This document shows positions 1 to 64,000 of a stretch of 64,000 nucleotides of DNA, piece by piece. The notes under the pieces were generated by a model, which was given only the letters and a program-made list of their open reading frames with translations, searched no databases and was not told the origin of the DNA. The stretch is from Amoebophrya sp. A120 (Eukaryota; Protista; Dinoflagellata): positions 4,692,747 through 4,756,746 of the forward strand of contig CAJINV010000001.1 in NCBI GenBank assembly GCA_905178155.1. The letters run 5' to 3'. The position numbers were made by a program, and so were the translations under genes. Position 1 is the first letter of the stretch. Every line of letters begins with the position of its first letter.

Positions 1-1
1 T

Positions 2-709
2 GCGCGCAACCTGCAACCGCGGTACATGGACAAGGCGAAGCAACGCGAGCAGGTGGTTAACAGCGAGAAGGGGAGCTACATTTACCGGTTCCGCCAGCGG
101 CAGATTCGGGTGAGTCTGAAGCGGCTGCAGGACTACGGGCGGCTGGTGACCAACCGGAACCTGCAGGATGGCATTGATTTCCTGGAATCCATGGGCCGCC
201 CGCACGCCGAGCCGATCATTGAGTGTCTGCGGAACGCGCGCGAGAACCTGACGGTTTTCCACGGCAAGGACCCCGCGCGGCTGGTGGTGCAAACCTTCCA
301 GTGCTTGCGCGGGCGGTACGTGAAAAGCATAAAGTACAAGGCCATGAACAAGGTGGGGATCTGCCGCCACCCCCGGAACCACATTCTCGTCGGCGTGCGC
401 GAAATGTCCCTGGAAGAATTTTTTCAGAAGGTCTACGTGGTCGGCAAAGTGCCCACGACACTCACCTGGGACATGCGACTAGCTCTGTTTGAGGGGCGGT
501 GCGGGCCCGAAATGCATCGCCACTGGTCGCCGTATTTGACGAGTACCAGTCGCTGGCTGCACCGCAAGCGGCTGAAGTACCTAGACGCCACCAAGCAGCT
601 TGACTTCTACAAGCTCCGGGACGAATGGATTGCACGCTACCAAGGCAATTGGTTGCGCAAAACTCGCGAGGCCCGGTCTGCAAGAGGGTTGAGTGAAATA
701 AAGATATAA
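2..709 (+). CDS. Ribosomal protein uL22-family protein, probably mitochondrial; 5' end may lie outside the window
   Basis: Frame is open from position 2. IRVSLKRLQDYGRLVTNRNLQDGIDFL...IIECLRNAREN...RGRYVKSIKYKAMNKVGICRHPRNHILVGVRE follows the uL22 pattern, with a C-terminal extension as in mitoribosomal proteins. Confidence 0.75.
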   Translation, partial: ARNLQPRYMDKAKQREQVVNSEKGSYIYRFRQRQIRVSLKRLQDYGRLVTNRNLQDGIDFLESMGRPHAEPIIECLRNARENLTVFHGKDPARLVVQTFQCLRGRYVKSIKYKAMNKVGICRHPRNHILVGVREMSLEEFFQKVYVVGKVPTTLTWDMRLALFEGRCGPEMHRHWSPYLTSTSRWLHRKRLKYLDATKQLDFYKLRDEWIARYQGNWLRKTREARSARGLSEIKI

Positions 710-1262
710 AGAGTGCACACTTGTTATCGTTGGTTGCAGCTTCTGATGGCTATTGTTTTTACCATCGAGAATTCACTAGCGAGCACTGCGGGCGCCTGGT
801 GCCTTTTCTGGTATTGATTGATTTATTTTCGATCTTCACTGCGGCGCGCGATCTTCTGGCGCGTGTTGTTTTCGTGCGGCTTTTTTCAATATGCCCCCAA
901 TATCGTCTTTTCTGCCGAGTCTGTTTGTTTCACGTGCGTGACAGATCAGCTTCAGATCCTGCTTCGGTACGATCCGATTTTTCTTGTTTTCTATTTCCAA
1001 TTTTTTTGCAAACACGTTGACGATGCCTATGTGTTTGGAATTTGGATCTTTGTGCAGCTTGATCACGACAACAAATATCATGATCTTTTACCGCCCATCG
1101 TTGCTTTCCGACAGCCTGGTGTGCCGTTGAAATTTCCTCTTGATATCTTTTGGCGAATGTTCAACTGGCCATTTCAAAAAAATTGATCACTCTGCCCTTA
1201 CAACTAAGTAAAAAGTGTACATGTGAAGTACGTTTCCCACCAGCGCCACACTTGGAAAGAAG

Positions 1263-4058
1263 ATGTTGCCGATCCCGTTGCTGGAGTCGGCGTCGACTTC
1301 CTCTACCACGGGCGGGTCCCACGACATACGAAGGTGTCGATATTCCTTGACAAGGAAATCGGATCGCAGACCTGCCGTTTTAAAGCGGCACGTGAGGAAC
1401 TTGTTGGCAGTCGCGTCAATATGTGGTCGTGTCAGCGCAGTGGTCGACAAGCATGTTTTTTTCAAGGAGCTGCCGCCAGTGTACAGCGAGCCGCGCACCC
1501 TGGTGCTCGCCGAGGATCCAGATGCAGCGAGGGGCCAGTACTCCTTGCTCCTCACAGAGCTGCTGGACCGCAATCACAAGATCGCGTATGCTCCGCTCAA
1601 CATGAAGAACACGCCGCTTTTCGCATACGGGGAGCGCATTTACGAGCACGTTCTGCTGATACCAGGAACCGCGTCGTTCCCCAGCAGCGCGGTGAAGCCG
1701 GTAAAGTGATTGTAGTACATCGCTTTCTTGATTGAACGGGTTCTTCTAGTCGTTCTTTTCCAAAACGAAATCCGCCAGTGTACTATGTGTCACGATGAAG
1801 GGGACTAGCATTGATGGTGAACAATCGAAAGCAAAAAAATATTTCATTATACTAATCCAGCCCGGCTACCGGTCCACGCAAAAGGAACTGGAGATCCAGG
1901 GGCAGCAGAGAGGCAAGGCGAACCCGACGGCAAATTTGTCGGTCACAGAGATGCTGAAATTTATAGACGCTGGCGGCAACGTGTTGTTTTTCGGCAGCAA
2001 GCCCAGTATGGATTGTAAAAATGTCTGGGTCTGGAAGAATGGAAGGTCTGTCATGCTCTGCCAGCATGACCCCAAAGTCTGTCATGCACGTTACCCAAGA
2101 GCCCCGTTTTTTTGTCATGCAGAAACGCAGTTTGTCATGCAGAATAGGCAATACCCCGAAGCTCAGAAACTTGTCATGCTGAGCCAGTACTTGTGGCCGC
2201 CTCATGAGACGCCAACCAGCATCACAAGTTTCCAGACCCAGACATTTTTGCATTTGATACCCAGTCCGGACATGCGAAAGTTCGCGAACGAGTGCGGCGT
2301 CGACTTCCACAAGGGCATATGGATTGCAAATATGTCTGGGTCTGGAAACTTGTAATGCTCAAACTGAATGATAGACGCGCCACAATACGCAGCTATGCAT
2401 GACAAATTTTGCGGCTGCCATGTCTTACGTATTCCGCATGGCAAACTGCCTTTTCGCATGAAAGTTAAGAGGGCTCTTTCGTGCCTATGCAACACAGATT
2501 CTCGAGTCATGCCAGACAAGCATGACAAACTTGCATTCTTCCAGACCCAGACACTTTTACATTTGATAGGGCAGCACTGCGGTGTGGGACTTTTTCTCAG
2601 AGAGCGGCAACACCATTCAGGGTCGCATCCGCCCCGAGGCGAGCGCGGTGGTTGGACAGTTTGACGCCGACGGAAATCCGCAGTTGCAGGCGGGAGGTAC
2701 ATGAGATCCATTCTTCCAGTGTAATTCGTTTTTTCCGGGCGACGACTTGTAACTAAATCACGAAGTCTGTTCGTACCCTGTACAAAGCAGAAGTACTGCT
2801 TGTTTGAGTGTGAACCTGTACTTTTCGCAAATGCATTGCAACACCCTATTTGACAGAGGACACGGTTTCCTTCGAGGGGCTGAGCCATTCCGTGGCCTCC
2901 TCCCAGTTGACCTTCAACATCGTCTCCGGAAGCGGCTCCGCATTTGTTACGCCCGACGCCGGGGGCAAGAAAGAGCCGATCGTTGTCGGGGAGGCCGTGT
3001 CCCTCGTGTCCGCGATGCAAGCTAGGAATTCCGTATTTACAATACTAGTGCGACGATCTATTGATTTCTATTGCGGGCAAAAAAAGATGCTGTCGGGCGA
3101 TGATGTCGAGTCGTAGTCTTGATGCGCAAAAATCGATGTTGAAGTAGAACGGAACCTTCTAGACGTCTTTGAGCCGCAGTGCGTCGTGTATGTGCCATGT
3201 ATAAACTATCGACTCCTGCAAACAGGCTCGCGTAGTGTTTGCGGGTTCCGATTCCCTGTGTGCTGACGACAGCGAGGAGAACGCGAATTTTTGCCGGGAG
3301 TTGGTAAAGTGGACGTTTCGTGAGCGGGGCGTGCTGCGCATGGGAAACTTGCACAGCCACAAGGTTGGCGAAAACGTGCAGCCGTACATGTATCGAGTGC
3401 TGGACGAAATCACTTTCAACATCGACATTGAGGAGTACCGGGACGGTATACGACTCGTTTCGTTCTTCACAACTGCGCATCATGAATTACTCAATGTACT
3501 TACAACTACGCAAGATGAAAGGTCCAAAATAAAAACAAGCTGCGAATGAAGATTTGGGTTGTAGGCAATATTGCCTGAGAGTCGGCTCTCTATTCCTTCG
3601 CTTGCGTTGCATTTTACTCTTGCGGTGAGATGATGATTTTCTTCGTAAGTCGTGGCCTAAAATCTGAAAGAATCTTTCTGACACCAGGCACCTGGCGCCC
3701 GTTTCGGCGCAGCGATATCCAGCTGGAGTTTGTGATGCTCGACCCCTATCTGCGGATGTTCCTCGATCCGCCGGCGAAAGACGGGAGCAGCATCACCTAC
3801 TCGAAGACGTTCAAGTCGCCGGATGTGTACGGAGTGTTTAAATTCAAGATCGACTACGCGCGAATCGGCTACAACCGCTTGCACGTGGAGGACCTAGCGC
3901 CCGTGCGCAACTTCAAGCACAATGACTACGAGCGCTTCATTTGGTGCGCGAGCCCCTACTACGCGACCTGCCTCCTGGTGCCGGTTTCCCTGCTCTTCTT
4001 CACGGCCGCATTTCTCTACCACAAGGAGGATTTGAAAAGCGGCGGCAAACTACTATGA
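1263..4058 (+). CDS. WBP1: Oligosaccharyltransferase 48-kDa subunit (OST48/WBP1/DDOST), 7 exons
   Basis: Exons 1263-1700, 1861-2006, 2265-2317, 2574-2696, 2857-3032, 3226-3445, 3688-4058 join in frame. Family motifs: FIDAGGNVL, AMQARNSARVVFAGS, WTFRERGVLR, DIQLEFVMLDPY, PDVYGVFKFKIDY, VRNFKHNDYERF, C-terminal TM. Four GT-AG introns and two introner introns. Confidence 0.93.
2007..2259. mobile_element. Introner (MITE-like non-canonical intron), family A
   Basis: TIR tatggattgtaaaaatgtctgggtctggaa / ttccagacccagacatttttgcatttgata; TSD cccag at 2002-2006 and 2260-2264; removal restores GSKPSPDMRKF. Confidence 0.93.
2318..2568. mobile_element. Introner, family A
   Basis: Same TIR; TSD gggca at 2313-2317 and 2569-2573; removal restores DFHKGSTAVWDFF. 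Confidence 0.93.
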
Positions 4059-5033
4059 ACAGGAGAGTTTTTTTTTCCTGATGCGACCTCGTCCGTATTG
4101 AAATTCCGAGAATATCAGAAGGCATATGGTAAGCAAACCTTGTGTAGTAGTGATGTTAGAGGACGTTGAGAATACAGTCAGACAAGCTGCAACATCGAAG
4201 TAGATTTTGTAGATCTTCTAGAAGGCTGCATGCGATTTGATGAAATATGCAGTCTGGTTTCAAAGCCCGCAAGTGTTTTTTTGACTTGACCAGTACCAGC
4301 CAACATGCGTCAATGTCAAATTTTGGAAATTCATCTCGACGTTGACGTATATCGGTCCTTGACACGCCTTCTGTCACCTAAAGAAAAAAAAACATAATCG
4401 GTTGAACTATATGCGGTAATTTCGTCGAACCTGTCTCATCGTGCATACTCAGAAAGATTCGCTGTAAAAGAAGCGGAGCTATCGGTGCTAACGTCCAATA
4501 AAAACGTCCACTCGTTCACAAAGTCGGCTCTCGTTCTACTTCCTCGTGCACCTGTACTTCTCAGTTATCGGCCTTGTCGGATTTTGCGGCAGTAGTCCAT
4601 ATCAATTTGATTTTGACAAACCGACCCAGGACCTCATTGACCCCTTATTTACATTACAACCCTTCAATAGTCATACATCCTCGATGATCTATTCGTGCCA
4701 CAATTTTACAATTTTTCTACAATACATCCGTACATGAATTATACCCCAATTATTTCATTTCAGAAAAGCTATGTTAGAGAGTAACCTTACGAATCGCTCC
4801 GTGCGCCTTGCACAGTCGGTGGGGTGCGGGCGTCATGCGCAATTCGAAGCTTCTGTCGTTGTCACTGTGGTTTCATCTTTGCAGCGGTCGGCGTCGCCCG
4901 TTTGCTGAATCGGCACAAGACCCTGAATAAGTAGCCACGCACGTCGACCACCTGAGATCGCCGCGTAAATAAGAACCTGTCGCAGCACCAAGGACCACAT
5001 CAGGACAACAAGGAAGTTGCATCTCGGAGGACC

Positions 5034-8000
5034 ATGGACCTCGACGACGGGCGGCATGACGGAGGGCTGTCCACGCCGTCGCTGTCCCCCCTATCCGGGA
5101 CACCCGGCGGCGCGTTCGGGAAATCCCCGGGCGGCCGTGGCGGGCTGTTGCAGAAGAGCGGGGGTGGCCCAGGCGGATTCGGGGGCGGCGGAGGCTCCTT
5201 TGGCGGCGCTGGGGGCGGGGGCGGCAAATTCGTGCGGGGCGGCATGCGGCTCGAAGACATGATGGAAGAGGAGGAAGAGGAGAAGAAGAAGTCGCGCAAC
5301 CCCTTCGCCATGCTCGCGGCCTGCTGCAAGCGGGACGGCGTGTCGGCGCAGGACAAATTTCTGAAGCAGCAGCGTGCCTACAACTGGCAGCAGGCCGAGG
5401 CCGAGAAGACCGCGCGCCGGGAGACCGACAGCAAGACCTTCGACTTTCTCAAGGCAAAAGCTTCCGACGACGACCGGGTGCGGTTTGTCTTGTTCGTGTT
5501 CTTTCTGCTGCTAGCCGTCGGGCTGTGCTGCTCCGTCATGACGCTGCTGTTCGACGCGATCGAGCACTGGGTGGAGGCGTTCTACCGGAAGTGGCTCCCG
5601 ACGACCGTCGACGACGCGGCGGGCGGGCTGGGAAAATGGTACATGTGCCTCCACATGATCTTCGGCTGCGCGGTCTCCGTCGCCTTCACCTCCTACTTTG
5701 TGCGCAACTACATTCCCGAGTGCAGCGGGGCCGGCACGGACGCGGCCAGGATTGCCATGGCGATCGGGTCGCCCATCGCGCTGCGCATCGCCTTCTACCG
5801 GATCACCGTCTCGTCGCTCTATTTAGGGATGGGAAACCCGTATTCGTTTTTTTTTTCTGCATGGGAGAGTTACTGCAAGCATCAGTGTAGATTCATCGTT
5901 TACGTGTTTCAGATAGGTAATTGAGAATATAAATTCCCGCAACTTGTTACACAAAAGTCTTGCCCTTCATCACCATACCCCATACGCTACAGGCTCGGGA
6001 TGGAAGCACCGATTCTGCACGTGTGCGCGTGCGTGACGAGCTCGGTCGTCGGGTTCGCGGCCGTCAATTTCCCGAAGTTTGCCACCTACGAGCACTTGCC
6101 CACCTGGGTGCTGGTGGGAATTGCGAGCGGCCTGTCAACTGCGTTTGACGCCCCGCTAGCGGGGATTACCTACGCCGTCGAGGAGGTGATGGCCCTACGG
6201 AAGATTGAGCTGGCCGTGTGCCTGATTGGGGGCGCGGCGTCCGTGGCCACCTATTTGAACGCGGAGGCCAAGGTGGGGTTCTTCAACAAACTGATGCACA
6301 TCGACCCGGCGCACCCCTACTTGCTGCTGCCCTCGTCCGGCGGGGACGGGGAGGAAGTGCATTTCGGCCGCATGTGGTTCCACTCCATGCTCATGGGCCT
6401 GCTCACCGGCTTCGCGGGGGAGGCTTTCGCTCGGATCTTGCTGACCGTGCGTCGACGAGTGCGTAGACAAACCCTTTGCTCGCCGCCGAAATTTGTCGTG
6501 CTCCTCAGCGTCATCATCGGCATTCTCGGCAGTACAGGAATTTTTTTTTTGACAAACATTTAATTTAGTGGACCTCATCTGCGTTTCAGTTTCACAAAAG
6601 ACACACTGTTGCAGCTCGCAGTCGAGAAATACATATGATTTTCCCAAGAAAATCAAAATCTGACTGAGATAATTGCTATCGCAGCACAACAGATTCTTGA
6701 GCGTACCATACTACAGCTTTGTCCGCACATAATCAATCTCTTCCACAGGTGTTTGCTACGTGGTGCTGGATGATGATAGCGTGTGGGGCCCGGGGCGCAC
6801 CGCTTTTCAGAAGATGCTACTCATTCCAAGCACGTTTGAATACGACCAGAATATCCGGAAGGACGTGACTCTTCCCTACGACCAGAACCTGAAGCCGCTG
6901 AAGGACGTGGAGAGCCTGGGGTTCCACTACTACGCCGGTTTTTTCGTGCTGAAGCTGGCGGCCGTGATTCTGGCGGCTTCCAGCGGCGGCCCGGGCGGCG
7001 CCTTCTACCCAGTGCTGCTGCTGGGCGGAGCGTTCGGGGGCGCCGTGATGTGCGTGCTGCAGGCGTTCGACGCGCCGGAGAACGCGGGGCTGCACCGCGT
7101 GGTCATCTACCTGGCGATCTGCGGGCTGTTCACCTCGGTGTTCCGGGTGCCTTTAACGGGGGTGTTCATCACCTACGAGCTGACCGGCCTGGGCAAGCGC
7201 GGGGTGGTGGACCACACGCTGTTCCCGCTGATGCTCACCTCCCTGGTCTCCTTCCTGGTGTCCACGCGGCTGGAGCCCTGCGAGATGCAGGAGCGCGTGG
7301 AGCTGATGGACGGGCTGGACGTGGGCAAGCTGTTCGAGCACGGGCTGGCGGGCATGGTGAACAAGAAGATGCTGAAGGAGACCCAGGACCAGGTGCGCGC
7401 CGCCGAGGAGCAGAGCAACAGCAAGCACGGCGAGCCGGTCACGAGCACGACCAGCAAGATCGCGCCCATGCAGCCCTCCTCCTCGCAGGCGCGGAAAATC
7501 TTTTCGTCCACGAGCACGCGGAGCACGCTGAGCATCGAGTCCAGCATGTCGAACGGGACCAGCGGCAGCAACAACAGCGGCACGCGCAACCTGGACGCCA
7601 CGGTGCAGATGCTGTTTCTGGGGGTGGAGGCCCAGGAGTCGTCGTCCGCGAGCGCCAGTCCGCTCGCCATGCTGATGTCCGCTGTGCGGGCCCCGTTCGC
7701 GCGCAACCAGGCGGATCAGGCGGTGTCGCCGGCCGCCACGACGTCCAAGGGCGGCAGTCCGAGCGCCAGCGGCACGGCCATCGGCGGCAGCAGCGCGGAG
7801 GCGCGGATGGCCGCGGAGCAGCGACGCCAGTTCCTCAAGAAGTTCACGCCGGCCCAGCGCATCCTGCTGCGGTCGTCCGCGCGCGCGCGGGCCTTCGCGC
7901 ACCGCCAGACGGGACTCAAGTTCTACCGGCTCGCGAGCGCCGGCGACGTGCGGGGCGTGCACCAGGCGCTGCTGGGCGGGGAGAACACGCTAGACTTGCC

Positions 8001-8757
8001 CTGGATCCGGGACCAGTGCGGGGAGTCCCTGCTCTCGCTCTTCATGAAGAAGGATCTGCTGAATGGGTGCGCGATGCTGCTGCGCCACGCCGGCTGGGAC
8101 GCCTGCGTCGCGGTGCAGAGCAGTATCGGCGAGAACCCGCTGGAGGAAAGTATCCAGAAGGACGACATCGGCTACTTCCTGGCCTTCGCGGACCCACGGC
8201 AGCTCTCGCGCAACTACCTTGAGAAGGGCTACTCCGCGACAACCACAGCGACGGAACTTGTTTCCGCACCAAATAACTTGTTCCCTCCGTCCGAGCAGGC
8301 TGGGGCCGACGCGTCGCCGTCGGCGATCATAGGCGGAGCAAGCCCGCTAAGTCGTGGGAGCCTGTCGACCAGTAAAGACTCTTCGGTGACGAGCAGCAAA
8401 GAATCGGTCAGCTCGGCGTCGGCCGTTGCGCAGGTCAACTTAGGGATACAGCCGGGCGACACGCTGCTGCACCTCGTCGTGCGGCGGCGGAGTCCGGCGG
8501 CGATCGAGCGCGTGCTGGAGGCCTGGCGCAACGCCGGCAGTCTGCAGGCGGCGTTCACACAGATTCGCAACGACCACGGTACCACCGTGGTCCAGCTCGT
8601 GGAGGAAGTGTTCCCGGTCGAAGGCGACCGACCGCTGCGGTTGCGGGAAGCGCTTAGTCAGATACAGACCGTTGGAACTAGTACCTCCAATCCGGTCGTA
8701 GATAGCCGACTGCCCACCCGGGACGAAAACGAGCCCCCACCTGGGACGGAGGCATAG
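5034..8757 (+). CDS. CLC-family chloride channel/transporter with C-terminal ankyrin-like repeats, 3 exons
   Basis: Exons 5034-5839, 5993-6531, 6749-8757 (GT-AG introns). CLC motifs PECSGAGTD, LGMEAP, AFDAPLAGITYAVEE, GGAFYP, VFRVPLTGVFITYELTG. Ankyrin-like GESLLSL, GENPLEE, GDTLLHLVV. Confidence 0.88.
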
Positions 8758-10072
8758 CAATCGGACAGAAATCTAGATATTTATAGGTTTTTTCTCTCTA
8801 CTAGACAAGAATCTTCAACATCTTCTTCATACACTGCTCTCGTGGTCGTGGGGGTTATTTACAAGAACTGAAAACATAACGTACACTAGGGGAGGACCAG
8901 TTAAGACAGAGTTGCAGAAGTAGAGGACATTGTCGCACAACATGGGACCTTGTCGCACAACATTTTTCGGAGCAAAATTATTGCGCCAGCAGACTGTGCC
9001 TTCGTGGATGAAATTGTTTGGCGCGAATATGTAAATGATACAAAAGCGAGATTCTTGGACTGCAACCCATTTTCAGTTTTTTTGAGGTGAAGGAACGGCT
9101 CTGAGTCAGTGACTTACTATGCTAATTTTCAGCACATTCGCGCAGTCTCTACTGCGAATCGGCTCTTCTTTGTGTCGCACGAACGATGTTGTTCCGTTTT
9201 GAAGAGTGAGCCGCAGTAACAGCGACTCAGTCTGTTGCATATGGAAAAGCAGTGCCAGTGTGTTTTCACGGTATTTCAAGTTTTCGTACCGTGGGGATCA
9301 ACTAGTTCACTAATCTGGGTCGTCATTGAGTACGTACGCATTTACGTAAAACTACACCTTACGTTGATCGTCCATGCATGAGTTCGTATAGAATCAATCG
9401 TCCACAACAACGTGTCATGGTGCTTGCAACAAACCTAAGGATTGAATTTGAAGACGTGTCGGACAGATCACAGTTGCCTGTTGCCAGAAGAGTCCTAGAT
9501 TGCAGCCAGCATCGTTCTCCGTGCAATGAATCGTGATTCGTGTTTGGTAGCCTTGCGTGCGTTTGCGCACTGCAAATTCGTTCCAAGTTGTCGTCTTCTT
9601 CGTTCCTGAACTCGTTCCCGCGAACGACTGAATTTATTTCATCAAAAGATTTTCGTCTTACCTCGGTTCTTCGTTCGTACCGATCTCCGCATAATTTCCC
9701 CTGACCCTTCATTTCGCAGGTTTTCTTGCTTGTCCCTTTGCGGATTTGTCAAGGTATCAACCAGAATTTTCGCTTATGTAGCGAAGATTGCTCACAACCC
9801 AATTAATTTACCATACTACATTCACTAACAACTTTTGGCACTAGGGAGACGCCTGGGAAGACGCAGCAACAATAAAACGTGTAAAAATACAACTGGAAGC
9901 AACGTGACTAAAGTGGAAGTCGAAATAAGTCTTACATCAACCAAGAAAGACAGGTGTTGTCTTTTTTTTTCCGAGCACACAGCATCAGTGTTTGGAACAA
10001 AAACAGAATAATTTTCATTTTTACAACTTTTTGCAAAAAAATCTTTCATCAAAAAGACTGTAAGGAGAAAAA

Positions 10073-13000
10073 ATGGTACTTACGCTAGCCGGGAGACGCA
10101 CGCTGCCAGGTCTGGTGGTACTTGGGCACGCGGTCGACCACAATCTGCTGGCGCTGAAGCGGCTTCGTGGGGCAGGTGCGCATGCTTTTACTTTTCATCG
10201 CAGAACAAGTCCAGCGCTACTATGAAACAACTTTTTTCAGACTGACAGCATGTTGATTTGAATGTAGATCAGGTACGATGAGTTCTCCTTCTCGCGACAA
10301 TTTTGATCATGCCGCGAAACAAACTGTAATTGTGAACCTTTTTTTCAAATAACAGATGAATTCCTGGCCGACATCGAGAAGGACGTGGGGTTGGTCGAGA
10401 TTCACAATTATCCATTGCAAATGTGTCTGGGTCTGGAAACTTGTACTGCTGAGTTGGGAATAGTGAATGCTCTGTAGTGCACAGCCAAGCATGAGAAATA
10501 TCTGCGCTGCTTGGTGTTGCGCGTTTCGGTTTCGAATGACAAACTGTGCTTCTGCATGACAAGCAAAGCGGTCTCATCTTGGACACGCATCACAAAGTCT
10601 TCAGTCATGCCAGACAAGCATGACAAACCTTGCGTCCTTCCAGACTCAGACATATTTGCAATGCATAGCAATTCGATGTCGCTGCTGGCACGGGGAAGGG
10701 AGAAGCGGAAGCGGTTCTGGAAGGCAGTCGACGGGACCTGTGCTGTGGACGCGACAAAGTTGACGGCAGACCAGGAGCCCATCTATGCGTTGGCTTCTGC
10801 GTTGCCGAACGTGGCGAATTTCACCGCTGCGGTGGGGGATACCGTTAGCACTGAATTCACCGCATTGTTCGACGCCCTGGACACCAACCAGAAGGCGACG
10901 GCGAACAATTCTGCGCAAGAACTCCACGACGTGCTGAAAATCAAGCGTGACTGCGAGGCGGCGGAGGATGATACCACCTGCACCAGCGCCACCAGCTGTG
11001 CTTTCACCGCCGCAGCCGATTCGTCCGGTGAGCAAACGAATACCACCAGCCCGGCCACCGGCGCGCAGGGAACCTGTACCGTTGACGTGACCAAGGCGAC
11101 CGTGACCGACAACATGAAGACGATCTTTGCGCTAATTGCTAACTCGACGATCGATCTCACCGATGTGATGAAGGACATTGGCACTGGCGACAACGGGGGG
11201 GCAGGGAATGGAACCGCGACCGGGGTGATCGATCTCGTAGACCTGGAGAGCGCCTACCAGACTGCAACGTCGGGAGGTGCGGACGTTGTCGCGGCGCTCA
11301 AAACCTACCTCGAGACCGTTCTTGGTGTCGCTGGTGCAGCGGATTCTGAAGTCCTCAAAGCGGCCTTCGTTGCCGCCACAGGCCTCCCGTCTACACAGCA
11401 ACTGGAAGACGCCGCGAAAGATCTTGCCGACGCACTTCTTGCTGACTCCAGCGATTCTAATGCGGTTGTTGCCGCTTATGGGACGTTCACTCAAGCTGCG
11501 ACTACAACAGCCCCACCTGTCGTGAACCCGGCCAGCGAGCTGACGGCGGAGATCAACAATGTGATTGATGTGGCAGTTGCCGCCAACACCGTGGCTGCTC
11601 TTACAGTTGCGTCATTCCAGACTCTGCTGGAGGCAAAAGGCATTGCGACTGGAGATGCTGAAACTGCGGCCACTGCAATTCTTGCCGCCGTTCAAGCCGC
11701 CTCCCCAGACCAAAATGCTATTGATACAGCCATCGCTGACGCCGTCGCGAAACTTCCGTCCGAGCAACCCTCTCCTTCCGTGAACTACAGCGAGATTGCT
11801 CGCGACCTGGAACAAGCAATGGTCACTGTCTTGGCTCCTGGTAATCCAGCAGAAGGCGCATTCAAACAAGCGATGAAGGCAGTGTGGGCGTCGGTCCAAT
11901 TGGATGATGCACATTCCGACATGATCGCAGAGATGTTGTGGATGCAGGCGACGGATGCGGATAATGCACAGCCACCCGCTATTGTGGCGCTTCCTGCTAC
12001 AATTTGGATTGCAATGCTGAAGAACGCGGGCCAGGATGTGGCAGCGAAGGAGGCAATTTTGAAACCACTTTTGAGTGCTGCGGGCATGAACGGCGTTGAT
12101 GCAGTCGCTGGCCCAATTGCAGCTGCGGATCCACTTGCACAAGGACAAGCTTTTCAGGCTAGCTTGGAGCCGGTGTACAGGCATCTTCAGATGGCGAACC
12201 CCACTCCAGAAATGGCAGCAGGGCTACTTGTGGGGGGCGTCATGCAAGCTATCCATGGAACCGATGCGGTCAGCGACCTCACAGCGGTTTTCGCCGGTGC
12301 AAATATTGCGCAAGGCACAGAATCGGATGATGTCAAGAAGGGAGAAATCAAAACGGCTCTAATTGACGCGCTTCAACTTGCATTTCCGAATGCGAACGCC
12401 ACCGATCTAGCGTTTCCGGCGTCGGCGGTCGCTTTCGGAGAAGCGATTGCTACTCAATTCTACGAAAGTACCCCAGATTGGAGTGCTGCTCTCGCAGAAT
12501 CTGCCAAGATGCACCAGATGGACACACTCGTTAAACTTAACCTTGCGGCTAGTTCGGCGGACGTGAGAGCTGGTATCCAGGACGCCGTCGGGGTCGCTGG
12601 AGATGAGGTACCTACTCCTGCACTGGAGGATGTCAAAAATACATTGTTGACTGCAGTTCCCTCGTCTGTTGATCGCTTTACTACACCCCCTTCCGCTGAC
12701 GTGCAAACTCTGATTGCCGCAGCCGATACACTCGCTGCTGACTACTTGGACGTATCTGATGATGCCAGCCTGCTGTCAAAACTCCAAGCGTTCCTTAATG
12801 CGGTGACCGCTGCTGTTACTGCTTCAACTGGAGGAACCAGCTTTCTCCAGATGAAGGATCTGTCCGAAACCGTGAAGACTTCGATCAACACGATCTACGA
12901 CAATTTGGCCGAGGACATCAAGAACCAATTCAGCGTGGACGACCTGTACGCTGCGGTGAAACTGAAGAGCGCTTGCGAAAGTGCCACGACCCAGGATGCC

Positions 13001-14601
13001 TGCGAGGAGACGAAGTGCGCATTTGAACCGGCTACTTCATCTTCCACAACACCAAAGCCGACAGACCCGGAGGTATGATCATGATTTTGTTCTTTCCTCC
13101 TCACGGATTTATTCAGAGTGAGACCGAGTGTGAAACCGATAATCAGAGTATTTAAGGCAATGTTTGCTTGAACAAGGATGCCTCCGTTGTTCCTGATGGT
13201 TTCATCTCCAGACAGTTTTTGTGCGAGTATCTATGGGAGTTGAAATGCAAAGGAGAATGATCCAGATGACGAATTTGAATAGTGGCCAAAATACGCAAGC
13301 ATGAAGATATTTTTGATTGTCAAAAACTAAATTTTCGACAGACCGCCGACGGCGAGGGGAGTGGCGAAAAAACCGAAAGCGGCAACAGCATGCTGATCGT
13401 TATCATTGTGGTCTTACCACAGTGAAAAAGCGTGTCTTCCCGGAAGCCCGGATGCATATTTGATACCAAGCGCGCTGGCTGTTTCATCGCCGAACACACG
13501 ATATTGTCACAATAAACACGAGCATTGTTATTTACAAAAAACACGACAAGAAGAAAACAAAAATGAAAATCTGAAAACATTGTATGCATAGTGGAGGAGC
13601 TCGAGCTGCAGTATGATATGGCAGTAGTCGAATGCCAGATATGTAGCAGCCGCACTCAGCCAAGTTGTAGTTGGGCAGAGAAAATGGAATATATTTATAT
13701 GGTGCAGCTCGATCACGACGGTGTATTTCTATTTGATTTCGATTTGCCAAATCGATCCGACTTCGACTTGGACTTCAGCCGTACAAGAACGTCTCTTAGG
13801 TCGCGCAGCATCGTTGGTATCTGTGATTACCTACAATTTGGTTGGCAATACCTAGCTGAAGCGACTACATTTGAGCATTGACCCTGTATTATGTATTCGG
13901 GCTTCCTTTGGGCACGTTTCCTTTCGATAACTCGTTGCGGTTGTGGCAGTGGTTGGCGGTTTGGCTGCATTCTTCCTGTGCCGTGGCGGTGGAAAGCCAG
14001 GTAACCGAATTCATGTTTTGGCAGAAAGATAGGTTACTGGTGCGTACTACAGTTTAGAGTGATACCCGTAGAGTCCGTTTTTCGTAGTATTGGTCATGAG
14101 CGGGATTTGTTCGCTCGGCAGCAGTGCTCTGAGCGTTCTTAGCGGAGATTACTGTTGGCGCAAGTACTTGGTAAAAATATCTTTCGGAAAGAGAAAAAAA
14201 GCTGTAACATTCACCAATGCCAAAACTCGAAACCGCGTACTATGTAAAAATCCGCAGGTGGGGCAGCACCGGCGGCGAAGGCCCCGGCGGGTGGTGGAGC
14301 CGCGGCCGCGCGCACTTCGGCCCGGAAATCGGCGGCTGCGGCCGCCACGGCCGCGGCGCCAGCGGAGAAGAAGAGCCAGGGCGGTGCGGCCGGGAAGGCA
14401 AGCGTCGCAGGAGAAGCACCGAAAGCGGAGGAGGCGAAGGCGGACGCCGAAGCGCCGAAGGAGGCCGCGGCTGCGGCGCCGGAGGATGCGAAGCCCGCGG
14501 AGGAGAAGCCCGCGGAGGATGAAGGACCGAAACACTTGGCGGACCTCAAACGGGACCAGGGTGATGATGATGATGACGACGACGAGGACGAAGACGAGTA
14601 A
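10073..14601 (+). CDS. Large Ala/Thr-rich type I membrane protein of unknown function, 6 exons
   Basis: Exons 10073-10175, 10356-10408, 10673-13072, 13342-13413, 13931-14000, 14258-14601 join in frame. A TM helix MLIVIIVV+LVAVVAVVGGLAAFFLC is split by an intron. Ala/Lys/Glu-rich tail with an acidic end. The first exon is the least certain. Confidence 0.7.
10409..10667. mobile_element. Introner, family A
   Basis: tatccattgcaaatgtgtctgggtctggaa ... ttccagactcagacatatttgcaatgcata; imperfect TSD acaat/gcaat; removal gives VEIHNSMSLL. Confidence 0.88.
13414..13930. mobile_element. Degenerate 517-bp inverted-repeat non-canonical intron, TTA...TAA ends, distinct family
   Basis: Interrupts the TM-helix coding sequence. 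Left tta...gaaaaagcgtgtcttccggaagcccggatgcata versus right-end reverse complement ttatcgaaaggaaacgtgcccaaaggaagcccgaatacata. No AG at the 3' junction. Confidence 0.6.
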
Positions 14602-17134
14602 ACGAATTTTGGACCATACGAAATGCAATGACAATCAACTAAGTACTCAAGCCTCGTTCAATTTTTTTCAGATGTTCATCTGCAGAAGAAATTTCATTAT
14701 CCTCCTTGGGATAACGCGATAATACATCTATTTTATGGGTCATGCACCAGACTCGTCGTGCAACTACTACTGAAGCGTGAACTTGGCTCACGCAAAAAAT
14801 GTGACAGATATCATGTTGAAATAAAAGGTTTGCATGACGAACATCGCTGCACGCTGCCATGTTTTCGAAATTGGCACGCATGATGTGAGGCTACGGTAGT
14901 TTGTTTTCCCCTGATACAGCAGAAGGTTGCTGCTAGCGACGAACGAGGTGCTGAGACCGGCAGCAAGGAAAAAGGATTGATGGAAAAGTTCAATCGGAAA
15001 ATACTAGTGGCAAAATATCATATCCAAGTTTCAATCGAAAATTACACAAAACGAACAATCAGAAATGCCATCATGCTATCGGCGTATCTGATTTTCTACA
15101 TTTTCTAAAATCGAAATACACCGCTTCAAGAATTGTCTTACGTCGTCTATGTTTTACTACATGAATCAAGTTTCGCAGGCAAAGTCATCATCCATTTAAA
15201 TTTGCTAGATATTGCAACAAAATACATCATTTTCGCATCGAAAAATCCCGTTTTAAGGTCTGAATTGCAGGTAACAGGAACACACTTCCTGAAAACGTTT
15301 ATCATTCCTAGAGAATAAATCCAGCGGAGTGTTTTTTTCCTTTCATCGTAAAAGTCGCAAGTTCGTAGGTTTGTAGCAACGGTTGACGAGGTCGTTGCTT
15401 CACAACGACTTTTAAAATTTCTTCAATGTTTTTCTTAACACATCATCACCTATACGTTTTTGTTTTTGTATTATATTTTGTTGGAATCGTTGTACAGTAT
15501 TTTGCTTGTTTATTTATTTCATCATTCACAATCACACCCCAGTTTCGACTTCAAAAAGTAAGTAAGAACCTTTTCACAGCAAGTTCCTCCCAGCGGCCTT
15601 TTTTTCAAGTAAGCGTCAGGCGCACGACGAATAAACCAAGAGTTTAGAAAATCCCATCATTCTTAATCCCCCATTTCGAAGAAACTGCAGGAGCCTAGGT
15701 ACCCAACTTTTTTCTTTTCGAGGATCCCCATGCATCTTCAACGGCTTCTTTGGAGCGTGGAAGAGGAGACGCAGTTTTGTCCGTGTGGTAAATTTGGCAA
15801 AAAGCAACTGTAGGAGGCACAATTACCGACCGCGTTGGATCCCAGCCCGGACAATTGACCCGTCTGGTCGAACCCCACAATTTTGGACCCAAAGAACTCA
15901 AGTACACTATGAAGTAGTTTATTTTTGCAGTTGTATCTATATTGGAAATCGCCCCCAGAACTACAACAACTTCAAGCTTCGAGGTGATAGAGGAAGTCCG
16001 TAGTTGAGAAAACATTTTTTTCGTTGCCCTACTTCCGGCTGAACAACATCAACAATTTAGATTTCAAGATTGGTGGCGCGACAAGGACGAGCAAGATTCT
16101 TCCGCATGTATCGCAGTAAAATCTTTCTTAGTCCTCGTGTCCTGTTATTGCTCTTGGTTGTCTAAGCCTGCTCGATTTTTACGCCGGCGGTGGGTGAAGC
16201 TGAAGGAAATGTTACGCGACATTGCCACGACAGGCTCACTCAGCCCGATTGCTTCACAGCTATGACGAAGAAAAAACGCACACGTTTCTGCTACGTTGTG
16301 GACTACTTCTATCTGTCTCCAGCCCTCTCGGTGCATTCAATCCATTCAAAGGTGTGTTAACCCTGTCAGACGGAGGAAGTCGCTTTTTTGATGAAAAAGC
16401 GGTGATTTTCCCACGTCTGCAGCTGTTGCAAATCATACCTAACTAAACATGGACGAGTGAAGCAAGGCCCACGACGAGCGCAGCGGCAAAGTTGCACTTG
16501 ATGTACTTATGTACAACCCCCGGAAATTTATCTTTTGAAACGGAGTATTTTTCAAAAGCCCCAGCTAGTTCGCTTCGTACTAGTTCCCCGATAAACCTCC
16601 TCGCTATTTGCCAGCCACCGCACACGTGATTTGTGTCAAGTACAGTTTGCAGTACAATGCGCTGCTACAACACCCTGAATACTTCTATCGTTTGGTATCG
16701 CTTTTGAGCTCACTTTTTACAGCAATATTTTCGGCGCACGGTTGCTCTACTAGCACTACATGGATTGAGATACGGCAATAAACTCCGCGCCAAGACCGAA
16801 GCTGCGTAGTCTTTACTAGTTCCGCAAAAGAATTTTGGTCACACCATAGAAATCGGAACGCGAACATAGTAGGCACGCTGTAAAGTAGCGGAAATAAAAA
16901 GTTGTAGAAGATTCCAATCAAGCGTGCACCAATTTGATAGAAGCACTGCAACATAACCTTGACACAGATCATAAACCGCTACTCCTCTTTCCGTTTCCAC
17001 CCCCTATGAAAAAAAAATCGCTACTGAAAGGTAGCATACGAGCTGCACTGACAGCAGTTCAGTTTCGTCTCAGGGAGTGTAGAACCCTGGGAGATAAAAA
17101 TCAGGTGTGTTCGCTGTGCTAGCGTAGGACGAAA

Positions 17135-19153
17135 ATGATTTCACCTGCTGCCAATGATGAAGAAGCGGCACCAGTTCAGCTGGGGTGTATTCACATCATG
17201 GCCTCTACCTTGTGATCAATCGATACAGAAGTGAAGGCATCGGTGATGGTAGCAAAATGAATTGGCATTGAGTTGCCCCGTCGCTGTAGTTGCCTGGAAC
17301 CATCACACCATCCTCGACAATGAACCGGCCGGTGCGCGGTAGTTCTTCTGCCGCCGCTCCAAAAACCACCCCGCGGGGAAAGGCAACGGCGAAGAAGGGA
17401 GCCAACAGTCCCGCGGGAGGGGTAAAGGCGGGTGGTCCATCCGCGTCACGGGGTAACAAGGCAGGGACATCACAACCGGCAGGATCAGCCACGTCCATTG
17501 TTCTTCCAGGAACTTCTACTTCGCCACTCAGTGAGGAGGAAGAAAAAGCAGTGCTAAACTTTTCGCAAGCGCTTATCCGGCAGTTCGGCGCAAACGAAGA
17601 GATTTTCACGCCGCAGCTCTTCGAGCGCGTTTGGCTCGACCTTGGCTCGACCTGGCGGGAGGTGGTAATATTACAGCCGCAAACAAGCAGACGACTCCCC
17701 GGGAGCAACCGCAATTGGGGGTTAGCAACAGCAAAGATCCCATGAGCGGGACCATGACCAGTGCGCGGACCGACATAACGCAGTTGAACTCCCGAGACAA
17801 ACTCTCCACGTCCGCAGAGCGTATAGAAATAATTCATAAATAGAATAAATGCATGCCCGGGCAGTAGCAGGCTAGCGAGCCTGTGAGCCTAGGCTGAGGC
17901 TGGACGGGCGATATTTTATGTCTGTCCGAGCCTCGCCCTTTTCCGGTAGCCGGGACCTGATGACTGTGAGGGCGAGCCTCTTCCCGTTCTGGGTTGAAGT
18001 TTATTTGCCCACCCGCCCTCCCGGTTAGTTTTACGAGATGAGCCAGTGGTCTGGGTCGGTAGTTACTTCGGATGGGTCGCTGGGCCTCGCGCCGCTCCAA
18101 TCTGTGTTGGGGTAGGACAGAGGTCGCAAGATATCTCCCACGGCGGGGGTAGGTGCTTCCAGGGCGCCTCCTCGTGCGACGCAGTGGGAGATGCTCCCAT
18201 CGAGCGATCATCCATCGGGTGATCCTTCCGCGGTGACTGCATAAAATCCACCTCTGGCCCTAGTCCCTTATCTTTCGCGGCTAGTGCTGGTCTGCGGGTT
18301 TTTTTCCACCAGAAAGGCACGTCGACGTCGGGTGATGTTGTCCCCAAGCGATGAAGGACGAGGTATAGATACACTTCTAGACATCCTGTCCTCTACAATA
18401 AAATCCTATTCTATCATTAAACAGGCAACACTAGCAAGACGCCGGCGGCCGCAACGGGCGGGGCCGCGGCGCTCTCCGGGTCCGCGGAGAGCAACAAGCT
18501 GCAGAACTCCGGCGAGCAGCGAGAACAGCAGGCGAAGGCCGAGAGTGAGCAGAAGCAGCGGGAGCAGCAGGAGGCGTTTGCGAAGGAGATCGACAAGATG
18601 CGGGGGGATATGGAGAGAAAAAAGTTTATCACAGTCACTAATTTGCAGGGTTTGCATTAGCATCACAAATTTTCCTTGTATTGCAGAAACACTAGGGAAA
18701 TCCCTAATAAAGTTTGGCTGTGATGCATTTTTACGCATGACAAACAGTTTTGTATTGCAAAAATGCGCATGAGTGATCGTGACGAACTTTTTTTGTTTGA
18801 TAGGGGATCTGGCGCAGCTGCGCCAGGAGCTGGGCGCGGAGATCACGCGGCGCGAGGAGGCGGAGCTGGAAAGCGAGTACAAGGACCACAAGGTCCAGGT
18901 GGCGGAGTCGCGGTGCGCGAAGGCGGAACACGAGAAGAGAACCGAGGAGCTGAAGGCCAGCGAGATGCAGCGCTGCCTCGAGTTGCTGCAGGAGGACGTG
19001 GTGAAGAAGACCCGGGAAGTTGAGCTCAAGTACCTGGAACAGGAGCGCAGGATCGCCATGCAGCAGGAGATGTACTCGAAGATGCACCGGCTGCAAAACT
19101 TCCTGCCCCCGAACATCATCCAAAAAAGTTTCCTCTCGGATATGAATATGTGA
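17135..19153 (+). CDS. Small coiled-coil protein of unknown function, 3 exons
   Basis: Exons 17135-17186 (tentative), 18425-18608, 18808-19153. E/Q/K-rich helical sequence with GC3-rich codons; frame restored by removing introner 18609-18802. Confidence 0.6.
17209..18380. mobile_element. Putative old 1.17-kb insertion in an intron
   Basis: Flanked by a 16-bp imperfect direct repeat: acatcatggcctctac (17193-17208) / acatcctgtcctctac (18381-18396). GC-richer than its flanks. Contains a 31-bp block repeated at 20417. Confidence 0.45.
18609..18802. mobile_element. Introner, family E-like
   Basis: tatggagagaaaaaagtttatcacagtcact ... agtgatcgtgacgaactttttttgtttgata; TSD gggga; removal restores KMRGDLAQL. 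Confidence 0.88.
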
Positions 19154-19976
19154 GCCGCCGCTATTATGGCGGTGGAACGACGGAGTCGGAAGGGAATGGT
19201 TGACCTGCGAAAGGTAAAAGAATGCCACGGAAGACTGCTAGAATTACAACCGGCAGATAAAATAAAAGATGACCACTGGAGGTGGACGCTGCTTGGTTCT
19301 AAGCTGTATTTCTTGGTTCAAGTTGAGAAGTCTACTCATCTTCTTGTTTTCCATTCTTGGGAATAAATCAGGTGAAGTGCAATCCAAAAAAGTCATGGGC
19401 CCTCTCTGCTTCCCTTCTTCAACTTATTTTTGCTCGTAGTTCTAGATCTAGTTCTTCTTCTTCTGTATTTGTTCACACGTTGTGGATTCCTGGCGAATCC
19501 ACGGGCACGGATTTATTTATAGTTCGTTGCGTAAAAAACTGTTTCATGCTCCTTGTACAAGTGGTCACAAACACAATCTATAAAACTAATCGGCACTAAT
19601 GTCTAGAACAAAACAGTAAATAGGCACTCAGGTTCTGTGGACCTGCCCCTTTGATCACACGCAGAGAATAGTAAAACACGGAAACAGTTTAGTTCATCGG
19701 ATTTCTGTACGATACGTCGCTTGGAGGTCAAAACATTTGTTTCAACATTCATTTTCCCTTATTATAAAAAACCAAAACAAAAAAAAAACCGAAGTACATT
19801 CACACAGCAGGACTTTTTCACTCCTAGCTTCGGCAACAAAAATGTGTACTAAAAAAAGTCGAAGATACACGAGAACTTCATCACTTTTACATTTTTGGGT
19901 GTCAGCATGAGCATGAAGGATTTGATTGCGCACATTGGAATCAGTCGTCTACAGGTTTCTTGTACAATGTGAGAAT

Positions 19977-20095
19977 CAGGATACCGCATCGTGTTCGTGA
20001 CGCCGTCAGGGAATGACCGTACAGGATACCGCAACGTCGATGATCAGGATACCGCAACGTCAGGGAATCAGGATACCGCAACGTCAATGACCGTA
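19977..20095 (+). repeat. Irregular tandem repeat of caggataccgca(a/t)cgt
   Basis: Four copies starting at 19977, 20022, 20045 and 20069, interleaved with gtcagggaat and aatgaccgta blocks. Confidence 0.85.
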
Positions 20096-20416
20096 GAGGG
20101 ACTAGAATGCCGCCCTCCGTCGTGTTAACCCTTGCCACAACAGCGGTGCTCGTGTATAAGTCTCAAACTTTCGCCGGGTGTAGGGTAATGGCGTGTTCTC
20201 ACGTCGGAGAGGCGACCATACTTCCCCCTCCTAGTCGTGTGCCAGGCTGCGAACTGATGTAAACCCGCTCCTGTCTATCGAGGAATTGAGTAAGAGGCAA
20301 CGCCAATCGCCACCTATCTAAAGACTAAAAAGCTGACTCTCAAACCCGAACTCAAACTGGCACTCGCATTTTGATCTATGGCACTGGTAGTCAATGTCTA
20401 TAAGTACTTACAAGAA

Positions 20417-20447
20417 TGAAGGCATCGGTGATGGTAGCAAAATGAAT
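20417..20447 (+). repeat. Dispersed 31-bp exact direct repeat
   Basis: tgaaggcatcggtgatggtagcaaaatgaat also occurs at 17232-17262. Confidence 0.9.
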
Positions 20448-21253
20448 GAAAAGAGAGATGAAAGAGGAACTTCCCTGATTATCAGCTCGGTCGCTGCAAC
20501 ACGAAGATATCTAGCTACTACACACCGTCTATGAAGCTCGTGCACCAGTGGAGAGAGAATTATACTACGTGGAAAAAACGATCGGTCACGTGCATACGTA
20601 TTACTAAACTGCAGCTGCATGAAGAGCGCATCCGTAGCGACAAACAGAAAGCGAATTTCCGTAGAAATCCCTATTCGTTCTCCTCGGTCGTACCGTACGA
20701 AACGAAACCAATCGTCCATTTCGTCCGTCCAACGCTGCGCAGAAAAAGCATTTATCCGTCCTTTGCCTTTCCCTTCGCTAGAAAAAGAAATTGGACACCT
20801 TAACTTCAACAATCACAGCGGCACTCCTTAGGCAATACCTCCCCTACTTTCTGTTCACATTCCAGAATCCCGACTAGAGAGCATTGGTTCGAGAGATAGG
20901 TTGCCAGTCCTGAAGCACGGTAGTTTTGAGGAAATATCAGAGTTGTGAGAGAGATACAGAGCTTTCGCTGTTGCTGTTTTCGATTTGCTTCGATTTTATT
21001 TTCTTGTCATACATACCACGTTGATTTGTGTGAGGTTTTCATTATTAAGCTGAATAGTGTTTATACATCACGATCATTGGTTTGGAGCCCGTTATTTGAA
21101 GCTGTAACAAAGGCACGTCTACTTTTTTGCGGTGTTTTTTTTTGAAGCCCAAACTTTTGAAATCCGAATTTTCCTTATTTCTAGCTGTCCACCAACTTGC
21201 TGTAGTCGGACCGAGGGTCAGTTTCTACTTGTTGCCGGCGCGTAGCAAGTAGA

Positions 21254-24200
21254 ATGTCCCCGTCCGCCAGTAGCAGCAGTAGAGATGTGATAGAACGCAG
21301 GAATACCAGGATAGAAGAAGCAGCAGGCCCTGATCAGGAGCTTGATCAAGAAAAGAATGTTGCACATGAAGGACTAGTAAACCAAGCAGGTGCCTTGTCA
21401 TCTCGTACTGCCAGCAGCCAGCATGGGCAGCTTGTCAAGCCACGCTTCGTTACCAGGTGCGGCGTCGGGTCTACGCCTAGCGGGCCCGTGCCCCTGGGAA
21501 GAAGCGATGGCAAACAGCGGCCAGCCTGCAGTACTGCAGAAAGCAGAGCAGTAGAAGAGTGCAAGAACATGATGAAATCTATAAGGACGGAGAAAATATT
21601 AAGGCCAAGTGCACCAGAGCAGACGATGAAGGAAGAGCATCAAACAACATTCGATCAGGGCACACGGCACAGCCGTAGTACAAAAAGCTCGCTCCCTCAG
21701 CGCGCAGGAATAATAGCAGAAGCCAGTCTGCGGCCTGTCCAACAGTGTTTCAGGAGGCGTAAAACAGGAACCATGTCAACAGCAAGAGTAGTTTCCAGTG
21801 CGAGGTACGGCTCGAATATGTCGCCGTTGCGGTTGCTGGAAGTGCTGTGCTGCGTGATATACTACCTCGGGTTCGTCTTTTCCTCGCTGGGTCCTCACCT
21901 GTCGATCCCCGTCGTTCACGCCTTCGATATCGTGACGGTGTCGCACAAGAAACAGGAGATCATAATTAACCTGCAGGCCACGTGTCCCTGCGACACCGAG
22001 GAGCTTCCCTGTTTCGATGCCACCGCACTGGAGGGCGAGCAACAGTGTAAGGCGCCGATCTTCACGGCCACCGAGGTGGCGCAGGCGGCCGCGAACGGAC
22101 AGACGCTGCTCCGGTGCGGGACCCTGGTGGACTGCATCGAGGTGAAGCTGGTCACCGAAACGCAGCAGCAACAGTTGGTGCCCCGACAGCTGCTGGAGCG
22201 GTCGCGGCTGTCGCAGTTCAAGGACGAGACCGCGCCGGTGAACGACGCGTACGGCATCCCCACCACACAGAAAAACACCATTGTCTACAGTCGGTGGACC
22301 TACATCGGCTGCTTCTCCGCGCAGGACGTGACCGCGGACGCGCGGGGCACCCCGCCCGCGCAGGCCTACGATCCCAACGCGTGCATCGACGTGTGCACCG
22401 GTCCCGGGGGACTCAAGCGGTCCGAGTACTACGAGCAGCAGCGCACCGTGATCATCGGCATCTCCGGGCTCAGCTGCGCCTGCGTGATGGACAATTTGCG
22501 GCAGTTCATCGCGGCCCCCGGGCAGTGCGACATTCCCTGTCTGCCCTCCTTCAGCAACCCGCTGTGCGGCGGCGAGGGCGACACCACCTCGGACTACTGG
22601 GGGCTGTTCATGGAGTACGAGTACCAGTCCTACGGCTCCAGCGGCGCCTACGACGTGTGGCGCTACCTCTGGTACACCGTCGTGGTCATCAAGGACTCCA
22701 CGCTGGCCACCGGGGGCGGCCAAGCCATCAGTTCCGCGGTCGTCATCAACCCGGAGCGCTACTACCTGCACTGCACCAACGAGGAGGGGCTCGCGGTCTT
22801 CCAGAATCAACTGGAAATCGTGGACACCAACCGCGACGAGTACCTGCTCTACGGCCTCTCCTACGACATCACCGGCTCCAGGCTCATCTGTATAGTTTGC
22901 TTCTTTTGCTAATGCCATTGAGATTGATCATGTTCTTCGTTTGGTTTGTAAAATTGATTAGAACACGTACACGAAAATGTTGCTGATCGTCCGTTTTTTT
23001 GCGAAAACATACGAAAAATTTGTACGACATGAATCCAAACCTTTACAGCCCTGGCGGTGGATGCGTCAACGGGGCGCACGCCGGTGGTGACGCAGAACGC
23101 CGACGACAAGTGGGCGTACAAGGTGATGGCCATCGAGATCGATGAGCGCGACCCCATGTACCCGAAGCTGACGCTGAACGTGAAGGATCTGAACGACGAG
23201 GACTTGCAGTCCATTCCCGGGCTCTATAAGTCTTCCTCCGTGGCGCAGGACAACTGGGTTTTCACGGGCGCCAGCACCATCATCTCGAAGTCCGACTTCC
23301 GTTCCTTCGCGGTGACCGCCGTGGAGAAGTCGGACACTCGCGTGGACCGGTTTTTCCTCTTTCACCTGCTGGACGAGGAGGTGATCCGGGACGGGCTGAC
23401 CTACAAGGAGTTGTCCCGCGTGAAGCTGATCCACCAACAGAACCTGGGGTTCAAGGCGCTGCAGATCTTCGGGGACACCCGCCAGGGCACGATCTCCGCG
23501 CTGGGCCCGATCAACGGGGCCATGATGTACGTGGTGCTGGGGTACCTGTTCAAGGACCCCCGGGGCAACGCGCAGTGGCACAGCTACTACGACGAGTCCA
23601 ACCCAGCCACGGGCCGCTACTGGGCGCAGCAGGAGATCGCCACCTTCCACGTCTACCCCGGCGGCGGGACCAGTGCGCCGCGGAACACCACCTTCATCTC
23701 CTACCGGAACTACCCGGAGTCAGTGGCGGCGCCGCGACCGCGGCTGGAGACGGCCTACTCGGTCATGCAGATCAACATGGCCAACGGGTACACGGAGAAG
23801 TGGTGTCAGGTGGAGTCCTGCGAGATCGGCGACACGCACCGTTCCATCGATCCGGACGTGCCCTACGCAAACCTGTTCAACGCGGAGGCCGGGTTCCCGC
23901 TCAGTCTGTCGGCGCCGAAGGTGGTGCACGCGCGGTTCACCATCGAGGGTCTGTTCCTGAAAATCGTGTGGAACATGGAGACCACGCGGGGTGGGATTCC
24001 GATCGACACGGACGGAGATCGCCTGCCCGACCGAATCGAACAGAGCAAGGACCGCAGCGGTACAGATGTCGTGTTTTGGACAGCGTGCTAGAACAACTGG
24101 GCATCATTCAACAAATTCGTTTTGGATAGGAAAATTTTGCATGCGTAGTCTTTTTTTGATGTGTTGATGGATGCTAGCTAAGTTTTTGCTCGTGCCACGT

Positions 24201-27200
24201 GTGACTAGAAAAGAAACGCACATGTGATGATGTATGTTCCACAAAAACTTTGAAAACAGGTGGTGCAAAGTTTGATTGCGCGGAGCTGTTGTCGCAGGAG
24301 ACCGTCGCTCTGATCGGCGAATACCCCTCCACCTCTTGCACCTGGAAGGATGACACGAGCGCGGGCGAAACGCTGGAGGTCGAGTTCGGTACGGAGTACA
24401 CACTGAAACTGGGGGACGAGATCTCCGTGCTTGCCAACAAGGTATTTGCCAAGCCCATTTGCAGCACTCCGGGTGACTACAGCACCTGCGAGTTCTCCCC
24501 GGCCGCGGTCGGTGAGGGTGCCATCGTGTCGCTGCCCGACCCGCTGCTGCCGCCCATCGTGGTGGTGGAGCCCACCGACGGTACGTTCTCCATCGATGAG
24601 TGTAGTTCCATCGAACTGCGAGCAGATGAGACCAAGCGAACAGGTGGTACAGCGGAGTACTTGTGGGAGCTCGACGCAAGTGACGGCGTTCCATACACGA
24701 GTTTGAACACGGTACTTTTTTCGTACAAGTAGCGCAAATAGTTTTTGATTTTGCTATAGTCACGACAGGCCGCAATTACAATTAGAAATTGTATCCTCTG
24801 TGGTTCGAGTTCGAGTACCGGTTGTTTCTCTTTCCTGTTGCAACAGCTCCAAGAAAACATCACCGCAACCATGAATCGAAAAACACCAGGTTTCGACGGC
24901 GATGAACCAGACACAGTACTCGATTTTGCAGTCCACGCTGGCGAACGAGCAGACGGGTAAGCTGTTCATTTGCGTGGAGTGCATGCCGCAGGGGTTTCGG
25001 TACAAGATGAAGGTGACCGTGACGTCCCGGTGGGGCTACTCGTCCACGCTGTCCTTCGTGGTGGAGAAGGCGGACTACCCCGCGCCCACCATCCGGACCG
25101 GGTCGTGGTCCTCGCCGACCATCCGCACCACGTCGCAGGCGCTGCGCATCGAGACCGAGATCCGGCAGAGTAGTTGCGCCGTGGGGAACCAGCAACTCGC
25201 GTGCGAGTGGAGCTGCGCGACCCACAACCCGGACTTTACGACCTCCGGCCCCACGGCGTCCCTGCCCTGCGACAACAGCCTCTTCAACGCGGAGAAGCTG
25301 CAGTTCCCGGTGCAGGGCCAGGTGTTGGTGATCCCCAGGTACACTTTAACCCCGCCGGTCTATTCGGCGGACGACATGGCGGCGGGGATTACGAAATACC
25401 ACGAGTACACGTTCCAGATCCTGTGCGTGGTGGTCCAGTCCGCGACGGACGTGATCCAAGCCGGCGACGCGGCCCAGGCCAGCGCGCAGAACGCCGCCGA
25501 GAACGTGATCATCCGCGTGGAGCGGTCCAACGTGAAGGCGATTCTGTTCCCGGCGGGCACGGAGTTCCCGCAGAAGGCGACCACGATGGCGTTGAACGCG
25601 CGGTTCACCATGGACCCGGACATGGAGGAGGTGTACGCCTGTCTGCTGAACCCCGGTTCCCTGGCTTGCGACACCTATCCTATGTAAAAACGTCCCCACC
25701 CCATAGTTGTCATGCAAATCTGCATGCTCGGAATGTTTCTCATGCGGAGCCCCATGACAAGCGTTTTCTAGTCGTATTTTGGAATTTGTAATGCTCCAAT
25801 CCGCATGGTAGGCTAGATCTGTAATGCTGCTGAACAAGCTATACAGGACCACACTACGAGGACAAATTTGTCATGCGAAACAACAAAAGCTGGTTGATTT
25901 GTGTAGCAGATTCCCCATCTTGACTCTGGTGTAGGGACGCTTTTAATCAGGATACCACCATCCCCATGTTCGAGGGCGACTTCACCTTCCGGTGCTGGAA
26001 GGTGACGCCGGTGGTGCAGGGCGCTGGCGACGAGGCCGCGGGCGTGGTCGAGTGCGCCGGCGGGGTCTACGTGCTGCGGGACGTGAACTCCGTCTGCCCG
26101 GCCGGCTTCGAAGTGCCGGACGCGCAGGGTTGCGAGGAGGCAGCCACGCAGTGCGGATCGAGCTGGAACGGCTTCGACGCCAACTCGCCCGCAGAGTTGA
26201 CGGGCTGCTTCCAGCGCACCGTGGAAAATGATGTGCAGTTCAACTCCTTCACGCCGAACGCGCTCGTCGACGGGGCGGCAGACAGAAAGCCAATCTGTCT
26301 GAATGGTATTAATTCAAATTTTGATTATATTGGTTGTTTGCGCACGATTTTTGATCGTTAAATGGTTTGGGGAAAGTCCTCTGAAGCGCGAATTGGTATT
26401 CTGATTTAGTGATTGTATACCCAGGGTGGACCACCTTAGCAAGAACATTATGTTTATGCTGGCAATTAAAAACTTCAGATGCTGTCTTGACCTCTGCAAC
26501 CGCGACCACGACGATGCTGGGTACCACCGAGTCCACTTCCACCGGAACTATGATGTCCCCATGCTTCACGTTGGGACTCGGGCCGGGGGGCAACCCGAAC
26601 TTTCTCTACCAGGTGCTGACCAGCGGCGAAATCGACAACTGGAAGCTGCGAAACTACGACCCAACTGAGGTGTGTACGCGTCGCGGCGGGGAGGACATCC
26701 CGCCGCTGGACATCGGGTACAACGTTCAGATAGACCAGGTGTCCTTCACGCAGGGCGACCCCACGGCGACACCGCCCGTGTTGCCGCAGAGTTACTGCTA
26801 CTACGAGGAGGGGTTGCTGCTGGTAGAAACCAACAAGATGGAGCTCTCGCGCAACGAGCAGTTCTACACCTTCCAGGTCGAAGCGCGGCACGACGACGGA
26901 CGCACGGCCACGGACAGTGCCGACGTCTACATCGTGGATCGGTTGGTCTTGCAGGTCTTCCTGAAAGAGATCCGCAACGACCCGGATCTAGCGCAGTTGC
27001 CCTTGACCTCGGTCTACCAGGATGTCACGCTGGAGGGTAGTATCTCCAAGGACCCGAACTTCGACGGCGCAAACTACTACTACCGCTGGGAGATCTACAA
27101 GAAGCAGAGTGGCGGGAATGAGTATTGAAGTTTGATCTATCATGGATCGATTTGATGCTACATGGTACTTGTGATATGCAGATGCACGTTCTGCCGCGTG

Positions 27201-30200
27201 ATTTGCATTTGCTGTTGCAGTCAGTTCGAATTCAATCACTCAATTTTTCTGTTTTTCTTTCGTATCAGGTTTGTGACGGAGTGGAAGAACGAGACGGATA
27301 GTTTCACCTGGACGGACAAGGCCATCATTGAGTGGGATGTCGAGAAAACGTCGCGCATTACGTTTCACTTGGATCCCAACTCGTTCGAGGTGCCACTGTC
27401 CACCCAGCTGCAGCGGTCCACCGAGTACAAGATCATGCTGCACGTGACGGCGATCGTGCTTTCCGGGCAGTACGAGGGCACGTACTTTGGCAAGGCGCAA
27501 AAGATCGTGCGCACCGCTCCCGGGCCCCCGATTCGTGGTGGGTTCGTGATAAAACCGGACTTCTACACGTTTCCCGACGACCTACTAGCGAATCCACAGA
27601 CCAATTTCGCGTTCGACGCGCCGCAGTGGCGCGCGGACTCGTCGTTATCGGGGGGCACGGCGGACTCGGAGCTGACCTATTCCTTCGGGTTCACGCCGGT
27701 GTCGGCCACCGGACAGGCGTCGGCCACGGTGTGGCAAGTCGAGGGGCAGTCGTCCACGCACTTCGAGATCCCCGCGAACAAGATCACGTACGACGGGCAG
27801 GAGACGCTGATCGCCAACCTGAAGGTCTGCACTGTCTACAAGGTTTGCGCGTCCACGGACGTCACCATGAACATGAACTTCAACGAGCAGGCGACCTACG
27901 AGGAGATCCGCACGGCTCTGCTCCCGGAAGAGACGGACCCGCAGCAGATGATCGCGGCGCAGACCACCGTGGAGGGGATCCGCACCCGGCTCACCACGCA
28001 GCAGTACGACTCGCTGCAGAGTGACTTCCGGAACTCGGTGAAACTGTTCAACTACGCCGAGATGGACACCGCGGACCTGGGGTCGGCGCTGCAGGCTTTG
28101 GCTTCGGCCACCTCGTCCATTTCGGACCTGGCGGACCCCACGGCGAAGAACTCCGAGAATTCGGACCTGTTGGACGCCACGGGCGCGGCGCTGGACAGTT
28201 TCGTCGGAAACCCGTCGCCGGATATGGCCAACGCGCTCGTCAACACCATGTCCAACATGTACGCGGCGACCGGCGGTCAGGGCGCGGCCGCCGGGGTGGG
28301 GCGAAGGTAAATATTGCATTTGCACATCCCTGCGACCTGTAGTTTTCTTGCACGCGGTTTCATTGCTGCATGTATTTTACATGGTCTCCTGAATTTAAGA
28401 TTTGCAGCGTTTACGTGTTTGTGCAGGACAGAGAATAAAATTCAAAGTCTTTTCATCACATCACAACACAGGCTCGAGGTTATCGAAATGCTGTCGGAAT
28501 ACGAGGACGAATATGGTGAGGACTTACTTGAGACACTCGAGAAGCACGAGTCCTTTCCGCACGTCGCCTCGGCGGAGAAGGATCTCGGCAAGCAGAAGCT
28601 GCTGGAGGCGACCGAGGACTTGAAGAAGGCGTCGCCGGAAGCCTTGCGCAAACTGCACGAGGAGTTGGCGCAGGTCCTCACTCCGGAGGAGCTCACCATG
28701 GTGTTCGCAGGCACGCAGAACGACCGGGGCGTCCAGATTGGCTTCAGCAGCGACGGCGAGGAGCTGCGCCAGATCGGGCACGACGCGCTGCAGGCGAACG
28801 AGTTCAAGATGCACCCGGGCAGCTCGCTGGAGAGCCGCGTGGAGCACGGTCCCTCGGTCGGGTCCAGCACGCGACGGGCACTCTCCGCGCAGGGGCACGA
28901 CATCGTGAAGCGCATCAGCGAGCAGTACGGGCGGCGGTTCTCGCGGCGCGAGTTCGAGAAGAGGTTGCGCATTCTGCGGGAACTGGATTCCCTCGGCTAC
29001 CACATTCCGGTGCAGGTGTCCGACGGCGTGTCCACCAAGAGCGACATCTGGAAGAAGTTCCGGAACCCCGTCCCCACAGTGTTGGACGACCGTGGCCTGC
29101 CCAAGTACCTCGTGTCTACGGCGCAGATGCGGGCGCTCGAGGCCAAGGAGCAGGTGCGGGGCGAGTTCGGCTCCTCGCTGGTGCAGCACCGGCCGCGGCG
29201 GGCGCCGGGGCACAACCACGAGCAGCCGGGTCCGCGCGACCTGTACCTCCACATGCCGCGGGGCAAGAAGTGCGACTTCTGTGGCGTCTATCGAACGCCG
29301 CTGCCGCTGAAGGACGACGACGGCAAGTTCGAGCCGTACGGGAAATACGAGGAAAGCGACATGAAATACCTGCTCGAGCGAGACAATCCTGACGGTTCCA
29401 AGCGGCCTTTCACGCTGGTCTGGAACCGCACCGCGAGCGTGTACCAGGTCGTGGAGGTGAGGCGGCGCAGGATCATCGCACAGACAGTCAACACGGGCAT
29501 GATGACGGAAGCTCTGGCGGGCACCTCCTACCAGACCGGTGGGGCACCTTCATCGCGAAGACTCGGAGAGACGGGCGAGCAACCAACCGGCACGGCCGTG
29601 TCGCTGTTCGGCCACAAGGCGGACGAGGAAAACCGACGAAAGCTGTCCATGGCAGTCGGCGGTCCACTTCTGTTGCGCAACCCAGAGGCCCTGCAGTGGA
29701 ATCCGGAGAGTCTGAAGGTCCGGCCGGTGCCGCAAGTGATCCACGACTGCGAGTCTTCCTTCTGCGATAACCTCGGTCTGCTGTGCCTGACCCGCTCCCT
29801 CCGCGCTCGCATGGTAGGCGGGCCGGTCTGGGGCCGGGAACGCACGCGGTGGCAGTGCTGTGCGGAGAAGAACCCGCATACACTGTGCAACAAGCCGCCC
29901 TGCTGGCACGAGCAGCGGTGTCCGCGCTCCTCCGAGGAGATGCGGCGGGAGCTGGAGCTGAAGCAGAAGCGCGACCTGCGCAATCTCCGGGGCGAGATGG
30001 CGGCGGCGCGCTCCCGGCGCTCCACCGGGAACAGCATTTCGGACATGTTCGCCGGCTCCCTCGGCGCCACCAGCTCCGCCGAGAAGCACCGCGCCAAGGA
30101 AAAGCGCATGCGGCGGCTGGAGGAGGCGATGCTGAAGGAGCAGCAGGAGGTTTTGGACGACAGCGCAGTCGCAAAAAGCACAAACTGGTTCACGCGCTGG

Positions 30201-33200
30201 ATGGAGGACGAACACCGCCGGAACACCACGGTCGGACGCATGTGGAAGCGGCTCAACTTCACCGAAGCCAACTCCCCGTTCTCTTTCGCGGACCGCGCGC
30301 GCGCCTACGAGCTGTACAGCGAGAGTGAGTCGCGGCGCCTGCAGATGGCGACCAACCTGCAGGCGGACATGACCATGAGCCAGCTGCAGACCATCGCCTT
30401 CGTGGAGAAGTTGGAGCTGCCGCTCCTCGCCGAAGCCAGGAGACAGAAGCTGTCGCGGGACATCTCCATGCAGTCCGCGTCGCTGATCGACGCGAAGCAG
30501 GAGATCGAGTACAACTCGCTCGAACCCACGCAGGCCGCCAGCATGCGGGAGAACGACATCCAGCGGATCGAGGCCGAGCGGCGGGTCAACATGGACACGC
30601 GGCGGAACATCTCCCAGGCGCTCACGCGGCTGTCGATTTACCGCGACCGCCTGGTCCGGGCCATGATCCCGGGTTTGGTCACCAACGCGCGAACGCCGCT
30701 GCAGTTCGACACGCCGATGTTCATGATGGACGTGGGGAAGGTGACGAACATGAGCGACGTGACCACCGCGTTCGTGTTCCCCTCCGAGTTCATCGTGCCC
30801 TCGGACGCGCCGGACGAACCCACGTCGACGAACAACCAGACGGCGCTCGCCTTCCAGTTCGTGCAGTACAAGGAGAACATCTACTACTGGAGTCCCTCCA
30901 ACCCGAGCAACCAGCAGTCCGCGGTGATCACACTGCTGATGTTCTACGCGAACGCGCAGCAGTATGGGAGCGTCAGGTTTGAAATCGACAAAGTTGAAAT
31001 GATTTGTCATGCATAAAATGCATACCAGTTGGAAACCCAATTTCTAAGCGGCGCATGACAAATTTTCCGAGCACCGAAATCCAATTTGTCATGCTGTTTG
31101 GACACAGACGACTGCTTTTGTCATGCTCCTTTAGCAGCTCTACTTCAAACCCTAAACAGGCTGACACGCGGCCTCACTTGCCATCCCGGCAAGACAGGCA
31201 CTTCATGCCTTGCATTTTATGCATGACAAATCCGTAGCCATTTTGGCTCAAGAAGCTAGCATCTGTCTATAGTCAAAATAAGAACTCTGACCCAAAGCAG
31301 AAAACAAAATAATGTGGTCGGTCGCGCCCGGTGCCAACGAGGACACCACTCGCGTAGGAGCCGCCCTGGAGGCTCTCCGCAACGATGTCGCGCACTTACA
31401 AAAACGGACCCGCGTAGCGATAAGGTGCCCCGACGTGTTCCACGAGGGGCAAATGCAGAGAAACACCAACGTCACAAACAAGGCAGAAATCCTAAGGCAG
31501 CTGTCTACAGTAATGGGTCGCGCATCAATGGGCAAGTGCCAAGATGGTGGCTCGTGGTCGCGAGAGCAGACCGACTTCTTCCGAACCCAGACGGAAGCCG
31601 TGGCGGAGTTGTTCACCGAAATCGCGCAGGCGCCGATGACCGTGCAGCACATCCGCATGACAGGGAACAATTGGGGCGAAATCCAGATGGCACCGACTTC
31701 CGCCCTGCAGAACCTGCTTGATTACGCCATCATAGAGTCCCTCAACGTAACTGGCAAGTTCAACAGTCCAGAAATTCACATCAGAATGCCTAGGGCGCCG
31801 ACCAAGAACGGCAAGGGCAAGGGAAAGGGAAAAATCTCCAACAGCAGCGACAACCCAAACCATCTGCCAGTTGGAGGGATCAAAGGAGCAGGAGCAGTGG
31901 TGCTAACGAGCCGCAGCGAAGTTGCAGCAAGATCGGGGATGAGGTCTAGGCGCCGCCAGTCGCGCAGCAGACGTCGGGAGTCTCGCAGCCGCCGGAAGTC
32001 GCGCATCCGGCATGCCCACCGCCACAGCCGTCGCTCCGGCAGCCGCGGTCGCAAATCTTCTTCAGCAAACAAGCAGTCAGACGACAGAGTCTTGCAGGAC
32101 AAGGAGCGCAACAAGGAGCGCAGCTCAGCCAACGGCGGGGAAGCCCGGGCACAAGATCAGCATCAGAATAAGCGGGTCGCAAGCGCGTCTCGATCACATG
32201 GAGAAGGAGCGGGGGCAGCAAAAAAGCAGAGGGTCCACAAGTCGCCGCGCGGCGAGTCCGGCGTCCAAGAAGAGGAAGGGGACGTCGGCGGCAGAAAATC
32301 CCTACCGCAAACTGGAGCCGAGAACGGCGGCCCCGGTACCGCAATCACATTAGCCGAGCTACAATCAGCCCTGGACAATGCAGGCCTGGCCGACGAAAAA
32401 CTGGCGACCAACGTGCGGAACTTATTTAGCAAAGCAGACCAGAGTAAGTCGCCGGCGCTTTGCGAAGCCCTGCAGCACTACGCGACAGAGGTCGACGGTG
32501 GCGACGCGAACCAGCCCCAGAAGCCCAGAACTGCAGCCGAGAGACAGGTCCTGAGGAAATGCGTAGAACAAGCAATCAAAAGTTACGGAGCCGCCCCTCC
32601 AAGCCACGCCCCCACCCCGTCACAGCTGATAATGCCTCCGCCGCGGTTCCCGCCGCCCCGACGCGAGATTCCCCCGGCCGCTAAGGAGACAGGCCAGCAT
32701 CAAGCCGTCTCGGGCGAGAACAATTCCGCGTCGAGCGAAGCCGCAAAACAAGCTACCACATCAAGCGGAGGCGCAAGCGACATTCAGGCCGCCGCCGAAG
32801 GCCCTGCAGCGGTGTCGCCCGTTATCGTGTTGCCGACCACAAGCGAGGAGGAATCCTCCTCGGAATGCACGGACTCTTCGTCGCAAGCAGTGCCCACCGG
32901 CGCCGAAGCAGCTGCTGGCGCGAAAGAATCTCCGGCTGCATCGGAGGAAACGCGCCTGAAACCCGAAGCGGACCTCGCAGAAAATCCGACCGACGAGCAA
33001 AAAGGGCGTCGAAGCGCCGGGCCAGCGGCGGAGAAACGGGAAAGCCCCCGAGCGGCGGAACTGGACGTGCAGGCGGAGTATCTGTTCATAGAGAATTCCG
33101 AACTCGAAGGGAGAATCACCAAAACGGTTGCGGTGTTCGACCACAGTAACCAAATCTGGAGATACATAACCGACGAGGCTAGCGTGCGCAAAACCGAAGC

Positions 33201-36200
33201 CGCCCAGAAGCCGGGGCTTCGGATCGTCAAGATGGCCCCGGAGGAGTACATAGCGTCTCGCCGCAAGGAGATGCAGGAGGCCGCCGCACCAACCCAAACC
33301 AGTGGCGCCGCCAGCCCGTATACGTCGCTCCGCCGGGCTGCAGGGTACCAAGCCCCGCCGTCCCGCGCCCGCACCCAGGTTGGCGGCCTCGATGATAAAG
33401 AGGGAGCGCGCACCCAGGTAGACGACCAGCGACGGGGCTCCCATGATCGGCGCCGCCGCACAAGCAACCAAGGGCGCGGCCGCCGCCGCCCCGACAGCCG
33501 ATCTCCCCGCCGACGTTGCAGCATCAAGGCGTCGCGCGGCCGACCGGAGTCGAGACCACGTCGTCCGGGCAACCGCTCCCCGACTGCCCGCCGCCGGGAG
33601 TCAAAGCCGCGTCGTCGCCACCGCTCTTCCAGATCCCGGTCCCACCGCCGGGGCCGCAGCAATGCAGGGCGCCGGAGGCGCACCCAGTCCCCGAGAACCT
33701 CCAGTGCGAGAGCAGACAGTCGCCGACGCCCGGGAAGGCGAGAGAAGTAAGCGGCCCAGCGGACAGGGGAATGATAGAGCCGAAGTGAAGCTACCGAAGT
33801 GTTGCCGGATGATGAGGCCGAAGTGCCACCGAAAGAAGCAGATCGCATTAGAGCTTCAAGTTTTCCTCGGACACAAAAATCAATCTCTCTGCTGCAAATC
33901 AAAGTAGTGTCCGAAGGAAATCAAAATCGGTTGATGAAACTGCAAGCACTACGATCGCCAAATGAAGAGGATCTGCTTCCTCTACAATGAGCGACCCGAA
34001 TCGCTCTCGGAAAATGCGCGGTCGTCATCTCGAAAAGTGAACCTCTTAACAGAATGATACGGTCGTCATCTCGGAATATGATCCTTGCAACAGAGTAATC
34101 AAATGCTGAAAGTTCTGCCAAATGAAGAGCATATTCCGCGGAATGCATCGAGCTGCGATAAGCTGCCGTTCATTATACTCGAGGAATAAATGTGCTCAGA
34201 CACGGAAGAAGAGCTCCAAGGGGCAGCATCCTTCCCGATACTTCGCATGCCTGAAATAAATACAGACACAGGGAAGAGGAACTCAGTAAGTCGCAAGCCC
34301 GAGCTTGTCATGCGTAGTTGAAGTGCCAGCTCGTGTCATGCTAAGGGTAGTATCGCTCATTACTATTGCAACGCGGAAAGCCAGCTCGTGCCAAGCTAAG
34401 GCCAAGGGTAGTGTCGCTCACTAGTACTGCAACGCGGCAAAACCGGACCGACGTGTTCTCGAGCGCTGGAGCTATCTACCGTTCCCCTGAGCGTCCATAA
34501 GACGGTAAAAGCTGCGGCGAAGGTCGTGTTTGTCTTCAGACACGACGGCACGCGGGTCCAAACAGGAAAAATTCTTCTAGAACAGAGGGAAAAATCCAAT
34601 TTCAGGTCGTCCCTGGAGACGAACAGGCGGGAACTACGGGTAGCGCGCCAGCGACAGACCCCGGGCTCCGGAATGATCTAAACTGCGGCCCCGGCCCTTC
34701 CCGGCGGAGAGGGTTAAGAAACAGGGCGACGAGACGACCGGCCTCCTGCTAGCAGCCGCCCGCCACATCACGCGAAGCATCTACACGCGAAGCAGCGCCG
34801 CTTTCGTGTAGTGAGAAGAACCCGCCTGCCAGGCTTAATCACGGTGACCTAAATTCCACGACAAGGAATCCGTGCCCGGGCGATCGCAGATGGCTACTGT
34901 TCGCGGCCGAATGGTGGCAAGGCTAGAGGACCTCGCGCCGATCCTGGAGCACCCGGCCGTCCCTGCTCCTAATGCCCAACCTGATCAGCCTCCAGCACCA
35001 CCGCTTCCAGGGCCAGCGCGGGAGCCGGTCCCAGCCGAAGACGCGGCGACAGTACAGCCGAAGCACGCGTTCATCCTCAGAGCGGCTCTGGAGCCAGCCG
35101 GCACAAGGATGAAACTAGTTAAAGTCGTCCGGGCAGCATCGAAAAGACTCGCAGCCGGGCTGCGGGCAGCAAAAGAGCACCAGCTGCTCCTGGAAATGGG
35201 GCCACATTGTCACCGAGAACTCATGAACAAAGCCGCGAGCAGGAGCAGAGACGAGCAGAGCCGGGCGCAGCGGGGTGAAGTGGAGGAAACGGAGAGGATC
35301 ATCAGAGCAGGGTTGTGCATTCCCGGGAGCCCAATGTCCTACCACGACGAGATCGCGATGGCGGTGTGGCGAGCATGTTCGGCAAAAACCGGCCCGCTGG
35401 CTACCTGTCCAACCTCCTTCCCAGCGTACACGGGCGCGTGGCCGATGTGCGCAGCGGCCGACGACGGAGTCGCCCTCCGGAGAACAGACCACGCGTTCAT
35501 AGTCGACCCGCGCAACGGACTGCCAGACGGGTTAAAACGCGCTGCCTTCCCCGGCGGTGGGTACATCGCTGCAGACTGGCCCTCGTCCCCAAGTGCCTCT
35601 CTAGCCAGCGCCGGCATACGACACACCGGTAACCGCGTCGACATGGACTTCGCAAAAGCAAACGCCACGAAGGCGTTCGCGCGACGCCTCGAAGCGACGG
35701 CGAAGCAGTCGCATTTCTGGACAGCAGCGGACGGGAGGAAAGCAGCGGACGAACCAACAGAGGAGGACATGATCTGCGCGCCGGAGCGCCAAATCTCGAC
35801 GAGGAACATAGCAATCAACTCGGGCTGCAGGCACGGCAGATGCGCCGACTGTGTAGCCGAGGGACGCGCCCTTCTTCCGGTCTCCCGGCCGCACAACGAC
35901 ATAGTCCATCCCTACTTCGCGTCGTTTCTATCTGTCGAAAGCGTCCCAAAATCCGGCAAGCCCGCCGGCAAGTGGTTCCCGAAGGCAGGAGACCGAGGCG
36001 CAAGGCCACAAGCCGCCGATCCACCGGATCCAGCAGCGCCGGTATTTCTGTGGGTTCCGGCCGAGGCGGAAAGTCTCTTCTCTCCGGAAACGTGGCCGAC
36101 CAAGATGTGGAGGTGCACGCAGTGTGGCGAGGCATCCGGGCACGCAAGCATGATGCTGGCGCACGTCGTGCTCTGCCGCATAGGGCGGCTAGGGCGGCTG

Positions 36201-39200
36201 TCGGACACGGCACTAGCGAAGCTTACGGGCTGGGCCAGAGGGGAGCGATCCGGCCTGATCCGACATGGTCGCCTGATGGAACCGACGACAACTACCAGTT
36301 ACGACCTTGCTGCTCTTCGTCTGAATCTGTGCCACGCAATACCCCCGGAGGACCGCGAATGGTCAAAGAGCCGGCCGTTCATCCTGCTTGTTCTCAACGC
36401 ATCTCGGGGCCTTGCCACGCAATGGCCATGCCTCGTACACGAAATCCAAGCGTCGCAGGCGCTCGCGGTCGTCGTCTCCGAGGCCGATATCTTGACACCG
36501 GATATCCGCCCAAAGGTCCTGGACCTGCTCAACATAACGCTCCGCGGTCGGTATTTCATCTGGCAGTCGGAAAGGTCGCTCGTGCTGGTTGCGCACAGCC
36601 TCCGCCCTGCAGCACACGCCAAGGTGCAAGCGCTACCTGGCGCGCCGACCCTAGTGGCGATGCAGCTAGCCCACGACGACATCGCAGGAGAGCTGGTGGC
36701 CGGGTACTTGCCGCCAGCATCAACCGGCGACCGGGTCTCATTGCGAGAGCAGCAGCAGGCCGTAGTGAAGTACTTGGAAGAAGCGGGGCCCAGCGTCTGC
36801 GCCCTAGCGGGGGATCTCAACGTCAGCACCGGGGCAGTACTCGCGGAGCGCCCGAAGCGCAACGCCTTCCGGGACCAGATTACAGCCGCTGCAGAGCCGG
36901 CCGGGCTTCGCCCTTGCCTGGATCCGGGGGACGTTACCTTCCTCGCTGCAGACAGACAGCCCGACCTAGTCCTGCTCCGCCCCAGGGCCGCCTCCACGAA
37001 AATCGTCACCACCATCCAGACCCCCAAATTCCTGCCGGCAAACGCCAACTCCCACGAACGAATAGACTGCGAGCTGCGTCCCGCAGGCAGCCGGGAAGAG
37101 GAGGCGCGAGCCGCCCAGCCCCAGAAGCAGCTTCAGCCCGGCCTCGTCCGCCGATTTGTCTACCAATGGGCAAGCTTTCCACAGGACCTGCTCGACCGGG
37201 TACTTGCCCGAGCCCGCAAGGCCCTTGCCGATCCGGATCCGGACGAGGAGTTCACGAGCGCATCTCTGGGCCGGATCCTCCGCGCCGAAAACGCGCCGAA
37301 ACGGAAAGCCCCGATCCCCGCCGCGCACCTGACTCTCCTTCGCGGGGACGGAACCCTCTCACAATCAACTGCAGAATCCATGGAGGAGTTCCGGTGCAGA
37401 CTCCTAGAGGGCAAACCAGCCGGCCTGCGTCGCCCTCCAGAAGAGCAGCAATTATTGGAGGCTGAGATCCGCGCCATCATCGACCGCGCCCCAGATTGCC
37501 CGATAGAATGCACGCGAGACCTCGCAGCGAAGGCCCAGCGGAGACGAAACAAATCCGCCGCGGCGGGACAAGACGGCGTGCCTGCGGGTTTGCTGCTCGC
37601 AAGTTTCTCCCTCTGTTGGGCCATCTGCGCAGCCGTATGCGCGGCGCTAAACAACTTCTCCGAGCCGCCATGGAGCAAGCAATACCTTATCGCCTGGCTG
37701 TGGAAAAGCAGCAAGCAGGGAACTACGAAATTCCTAAGCCGTTTCTGGCGGCCTATCTCTCTTCTGAACGTGCAGGACAAATTTTGCGAAGCAATAATCT
37801 ACGAAATCGGCCTACCGCTACTCAGCGAATTCCATGACAACACAGCCTTCCACAAATCGTTATCTCCTGCCGTCGGCATTCTCCGCGCCCTACTCATCGC
37901 CATGCAGTCTTCGTCCAAATATGCCGCGTGCATAATAGGCGACATTCAGGGCGGCTTCGAAAACTGCTCCATGAAAGAGATCGTAGAAGTTTTAGCAAGC
38001 AGGGGGGCAAGCAAGCAACTGCTTACGGCGGTGGTGCATTGGATGACGGGCAGAACCATCCGGCTCCTGGTGGACGGTTGCATGTCTGCCACGATAGCCC
38101 TGGGAGAAGGCCTGGGGCAAGGCACGCTATTGAGCCCGGGATATTTCCGTATTGTCGTGGAGTCGTACCTGAACCAGCTCGGCCTCCGCTCAAACTTCCT
38201 GGAAGTGGTCACAGGCTATTGCGACGACATAGCGATATTCTGCACGGGCGAAACGGAGGCGGAAATCAAGGAGAAGCTACGAGACCGCGGGAACAAGCTG
38301 CTGCGGATGCCTTGGCCGGTGGCAGACTTCCGGATAGCCGTCCTGAGGTCCCCGGCTCATGCGAGCGGAGACGAGAAGGCCCTGGCCTCCTTCTTGCGCG
38401 GCTTCTCCGTCACGCTGGAGAACGGCCTGCGCCTCCAACCCCCAGAGATCGAAGTCGTCCTAGACAGTGACGCCTCCACCGCGGTACGGGTCCGGGGCCA
38501 AGGGAAGCGCTACAACAAAGCGGCCTACGCGGCGGTGCTGGGTGTGCCACTAACAACCAGCGGCGAAGCCTGGCGCAGCCATTTCGGCGATCTCCAGCGC
38601 CGCGTTTTCGCCTCCTCCACGGACACCAGCTCAACAGACGACTTCTCCCCCCTCGAGGGGGTCGACCATTTCCACCAGAAAATCTATAATGTCCTCCAGT
38701 ATATGTCGTCCGTGAAGTCCATGCTGTGCCCATCGGCCTTGGTAACTCTGGACGACATGGCCGAGAAGGCTCTCCGCCGAATCATGAAGATCAGCCCCAC
38801 AGCACCGGCATACTCTACTTTCCTTTCGGCGGGCGCAGTCGTCCCGTCAAGCGCAGCTCTAGCGGAGCGGACCGCGTTGTGCGCCCAGGCCATAGGGTTG
38901 GACGACAAGAACTTCGCGCGCGACATGACGGTGGGGGAGCTGTTCGACCTCCGGCGGCCGGGGTGGACCCATTTAAACATCAGCCACGAAAGACACCCTT
39001 CCGAACACCTGCCGGACGCGGTGCAAATAACAAACGCGGCTGCCACTTTCGAGAAGTACGGCCTTCCCCACGCGAAGGCCAACACGCCGGAGGTCGCAAA
39101 AATGCTGCGGGCCGACTTCGAGGCCCTGGAGCGGACACTGGGTCCGGGCCTCCTATGGGTCGCGACCGATAGTGGGGACGCCCCACCGACGCCGGGCGAG

Positions 39201-42200
39201 CCGCTGCGGAGCCCGAAAGAGCGGATGGCAACAATAGTGATGCGCCGGGGGGGAGACGAGAAAGGCGAGAACAGTCTAGCTCTGCGGCTGCGACATACCC
39301 TGGCCACGTTCTGGGGCGAAGCGGGCGCCCTCGGCGTCGCAGTCCTCCTGCTGTTCGATTCCCTCGACGTCCCGCTGGCGGCCATCAACGACCCGCGCAT
39401 AAAAGTCGTCGTCTTCCAATGCGATTCCAGTCCTTGCCTAGACAACCTGGCGTCATCGAGAACGGAAGAGACATGGGTGGCGCTACGCACTGCCCTCGTC
39501 CAATTAAGCAGGGCGCTCCCGCACATCAAGTTTGTCCTGCACTGGACTCCGGGCCACAGCTCAATCTCCCCGCACACGGAGGCGGACACCTTACAAAAGG
39601 CGTCCCAACTCCCGTCCGACAGGCTCGAGCGGTACATCGAGCTCCGTATCCCCCTCCGCCAAGTTCGCAACTTCATCCGCGCCTCTCTTCGAAAGGAAAT
39701 AGTAGATGCGGTGCGTGCGCGGGGCGAAGTGTCGCAAACAGGAGCTAGCCGCGGCCTCATCTCCGCAGAACTAGGGAACGCCCGGCCCTGGCTCCGCGGC
39801 CTCAGCTCCAAACAGCAATGGATAGCGTGGTCAATCTGCAGCGGCGATGGCCGACTCGCAGCCAAGGAGGCGGGCAGCAGTGCCGGATCGTCGTGGATTC
39901 GCTGCGGCCTGTGCAGCAAAAAGGTGTCAGCGACAACAGCTCTACCGGCGTCCCAGGGCGATCCTGCCTTCTCCCAACAAGACCCGGAAGTAGTGCTTCA
40001 GCAAGACGACACAGAATTCGGCGCGATAGACATAGCATCCGCGGAACTAAAAGCGCAGCAGGACCGCGCCCCTGCGGACTACGCCAACGCCGCGACGCCT
40101 CCCGTGGCAGAAACGGCTGCTCCCGGCCCGGAACTAGAACAAGATCAAAGCAATGACGCGCCGGGAGACGTTACGGAGGATGACGCAGCACGGGAAAGCC
40201 GTAGTGCGTCCGATCGCCATGTGTTGTTCAGCGGTTACGCAGTCCATGTCCTCTCCCAGGAGTGTTCCGCGATAAAAGAATTTCTGGCAGACAACGACAT
40301 CGAAGCGACACCAAGCCACAAGGCCCTTCGAAAACCGGCCAACGCGATCCGGGCCTTCTTGTCCTGCGTCGGGCCCCCCCCGCCCCCAGCGGGAGAGTGG
40401 CCAATAGAGGCGGCCCAGAGAGAGAAGCGCGACGACAAGCCCCCCCCTCCAGCAGTGCAGAAGAACATCGAGCGAGCAGCACGAGCGTACCACCTGATGG
40501 TGGAAGCAAAGGCAATGAACCCGCCGCCCCCAGCCTCTGCTACTCAGGACCCGTCTCCCGACCCCCGCCCGCGCGACTTCGTCCCGGACGAAGCGCACCG
40601 CTTCTACACTGCCGCCCCGGACGCCACTCAACCGGAAATAGCGGACGGAGCCGCGGCAGCAATTAGGGCCCTAGAGATAGTTCAGCCGGACCGCCCGGCC
40701 CCGAAACCGGGCGCCCCGGGCCCCGCCCCGGCCCCTCCACAAAAGCCGCCGGTGCTGCTATCGGGATTCTTTCGTGACCAGACCCCCTTTCGCCACGATC
40801 CCTGGTCCCACCTGCGTCGGCCGCCCCCCGCTCCCCAGTCCCCAGCCATCACACGCAGTAGGAGCCCTCGCCTGAGATACCGCCTTCCTACGCCCATCCA
40901 CAGCGCATCATCCTGCGCTGCAGCACGCAGCTTCTCACCTCCAGTCGAGGCCCCGGAGCTGTGCCTTCGTGCCCAGACGATGCAAATGCAGGTCGCGGAG
41001 TGGAGCGACGACGAGTCGATGGGCACCGCAGCTGCCGCTGAAGATTCCCGCCTTCCCGGGCAGCCGCTGATTGAGATCCCGCCGAAAGTAGAGATACGCC
41101 TGGACCCGGTGACAGGGCTCCCCATCGGTCCTTCTGACCCAGTATTCTGGGATCCGCTGGGGGAGCTCAGCGAGGACGCCTCGCAAGACCTCGAAAGCGG
41201 GCGGCACGTCTAACAAAAATAAGCAGCTAAGGGCAGGCTTCAACGTAGAAGCGACATGAGCTCGAAGCTGAGAGAAAAGGAGCCCCGCACACGAGCATAA
41301 TCCCGCAACAACATTAAGATAGGCTTTTGGCGCCATAGCGTGCTGCTTCGGCAAAAGTGCGCTCGACGCCGACGCACTAAATAGCACCAGGTTAGAACAA
41401 AGTCAAAAGAAAGCTACTGTCGCCCGTCACCGCAAAAACTAACTTTATCATCGTCGTCGTCTGTCATCGTCCTTTTCGTACCTGGCCTGCTAGGGCCCAG
41501 CCGGCAAACATGTGGCTTTCGGAAAGCAGGCTGTAATCGCACGACCATGGCAATGCTAAAAGCGTACGACTGTCACTTCTCGTCTTACTTTCGTTTACTT
41601 CGTAGTTCTGGTCTGCGTCTGTTTTTTTTGGTTTTCTGCTCCGGCCCCTTGCATGACATCTAAAAGTACATAATAGGGACGAAGGCGTGGTTGCCGCATA
41701 GTTGCGGCCTAAGAGAGGACCGCGGGCCTGTGTTGTTGATGGAGCCCACGCATGACGAAGTAGAAGCCTCATGAAATAGTCTCTCTGTGTCCTCTTCCAA
41801 TAACAAAATCACTAAGTCAGGAGCCGCAGGAGACTCGAGCCAGCGGAACGCGCTGCGGAGCCGCGCGACGAATCGGTGAGCCAGCAAGCCGAGTCCACGG
41901 ACTGTGCATCCAAGAGCCGGAAGTGGGCTGAGATCTGTCAGTCAACGTCGGTAGACTATGCATGTCAGTGCGAGTATGTATGGCTTCTCGCAGATGTAGG
42001 GCAAGATAGTCCCCGTTGTTTTCGCCTCAGTTATCTCTCTTCTATCTATGACGCCTGCCTCGGTGCTACCAGCCACGTAGCTGAACGTGTCTCGAAGAGC
42101 CCACCTCCGTGTTTCTTCCTCAGCATACGCACAGAGCCAGCGTCAGCCACCAGCTCGCCATGAAGATAGATTCTAAGCCGTCCGCTGCGGTGCCGCTCAA

Positions 42201-45200
42201 TCAGTCCGCCTCACAACCCGCTCGCACTGTGCCGACGACTATCGCGAGATGCCCAGGGTCGTACACGTCTCTCTGGGTCCGATCTCCGTGACATACCGCT
42301 GCGGCCCACAACTCCAAGGTGTACGCGCACACTAACGGTAGCCGCCCGATCAGTAGGTAGTGGAGGACTGTCCACGCCACCAAACCCGCCTCACCAGCCT
42401 ACGACCGGCAATTCGCAGCTGTCTTTCATCTCCGCGGTTCTATGGCAAAACCGACAGCTCGATGCCCCTCCGCCCGGCGAGTGCCTCACGTCGCTCCTGC
42501 AGGGCCACCCGTCCCTCCGACTGCGCCGCGCCGGTACCTGCGTCTCGCGTGCTGCTGGACCACCATCCTCCCGTTTCATATGCTGACGTTCTTCTGTGTA
42601 TCAATCCGTCAGTTTCCCGCATTCCGGCGCTCTCCAGCCAGTTCCAGTGTTGCGGTGGGGATAAGCTTCAAGTATCTTCCTTCTCAGTAACAGGCGCTCC
42701 CAGCTCGTCGTGCCGCAAGCTCACCAGCAATTCCTCTTGGGTCGAGGCCTTTCCTCGGAGGTGGGGTTGGGCTTGGGGCGCCAGGCGTATGGACGGCTTC
42801 GCAGCTACGTCGTGATCGACAAACTGAGATCGGCGATTCTAGTTGTGTTGCTGGTCCTGTGCCAGTCGCGGGGCATGTTCGGGTGTTCCGGGCAGTGCTT
42901 AGTGCACCCCTCGGACCCCGCACCCCCCCGGGCTTTAGTCGCGCAGTCTGTTAAGCATGACAAATCCCAACATGACAAATCATTTCAACTTTGACGATTT
43001 CAAACCTGACGCTTCCATAAGCAGTACCCCGTGTGCGTGGAGGGCCCGGGCTGCAACGTGAAGAACGAGTTCATCCGCGTGTTCGCGGACTACTCCGTCT
43101 ACTCCTCGGGGATCTGCATGATCTGGGATCGCTTCTTCCCGGACACCGCGGGCGGCGCGTGGAACGGCCGCGACATTGTCAACGACGGCAACGGGTGCTT
43201 GACCCTCACACTAGGCGATCTCGGCTTCTTCGTGGACGGACGCCCCTCGTATATCTTCTCGTTGACCGAGGCCAGCACGTTCCCGCTCTCCAGGCTGGTA
43301 TCCAGGACGAAACTGTCTACCCTGGCGACGCTGGTACAAAGACGAATTTTTGTTTTTTTTCTGCAGTTTCTGGCTCGCCTTGGCAGCTCGTACAGTGCCG
43401 AAGAAGCTTGTGCTAAATTGATTTTTTTCTGCATAATTCTAATGAATTATTGATTTCGAACACAAAATCAATCGAAGTCGAACTCGAAGCAAGAACGCTC
43501 TCCACGCGAGTGACTTAACATTCGCCGCTAGTTCAATGTGATTTGTACACGTAAATCTAAAATCAATCATTCTCCCATCTCCTCAGGTGATGATCCTCCT
43601 TTTGAATTGGTTCCTGGTTTTCTGGGGATACAAGCACGACGAGAAGGTGCGCAGCGACCAGCGTGCGGGCATCATTCCGTACACTGCGTTCCACTACGAC
43701 GGCGACGGGATCCACACGCCCCAGAACGCCAACGACCCGATCGCCTACAAGTTCGCGGATAGCCGGAACCAACTCTTCCTGAAGACGTACTGGAACGTGC
43801 TGAAGCGGGAGCACTTGGCGATCGCCCCGATCTTCTACCACGAGACTTTTACGCGGCCGCAGCGGCTGCTGTGTACCATGGGGCTGATCCAGGGGCTGAT
43901 GGCGATCAACGCGATGGTGTACGGCATCCCGAACAAGTTTGCGTCCAGCGAGCAGTTCGTGATCAGCGGGATTTTATCCTCCCTGCTGATGTTCCCGGTG
44001 TACTGCGTGTTCCTGATGATGTTCACTTCGCGACCCATGCCCGCGAAGCGACGCATGATCAAGAAGCGCCAGGTGGCTCGCGAGTTGGACTTGATCAACG
44101 CCGAAAAGGAGAAGTTGATCGCGCAGTCGCAGTTGCTTCCGAAGGACGCCGCACCCATGCTGCCGATCGGCGGTCTGGCCCAGCAACAGGAGTCGATGGC
44201 GCTGTTGGCGCTGCCGCCGCCCATTGCGGGGCCGGGTCCGGGCGCAATGCTCGCGCTGCCCGGGCCGGGCGGGTTCTCCCAACCTCCGGCGCCAAAGTAC
44301 CCGCCGCCGCCGGGGTACGCGAAGGCGCTGCCGCCACCGCAGGAGCTGCTGCCACCCATCTACTTCGGACGCGCCGGCATGCCGCAACTGCCCGCGCTGC
44401 CGTCGTTCACGCCGCAGCCGAAAACCTCCACCCCGCCGCAGACCGCGGCCGCACTAGGCGGCATGCGGGCCATCACGCCACGGGGGAGGGCGCCGCTGCC
44501 GCCACCGGCCATCGGGCCGCCGGGGGAAGGACCCGGCACACCCATGGCCGCGGAAGGCGCGCATAACCTGACGCCAAACAGCGGATTCAGCACGCCGTCA
44601 CCCCTGCACGCACCAAGGGAAGGCATGCACTTCATGGTGCCGGCCTCGTCCAGCAGCAGCAGTTCGTCTTCTCGAGGTTTGTTGAGTGGCGGTAGTTCAA
44701 GTTCATCTAGTTCGTCGTCCTCTTCGAGCAGGAGAATAAATCAAAACAACTTAACATACCGAGAGGAACAACAGAACACGAGTGTCGACCCTCTTACGGT
44801 GCAGCAATATCCAGGCGTGCAACAGCCAGAGTCGTTCTGGAGCCCCGTGCGGTCCGGCGGATTCCGGTACCACCCGAATGATGAGAGGATAAGACAGGGA
44901 AATGATGTTGAGAACAGATCCAGTAGTTCGTCCTCTGCTTCGTCCGAAGCCTCGGAAAGCCCACGGGTCGCCTCACCCGCCATGAGTGCACGGGAAGCCG
45001 CGCACTCCGGCGACGAGTTCGAGGCCGAGGAAAGCATTCCCGTGAACTGGTTCGAGGGGGACCATGAAATGATGCCGCCACCACCGGGAGGAGCCGGGAG
45101 GCCCCCACCGCCCCCGAAACCGCCAGCGCTGAGTGGCATGCCGAGTCACAATCCAAATGGAGGTAAATTGATTTTTTACATTATGCGTTTTTAGTACTAA

Positions 45201-46806
45201 GAGCGAACAAAATCAAAAGCAACAAGTAGAAGAATGCTGCTGTTTCTCGACGAAAATGAACCATTTTTCTAAGCGATTTACTCGTATGATTTTTCACAAT
45301 ATCCCACTACAGCAATGTTTGAGCCGAAAACGCCGACGTTGCCACCGCCGTCAACGCGAGGGTTCATGCCCGGGACGCCGAAAGGGATGCCGCCAGTGAT
45401 ACCTTTCGGTACAATGCGTCCGGACACCATGATTCAGCGAGGTCAGCCGCCAGCCTTCCACCAGCCCCCGTTCAAGATGCCGCCGCCGCCCGGCATGCCC
45501 CGGGGCCCCGGCATGGCGGGTCCGGGAATGGCAATGGAGTTGGCACTCTCTCCCGCGGGCGGACTCCCGACGCCGGGATCCATGCTGCCGACGCCCGGAC
45601 CCATATCACCCGGCGTACCGCTACCGCCGCCGCCGCCCCGGGAGGACGATTCCGCGTTCGTCCGCAGGGTGCGGCTGATCTACATGGACCGGGTGATGCG
45701 CGAACACCAGAAGCAGGAGCTGTTGGAACTAGACGCGGTGGGTAGACCAATTCCCAACTGGATCTTCAACTTGTCGGCCGTCATGCCCTACGTCACCTGT
45801 GCGACCTTCATTCTCGCATCGATCATCATCATCCTTGTCTACGCCTTGAAGTTTGACTCCTGGCAGGAGGAATACTGGTATAGTACTTTTTAGTACCATG
45901 GATCATTGTGCAAAGGGCGTCTTCTTCGCTTTTTTGTGCAGTAGTCGGTCGTCGCATAAGAAAAAGAAAGGTTGCATCAATGAAAATCGAATGAGGAAAT
46001 CAACAAAAAATGGAAACAGGTACTATGCGAATATCATCGGTTTCTGCGTGGTCGTGTTTCTTTTGGATGTGATCCGCAGTGCGGTGATCACCATCGTGGA
46101 GCTGCGCAAGTACGAAATCCGCAAGCGCTCGCGGGCAGGCGACTTTGTGGTGCGCAAGGTGCAAAAGCAGGACGACAAGGAGGGCATTCCGGCCATTCTC
46201 AAGCCGAAGCCAAAGACCAAGGCAAAGCCAACTGCAGCGGTGCCGAAGGTCGCCCCGAAGTTCTCCAATATGGAAAGACCAAGATTCTTGCCAGAGCCAG
46301 GTACAGAAAGCTTCATGTCTTGTTCAGAATGTATGAGCGTGTAGTCTCTGCTGATGTAAAGAATTCAGGACTTGATAGAACCTACTATGACGGTGCGATG
46401 CCTTGTTTTGTTCTTTGGCCGCATGAAGATGCCATCGAGATAAAACCTTTTTCGGAAACCGTTTTTCTTGAAAATCAAAACAGAAATGGCGGCAAGTGGC
46501 GGTCCCCCGGGTATGGGAAGTAGTGCGCCGGGAAATAGGACGCCTCCGGGTGCGCGAACTCCACCGCCCGGGGCGAAAACGCCGCCGAAGATTCCGTTCG
46601 CGATGGACGGCCGGTCACCGGGGAACATAAGAGGGGACACTTCGCCGGCGGGATCGCACACGTCCAACATAAGTCAGAGCCTCAGCCAGAGTCTAGCGGC
46701 CAGGAGGGACGGCGCGGTAACACCGCCCGGCGGGCCCCGGCCTCCTCCGCCACCACCGATGGGTGGCGGACCGCCGCGACCACCTGCGCCCCCACCAGCG
46801 GGCTGA
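21254..46806 (+). CDS. Polycystin-1/PKDREJ-like protein, copy A (WSC, REJ, GAIN/GPS-like, 5 TM, Pro-rich), 13 exons
   Basis: Exons 21254-22889, 23049-24059, 24260-24711, 24890-25675, 25960-26305, 26479-27121, 27269-28306, 28472-30962, 43025-43333, 43587-45162, 45313-45877, 46020-46300, 46484-46806. WSC-like WTYIGCF..C...C..CAC..CDIPC..LCGG; REJ-like LNARFTMDPD; GPS-like CMIWD..W..GC; polycystin motif EH..FTRPQRL. Alternative start at 21818. Confidence 0.82.
25676..25954. mobile_element. Introner, family C
   Basis: tatcctatgtaaaaacgtccccacccca ... tggtgtagggacgcttttaatcaggata; imperfect TSD acacc/ccacc; site is empty in paralog B. Confidence 0.88.
31231..31252 (+). other. Retro-copied dinoflagellate spliced leader (DinoSL), complete 22 nt
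   Basis: tccgtagccattttggctcaag matches the consensus DCCGTAGCCATTTTGGCTCAAG exactly. It is followed by a 59-nt A-rich UTR and the ORF1 ATG, not by a splice donor. Confidence 0.97.
31312..33750 (+). CDS. LINE ORF1 protein (812 aa) with two Arg/Ser-rich tracts
   Basis: First ORF after the SL, in the ORF1 position. Helical N-terminus; RSRRRQSRSRRRESRSRRKSR and a C-terminal RS-rich tract. No CCHC knuckle seen. Confidence 0.78.
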   Translation: MWSVAPGANEDTTRVGAALEALRNDVAHLQKRTRVAIRCPDVFHEGQMQRNTNVTNKAEILRQLSTVMGRASMGKCQDGGSWSREQTDFFRTQTEAVAELFTEIAQAPMTVQHIRMTGNNWGEIQMAPTSALQNLLDYAIIESLNVTGKFNSPEIHIRMPRAPTKNGKGKGKGKISNSSDNPNHLPVGGIKGAGAVVLTSRSEVAARSGMRSRRRQSRSRRRESRSRRKSRIRHAHRHSRRSGSRGRKSSSANKQSDDRVLQDKERNKERSSANGGEARAQDQHQNKRVASASRSHGEGAGAAKKQRVHKSPRGESGVQEEEGDVGGRKSLPQTGAENGGPGTAITLAELQSALDNAGLADEKLATNVRNLFSKADQSKSPALCEALQHYATEVDGGDANQPQKPRTAAERQVLRKCVEQAIKSYGAAPPSHAPTPSQLIMPPPRFPPPRREIPPAAKETGQHQAVSGENNSASSEAAKQATTSSGGASDIQAAAEGPAAVSPVIVLPTTSEEESSSECTDSSSQAVPTGAEAAAGAKESPAASEETRLKPEADLAENPTDEQKGRRSAGPAAEKRESPRAAELDVQAEYLFIENSELEGRITKTVAVFDHSNQIWRYITDEASVRKTEAAQKPGLRIVKMAPEEYIASRRKEMQEAAAPTQTSGAASPYTSLRRAAGYQAPPSRARTQVGGLDDKEGARTQVDDQRRGSHDRRRRTSNQGRGRRRPDSRSPRRRCSIKASRGRPESRPRRPGNRSPTARRRESKPRRRHRSSRSRSHRRGRSNAGRRRRTQSPRTSSARADSRRRPGRREK
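34325..34441 (+). repeat. Two imperfect tandem copies of a 55-62 bp unit in the LINE inter-ORF spacer
   Basis: gccagctcgtg...ctaagg...gtagt(a/g)tcgctca...tgcaacgcgg occurs twice. Confidence 0.8.
34872..41213 (+). CDS. LINE ORF2: N-terminal extension with Zn finger, AP endonuclease, reverse transcriptase, RNase H, split C-terminal CCHC
   Basis: First ATG at 34890. CTQC..H...C near 36114. APE about 36378-37070 (LNASRG, SEAD, YLPP, AGDLN, VTF, PDLV, NSH). RT about 37550-38550 (AGQDG, WRPISLL, DIQGGFE, GLGQGTLLSP, YCDD, LGV). RNase H about 39155-39595 (ATDSG, GEAGAL, CDS, HWTPGH, EAD). CGLC...HVLSQEC. Confidence 0.95.
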   Translation: MPGRSQMATVRGRMVARLEDLAPILEHPAVPAPNAQPDQPPAPPLPGPAREPVPAEDAATVQPKHAFILRAALEPAGTRMKLVKVVRAASKRLAAGLRAAKEHQLLLEMGPHCHRELMNKAASRSRDEQSRAQRGEVEETERIIRAGLCIPGSPMSYHDEIAMAVWRACSAKTGPLATCPTSFPAYTGAWPMCAAADDGVALRRTDHAFIVDPRNGLPDGLKRAAFPGGGYIAADWPSSPSASLASAGIRHTGNRVDMDFAKANATKAFARRLEATAKQSHFWTAADGRKAADEPTEEDMICAPERQISTRNIAINSGCRHGRCADCVAEGRALLPVSRPHNDIVHPYFASFLSVESVPKSGKPAGKWFPKAGDRGARPQAADPPDPAAPVFLWVPAEAESLFSPETWPTKMWRCTQCGEASGHASMMLAHVVLCRIGRLGRLSDTALAKLTGWARGERSGLIRHGRLMEPTTTTSYDLAALRLNLCHAIPPEDREWSKSRPFILLVLNASRGLATQWPCLVHEIQASQALAVVVSEADILTPDIRPKVLDLLNITLRGRYFIWQSERSLVLVAHSLRPAAHAKVQALPGAPTLVAMQLAHDDIAGELVAGYLPPASTGDRVSLREQQQAVVKYLEEAGPSVCALAGDLNVSTGAVLAERPKRNAFRDQITAAAEPAGLRPCLDPGDVTFLAADRQPDLVLLRPRAASTKIVTTIQTPKFLPANANSHERIDCELRPAGSREEEARAAQPQKQLQPGLVRRFVYQWASFPQDLLDRVLARARKALADPDPDEEFTSASLGRILRAENAPKRKAPIPAAHLTLLRGDGTLSQSTAESMEEFRCRLLEGKPAGLRRPPEEQQLLEAEIRAIIDRAPDCPIECTRDLAAKAQRRRNKSAAAGQDGVPAGLLLASFSLCWAICAAVCAALNNFSEPPWSKQYLIAWLWKSSKQGTTKFLSRFWRPISLLNVQDKFCEAIIYEIGLPLLSEFHDNTAFHKSLSPAVGILRALLIAMQSSSKYAACIIGDIQGGFENCSMKEIVEVLASRGASKQLLTAVVHWMTGRTIRLLVDGCMSATIALGEGLGQGTLLSPGYFRIVVESYLNQLGLRSNFLEVVTGYCDDIAIFCTGETEAEIKEKLRDRGNKLLRMPWPVADFRIAVLRSPAHASGDEKALASFLRGFSVTLENGLRLQPPEIEVVLDSDASTAVRVRGQGKRYNKAAYAAVLGVPLTTSGEAWRSHFGDLQRRVFASSTDTSSTDDFSPLEGVDHFHQKIYNVLQYMSSVKSMLCPSALVTLDDMAEKALRRIMKISPTAPAYSTFLSAGAVVPSSAALAERTALCAQAIGLDDKNFARDMTVGELFDLRRPGWTHLNISHERHPSEHLPDAVQITNAAATFEKYGLPHAKANTPEVAKMLRADFEALERTLGPGLLWVATDSGDAPPTPGEPLRSPKERMATIVMRRGGDEKGENSLALRLRHTLATFWGEAGALGVAVLLLFDSLDVPLAAINDPRIKVVVFQCDSSPCLDNLASSRTEETWVALRTALVQLSRALPHIKFVLHWTPGHSSISPHTEADTLQKASQLPSDRLERYIELRIPLRQVRNFIRASLRKEIVDAVRARGEVSQTGASRGLISAELGNARPWLRGLSSKQQWIAWSICSGDGRLAAKEAGSSAGSSWIRCGLCSKKVSATTALPASQGDPAFSQQDPEVVLQQDDTEFGAIDIASAELKAQQDRAPADYANAATPPVAETAAPGPELEQDQSNDAPGDVTEDDAARESRSASDRHVLFSGYAVHVLSQECSAIKEFLADNDIEATPSHKALRKPANAIRAFLSCVGPPPPPAGEWPIEAAQREKRDDKPPPPAVQKNIERAARAYHLMVEAKAMNPPPPASATQDPSPDPRPRDFVPDEAHRFYTAAPDATQPEIADGAAAAIRALEIVQPDRPAPKPGAPGPAPAPPQKPPVLLSGFFRDQTPFRHDPWSHLRRPPPAPQSPAITRSRSPRLRYRLPTPIHSASSCAAARSFSPPVEAPELCLRAQTMQMQVAEWSDDESMGTAAAAEDSRLPGQPLIEIPPKVEIRLDPVTGLPIGPSDPVFWDPLGELSEDASQDLESGRHV

Positions 46807-48649
46807 GCCGCAGCGCAGTCGCGATTGGGGAAAAAATTAGTCTACCCACCTAAAAGATCCAGCTTCAAAAAATTCCTAGAATGATATAGCACAATAGAAG
46901 TGGTCTACGCACCGTAAAGAAACTGAAATTGACAATAGCAAGCGTCTGATAAACGTCAAAAGTCCAATATGCGGTTGAAAGACTAAGCGTTCAAAGTATC
47001 CACTACAGTTCTTCTACAATACAATATGCACAAGTTCATCAGGAAATCTTCTACTACTTACTTACAAAAGTTCCAAGAAACCACAGACACTGTTATTTGA
47101 TTCATAGATACTAGCAGAAAGCAAGGTAGATTGAAACAGAATCAGAATCTCTCGAAAAGCCTAGACTCTCGAAAGGGAAGAAAGAAAGACTCTCTCGGTA
47201 CACTTAGGAATGTGACAATATGGCTTCAAAGATGAGCACTACTCCTCGACGAAGGACCGCGAAAATGTAAGAATAGGACCCATAAATAGCTGTACTAAAG
47301 CAGTAGACACGTTTCAAAAACACTACTCTTACATCACACAGAAGACCGCTTCAACTACTACTGGTTCCCGTATTCAGGTGGATGCAGTAGCTTTGTTGTG
47401 GTACTAGTGTCACTGCTACACGGTTTCAGCGTGCTCAGTGGAAGCAACGTTTCAGAATTAATAATAGTTTCTAATACAACCAAATTGACTCGCTTCGTTT
47501 CCAGTTTATCAATTTGCTTCACTAAGATCTCTGCAGTTGTGCGTGTATGAAACTACGAAGCGCTTCTGTCGCTTCCGCCTGGAAGGCTCCCTCTTGCTAT
47601 CAAATAGTCACCGAGACATAACAAGAGGTGCGGGCTGTCCAGTTGGGGGCTCTGCGTCGGCGTTAGCGCTAACATAGCTACTTATCATGCCGCACAAAGA
47701 TAGTGGTTTTCGATACTGTATTCACTGTACTATGCAGTTCTACTCTACTCTGGATAGTCATAGTTAGGAATTGATTGCATAAATGTAGCAGTTCTAGCAC
47801 TACATCTTGAGCTTTCTTTACTCGCCTCGGTGCATTGTGAAGAAGGTTTTGAAACCTTTTTGTGTACCTGCATGCCTGCCAAATCCAAATCCGTGGACCT
47901 TTTATTTGGGCTCCATTGAGGTGTTAGCTATCAAAAAGTTGTAGGCGCGCGCGCCGCGGTGTGGGCGCGACGAAGGGAGACCGGTCCGCTGTGTTCTTGG
48001 TCCTCGATACAGTCGTTGCGCCACGGATTCCGGTCGTTTGTCGTGTTCACACGAGGTCGTTCTTTTTCGTGATTGATGGCTTACTTTCATTACTGGTGGA
48101 AAGAAAACGATCGGCGATGTTGAGCATTGATCCATGATGTCGCAGCTAACGAGGGTGCGTATGATCAAAAGACGATCCAAGAGAAAAAAAGCTGCCTCGG
48201 GCATCCTTTGTTTTCGTTGTCTTTTTCGTGGGGTGAATGTGAAGAAGATGAGAATGCGTGCAGTTGTGATGTTGAGGAGAGTTGAGCACTTGCTTCGATA
48301 TTCGGGAAGGCAGTGAATAAGCGATGATCTTCTGCGAAAGTGCGATGCTCTAAGCGATGCTTGAAACCTCGAACATGAACTCGAACCCCAACCCCGCCGC
48401 ACTTCCGCGCGTCCAAGTGGAGGATGAATTATAGTGATGATGATGATGATGATGCAGTACAAAGTAAGGAAGATCCTAGTCACGGAGTCAGGCTTGGAGC
48501 GGTCGTCTGACTGTGCGACCTTGCCTACCGCTTGTGACTTTTCCAGCTCATGTCCTAGATTAAAAACAAGGAACAAGGAAGAGAAGAAAATGAGTAGAAA
48601 GAAGTCCGACATATTTTAGTGCCCGCAAGAAACACGTATAGAACCAAAG

Positions 48650-50406
48650 ATGAATGATAGACAGCGCTCGGCCTCAGTAGAGCCGCTGGCAGAGCCAGAT
48701 CCCGACCCGGTGCTTGCCGAGGCCCGACGCATTGACGCGCAAGCTTTGAGTTCCGCAGTGCCGGCTTGGATACAGAAAATTGATACAGAGCGCCAGCTTT
48801 TTGGGGGTCTGCGCAGGCCTGCGGAGCGCCTGGCCGTCATCCAGGCAGTGGCCGACGCGCTGTGGCAGAAGGAGGGCCGTTTCTTGTCGTTCGTCATCGC
48901 GGGGAGTTATCCGGCCGCCTTGGAAGCGTATGCCGCCAGCGGCCGGCTGCTCCCGTACAACGACATAGATGTGTTTTACTGTGGTCTTGACCTTGAGTAT
49001 GACTGCGGGGGCGAGCGTGCAAAGGGGAGCAGGCCCGACACAGCTGACAAATGGCGACTCAAAATCCTGGGAGCATCCACCGAAAAACTGGGGGAGGGCC
49101 TTATCGACGTCAACTTTATCAGGTAAGTGCTTACTTTCGTTGATGTTGAAACGGCTCGCGCGCTATAAGATGCGAGCATCTGTTTGATTTTGACGTGATG
49201 GAACTGCGTGCGATAGCTCTTTTGGAAGCGCCACGCTGGCGTTGAGAGTCATAACCACAGCGAACTCCAAATCGTGCCTGTGCCCTCTATGACAAATCCA
49301 GGTGCAATCACAGCCACCTCGAAACCCTGGTGGAGGGATTTGACATCAATGCTATAAGGGTCGGGTTCCGTGTTCGGCCCAAGCATGTGGTGGCACAATC
49401 GCAGAGCGTGGCCGGTGGCGAACCACCCAGCGCAGCAGCTGCACGAGGGACGACGTTGACGTGCGTGCCTGAATTGCACGAGACCTACATGACGCCGGAT
49501 TTCCGAACTTGGCTGCAGGGCCTCACGACCGGTGACGTGGGCAAGTCGACGCTGCGCATTGTCAATTTCCGAAATGGCCCCAACCCTGTATCGTCCATCG
49601 TGCGTCTTGACGCGAAGCATTACCAACTCGGCCTCCCGTGTGTGCTTCCGGAAGACGAAACTTTGCGCGCAGTTCTCAGCGAGAAGTGTATCGGCATCTT
49701 GACCAGGCGGCGCATCCTCGAGCGGATGCATCCAACCCGGCGGGACGATTTTTTGCGAAGGTTTTCCGATCTGAATTGTCCTTTCGTACGCAATGTTCTT
49801 CTTGTCCAGTACGTAGATGAACCAATCTGATGACCTCAGAGGAGTACCAATTTATCAGAATGATGATAATCTTCCAGGTTTTCGCTGCAGAGAATTGAAA
49901 ACTGGATACCGAACGAGTTTCGCGGCGGGTTGGGATGCATCGACTACCTGTTCTATCTTCGGTTGGTTCAGAAGCTCCCCGCCAGTGAGTTCCGGGAACG
50001 GTTTCGGCGCGAGAGAGTCATCATCTGGCGCGTAGATGCGGTCGCCATCGCCGGCGAGGAGAGATCAAGGAATACCACGTATGCGGATTGGCCGGCAATT
50101 TACCAGCGTGCTGTAGACGTTTGCTTTCACGGGGACAACAAGAAATGCCTGGACGAATGGTACGCAGAGTATGCCGTTTACAACAGCCATAGCAGAGGCA
50201 GACCCGACACCGAGACCGACCTCGAAGACGAGCCGGGGGATAAGCTGCGCGAGGACATTGCCTCCGCGTATGGGAGACCCAACCCGTTGGCTGCTGCACA
50301 ACAATCTGGAACACCCGACACCGCCGCGCCAATGGACCTTTCAGACCTTTTTGATTCGGCCGAAACGTCCCGCGAGAGTGGATCGCTTTCAGCGTACGGA
50401 GCGTGA
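48650..50406 (+). CDS. Pol-beta-type nucleotidyltransferase-fold protein, 3 exons
   Basis: Exons 48650-49122, 49302-49760, 49878-50406 (GT-AG). Motifs VIAGSY, NDIDVF, IDVNFI, FDIN. Confidence 0.65.
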
Positions 50407-51787
50407 GCGCCGCTCGTCTGCCAGCGAGGTGAGAGAAAGACGAAGCCAGATTTGGATCCGTCCGCCGTGTAGGCGCTTTTTTGAAATCTAGAGCACTATA
50501 ATTCAAAATCGAGAAAAATGTGCCCCAATGTCAGACTTCCACAGATTAACCGTAGCTAGGTGACCTGAGTCGCAGCGATGCGAGAAGAATAAGCGAAGAT
50601 GTTCAGAGAGCTCAACAGTGCGCCCTTCAATATTCGGTCACGGTGAGTTTTTCGGTGCAAGTTTCGGTTTCATCTCGTTGGGGAATAAATGACTGCATGA
50701 GTGTGATTGAAGTATGGGTCTAAATGCGTTTTTCTCACGAAGAAAAACTGACTCAAACCCGTGCGCGACCGCCGCGAGAAGCATAGACGTGCTCAGTAGA
50801 TTCATTAAGGGAGAAATCGTCAAAGTGGCCAGTAAATAATACTCGAACTCGGTGCAAGAGAATGAAAATGTGAATATGTACAAGAATGACCCGACTTCAA
50901 AGAAAGATTAGGGTATTGTCGACGATTCAATCGTCTAGTTCAGGAGATGAAGTTGCTCGCCCCCTGAGAATCAATGTTTTACTTTAGAAAGAGTATCCAC
51001 CTGCCACACCTCTTTTCATTTCTAGGTTTGCAGCGAGCTCAAGCTTCGACGCCGAATAGTATTTTCGAAGCATGAGTCCTTGATTGAGGAAACAAAAGTT
51101 TCGCAAGTTGTTGGTAGCTATCACAAGAGAGCAGTAAACGCGATTGCTACACACAGTTTCGCCCTCGATTACATTCGCTAGAGCGACGACGTAGAGAGCA
51201 GCATTTGTCGTGACAGGCGGGGAATAAAAAAGTGCGCCAGTAAGATGGTCCTGTGAAGAAGAGCGGATGATGTAAGAACACGATTTTTTTTTGTGCACCA
51301 GTACTATGCTTATGCAGCCCACCGGCTCTTCGTCGTTTTTTTCTCGCGTGGTAGCGAAGGTCGAGGGCGGTATAGAGCACTTGTATTCTCGACTGACTGG
51401 ACGTCCCACGCAGACCCCCGTGACTGTGATCCGACACAAAAACACCGTAGCGCACACCAGCACCACTCCCGGTAAGCACAGCGCAGCTGGTGCAGCGCAC
51501 CATACTACCTCCTCGAGCACGTCTTGCACCACGTCCACTAGTAGTGAGTTCGAAGAAATCGAAAACTTGAGCACTACCGGTCGCTTTTTCTCGAAGGACA
51601 GTGCAGCTACCTCCTCAGATATGCTCTCCATGCGCACCGCGGAGAGTTTGTGAAGAAGCTTTTTTTTACCCGCGAAGTACGAGCAGCAAAGATCTTCCAG
51701 AGGGAGCAGGAACCACGCGTGAGGTGATTCTGTAGTCAAGATCTTCATCTTCGCTACAAGAAAAGCCAATTGAAAGGAGGTTCTACG

Positions 51788-52192
51788 ATGTCGGGCGCAG
51801 GAGCTGCTGCAGCCCGCGTTGGGTTCGACCAAGCGGGCAAGTCGCTGTACCGGCGGATACTGCGACTGCACAGAAATTTGCCGCACCCGATGATGCGGGC
51901 GATCGGAGATGTCTACGTAAAGAAGGAGTTCCGAATCCACTGCGGCCCACCGTCGATGCAGACGAACCCCGTCCTGCCGGAGCAATTCAAGGACTTTTTA
52001 CGCAAGTGGAACCAGTACGCCGATCAGATTGCCGAGGGCCAGGTGGGCAAGCAGATTTCGCGACAGCAAAAGCAGACCATGACCGCGGAGCAGCAACTCA
52101 AACTTCGGGAGCTGCGCGAAGCTATCCGGGGCGGAGGTCCCCTACCTGGGTTCGGACCGCCTCCGGGCGGCGGTGGCGGGGGAAGCGGGTAA
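51788..52192 (+). CDS. SDHAF3: Succinate dehydrogenase assembly factor 3 (ACN9/SDH7, LYR family)
   Basis: LYRRILRLHRNLP..MRAIGDVYVKKEFRIH...FLRKWNQY matches the family signature; intronless. Confidence 0.9.
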   Translation: MSGAGAAAARVGFDQAGKSLYRRILRLHRNLPHPMMRAIGDVYVKKEFRIHCGPPSMQTNPVLPEQFKDFLRKWNQYADQIAEGQVGKQISRQQKQTMTAEQQLKLRELREAIRGGGPLPGFGPPPGGGGGGSG

Positions 52193-53411
52193 TTGGCGAA
52201 GTGACGAAATGGAGGCGCAGGGGATCGTGCGGAGCAGAGAAACAAGACGTAGCGTCGCCCTGTCGTCGTGTATAGTCTGTACTTGTAGCTTAACTTCAGG
52301 CCGCTGCAGCAAGCTTCGGTGTTTGCCATTTTCTAGGGGACGGACAAAACGAAAACAGCGTCAACGTATGTGATGTCCATGCATCATTTTCCGTTCGCCT
52401 TAGCATACTTGTGTGTAGTTTCATTTGCGTGAGAAGTCATCCGTTTACCGTTCGGGGCCTTGCTTGAATCAATTTAAAAAGCAATGAACGTGAAGAGTCA
52501 CGAGATAGCTACAACACGCGGCGACCATGATTTTTTTACATGAAACCTACTATATCGTGAATCTTGGTGAAGACTCCCTGCGGCCTCCGCTGACTACCCC
52601 TGTATGCACTCAGAACAGATTATTCGCCAAAGAAGTCTCTTCTACCAGGTAGAAGAGCAAATTTGTGCCTGGAGCATTTCTTCGTCTCAGAAGCGCAAAT
52701 TTGTCGCTCTTGTTCACGACCGGTGTAAAAGATTCTGTACTCGAAGTCGGTTTTTTTTCTGTCGTGCCAGTCTAGAAGAAATGTCCGCGACCGCGTGTCG
52801 TAATTCTGTTTTTTTCTCGTGTTTTTTTTTTCATTCTTGGAGGGATACGTGAGCGCGTCAATATCATCCGAGAGTGACGGAAACGGAGTGCGTTTCTTTG
52901 TTTACCGGTGCTTGGTGGTCAAAAGAGATAGCGTGTCGCATTGAGCGAGGTCTTTTTTGTTGGCTCTGCGTCGTGTGGAGACGGTTCAGTTCAAACAACC
53001 ACCAGGGGGCGAAAAGAAGTACCCTTTTGCTCTGGAGTCCCTCCCGTGGGATTCGGGCAATCAGGGCGTGCACCTGCAGTACTGATGAATGTGCTACTCT
53101 ATTTTTGCCAATAAATCTTACATTTGTTTCGTCTTAAACTACTACAGTTCTATTCTTTCCTTTGGTCATTTACATTTTACTGCTCCTTTTCCGTATTCCA
53201 TTCGTTACTACTTTATTTCGAGTTTTTTCCGCCGGAGTCCAAGTTTCGAAGAAAATCAAGATCTCTGTCTCTCCCCTTATCATTGCTTTCAATAACTACT
53301 GCAATCAACCATTTTCATTTTGTGTTTTATCGTGCATTGTTTTTCTTTTTCTCTAATCGTAATAATAAATCGACCAAACTTTTTCATTCCAGGCGTCAGA
53401 AATTTGATGCC

Positions 53412-56400
53412 ATGGAGAGCAGGGGTGGCAGTTCGAGCTCAACTGCAAAATGGCCCCCGGGACGCTTCTGCACCACGCTCAAGTTGCAAAAAGAAGAGCA
53501 AAGGGGAAAACTACCGGTCGTGGGCGTTCGGCTACCAGAAGAAAAAAGCAGAAGCTTTTCATCTTCCACTTCGCAGAATTTTGTATTCCCGAGCAGGACC
53601 TCGTTTGTACGCAGCGCCTGTGCGGAAGACAGGAATACCACAAGAAAACAAGAGGAGCAATGTTTTCTGCAAGAGGTCAAAGAACAACGCGAGTGCGTGC
53701 GCGCAAATGCGTCTTGTCATGCAGGGAGAACAGGACAAGACATGGTTTGCCGTTCCCTCGGGAAAAAGCCGCCAGAGATTTGTTTCTACAACTTGCGCAC
53801 TCAGGATTATCAGAAATCCCCCGCTGAAATAAAGAGAAGAAAAGTACCGGCTCGTGAGGACGATCATCATGGAAGAAGTCGCAGCAACTGCCAGCATCTT
53901 CCCGGCGGGGCCGAACAGGACAGTCCGACGCAGTGCGTTACGAATCGGGACGAAGCAATGCCAAGGGACTTAGTCGGGTCTGTCAAGAATGCGAGCGCTT
54001 CGCAGAACGACACGATCTACTTGGAAAGCGGATGCGCTTGTCATGAAGATTTGGAAAGACGACAGGCTGCAACAACATCGGGCATGAGTGAAGACGGAGA
54101 AATAGTTAATAGCGCAGATAATTTGCAGCGTCACGACTGTAGCCTCGAAGCGCATGTGAATTCAAAACCGGGTGAAGAACACAGTGGGGCGTCATCCTCT
54201 TGCACTACCATCTCCCAAAAATTGCGGTTCAGCTGCTGGAAGAGGAGGCGGAACTCGACAAGCGGAGGCCAACCGGTTCTGCATAGGTTTTTCGTCGAGC
54301 GGTCAGAGCAGGCAGTGAAGGCGACGAAGATGACGAAGCGAGGGGTCGAGACAGTAACGAGCGATGCTCGGTGCAGAGCCGCGGTTGCAACGGTTCATGG
54401 AAGAGAAACAAGCCGAGATAGTTATTCCGACAGAAAGATAGTCCAGAAACAGAAACTATTTGCTGCTGAATGTCAATGTTGTCCGCAAAAAAAGGCGCGA
54501 GGAGAAAATACGAGAAAGGAAGGCGCTCGGCGTGTACGCTCCAGGAATAAAGACGACGGCGGACATCACGAGGCGAATTCTACTTCTTTAGGCAACTACT
54601 ATAGCAGTGTTGTCCGTGTCTCATCGACGACATTTGACCGCCACTTAGAAACCGACGAGGCACGGCCAGCAGAAACAAGAAGTCACGTTCGGCGTTGGAG
54701 GATTCCGCCTGTTAGCCGTCGAAAAGAACAAACTACACATCTAGAGGGCGATACAGCGCAACCGCAGTCCAGCCGAGAGAAGAACGGAATAAAGATAGAG
54801 AAGCAAAAGAACAGAAGGAAACCGGGGGCAGTTATTGCACGGCTAGAGAACATCAAACGCCACCACAAAGACATGAACATGTTCCTTTTCCTCCGTTCCT
54901 TCCTGCTCCTCCTCCTAGCCTACTCAAGCGTTATATTCGTCGCTGCCTTCGACGTGGTCACGATCAGCCACCGCGCCCAGGTCGTGAAGATCGACATTGC
55001 CGCCACCTGCCCCTGCGAGTCGGAGGAACTGCCGTGCTATGACGCGTCCGCCGCCGAGGGGGAGGTGCAGTGCAAGGCCCCCATTTTCACCGTGTCGGAG
55101 ATTGCCTCGGCCGCTGCGAACGGGCAGGTGCTGCTCCGGTGCGGCACGCTGCTGGACTGCATCGAGGTGAAACTGGTGTCGGAAAACCAGCAGCAGCAAC
55201 TGGTGCCGAAACAGCTGTTGGAAAGGTCCCGTTTATCTCAGTTCCGGTACGAAACGGCGCCGGTGCTGGACTCCTACGGAATCGAAACCACACAGAAGAA
55301 CCGCATTGAGTACTCCCGCTGGACCTACATCGGCTGCTTTTCCGCCCAGGACGTGACGGCGGACCACCGCGCGAACCCGCCCGCACAGGCCTACGACCCG
55401 AACGCGTGCATCGAGTTTTGCACGGGGCCGGGCGGAATGAAGTACAACGAGTACTACGAGCAGCAGAAGCAGGTCACCATCGGCATCTCCAAGCTCTCGT
55501 GCGCCTGCGTCGTCGAGTCCATGCAGCTCTTCACCGAGGACAAGTTTCACACGATGTGCACGCAGCCCTGCTTGCCCAGCTTTTCGAACCCACTCTGCGG
55601 CGGCGACGGCGACGCGCAGACCGACTACTGGGGGCTGTTCATGGAGTACGAATTCCAGTCCTTTGGCTCGTCGGGAGCGTATGATGTGTGGCGGTACATG
55701 TGGTACACGGTTGTCGTGATCAAAGACAGCACCATCGACGCCAATGGCCAACTACTGCAGATTGGCGCACAGCAAGTCGTGCCGGAAAGATACTACTTGC
55801 ACTGCGCAAACGAACAGGGAGCGGCGGTATCTATACGATGAATGATATCAACATCTGATTGTAGTTTTTTGAGCGACGGATGGAAAATAAAAGGCGACTC
55901 TTTCATCAGTGCGACAGAGGAAAATGTCATGCTTCTGATCGTCGCACTTACTACATCTACTGCGAAATTCATCTATCTCTATCTTTTCATGACAAAACTG
56001 ATCAGGTGTTCCAGAACCAGATCCAGATCAGGAACGTGATGCTGTACGGGTTGGAATACGACACCACGGGATCGCGGCTGGTTGCTCTCGCCCTGCCGAA
56101 CAACGTCGGGCGCACACCCGTGGTGACGCAGAACACGGATGACAAATGGCGGTACCGGCTGACCACGGTCGAAATCGACGAGACGGATCGCATATGGATT
56201 GCAAATATGTCTGGGTCTGGAAGATTCCGGGATTTGTGATGCATATTTTGTATGACCCATGATGCTTGTAATGCATGATCTAGCATCACAGATTTTTAGA
56301 GGGCTTTCTGATGCCCATTCTGCATGAGAAATGCCCTCTCCGCGTAACACAAACTGGACTCCTGTTGCTGGTCACGCAATACAGATTTTCTTGGAATCCA

Positions 56401-59400
56401 AAGACAGCATGACAAGTTGCAATCTTCCAGACCCAGACATTTTTGCATTTCATATCGCATGTATCCCAAGCTGACGCAGGTCGAGCACGAATTGAACGAC
56501 GAAAACTTGCAGTCCTTGCAGTACCTGTATCGGGCGAACTCGCAGGCGCAAGATAACCTGGTACAAGAACGCACGTTGTCGTGTGTGATAGCTTTCTTGT
56601 ACCCAAAGAATGCTCATGGTCTCTTGCTTTTTCGATGCCTTATCCGCAGATGAGGAAAAAAATTCAAGATCTACAGCTATCTGATATAAAAACCAAAAAA
56701 TCTTCAGGTTTTCACGGGCGTTTCCTGCATCATTTCTGGTTACATTCGGAGCTACGCGATCACGCAGGTGGACAAGAATGACAAGCGGAACGATCGGTTT
56801 TTTCTCTTTTCCATGCAGGAAGACGCGGGCACCGGCGGCTTAGCCAGGGTGAAGCTGATCCACCAGCAGCCGCTTGGGTTCAAGGCACTACAGCTCTACG
56901 GAAACACGAGGTACGGGACGATTTCCTGTGTGGGGCCGATGAACGGGGACATGATGTATGTGGTGTTGGGCTATCTATGTATTGTAAAAATGTCTGGCTC
57001 TGGAAGGTTGCAACTTGTAATGCTAATTCTGGATCGTGCAAAAATCTGTGTTGCATGAATGCCAAAAGCTGTCCACTTTTGACCAAGTTGAGAGGAAGTT
57101 TCTCATGCAGGATAGGCATGATACGGATCTCACAGAATCTGCCATGCTAGGTCTCGCATTCCAGACCTCATGGCTCATGCAAAACGTGCATGACAACGAC
57201 AAGTCTCAGAATCTTCCAGACCCAGACACTTTTGCATTTGATACTATCTGTTCGAAGACGATCGCGATCCAAACAACAAGCAAACCCGGTGGACCTCCTA
57301 CTACGACGAGAGCAACAAGGCCACTGGACGGTAACTAATATGACGTCTGTTATCAATGATGCGAAAAAAGAATTCAGTCTTGTGGAAAACTTTGCTTGCA
57401 GCAGATTATTCATGCTTTTGTTATCATCTATCACTCACACTATTTTGTTCCACTTCACCTCCCTGTCATCTGTTCTCCTTCTGACACAGGTATTTCGGGC
57501 AGCAGATCATCAGTGGATTTCACGTGTACCCTGGTGGTGGCGCCTCGGGGCCCCGGAACAGTACCTTTCTCTCCTACCGAAACTACCCGGAGTCCGTTGC
57601 GCGGGACCGGCCGAGGTTGGAGACGGCGTACAGCGTGTTGCAGATCAACGCCTACAGTGGGTCCACCGACAAATGGTGCCAAGTGGAAGCGTGCGAGACC
57701 GGCGACCTGCACCGCTCCATCGACCCCGACGTGCCCTACGCAAACCTGTTCAACGCGGAGGCCGGATTTCCCTTGGTCCTGTCCGCGCCGAAAATTGAGC
57801 ACGCGCGGTTCACCATCGAGGGGCTCTTTCTGCGGATCGTGTTCAATATGGAGACCACGCGCGGGGCCATTCCGATCGACACGGACGGGAATCGGCTCCC
57901 GGATCGACTGGATCAAACGAAGGACCTATTACAGCGAAAAATGCCCCCACCCCGGAAATTTGCAAAAGTTTCTGATGCAAAGCTTCCAAATGAAAGCTTT
58001 TTGTCTTGCATGAAAGGACTACGAGCCTTTCTGATGCAGAGTCTAGGTGTGCAAGGTATCTTTTGCATAACAGATCTGCCTGCTGTTGGACTCCTTTGCA
58101 ATACAAATTTGAGCTATTCAGCATGGCAAATTTGTGATGCTGATATATGCAAGACGGCGAATGTTTCCATTGGAAAGATTTGCAATACAAATGCTGCCAA
58201 GTGCTGGGGAGGAGGCATTTTTCATTGTAATAGCACCGGTCCGGCGGGGCGAAGTTCGACTGCGCGGAGGTGTTGGTGCCCGAGACCATTGCCTTGATTG
58301 GGACGTATCCGGAAACCAGCTGTGTGTGGAAGGACGACGTGAGCGAGGGGGGCGGCGAGACGTTGGAAGTTGAGTTCGGGACCATGGCGGACTTGAAGCT
58401 CGGGGACGAAATCGAACTGCTCGCTGACCGAGTGTTTGCAAAGCCAGAGTGCAGGGTATGATAGTATCCGTGTTTTGTACTACTTACCATACGTTTTGTT
58501 GATCATGGGGTCAGGCCGATGGTTCTTTTCTTTTCGCATGTTCTTCACCCTGGTGCAACAACATCTACTGAGATTGTCATACTATCTTCCATCAATCGCA
58601 CGATAATAGATTAACATGTCTTATTCCAGCAAAGAAACTTTTTCCCAAAAAGAATTTCCACACATCGTCAGACCCCCGGCGATTTTTCCACGTGCGAGTT
58701 TTCCCCGGCCGCGGTCGGCGAGGGTGCCGTCGTGTCCCTTCCCCACCCCTTACTCGCGCCCGTGGTTTCCGTGGTGCCAAAGGACGGCACGTTTTCGATC
58801 GACAGTTGCGGCAGCATCACGCTGAAAGCCGACGAGACCAAGCGGACGGGCCGCTCCGCGGTGTACCTGTGGGAGCTGGACGACAGTGACGGGGTCCCGT
58901 ACGTGAGCCTGAACACGGTCTCCTCCGCAATGAATCAAACCAGGTACGCCATCCTGCATATCGCAAGAAAAAAGTGTTACAGTTACACATTGTGTTGCAG
59001 GCCAAGCAAGACAGACAAGCTCTGTCATGCCGGATATGCATAGCGGCCTCGCTTAATAGGTGTTTTCCCGTAGGATTTCCGCATTACAAGTTTTCTCTCT
59101 CATGCAGAGGAATTTGTGTTGCTGAATTGACTACAAATGTGTAACTGTAACACTTTTTTCGTGGGATACTGCAGCAGCGCATGGCCGAAACCACGACCGG
59201 CACGCTGGAGATCTGCGTGGAGTGCATGCCCCAAGGGTTCCGCTACAACATGAAGGTGTCCGTGACCAGCGAGTGGGGCATGACGAGCACGTTGGCGTTC
59301 GTGATCGAGAAGGCGGACTACCCCGCGCCGACCATCCGGACCGGGAGCTGGAGCAGTCCGACGAACCGGTTGACGTCGCAGGCGATCCGGATCGACACGG

Positions 59401-62400
59401 AGATCCGGCAGAGCGAGTGCGCGGTGGGGGACCAGCAGCTGTCCTGCAACTGGGAGTGCGAGTCGCACAACCCGGACTGGACGCCGAACGGAGTAAGTAC
59501 CACCATATCAAATGCAAAAATGTCTGGGTCTGGAAGAGTGCAGGACTTGTCATGCACATTTTGCATGACCCATGATATCTGTGATGCATGCCCTAGCATC
59601 ACAGATTTTTTGACGGCTTTCTGATGCCTATACTGCATGAGAGACGCCCTCTCCGCGAAGCAAGAAATGGACCTCTTTTGCTGATCATGCAATACAGATT
59701 CTGTGTACTTAGAATCCAGAGACAGCATCACAAGTTCCAACCTTCCAGACCCAGACACTTTTACATTTGATACACCATGGAGTGCGACAACAGTCTGTTC
59801 GAACCGGAGAAACTGCAGTTCCCGGTCTACGGACAGACCCTCGGGTATGGAAGTGTCAGAATCGAAATTGACACAATCGAAATGATTTGTCATGCATAAA
59901 TTATTGGATTCCAGTGCCCCCGGGGGCGAAGCCGGGTCACCAAGGTCCACTAGTCGTCTCAGTTCCGCGCTGAGGTGCCCACGACTAGGATAGCATGCGA
60001 ACTCCCCCAGGAGGCAACCTTCGCGTGTTCTCTCTTCCTCGTTTTCTTCCCATTGATCTCGGTTTAACTAACTAAAATACGTTCGAAATCGGTACACGAG
60101 GAAGGGAGGCCCATCTTTCATGATCGTCGTCTTTTCCTATTACAGAAACAAGATCCATCCCGTAGCGCGGTCCCCTTAGTTTCTGCTCGTTTTCACAGAA
60201 GATCCTTTGACTCATGAACAGCTGAGGAACTCCAGCACTGTTTCACTTAAGTAGCTATTCCCCACCCTGCCCAGCGATTCTCCCCCATGAATCACATTTC
60301 TACCCGCCCTTCCGTCGTCCCCCGTGTGCGTCCTCGTCGTTGTGGTTTCGTCTAGCTAATTTTCCTGGCCGAATACCTTTACTTAGCACGGCTCCGCCAC
60401 CACCGGTTCTTTTGCATGAGGGTGGAAGAGATTTTCTCATAGCACGTCCAAAGTCTACCAGTCAAGCAAGTAAGCCCCCCAATACCGGACCCCGCTTCCC
60501 CCCTTAGATATGCGTTTCGTGATGTGTTTGCGGCCTAGCTAAGCATACCAGTTGTGTCGGAACCGCATCCCGGTTCCAGGGGTTAGCATTTGTTCCCTTC
60601 GTGGTCGGTTCTGCCACCCGGCAGTTCTTTCCAACCCCTGTCTGTTTCCCCTTTATATATTAGTGGCCCCCGTGTTGTCGTTCGTAAGGTCTGCAACCCA
60701 TAATAGCCGCGCACCAGGGCTAGGTGTTCCCGTTGTTTCTCCGAATGTGAAGGATCGCGCACGCTTTCGGGGGGGCAATTGCGTGCCGCAAGTCAGACAC
60801 TTTGCAGAGAAACGCCACGGCGCTCGTTTTCGTTAAATGGAAAAAGGAAAGCGATAACAGGCCCGGCAGTGGCCGCAGGTCATGAGCACAGACAGCAACG
60901 AAGGGCCTACGCATTCAGGTCATGAGCATGGCGACAGCAGGCACCAAAGAAATGCGCCACGGGCTGACTATCGTAATTATGCGGACTCGCGCCCCCCTCT
61001 CGTCGCCTTTCTTCTGTGCGTTCCTTCGCCCATTCCAAGAGATGGCTCGGAGTTTTTTTTTGTCTTTCTTTCCTCTTTTCCCAACCTGTCCATCCTCTGG
61101 GGCGTGCCTGATTATGAGATAGCTACTTAAAATTTTTTCTACGACGAGAGCGGCCTGGCTTCGTCGTCCTTTTTCCTTTTTTTCGTTGCCCGCTCCATTG
61201 TCTTTTGCATGGCACACGAATGCGACACGCATCGAACGTTGCTCGGTTTTCTTTCAGGTTTCTCTTGGCCTGTCGTCTGGTGCCCTCGGTCTGACTTTAG
61301 ACATCTCACCCAATAGATTAAGCGATAGGACATGCGAAGGAAGTAGATGAGATTTTGCATTTGGCGCAAAGGCTCCCGCCCGCAGGCTCCCACCCGCCTG
61401 GCGCCCTCGGTTTCCTGCGCCTCCGGGCGCCTGAGACGGTTGCCCTGCGGTCATGATTTTTGCTTCTGCATTTGAGGAACGACAGCTACGGCCATGATCG
61501 CTCTCTTTGCATTGCTTATCGCTTTCCTTCAATCTCAAATAAAAGCGGCGCCTACCCCCCGTCTCCCTCGGTCTTCTTTCGTGCCAAAATGGTGTTGGTT
61601 CCGCCTTGGTGGGGATCAGCCGAGCTACTTATCGCGAACCCAAAAAAATATCGAAAGTCTGTCTGAATTTTGTCTGTCCAAACCCATTGCTATTTGCATT
61701 GGTTCCATTTGCATTCCTCCTCCTCGGCCCCTGGATCCCTTACCCTGGTTCACCGGTAGTGCCCCCCCCGGGTCTTGGACGTGCCTTCTACTCCTGCGGC
61801 GGATGACTTGTCTCCTAAACGCACCAGGTTTCAGAATCGTACGCTCCCGCTACATTAGGTTCCAGTCTTAAAATTGCCCGGGAACTCACCACCCGGGATC
61901 GGACATTCAACTTTCACATTCACATTCACATTCACATTGGATTCCAGTGCGAACCCAGTTTCTAAGTGGCGCATGACAAATTCTGGCGGTGCCTAAATCC
62001 AGTTTGTGCTGCTGTTTGGGCAAAGAAGGCTGATTCTCTCATGCTGCTCTAGCAGCTCGAGATATGACCCCAGACAGGCTTACAATCGGCCTCACTTGCC
62101 TGCTCTGCAACACACGTATTTCGCGTCATGCATTCGATGCATCACAAGTTTTTCGATTTTGTCAATTTCGATCCTGACACTCCCATATCGGGATCCCGCG
62201 GTACACGTTCGCCCCGCCGACCTACTCCGCGGACGACATGGCCGCCGGACTGCAAAAATTCCACGAGTACCGGTTTCGCATCGTGTGCGTCGTGGTGCAG
62301 TCCGCCACCGACGTCGTCGCCAACACGGAGACGCAGCAGGGCCAGAACTATCAAAAGGAAAAATCCCCCCTCCCCATATCGAAACGAAGTTTCTGATGCT

Positions 62401-63941
62401 GGATTTCAATACACAAATCAGATTTGTCTTGCAGTAGAGGAATGCATGCATATGTCAAGCCTCAGTCGAGAGGTTTTGACGTAGGCGCCTCGCATGGCAA
62501 ACGTGTATGCTCTAAGCCAAACAGCATCACAAACCGCCTGCAAAATGCGGAGCGCTTTCTGGACTTGCCTTCTTGCAAGACAGACAGGATTTGAGGTCGC
62601 AAATGCGCATCGCAAATTTTGAGACGGATACGTTTTCGATATGGGGAAGGGGGATTTTTCCTTACGATAAGAACGCGGCCGAGGTGGTGGTGATCCGCGT
62701 GGAGCGCGCGCCGCTGAAGGTGCTGCTGTTCCCCAGTGGCACGGAGTTCCCGCAGAAGGGGACCACGATGGCGCTGAACGCGCGGTTCACCATGGACCCG
62801 GACTTGGAGGAGGTCTACCCGTGCCTGCTCGACCCCGGCAGTCTCGCCTGCAGCACGCTGCCCGACTTCGGGTACAGCGGTGACTTCACGTTTCGGTGCT
62901 GGAAGGTGACCCCGGCGGTGCAGAACCAGGGGGCGGAGATCGAGGCGGGGGACACCGTGTGCCCGGGGAACAACTACGTGGTGAAGGATGTGAACACGGT
63001 TTGCGCCGAGGGCAGCGAGATTCTGGACGCGGTGATGTGCGAGACCGCGGCCAACGAGTGCGGCCCCTACACGTGGAACCCGGTGAATCCCGACAACCCG
63101 GGGGAGCTGGGCGGGTGCTTCTTCCGCACCAACGAGAACGACGTGCAGTACAACGGGTTCGCGGTCCGCACCATTGAGGACGGCATGGCGGACCGGCGCC
63201 CGATCTGCTGGCACCTGCCGACCGCCGAAGTGGTGACCACCACCCCCGCGGGCACGACGGAGGTGACGGCGAGCGGCACGACGATGAGCCCCTGCTTCAC
63301 GCTGAACCTGGGCCCCGGGGCGAGCCCGATATCAAATGCAAAAATGACTGGGTCTGGAAGGATGCGAATTTCTGCTGCGCATTTCACAACACACACAAAT
63401 CTCTCATGCATAGGCAGCAAAAGGTGCCCACTTCCTGTCGCCAAAAAGGAGGATTTGTCATGCGGATTGCGCATTGCGGAAGGTTCTCGAAATCTGTGCT
63501 GCTAGGGCAGCCACGACAGACCTTCTGTGTCATGCAAAAAGAGCATGACCTTCTTCCAGACCCAGACATATTTGCATTTGATACCCGAACGGGGTGTACC
63601 AAACGCTGACGAACGGGAACATCGACGACTTATGCAAAGAAAAAAGTGTTACAGTTACACATTGCGTTGCAAAACATGCAAGACAGGCGACCTCTGTCAT
63701 GCGCAAAAAGCTTGCGAGTCTCGTTTCGTGTGTGTTTTGCCTTATGATCTCTGCAACGCAAGTTTTCTCCGTCATGCGAGGCAAATTTGTGATGCTGAAT
63801 TCACTACAAATGTGTAACTGTGACACTTTTTTCCCGTGATACGACTGGAAGTTGCGCGACTACACGCAGAGCGACGTGTGCACCCAGAAAGGCGGGGAGA
63901 ACGTGCCTGGGCTGGAGATCGGGTACAGCGTGACGATCAAC
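53412..63941 (+). CDS. Polycystin-1-like protein, copy B (paralog of 21254-46806), runs off the window end
   Basis: Exons 53412-55826, 56006-56192, 56460-56560, 56708-56975, 57249-57330, 57490-57926, 58238-58455, 58672-58958, 59174-59505, 59778-59845, 62193-62348, 62675-63329, 63589-63630, 63847-63941 are colinear with copy A (e.g. HRSIDPDVPYANLFNAEAGFPL is identical). Alternative start at 54873. Confidence 0.85.
56193..56454. mobile_element. Introner, family A
   Basis: Family A TIR; TSD tcgca; restores TDRMYPKL; empty in copy A. Confidence 0.93.
56976..57243. mobile_element. Introner, family A
   Basis: Family A TIR; TSD ctatc; restores VLGYLFED; empty in copy A. Confidence 0.93.
57927..58232. 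mobile_element. Introner, family D
   Basis: tattacagcgaaaaatgcccccacccc ... ggggaggaggcatttttcattgtaata; imperfect TSD ggacc/gcacc; restores KDRSGGAKF. Confidence 0.9.
58959..59168. mobile_element. Introner, family E
   Basis: tatcgcaagaaaaaagtgttacagttacacatt ... aatgtgtaactgtaacacttttttcgtgggata; TSD ctgca. Confidence 0.93.
59506..59772. mobile_element. Introner, family A
   Basis: Family A TIR; TSD cacca; restores STTMECDNSLF. Confidence 0.93.
59846..62187. mobile_element. Introner, family B (about 309 bp), with a nested 2-kb insertion
   Basis: tatggaagtgtcagaatcgaaattgaca ... tgtcaatttcgatcctgacactcccata; TSD tcggg; alignable along its length to the 30963 element; restores TLGIPRYTF. Confidence 0.92.
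59918..61935 (+). mobile_element. Non-coding non-LTR retroelement (SINE-like or LINE derivative) with (TTCACA)n tail
   Basis: Perfect 15-bp TSD attggattccagtgc at 59903-59917 and 61936-61950. Four TTCACA units at 61913-61936. cccggg...cccggg stem at 61877-61897. No convincing ORF. Confidence 0.85.
62349..62669. mobile_element. Introner, family F (related to D)
   Basis: tatcaaaaggaaaaatcccccctccccatatcgaaa ... tttcgatatggggaagggggatttttccttacgata; TSD agaac; restores GQNAAEV. Confidence 0.93.
63330..63583. mobile_element. Introner, family A
   Basis: Family A TIR; TSD cccga; restores ASPNGVYQ. Confidence 0.93.
63631..63841. mobile_element. Introner, family E
   Basis: Same TIR as 58959; TSD cgact; restores IDDWKLRDY. 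Confidence 0.93.
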
Positions 63942-64000
63942 TATCCTATGTAAAAACGTCTCCACCCCAGAGTCGAGTCAAGATGGGGAATCGGCTAGAC
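63942..64000. mobile_element. Introner, family C, cut by the window end, opposite orientation to 25676
   Basis: tatcctatgtaaaaacgtctccaccccagagtcgagtcaagatggggaatc matches the reverse complement of the right end of 25676-25954. Confidence 0.85.

Follow-up and report, generated by a model that had tools for sequence, protein, structure and literature searches.

An intact LINE that begins with a perfect dinoflagellate spliced leader inside an introner of Amoebophrya sp. A120

Within the 64,000-nt stretch of Amoebophrya sp. A120 DNA analyzed here (the window) lies an uninterrupted LINE whose first bases are a perfect copy of the spliced leader found in dinoflagellates (DinoSL, or SL). Because the DNA begins with such a copy, its template was most likely a leader-capped RNA, and we consider it likely that the LINE derives from a trans-spliced RNA. 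The full explanation, that this is an intact, full-length LINE starting with the leader, copied from leader-capped RNA and inserted into an introner, is in our judgment probable. The features of the locus are collected in the table.

Table. Features of the LINE, the introner and the host gene (positions in the window).
Feature	Positions	Strand	Remarks
Host exon upstream of introner, long ORF	28488..30957	+	No Pfam match; depth 579 and 666 in spliced RNA contigs
Introner left terminal inverted repeat	30963..31022	+	Flanked by short direct repeat; joint slides by 7 nt
Introner body and start of right inverted repeat	31023..31221	+	76% alike to 61952-62147
5′ target-site duplication, CATGACAAATC	31222..31232	+	Final 2 nt common to SL
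DinoSL	31231..31252	+	AG at 31236-37 and 31251-52; next bases AA, not GT
5′ UTR, A-rich, 59 nt	31253..31311	+	Without SL relic (p 0.57)
ORF1, 812 aa	31312..33750	+	Predicted N-terminal helix and RRM-like domain, then R/S-rich low complexity; RNA-covered
ORF1-ORF2 spacer, 1.14 kb	33751..34889	+	AATAAA at 34185 and 34255; ORF1 RNA contigs stop at 34270 and 34329
ORF2, 2107 aa from first ATG	34890..41213	+	Without stop or frameshift
ORF2 domains			APE ~aa 495-730; RT YCDD aa 1110; RNase H ~aa 1420-1570; Pro-rich tail
3′ region, 1.76 kb	41214..42954	+	41630-42775 at two-copy depth; final ~200 nt multi-copy, diverged
16 extra nt with second target-motif copy	42955..42970	+	Donor flank, re-priming or older scar
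3′ target-site duplication, CATGACAAATC	42971..42981	+	11 nt
Introner right inverted repeat, leftover 49 nt	42971..43019	+	47/49 complementary to left end
Downstream host exon	43020..43333	+	In RNA, joined in frame to upstream exon

With up to 3 mismatches allowed, the window contains no DinoSL match other than the leader, TCCGTAGCCATTTTGGCTCAAG; none of 100 shuffled sequences contained a match, and the expectation from base composition is ~3e-8. The first-pass annotation had named both this perfect 22-nt leader and the 59-nt UTR behind it, and both are present. The element is joined precisely at the 3′ end of the SL, at its natural AG terminus, and the GT of the SL intron is absent, the state expected after trans-splicing, so that a genomic SL stands directly ahead of a 5′ UTR and an ORF without the SL intron, as in DinoSL retrocopies. 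SL relics were sought in the UTR, the spacer, the sequence ahead of ORF2 and the 3′ region, and none was significant (p 0.43-0.95). A search of 12.2 kb with Rfam for a ribozyme gave none, its single match lying at chance level, and the first 100 nt of the element fold no better than shuffles (z +0.4). A single contig (31203-41654; 10,452 nt) carries the SL, UTR, ORF1 and ORF2 unbroken at single-copy depth, which indicates that the UTR was not recently copied from the UTR of another gene.

The element is an APE-type LINE, with a non-LTR RT, APE ahead of RT, a target-site duplication and no LTRs; neither LTRs nor a long internal repeat were found in it. ORF2, which spans 2121 aa when measured from stop to stop, had been reported as an uninterrupted APE-RT-RNase H frame of 2113 aa; the domain order is borne out, while the length is right from an in-frame GTG at 34872 and becomes that of the table from the first ATG. 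Its RT matches Pfam RVT_1 (E 6.9e-13), and the closest PDB sequences to it are R2 (E 0.006) and L1 ORF2p (E 0.13). A Pfam search for an APE domain gave no match; the APE fold was recovered by Foldseek with probability 1.00 to APE1/ExoIII and E 3e-4 to APE1 from a model of low confidence (mean pLDDT 50.7), and the APE catalytic-type motifs occur in order. RNase H was recognized by hhalign (84%, E 7.6e-6). Homologs of ORF2 in EukProt comprise three proteins, g19049, g15100 and g7340, at 40-47% and two fainter ones. ORF1, of the length given by the first-pass annotation, looks LINE-like in its predicted structure, although its best fold match is weak: against 48,161 chains, the top match of the model was the central domain of human L1 ORF1p (Z 5.6, a score shared with unrelated helical proteins and below the trust range of the tool; rmsd 3.8; 87 aligned residues), and the L1 ORF1p trimer ranked third for residues 5-160. 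The prediction reached pLDDT 68 in just one of five models, and its Foldseek matches are weak and mainly to RRM proteins. A full HMMER scan with ORF1 returned two proteins, one of them, P0008, a close homolog (44%) whose source is Amoebophrya sp. A120, and residues 1-210 used as a query returned no matches. Separately, aa 585-655 of ORF1 are similar to part of an unrelated protein, P0009.

The duplication is 11 nt long or, in an alternative reading with its partner at 42955-42967, 13 nt, and shares 2-3 nt with the start of the SL. The alternative was put aside as less parsimonious: the 11-nt duplication rebuilds 58 of 60 pairs of the inverted repeat, versus 49 with 13 nt. The SL does lie at the 5′ junction, but not strictly "immediately after" the duplication as first described, since the two overlap by the first two SL bases. 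For the same reason, the data are in keeping with a template copied as far as nucleotide 1, and go no further; the other part of that earlier claim, an SL-bearing LINE RNA as template, is supported by the junction at the SL 3′ end, the absent GT, the LINE-like ORF1 and the single-copy UTR. A 3′ poly(A) or simple-repeat tail is frequent in LINEs, though not universal; at this element's 3′ end none is present, and the terminus is a copy of the target motif.

The flanks of the LINE together rebuild a 308-nt non-canonical introner, into whose right inverted repeat the element is inserted. The introner has inverted repeats and a short direct repeat, belongs to a repeated family and is removed from mRNA. 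In the RNA contigs of X3 and X4 (depth 579 and 666), the host exons are joined directly (30957 to 43020), a joint absent from the DNA run X1, so that the host mRNA skips all 12,062 nt, LINE included. This in-frame joint and a canonical GT-AG intron at 43334-43586 place the host gene on the forward strand, in agreement with the shared orientation of LINE and host first described.

RNA over the element is concentrated on ORF1 (depth 36.5-40.8x versus 0-1.8x for ORF2); the dominant element RNA is ORF1-only, and these runs contain little RNA of full length. The element has two AATAAA motifs in total, both shortly before ends of ORF1 RNA contigs, a coincidence that was spotted after the fact. The ORF1 contigs start 49-54 nt 5′ of the SL, indicating that some molecules read into it; X3 and X4 represent one sample, and contigs carry no information on RNA starts, strand or level. 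In DNA run X1, which is possibly the data from which the window was assembled, the depth of the element body (45.6 versus 42-46 in the flanks) corresponds to one full-length copy, remains single-copy at 85% likeness, and rises only in the 3′ part; in the run search, the stretch was present in 7 rows from 2 studies, and 4 of 10 runs were mapped to it, among them the raw-read run X8, which contributed 0 reads. Relatives sought by protein pattern were confirmed in 0 of 326 metagenome-contig stretches and 0 of 123 viral-contig stretches. Behind 256 unique environmental SL sites (242 loci), 121 of them with at least 3 kb downstream, none of 4,560 ORFs encoded RT or APE by phmmer, tblastn and small custom profiles, nor did Pfam find either in 100 of the 311 longer sense ORFs, a weak negative, given that the metagenome scan extended to 2 of 64 parts and that contigs were mostly short.

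We propose that an element RNA, trans-spliced and leader-capped, was copied by the LINE's own reverse transcriptase until 0-2 bases from the 5′ end of that RNA, and that the product entered the right inverted repeat of the introner in the sense orientation, producing the 11-nt duplication. Second-strand synthesis may have been primed by pairing of the last two target bases with the start of the leader, and the insertion is probably recent. The copy, shorn of sequence 5′ of the old acceptor, would be fed by transcription starting upstream of the leader, probably host pre-mRNA, and ORF1 RNA would be polyadenylated in the spacer.

How the family propagates is a separate matter. The copy may be a one-off that shed its promoter, a parent with its own promoter and outron having given rise, through a trans-spliced message, to a daughter expressed by the chance of its landing site, while the family spreads mainly via unspliced RNA. 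We regard this as less likely than not. It fits the ordinary logic of DinoSL retrocopies, the near absence of full-length RNA and the trypanosome element L1Tc, which uses an internal promoter and leaves its RNA unspliced (PMC1874656). The DNA run shows no longer parent, the depth of the body staying single-copy even at 85% likeness, although a parent could have gone by segregation. Somewhat doubtful, in our view, is a promoterless cycle in which the terminal AG of each genomic copy's own SL serves as the trans-splicing acceptor that frees the copy from the host pre-mRNA, or from the excised intron, and gives it an identical 5′ end in each round. The LINE is sense-oriented within a strongly transcribed gene, a T-tract precedes the terminal AG, ORF1 RNA exists and its contigs extend 5′ of the SL, and reuse of the AG of a genomic SL as acceptor has been published for retrogenes (PMC3229502, PMC5585692). 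However, the published reuse commonly involves the internal AG, which often leaves a 15-nt relic rather than an identical end (PMC5585692, PMC12014239), and that relic occurs in 10 of 123 metagenome SL sites. A UTR free of stacked relics (p 0.57) is expected from use of the terminal AG, but equally from a parent that had no SL; element RNA mostly ends after ORF1, and one copy provides neither a series of 5′ junctions nor an orientation bias.

It is unlikely that the genomic SL is a heritable part of the element and serves as a promoter or together with one, such that its TTTTG motif, or else an internal promoter, would set the RNA start at the SL or close to it, whether or not trans-splicing follows. 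The SL TTT(T/G) was proposed as a retrogene promoter with conservation as its sole argument (PMC5585692), ORF1 RNA stands well above the remaining intron, and DNA-encoded DinoSL precedes many ORFs in giant-virus bins, but a start 3′ of TTTTG would trim the 5′ end, and the RNA contigs extend 5′ of the SL. Less probable still is a template-switch chimera, in which the LINE RT jumped to SL RNA or another SL-capped mRNA, which would make the SL, alone or together with ORF1, a captured retrogene. Chimeras of LINE RNA are known (bioRxiv 2025.02.02.635956), the spacer is unusually long, ORF1 has a separate RNA, and the resemblance to P0009 could be read in the same way; against this, the junction lies precisely at the SL exon end, the DNA run holds no second copy of UTR or ORF1, and the ORF1 fold is nearest, if weakly, to L1 ORF1p. 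A NeSL-, SLACS- or CRE-like insertion into an SL RNA gene, or else an artifact of assembly, would put an SL exon at the junction, yet we consider both nearly certain to be wrong: the flanks reconstitute the introner rather than an SL gene, neither junction has a GT donor or SL intron, the endonuclease is APE and not restriction-like, and the contig cited above crosses the junction.

NeSL, SLACS, CRE and CZAR target SL genes by a restriction-like endonuclease, and the architecture of L1Tc/ingi comprises APE, RT and RNase H. Our LINE resembles the former in having SL sequence at an element junction (accessible text of PMC4640811), but possesses APE, and its empty site is an introner; the earlier statement that the arrangement is a different one is upheld by these features and by the missing GT after the SL. 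As with L1Tc/ingi, the host trans-splices its mRNAs, although L1Tc starts at +1, with an internal promoter and unspliced RNA, whereas the present copy carries the SL (PMC1874656, in part). Like human LINE-1, the element has an ORF1 with a predicted helix and RRM-like fold, APE and RT, and a short duplication with 5′ microhomology; unlike LINE-1, it has RNase H, a 2107-aa ORF2, a 1.14-kb spacer, and the SL where LINE-1 has a long UTR that bears its promoter. It shares with DinoSL-tagged retrogenes, the "mRNA recycling" of Slamovits and Keeling 2008 as cited in later papers, a DNA copy of the SL ~60 nt ahead of the start codon (PMC3229502, PMC5585692, PMC12014239), and in those genes the SL AG was likewise proposed as a later acceptor; here, the copied RNA belonged to an autonomous LINE, a target duplication is present and a stack of relics is not. 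The introner, a member of a repeated family with inverted repeats, non-canonical ends and a short direct repeat, resembles the Amoebophrya introner elements of Farhat 2021 (PMC7789003), where inverted repeats measure 8-20 nt versus ~60 nt here and the range analyzed was 40-1000 nt, versus an exactly removed intron of 12,062 nt here. According to that paper, each Amoebophrya genome has a single SL locus with all 22 nt. In Schistosoma mansoni, fusions of genomic SL exons with transposable elements, six in number, were described as possibly trans-spliced and retro-transcribed elements, with chimeric assembly not excluded by the authors (Boroni 2018, PMC5832876), in another phylum and with another SL. 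SL-bearing retrotransposons had thus been noted before; no description of an SL-headed dinoflagellate LINE was found in the literature covered, most subscription papers and Repbase lying outside that coverage.

The papers on DinoSL retrogenes left the responsible reverse transcriptase unknown (PMC3229502, PMC5585692, PMC12014239), and Song et al. 2017 (PMC5585692) stated as much for the enzyme behind dinoflagellate retroposition. An intact LINE whose copy reaches the leader is a candidate source of that enzyme for mRNA recycling, and its reverse transcriptase is assayable on SL-capped RNA. A broader scheme, in which a promoterless LINE targets introner inverted repeats, is spliced out harmlessly, and is freed and capped at its own DNA-encoded leader, spacer polyadenylation splits ORF1 and ORF2 in an operon-like manner, and the same enzyme makes leader-tagged retrogenes, is a long shot; such targeting, if true, would mean that the element always lands within a transcribed gene. 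The locus raises the question of how a LINE retains its full 5′ end in a cell that puts new 5′ ends on its mRNAs. In trypanosomes, L1Tc escapes trans-splicing; the present copy seems to have undergone it. It is also a natural experiment in non-canonical splicing, a 308-nt hairpin-ended intron having grown to 12 kb with a right arm of 49 nt; its removal to the base despite the shortened arm points to end-defined splicing, and introners may be safe havens for insertions.

The element is a real, intact LINE headed by the spliced leader (SL); it is probably young, and its site is informative. Its DinoSL is the only one in the window, and 100 shuffles gave no match at up to three mismatches. The leader, 59-nt stretch and ORF1 described in the first-pass annotation were all recovered; the ORF2 length it gave holds from the GTG but not from the ATG. 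In ORF2, reverse transcriptase (RT) was detected by Pfam (E 6.9e-13), with R2 and L1 ORF2p as nearest solved sequences in weak matches, the APE fold by Foldseek (probability 1.00; the model used had pLDDT 50.7) and RNase H by hhalign (84%). ORF1 had no Pfam match; the model of its N-terminal 200 aa (pLDDT 68, the best of five, the remaining four at 32-42) found the human L1 ORF1p central domain as the best of 48,161 chains, at Z 5.6, tied with unrelated chains. ORF1 has one close relative (44%), labelled Amoebophrya sp. A120, and ORF2 three EukProt relatives (40-47%); taken with the introner-type introns, these indicate an organism of Amoebophrya type. A 70-aa stretch of ORF1 shares 45% identity with the N-terminal end of P0009, a 574-aa protein elsewhere unrelated to ORF1. 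P0005, a EukProt model in which DNA primase is fused to part of a LINE ORF2, is probably an artefact of gene modelling where an element inserted.

Features of the element, its insertion site and the surrounding window
Feature	Position	Description
Inverted repeats bounding the intron that holds the element	30963-31011 and 42971-43019	
Target-site duplication, adopted	31222-31232 and 42971-42981	11 nt
Target-site duplication, set aside	31221-31233 and 42955-42967	13 nt
DinoSL	31231-31252	
UTR-like stretch		59 nt between SL and ORF1
ORF1		812 aa, 3′ of the 59-nt stretch
ORF1 stretch resembling P0009	about 33060-33280	aa 585-655
ORF1-ORF2 spacer		1,139 nt
AATAAA	34185 and 34255	
ORF2		2107 aa from ATG; 2113 aa from GTG at 34872
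3′ sequence behind ORF2		1.76 kb
SL + ORF1 contigs (X3, X4)	31182-34329 and 31177-34270	depth 36.5 and 40.8
CLC chloride channel gene exons	5034-8757	
Second inverted-repeat introner family	2000-2600, 10400-10670, 56190-57260, 59500-59780, 63330-63590	TTCCAGACCCAGAC ends
Paralogous host genes or gene halves	21250-25700 and 53400-62900	DNA about 75% alike

The 11-nt duplication was adopted because removing the element by this reading leaves a 308-nt introner whose ends are complementary at 58 of 60 bases (49 of 60 by the 13-nt reading), and because three paralogous contigs of X1, a run behaving as DNA, join 31221 directly to 42971. This duplication shares the first two SL bases and does not end before the leader as had been claimed; the element therefore supplied at least SL bases 3-22. 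Copying of the template as far as nucleotide 1, as first proposed, is possible, but bases 1-2 lie within the duplication. The empty site is an introner rather than an SL gene, and AA, not GT, follows the leader; the arrangement of NeSL and SLACS is therefore excluded, in agreement with the first-pass annotation; SL-gene-targeting elements have been published (PMC4640811). The insert's final 16 nt repeat the target motif and could be flank brought along from a donor located at this motif, a re-priming product or an older scar, each of which would, in this single case, hint at a site preference. The motif GCATGACAAAT, noted together with the second introner family, occurs 10 times in the window, once within the LINE's 3′ end. 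Introner positions differ between the two paralogues, whose long exons had no match in Pfam.

Most simply, and in our view probably, the element arose when a trans-spliced LINE RNA was reverse-transcribed, because the junction falls exactly at the natural end of the SL and X1 DNA depth reveals no second copy of the UTR or ORF1 as a capture source. Because trans-splicing removes everything 5′ of the acceptor, three routes are left for an SL-headed copy: release, a one-off origin or self-starting transcription. Release, as first proposed, would have transcription begin upstream and free the element at its own SL, which we consider rather unlikely. The absence of SL relics (p 0.57) fits use of the terminal AG, but fits equally a one-off daughter whose parent carried its own promoter, a reading we rate as possible, if short of an even chance. 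Published reuse is often at the internal AG (PMC5585692, PMC12014239), and an internal-AG relic is present at 10 of 123 metagenome SL sites. It is unlikely that the SL or an internal promoter starts the element's own RNA; SL as promoter has been published in a paper that states the retroposition enzyme to be unknown (PMC5585692). A promoterless, introner-targeting cycle is likewise unlikely.

X3 and X4, from one sample, were taken as RNA on the tool's guess and on exon joints absent from X1, and their contigs cannot give RNA starts, strand or level. Because the ORF1 contigs end in the spacer and ORF2 bins have depths of 0-1.8, the predominant RNA of the element in these runs is ORF1-only, which is new within the literature searched. 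The two AATAAA motifs, noticed after the fact, are the only ones in the 11.7-kb element; this signal is reported lacking in free-living dinoflagellates (PMC3229502). Some molecules read into the SL, as the contigs begin about 50 nt before it. Host mRNA (depth 579 in X3, 666 in X4) carries the joint 30957->43020, which leaves out 12,062 nt bounded by non-canonical ends and re-establishes the reading frame; intron 30958-43019 is thus removed exactly, though the LINE cut its right inverted repeat to 49 nt. Such a tolerated 12-kb non-canonical intron is likewise new as far as we searched.

In X1, from which the assembly may have been built, 31203-41654 forms one 10,452-nt contig (depth 45.6; flanks 42.3 and 45.6), with five differences from the window in 41289-41390. 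Depth is 82 over 41630-42775; for the final 200 nt, summed depths range from several hundred to about 4,800, and differences are numerous. A single full-length copy accompanied by 5′-truncated relatives is what LINEs usually show, although a transduced flank is possible; rough arithmetic on one depth bin puts the second copy's start about 125-155 nt before 41630.

No RT or APE was found behind 256 environmental SL sites, a weak test, since 3 kb of downstream sequence was available for only 121 of them. A microsatellite, SL and long unannotated ORF occur together at several sites; in metagenome contigs L065, L069, L059, L007 and L019 a microsatellite or simple repeat precedes the SL and a long ORF without Pfam match, and these are possible ORF1-like retroelements, L065 containing no RT in 4.9 kb. 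L056 (51-1016, minus strand) has an SL and a gag-like 313-aa ORF with a C-terminal CCHC zinc knuckle, and in L190 (2929-5292, minus strand) an RNA-virus RdRp ORF begins close behind DinoSL near the contig end. AT-rich giant-virus bins among IMG/VR contigs L125-L242 (GC 18-23%; GVMAG-M-3300023179-82, GVMAG-M-3300023174-52 and GVMAG-S-3300013131-116, for example) contain exact DinoSL copies, encoded in the DNA, ahead of many ORFs and on either strand. One bin was assigned 67 unique sites, 59 with an ORF of at least 100 aa within 300 nt and two with GT behind the leader; an A immediately precedes the motif in 127/133 viral sites. The sequences suggest genome-wide leader mimicry or retrocopied genes. 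DinoSL near viral genes has been published (PMC9651163); judged by titles, no paper on its genome-wide occurrence in such bins was found.

SL-AG reuse by retrogenes (PMC3229502), SL relic patterns (PMC12014239) and, for Amoebophrya, both introners and one complete SL locus in each genome (PMC7789003) are in print. Six SL-bearing transposons are described in Schistosoma (PMC5832876); L1Tc stays unspliced (PMC1874656). No description of a dinoflagellate LINE headed by the SL was found in the open-access literature. The components of the idea are each known on their own, and their combination in an intact element is, within the literature searched, new.

Follow-up and report, generated by a model that had tools for sequence, protein, structure and literature searches.

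The window analysed here, 64,000 nucleotides of Amoebophrya sp. A120 (assembly GCA_905178155.1, contig CAJINV010000001.1), contains an 11.7-kb element with two open reading frames whose insertion site is the right terminal inverted repeat (TIR) of an introner. The element is a full-length non-LTR retrotransposon (LINE): its reverse transcriptase is of the non-LTR type, its target-site duplications are of variable length, one of its copies is 5'-truncated, and comparison of both element ends with the window revealed no terminal repeat. The features of the locus are as follows.

30963–31011, + strand: left TIR of the host introner, recognised by its sequence and its complementarity to the right TIR; it starts with TAT and is preceded by an AGCAG direct repeat (30958–30962)
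30963–31230, + strand: left part of the host introner, with five GCATGACAAA sites on both strands and relatives at 61938–62187 and at the metagenomic locus L001
31222–31232, + strand: 5' copy of the target-site duplication, CATGACAAA(TC), whose last 2 nt are common to the start of the spliced leader (SL)
31231–31252, + strand: complete 22-nt dinoflagellate spliced leader (DinoSL) forming the 5' end of the element, matched to the sequence printed in PMC12014239
31312–33750, + strand: ORF1, 812 residues, Arg/Ser-rich, lying under a contig of sequencing run X3 (31182–34329, depth 36.5)
34890–41213, + strand: ORF2, 2107 residues without a stop, assigned from an RVT_1 match, Atlas features and motifs kept in relatives
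41214–42954, + strand: 3' UTR ending in GCAGTCTGTTAA, whose last 53 nt are identical in L001
42955–42970, + strand: target-like tail GCATGACAAATCCCAA, the extra motif copy, making the junction 15 nt longer than at L001 and present in X3 contig 16
42971–42981, + strand: 3' copy of the target-site duplication, beginning at C, an exact repeat of the sequence at 31222
42971–43019, + strand: right TIR of the host introner, recognised by its complementarity to the left TIR; it ends with ATA and is followed by AGCAG

The reverse transcriptase of ORF2 (residues 953–1125) matches the Pfam family RVT_1 with an E-value of 6.9e-13, the best PDB matches of the protein are R2 and L1 ORF2 proteins, and its N-terminus bears Cys/His motifs; no Pfam match was found for ORF1. 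Residues ~495–735 of ORF2 are likely to form an APE-type endonuclease, as suggested by the EEP families found among 25 of 30 Atlas hits (a comparison of language-model features, with scores of 0.91–0.94 and fewer than 170 shared features), by N, E, Y-x-P and GDxN motifs kept in four relatives, and by the EEP domain present in 10 of the 11 distant reverse transcriptase neighbours scanned. A profile built from the region itself returned a weak signal: E-values below 1 were obtained for 11 of 145 distant proteins and for 1 of 145 reversed sequences, and none was under 0.01. Pfam and PDB searches of the region gave no match, two AlphaFold runs yielded pLDDT values of 34.8 and 34.2, and in the alignment the final SH motif is missing from two close relatives. 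Further downstream, residues ~1420–1570 are a likely RNase H, a domain found in 21 of 30 Atlas hits and whose motifs are conserved in two relatives. Among the 150 protein matches listed, six are close (35–48% identity, E up to 1.4e-20) and the other 144 have 22–34% identity, mostly over the reverse transcriptase region only, a distribution suggestive of a small, divergent lineage.

The leader at the 5' end of the element is followed by AAG and not by GT, which suggests the retroposed end of a trans-spliced RNA rather than an SL RNA gene. One complete DinoSL-like coding sequence per genome is reported in PMC7789003; the complete leader at 31231–31252, without a GT after it and at the head of a retrotransposon, may be the one counted. 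A single X3 contig spans the leader, ORF1 and half of the spacer (31182–34329), while ORF2 is covered by short pieces at a depth of 3–4; the long contig may represent an ORF1 RNA of its own, with its end close to a pair of inverted GCATGACA sites (34313, 34341).

The host introner displays the features described for Amoebophrya A120 introners in PMC7789003, namely TAT-starting inverted repeats and short direct repeats, and there are contigs that join its host exons. Its arms (30963–31011 and 42971–43019) are 96% complementary. The joint between the host exons, 30957–43020, skips 12,062 nt, leaves the reading frame open, and is present in contigs of runs X3 and X7 (that either run is RNA is a guess) and absent from the X1 and X2 contigs. 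Since X3 contigs also contain both element junctions, the X3 strain carries the insert. Introner splicing would thus appear, from the joints in these two runs of presumed RNA, to tolerate 12 kb between the inverted repeats. Two pieces of the host gene were scanned and gave no Pfam match.

Both junctions read exactly as they had been described in the first-pass annotation, which proposed that the LINE hit a signature motif of the introner and that an extra copy of that motif took the place of poly(A) at its 3' end. The left junction is ttttat-GCATGACAAA-TCCGTAGCCATTTTGGCTCAAG, with the motif at 31221–31230, and the right one (42955–42981) is gttaa-GCATGACAAATCC-CAA-CATGACAAATC-atttcaac. A poly(A) or short tandem-repeat tail is usual in LINEs, if not universal; neither poly(A), an A-run, a microsatellite nor a tandem array is present at the 3' junction of the window copy or of L001, and in the window copy 15 extra bases, a second copy of the motif, are found in that place. 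The intact left TIR of the host introner does predict a single motif, as had been pointed out. Exact direct repeats of 13 nt (31221/42955) and 11 nt (31222/42971) flank the insert, the latter defining a duplication of 9–11 bp, CATGACAAA(TC). The microhomology of tc(c) proposed between the target and the start of the leader comes down to TC (2 nt) if the empty site had one motif, the third C being gained only with an older duplication. An assembly artefact was ruled out by X3 contigs spanning both junctions (X3 is a separate study from X1 and X2): contig 16, at a depth of 4.7, matches 42905–42988 with no difference, doubled motif included, only 18 letters being compared past the extra piece, and contig 18, which includes 49 letters upstream of the left junction, spans it without a difference. 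No empty allele of the locus was seen, with either a single or a doubled motif.

In the window, GCATGACAAA with at most one mismatch has 56 matches where 4.92 are expected. Because the motif is so much commoner than chance, a single hit proves little and the case for targeting rests on other copies. All 15 exact 10-mer sites of GCATGACAAA in host DNA lie inside introners, which make up ~8% of that DNA; 13 of them fall in introners called by inverted repeats alone, five of these in the host introner, and the other two lie within a split introner missed through the length limit. The 8-mer GCATGACA is likewise found in introners at 26 of 28 host sites and continues with AAT at 9 of the 28, and the 11-mer is followed by CC at one of eight host sites. 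GCATGACA also recurs, in both orientations, in no fewer than 13 additional TAT...ATA introners, which belong to several TIR families (2007–63841). GCAUG is the core of a known splicing-factor site.

A second introner (59846–62187) belongs to the TIR family of the host introner and is interrupted by a different, 2.0-kb insert flanked by a 15-nt duplication (59903–59917 and 61936–61950). The end of its (TTCACA)n tail overlaps the target; the insert lies near the motif but off it, and is likely to be a truncated non-LTR element of another family (59903–61950). Introners thus collect insertions anyway, which leaves the exact site of the window element still to be explained.

A search of metagenome contigs with a pattern ending at GTTAA, from which the motif was left out, returned one locus, L001. 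It holds an 83-nt 5'-truncated copy of the element, the last 53 nt of which are identical to the window element, inserted at TTTTAT-GCATGACAAAT in the TIR of an introner belonging to the family of the host introner (with which it agrees at 78%, and with 61938–62187 at 93%). The arm concerned corresponds to the left arm in the window, that is, the opposite TIR, and the host gene is a different one, with no tblastx match between the two. The copy is in sense with the open frame of its host gene, so that the sense orientation of copies rests on two cases out of two. Its duplication is 18 nt long (16–18 bp) and its 3' junction has one motif and no extra piece. The source of L001 may be the same strain or one close to it; the locus counts as an independent insertion but not as an independent lineage. 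A random junction would have the 10-mer at some position within 16 offsets with a chance of 0.23%. At the 5' junction of L001 (2950–2980) a short piece of the element is repeated (GCCGTGCATT twice), a duplication that is likely to be a template slip. Shorter patterns gave three hits in genome contigs and two in viral contigs, all chance matches without element or motif, and a protein scan of the viral contigs for the element gave no match.

The window and L001 are the only two insertions with both flanks seen; one-sided junctions were collected from runs X1 and X3. The X1 survey took in 58 aligned contigs (13 partly), the best 12 of 20 loose-end rows and 16 of 72 pieces; both surveys reached 18 nt into the TIR under a 10% share filter, and same-TIR insertions are probably not listed. 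Among the six 3' junctions listed for X1, three align through GCATGACAAAT (42965), two through ...AAATCC (42967) and one through GCA only (42957), and none stops at gttaa; two X3 contigs likewise extend to 42965. Copies ending at gttaa or in poly(A) within unrelated DNA, which the first-pass annotation had named as the contrary outcome, were therefore not encountered among these six. The pooled 3' flanks agree at 0.58 in both groups, close to the values for random flanks (0.56 for three, 0.63 for two), indicating different sites that are not all the TIR of the window. All 11 bases of the motif are kept in five of the six listed X1 junctions against 9 of the 28 host 8-mers (p 0.015). The CC of the tail is common to two of five other copies, which is weak evidence given that CC follows the 11-mer at one of eight host sites. 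On the 5' side, an X1 flank at 42863 ends TTTGCATGA|CA, and two pooled flanks (X1 at 42923 and X3 at 42850) are motif-like, each with a p of ~0.003 under a simulated tie rule that makes them weaker evidence. Among the other X1 5' rows, that at 41625 resembles the element itself and that at 42691 belongs to a diverged relative. X1 contig 4, a relative of the introner, departs from the reference over 2840 nt beginning at 31230; we weighed it as a candidate insertion and discarded it, since a diverged TIR accounts for it.

Independent copies thus occupy an identical position in a repeated sequence, seen with both flanks in the window and L001 and with one flank in X1 and X3, one X1 copy matching at only three bases. 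The X1 3' motifs could all be borne by the element, and copies carrying GCATGACAAAT as their own 3' end might insert randomly, those in introners surviving because splicing removes the introner, just as the (TTCACA)n-tailed element occupies a site off the motif in another introner of that TIR family (59903–61950). The 5' flanks, however, are host DNA, and they too carry the motif in the window copy, in L001 and in one or more X1 contigs, against a background of 0.2–1.3% per junction; this contradicts random insertion, and we consider such an account very improbable. That the element targets the motif is, in our judgment, highly probable. The proposal of an introner-targeting retrotransposon made in the first-pass annotation is thereby borne out as to the motif, through L001 and the X1 and X3 junctions, but not as to the introner, since the X1 copies with long unique flanks may or may not lie in introners; 'motif-targeting' is better put than 'introner-targeting'.

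The doubled motif is peculiar to the window copy, and the single motif at the 3' junction of L001 indicates that doubling is not a fixed trait of the family. The host TIR might already have carried a 15-nt duplication, with the element inserting in register at the first motif and generating a 10–13-bp duplication, as in L001; the insertion step itself would then need nothing unusual, and the 13-nt exact repeat GCATGACAAATCC flanking the insert, put forward earlier as a possible 13-bp target-site duplication, fits this history. The left TIR shows one motif, though, X1 and X2 each contain three contigs, derived from other copies of the introner, in which 31221 is joined to 42971 with a single motif, and a prior doubling with four new bases exactly at the later insertion site would be a coincidence. 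We therefore disfavour this history, which is improbable as the source of the extra bases and still a little more so as an account of the whole locus.

A more serious competitor, albeit one that we think rather unlikely, is that the endonuclease, or the N-terminal Cys/His domain, targets the motif alone, the element RNA ending ...GUUAAG and the extra 15 nt arising from this one insertion. Either four bases were added, the melted 11-nt target strand copied and a jump made to the RNA, or an aborted nick-and-fill doubled the site before full insertion. The single motif in L001 and in the listed X1 junctions is as expected from such an enzyme, the piece repeated at the 5' junction of L001 indicates that slips occur in this element family, and the endonuclease of Tx1L by itself nicks its own site (PMC1950540). 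The extra copy is moreover exactly the duplicated target segment (11 nt) plus G. What speaks against it is that an exact 12-nt template jump and four untemplated bases are required; the CC of the tail in two other copies is a weak further objection, and the selection of 11 bases, together with the likeness of tail and target upstream of the motif, suits pairing somewhat better. As to the 15 bases alone, the chances of a target-templated slip or an aborted insertion appear to fall somewhat short of even.

An origin of these bases in a tail of the element RNA, as first suggested, has about an even chance. It is favoured by the 11 bases kept in five of six junctions, by the CC in two copies, and by the agreement of GCATGACAAATCCCAA with the target at four of the six bases upstream of the motif. 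Against it, L001 lacks the extra piece and its junction is explained by a sequence-specific endonuclease alone, and the length of the extra copy equals that of the duplication, as a target-templated slip would give. The doubling is accordingly no proof of such a tail, L001 having a single motif and a slip explaining the window junction almost as well.

Target-primed reverse transcription is established for the non-LTR class. The explanation that we prefer overall, with a probability slightly better than even, is a motif-targeting LINE in which a likely APE-type nick is combined with RNA likely to end in the motif and to prime copying. The predicted endonuclease would nick the bottom strand at G^CATG, the cut on that strand reading TGTCATG^CA: the 3' duplicate is preceded by A where the target has G, which places the nick of the window copy there if the tail is element- or event-derived, while the junction of L001 leaves its position ambiguous. 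The second nick would vary, falling 9–11 nt (window) and 15–17 nt (L001) further on. The element RNA, ending in the same motif, would pair with the nicked strand and prime copying in place of poly(A). Its 3' end would then hold GCAUGACAAAU and carry GCAUGACAAAUCC, and variant targets (e.g. GCATCACAAA, GCAAGACAAA) would show the full motif on the 3' side only, or junctions would again be doubled. Pairing in register would yield the usual single-motif junction seen in L001; in the window copy, copying would have started from the extreme end of the RNA, and GCATGACAAATCCCAA would thereby have been retained ahead of the duplication. The tail itself may be read-through from the target of the parent copy, as in R1Bm and R2Ol. 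The motif would steer copies mostly into introners, with which they would be spliced out, and trans-splicing at the AG of its own relict leader could release a sense-oriented copy from the host pre-mRNA. More tentatively still, and with some doubt, one may picture a hyperparasite lineage of LINEs for which the motif-ended RNA serves as guide and primer partner in place of poly(A) and the motif is inherited anew by every daughter through read-through of its target, which is transcribed with the host gene, released through its relict leader and removed with the introner, and which would need neither promoter nor tail of its own.

Among known systems, target-specific APE-type elements are reported mainly for the Tx1 and R1 clades and have rDNA, small-RNA genes, repeats and transposons as targets (PMC4640811). 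Tx1L of Xenopus laevis, of the Tx1 clade, has a sequence-specific APE endonuclease and inserts inside the DNA transposon Tx1D (PMC1950540). Both it and the window element, with its predicted APE-type endonuclease, are non-LTR elements that sit inside another mobile element. Unlike Tx1L, the element described here has for its target a 10–11-nt motif occurring in many families of spliceable TIR introners, an ORF2 of 2107 residues with a likely RNase H and a spliced-leader 5' end, and we do not assign it to the Tx1 clade. In R1Bm, SART1Bm and R2Ol, target-like sequence at the 3' end of the RNA reportedly anneals to the nicked strand and sharpens priming (PMC7265360, PMC6795142; R1Bm via PMC7265360), and an analogue involving poly(A) pairing is described in PMC1965478. 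These three elements insert into 28S rDNA or telomeric repeats, the pairing was tested there and is inferred here, and R2Ol has a restriction-like endonuclease in contrast to the predicted APE-type enzyme of the window element.

The window element is not inserted in an SL gene, its flanks being introner TIR. CRE, SLACS and CZAR are non-LTR elements linked to spliced leaders, to which SL-exon-specific elements such as NeSL may be added (for the latter, see below). NeSL (PMC4640811) and its kin insert into SL genes with a restriction-like endonuclease, whereas here the leader appears to be the retroposed 5' end of the element itself. Dinoflagellate retrogenes carry genomic relict DinoSL sequences derived from trans-spliced RNA and open to renewed trans-splicing (PMC12014239); unlike these relicts, the leader in the window is complete (22 nt) and heads an autonomous two-ORF retrotransposon.

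No element targeting Amoebophrya A120 introners is described in the accessible parts of PMC7789003, and we found no report of a retrotransposon targeting introners or GCATGACAAA in the literature searched, most subscription journals and Repbase lying outside its scope. If our reading is correct, a divergent lineage at spliceable introners would have found a new safe haven within transcribed genes at low cost to the host. GCATGACAAA would be singled out as a motif recognised by protein or RNA, through which the mobility and splicing of introners, so far unexplained, might be approached, and the element would provide an 11-nt targeting system of natural origin in which the respective parts of RNA and protein are readily testable. 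Nested inserts can, in addition, mislabel the origins of introners. Some A120 introners are attributed in PMC12130899 to non-LTR or LTR elements, labels to which inserts like the window element could give rise; the 3' 17-mer of the element is absent from the supplements of that paper that were searched (all but files 13–14).

Depth in X1 is 45.6 over the element body and 42.3 and 45.6 over its flanks, reaches 82 over 41630–42775 (about twice single-copy) and is many-fold higher over the last ~200 nt, which are multi-copy. From these contig depths we roughly estimate that there is likely one full-length copy, accompanied by some 10–25 short ends. The predicted RNA fold of 42740–42970 is not significant (z −1.63). 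Next to the region of doubled depth (41630–42775), an X1 contig departs from the reference at 41625 into element-like sequence, and the two observations together indicate another long relative whose 3' UTR is nearly identical. The last 200 nt (42740–42965) are partly common to diverged relatives, a joint at 42821–42872 being present in both X1 and X3, and X3 contig 14, with 12 differences, has flanks on both sides; several families may share the 3' end of the element.
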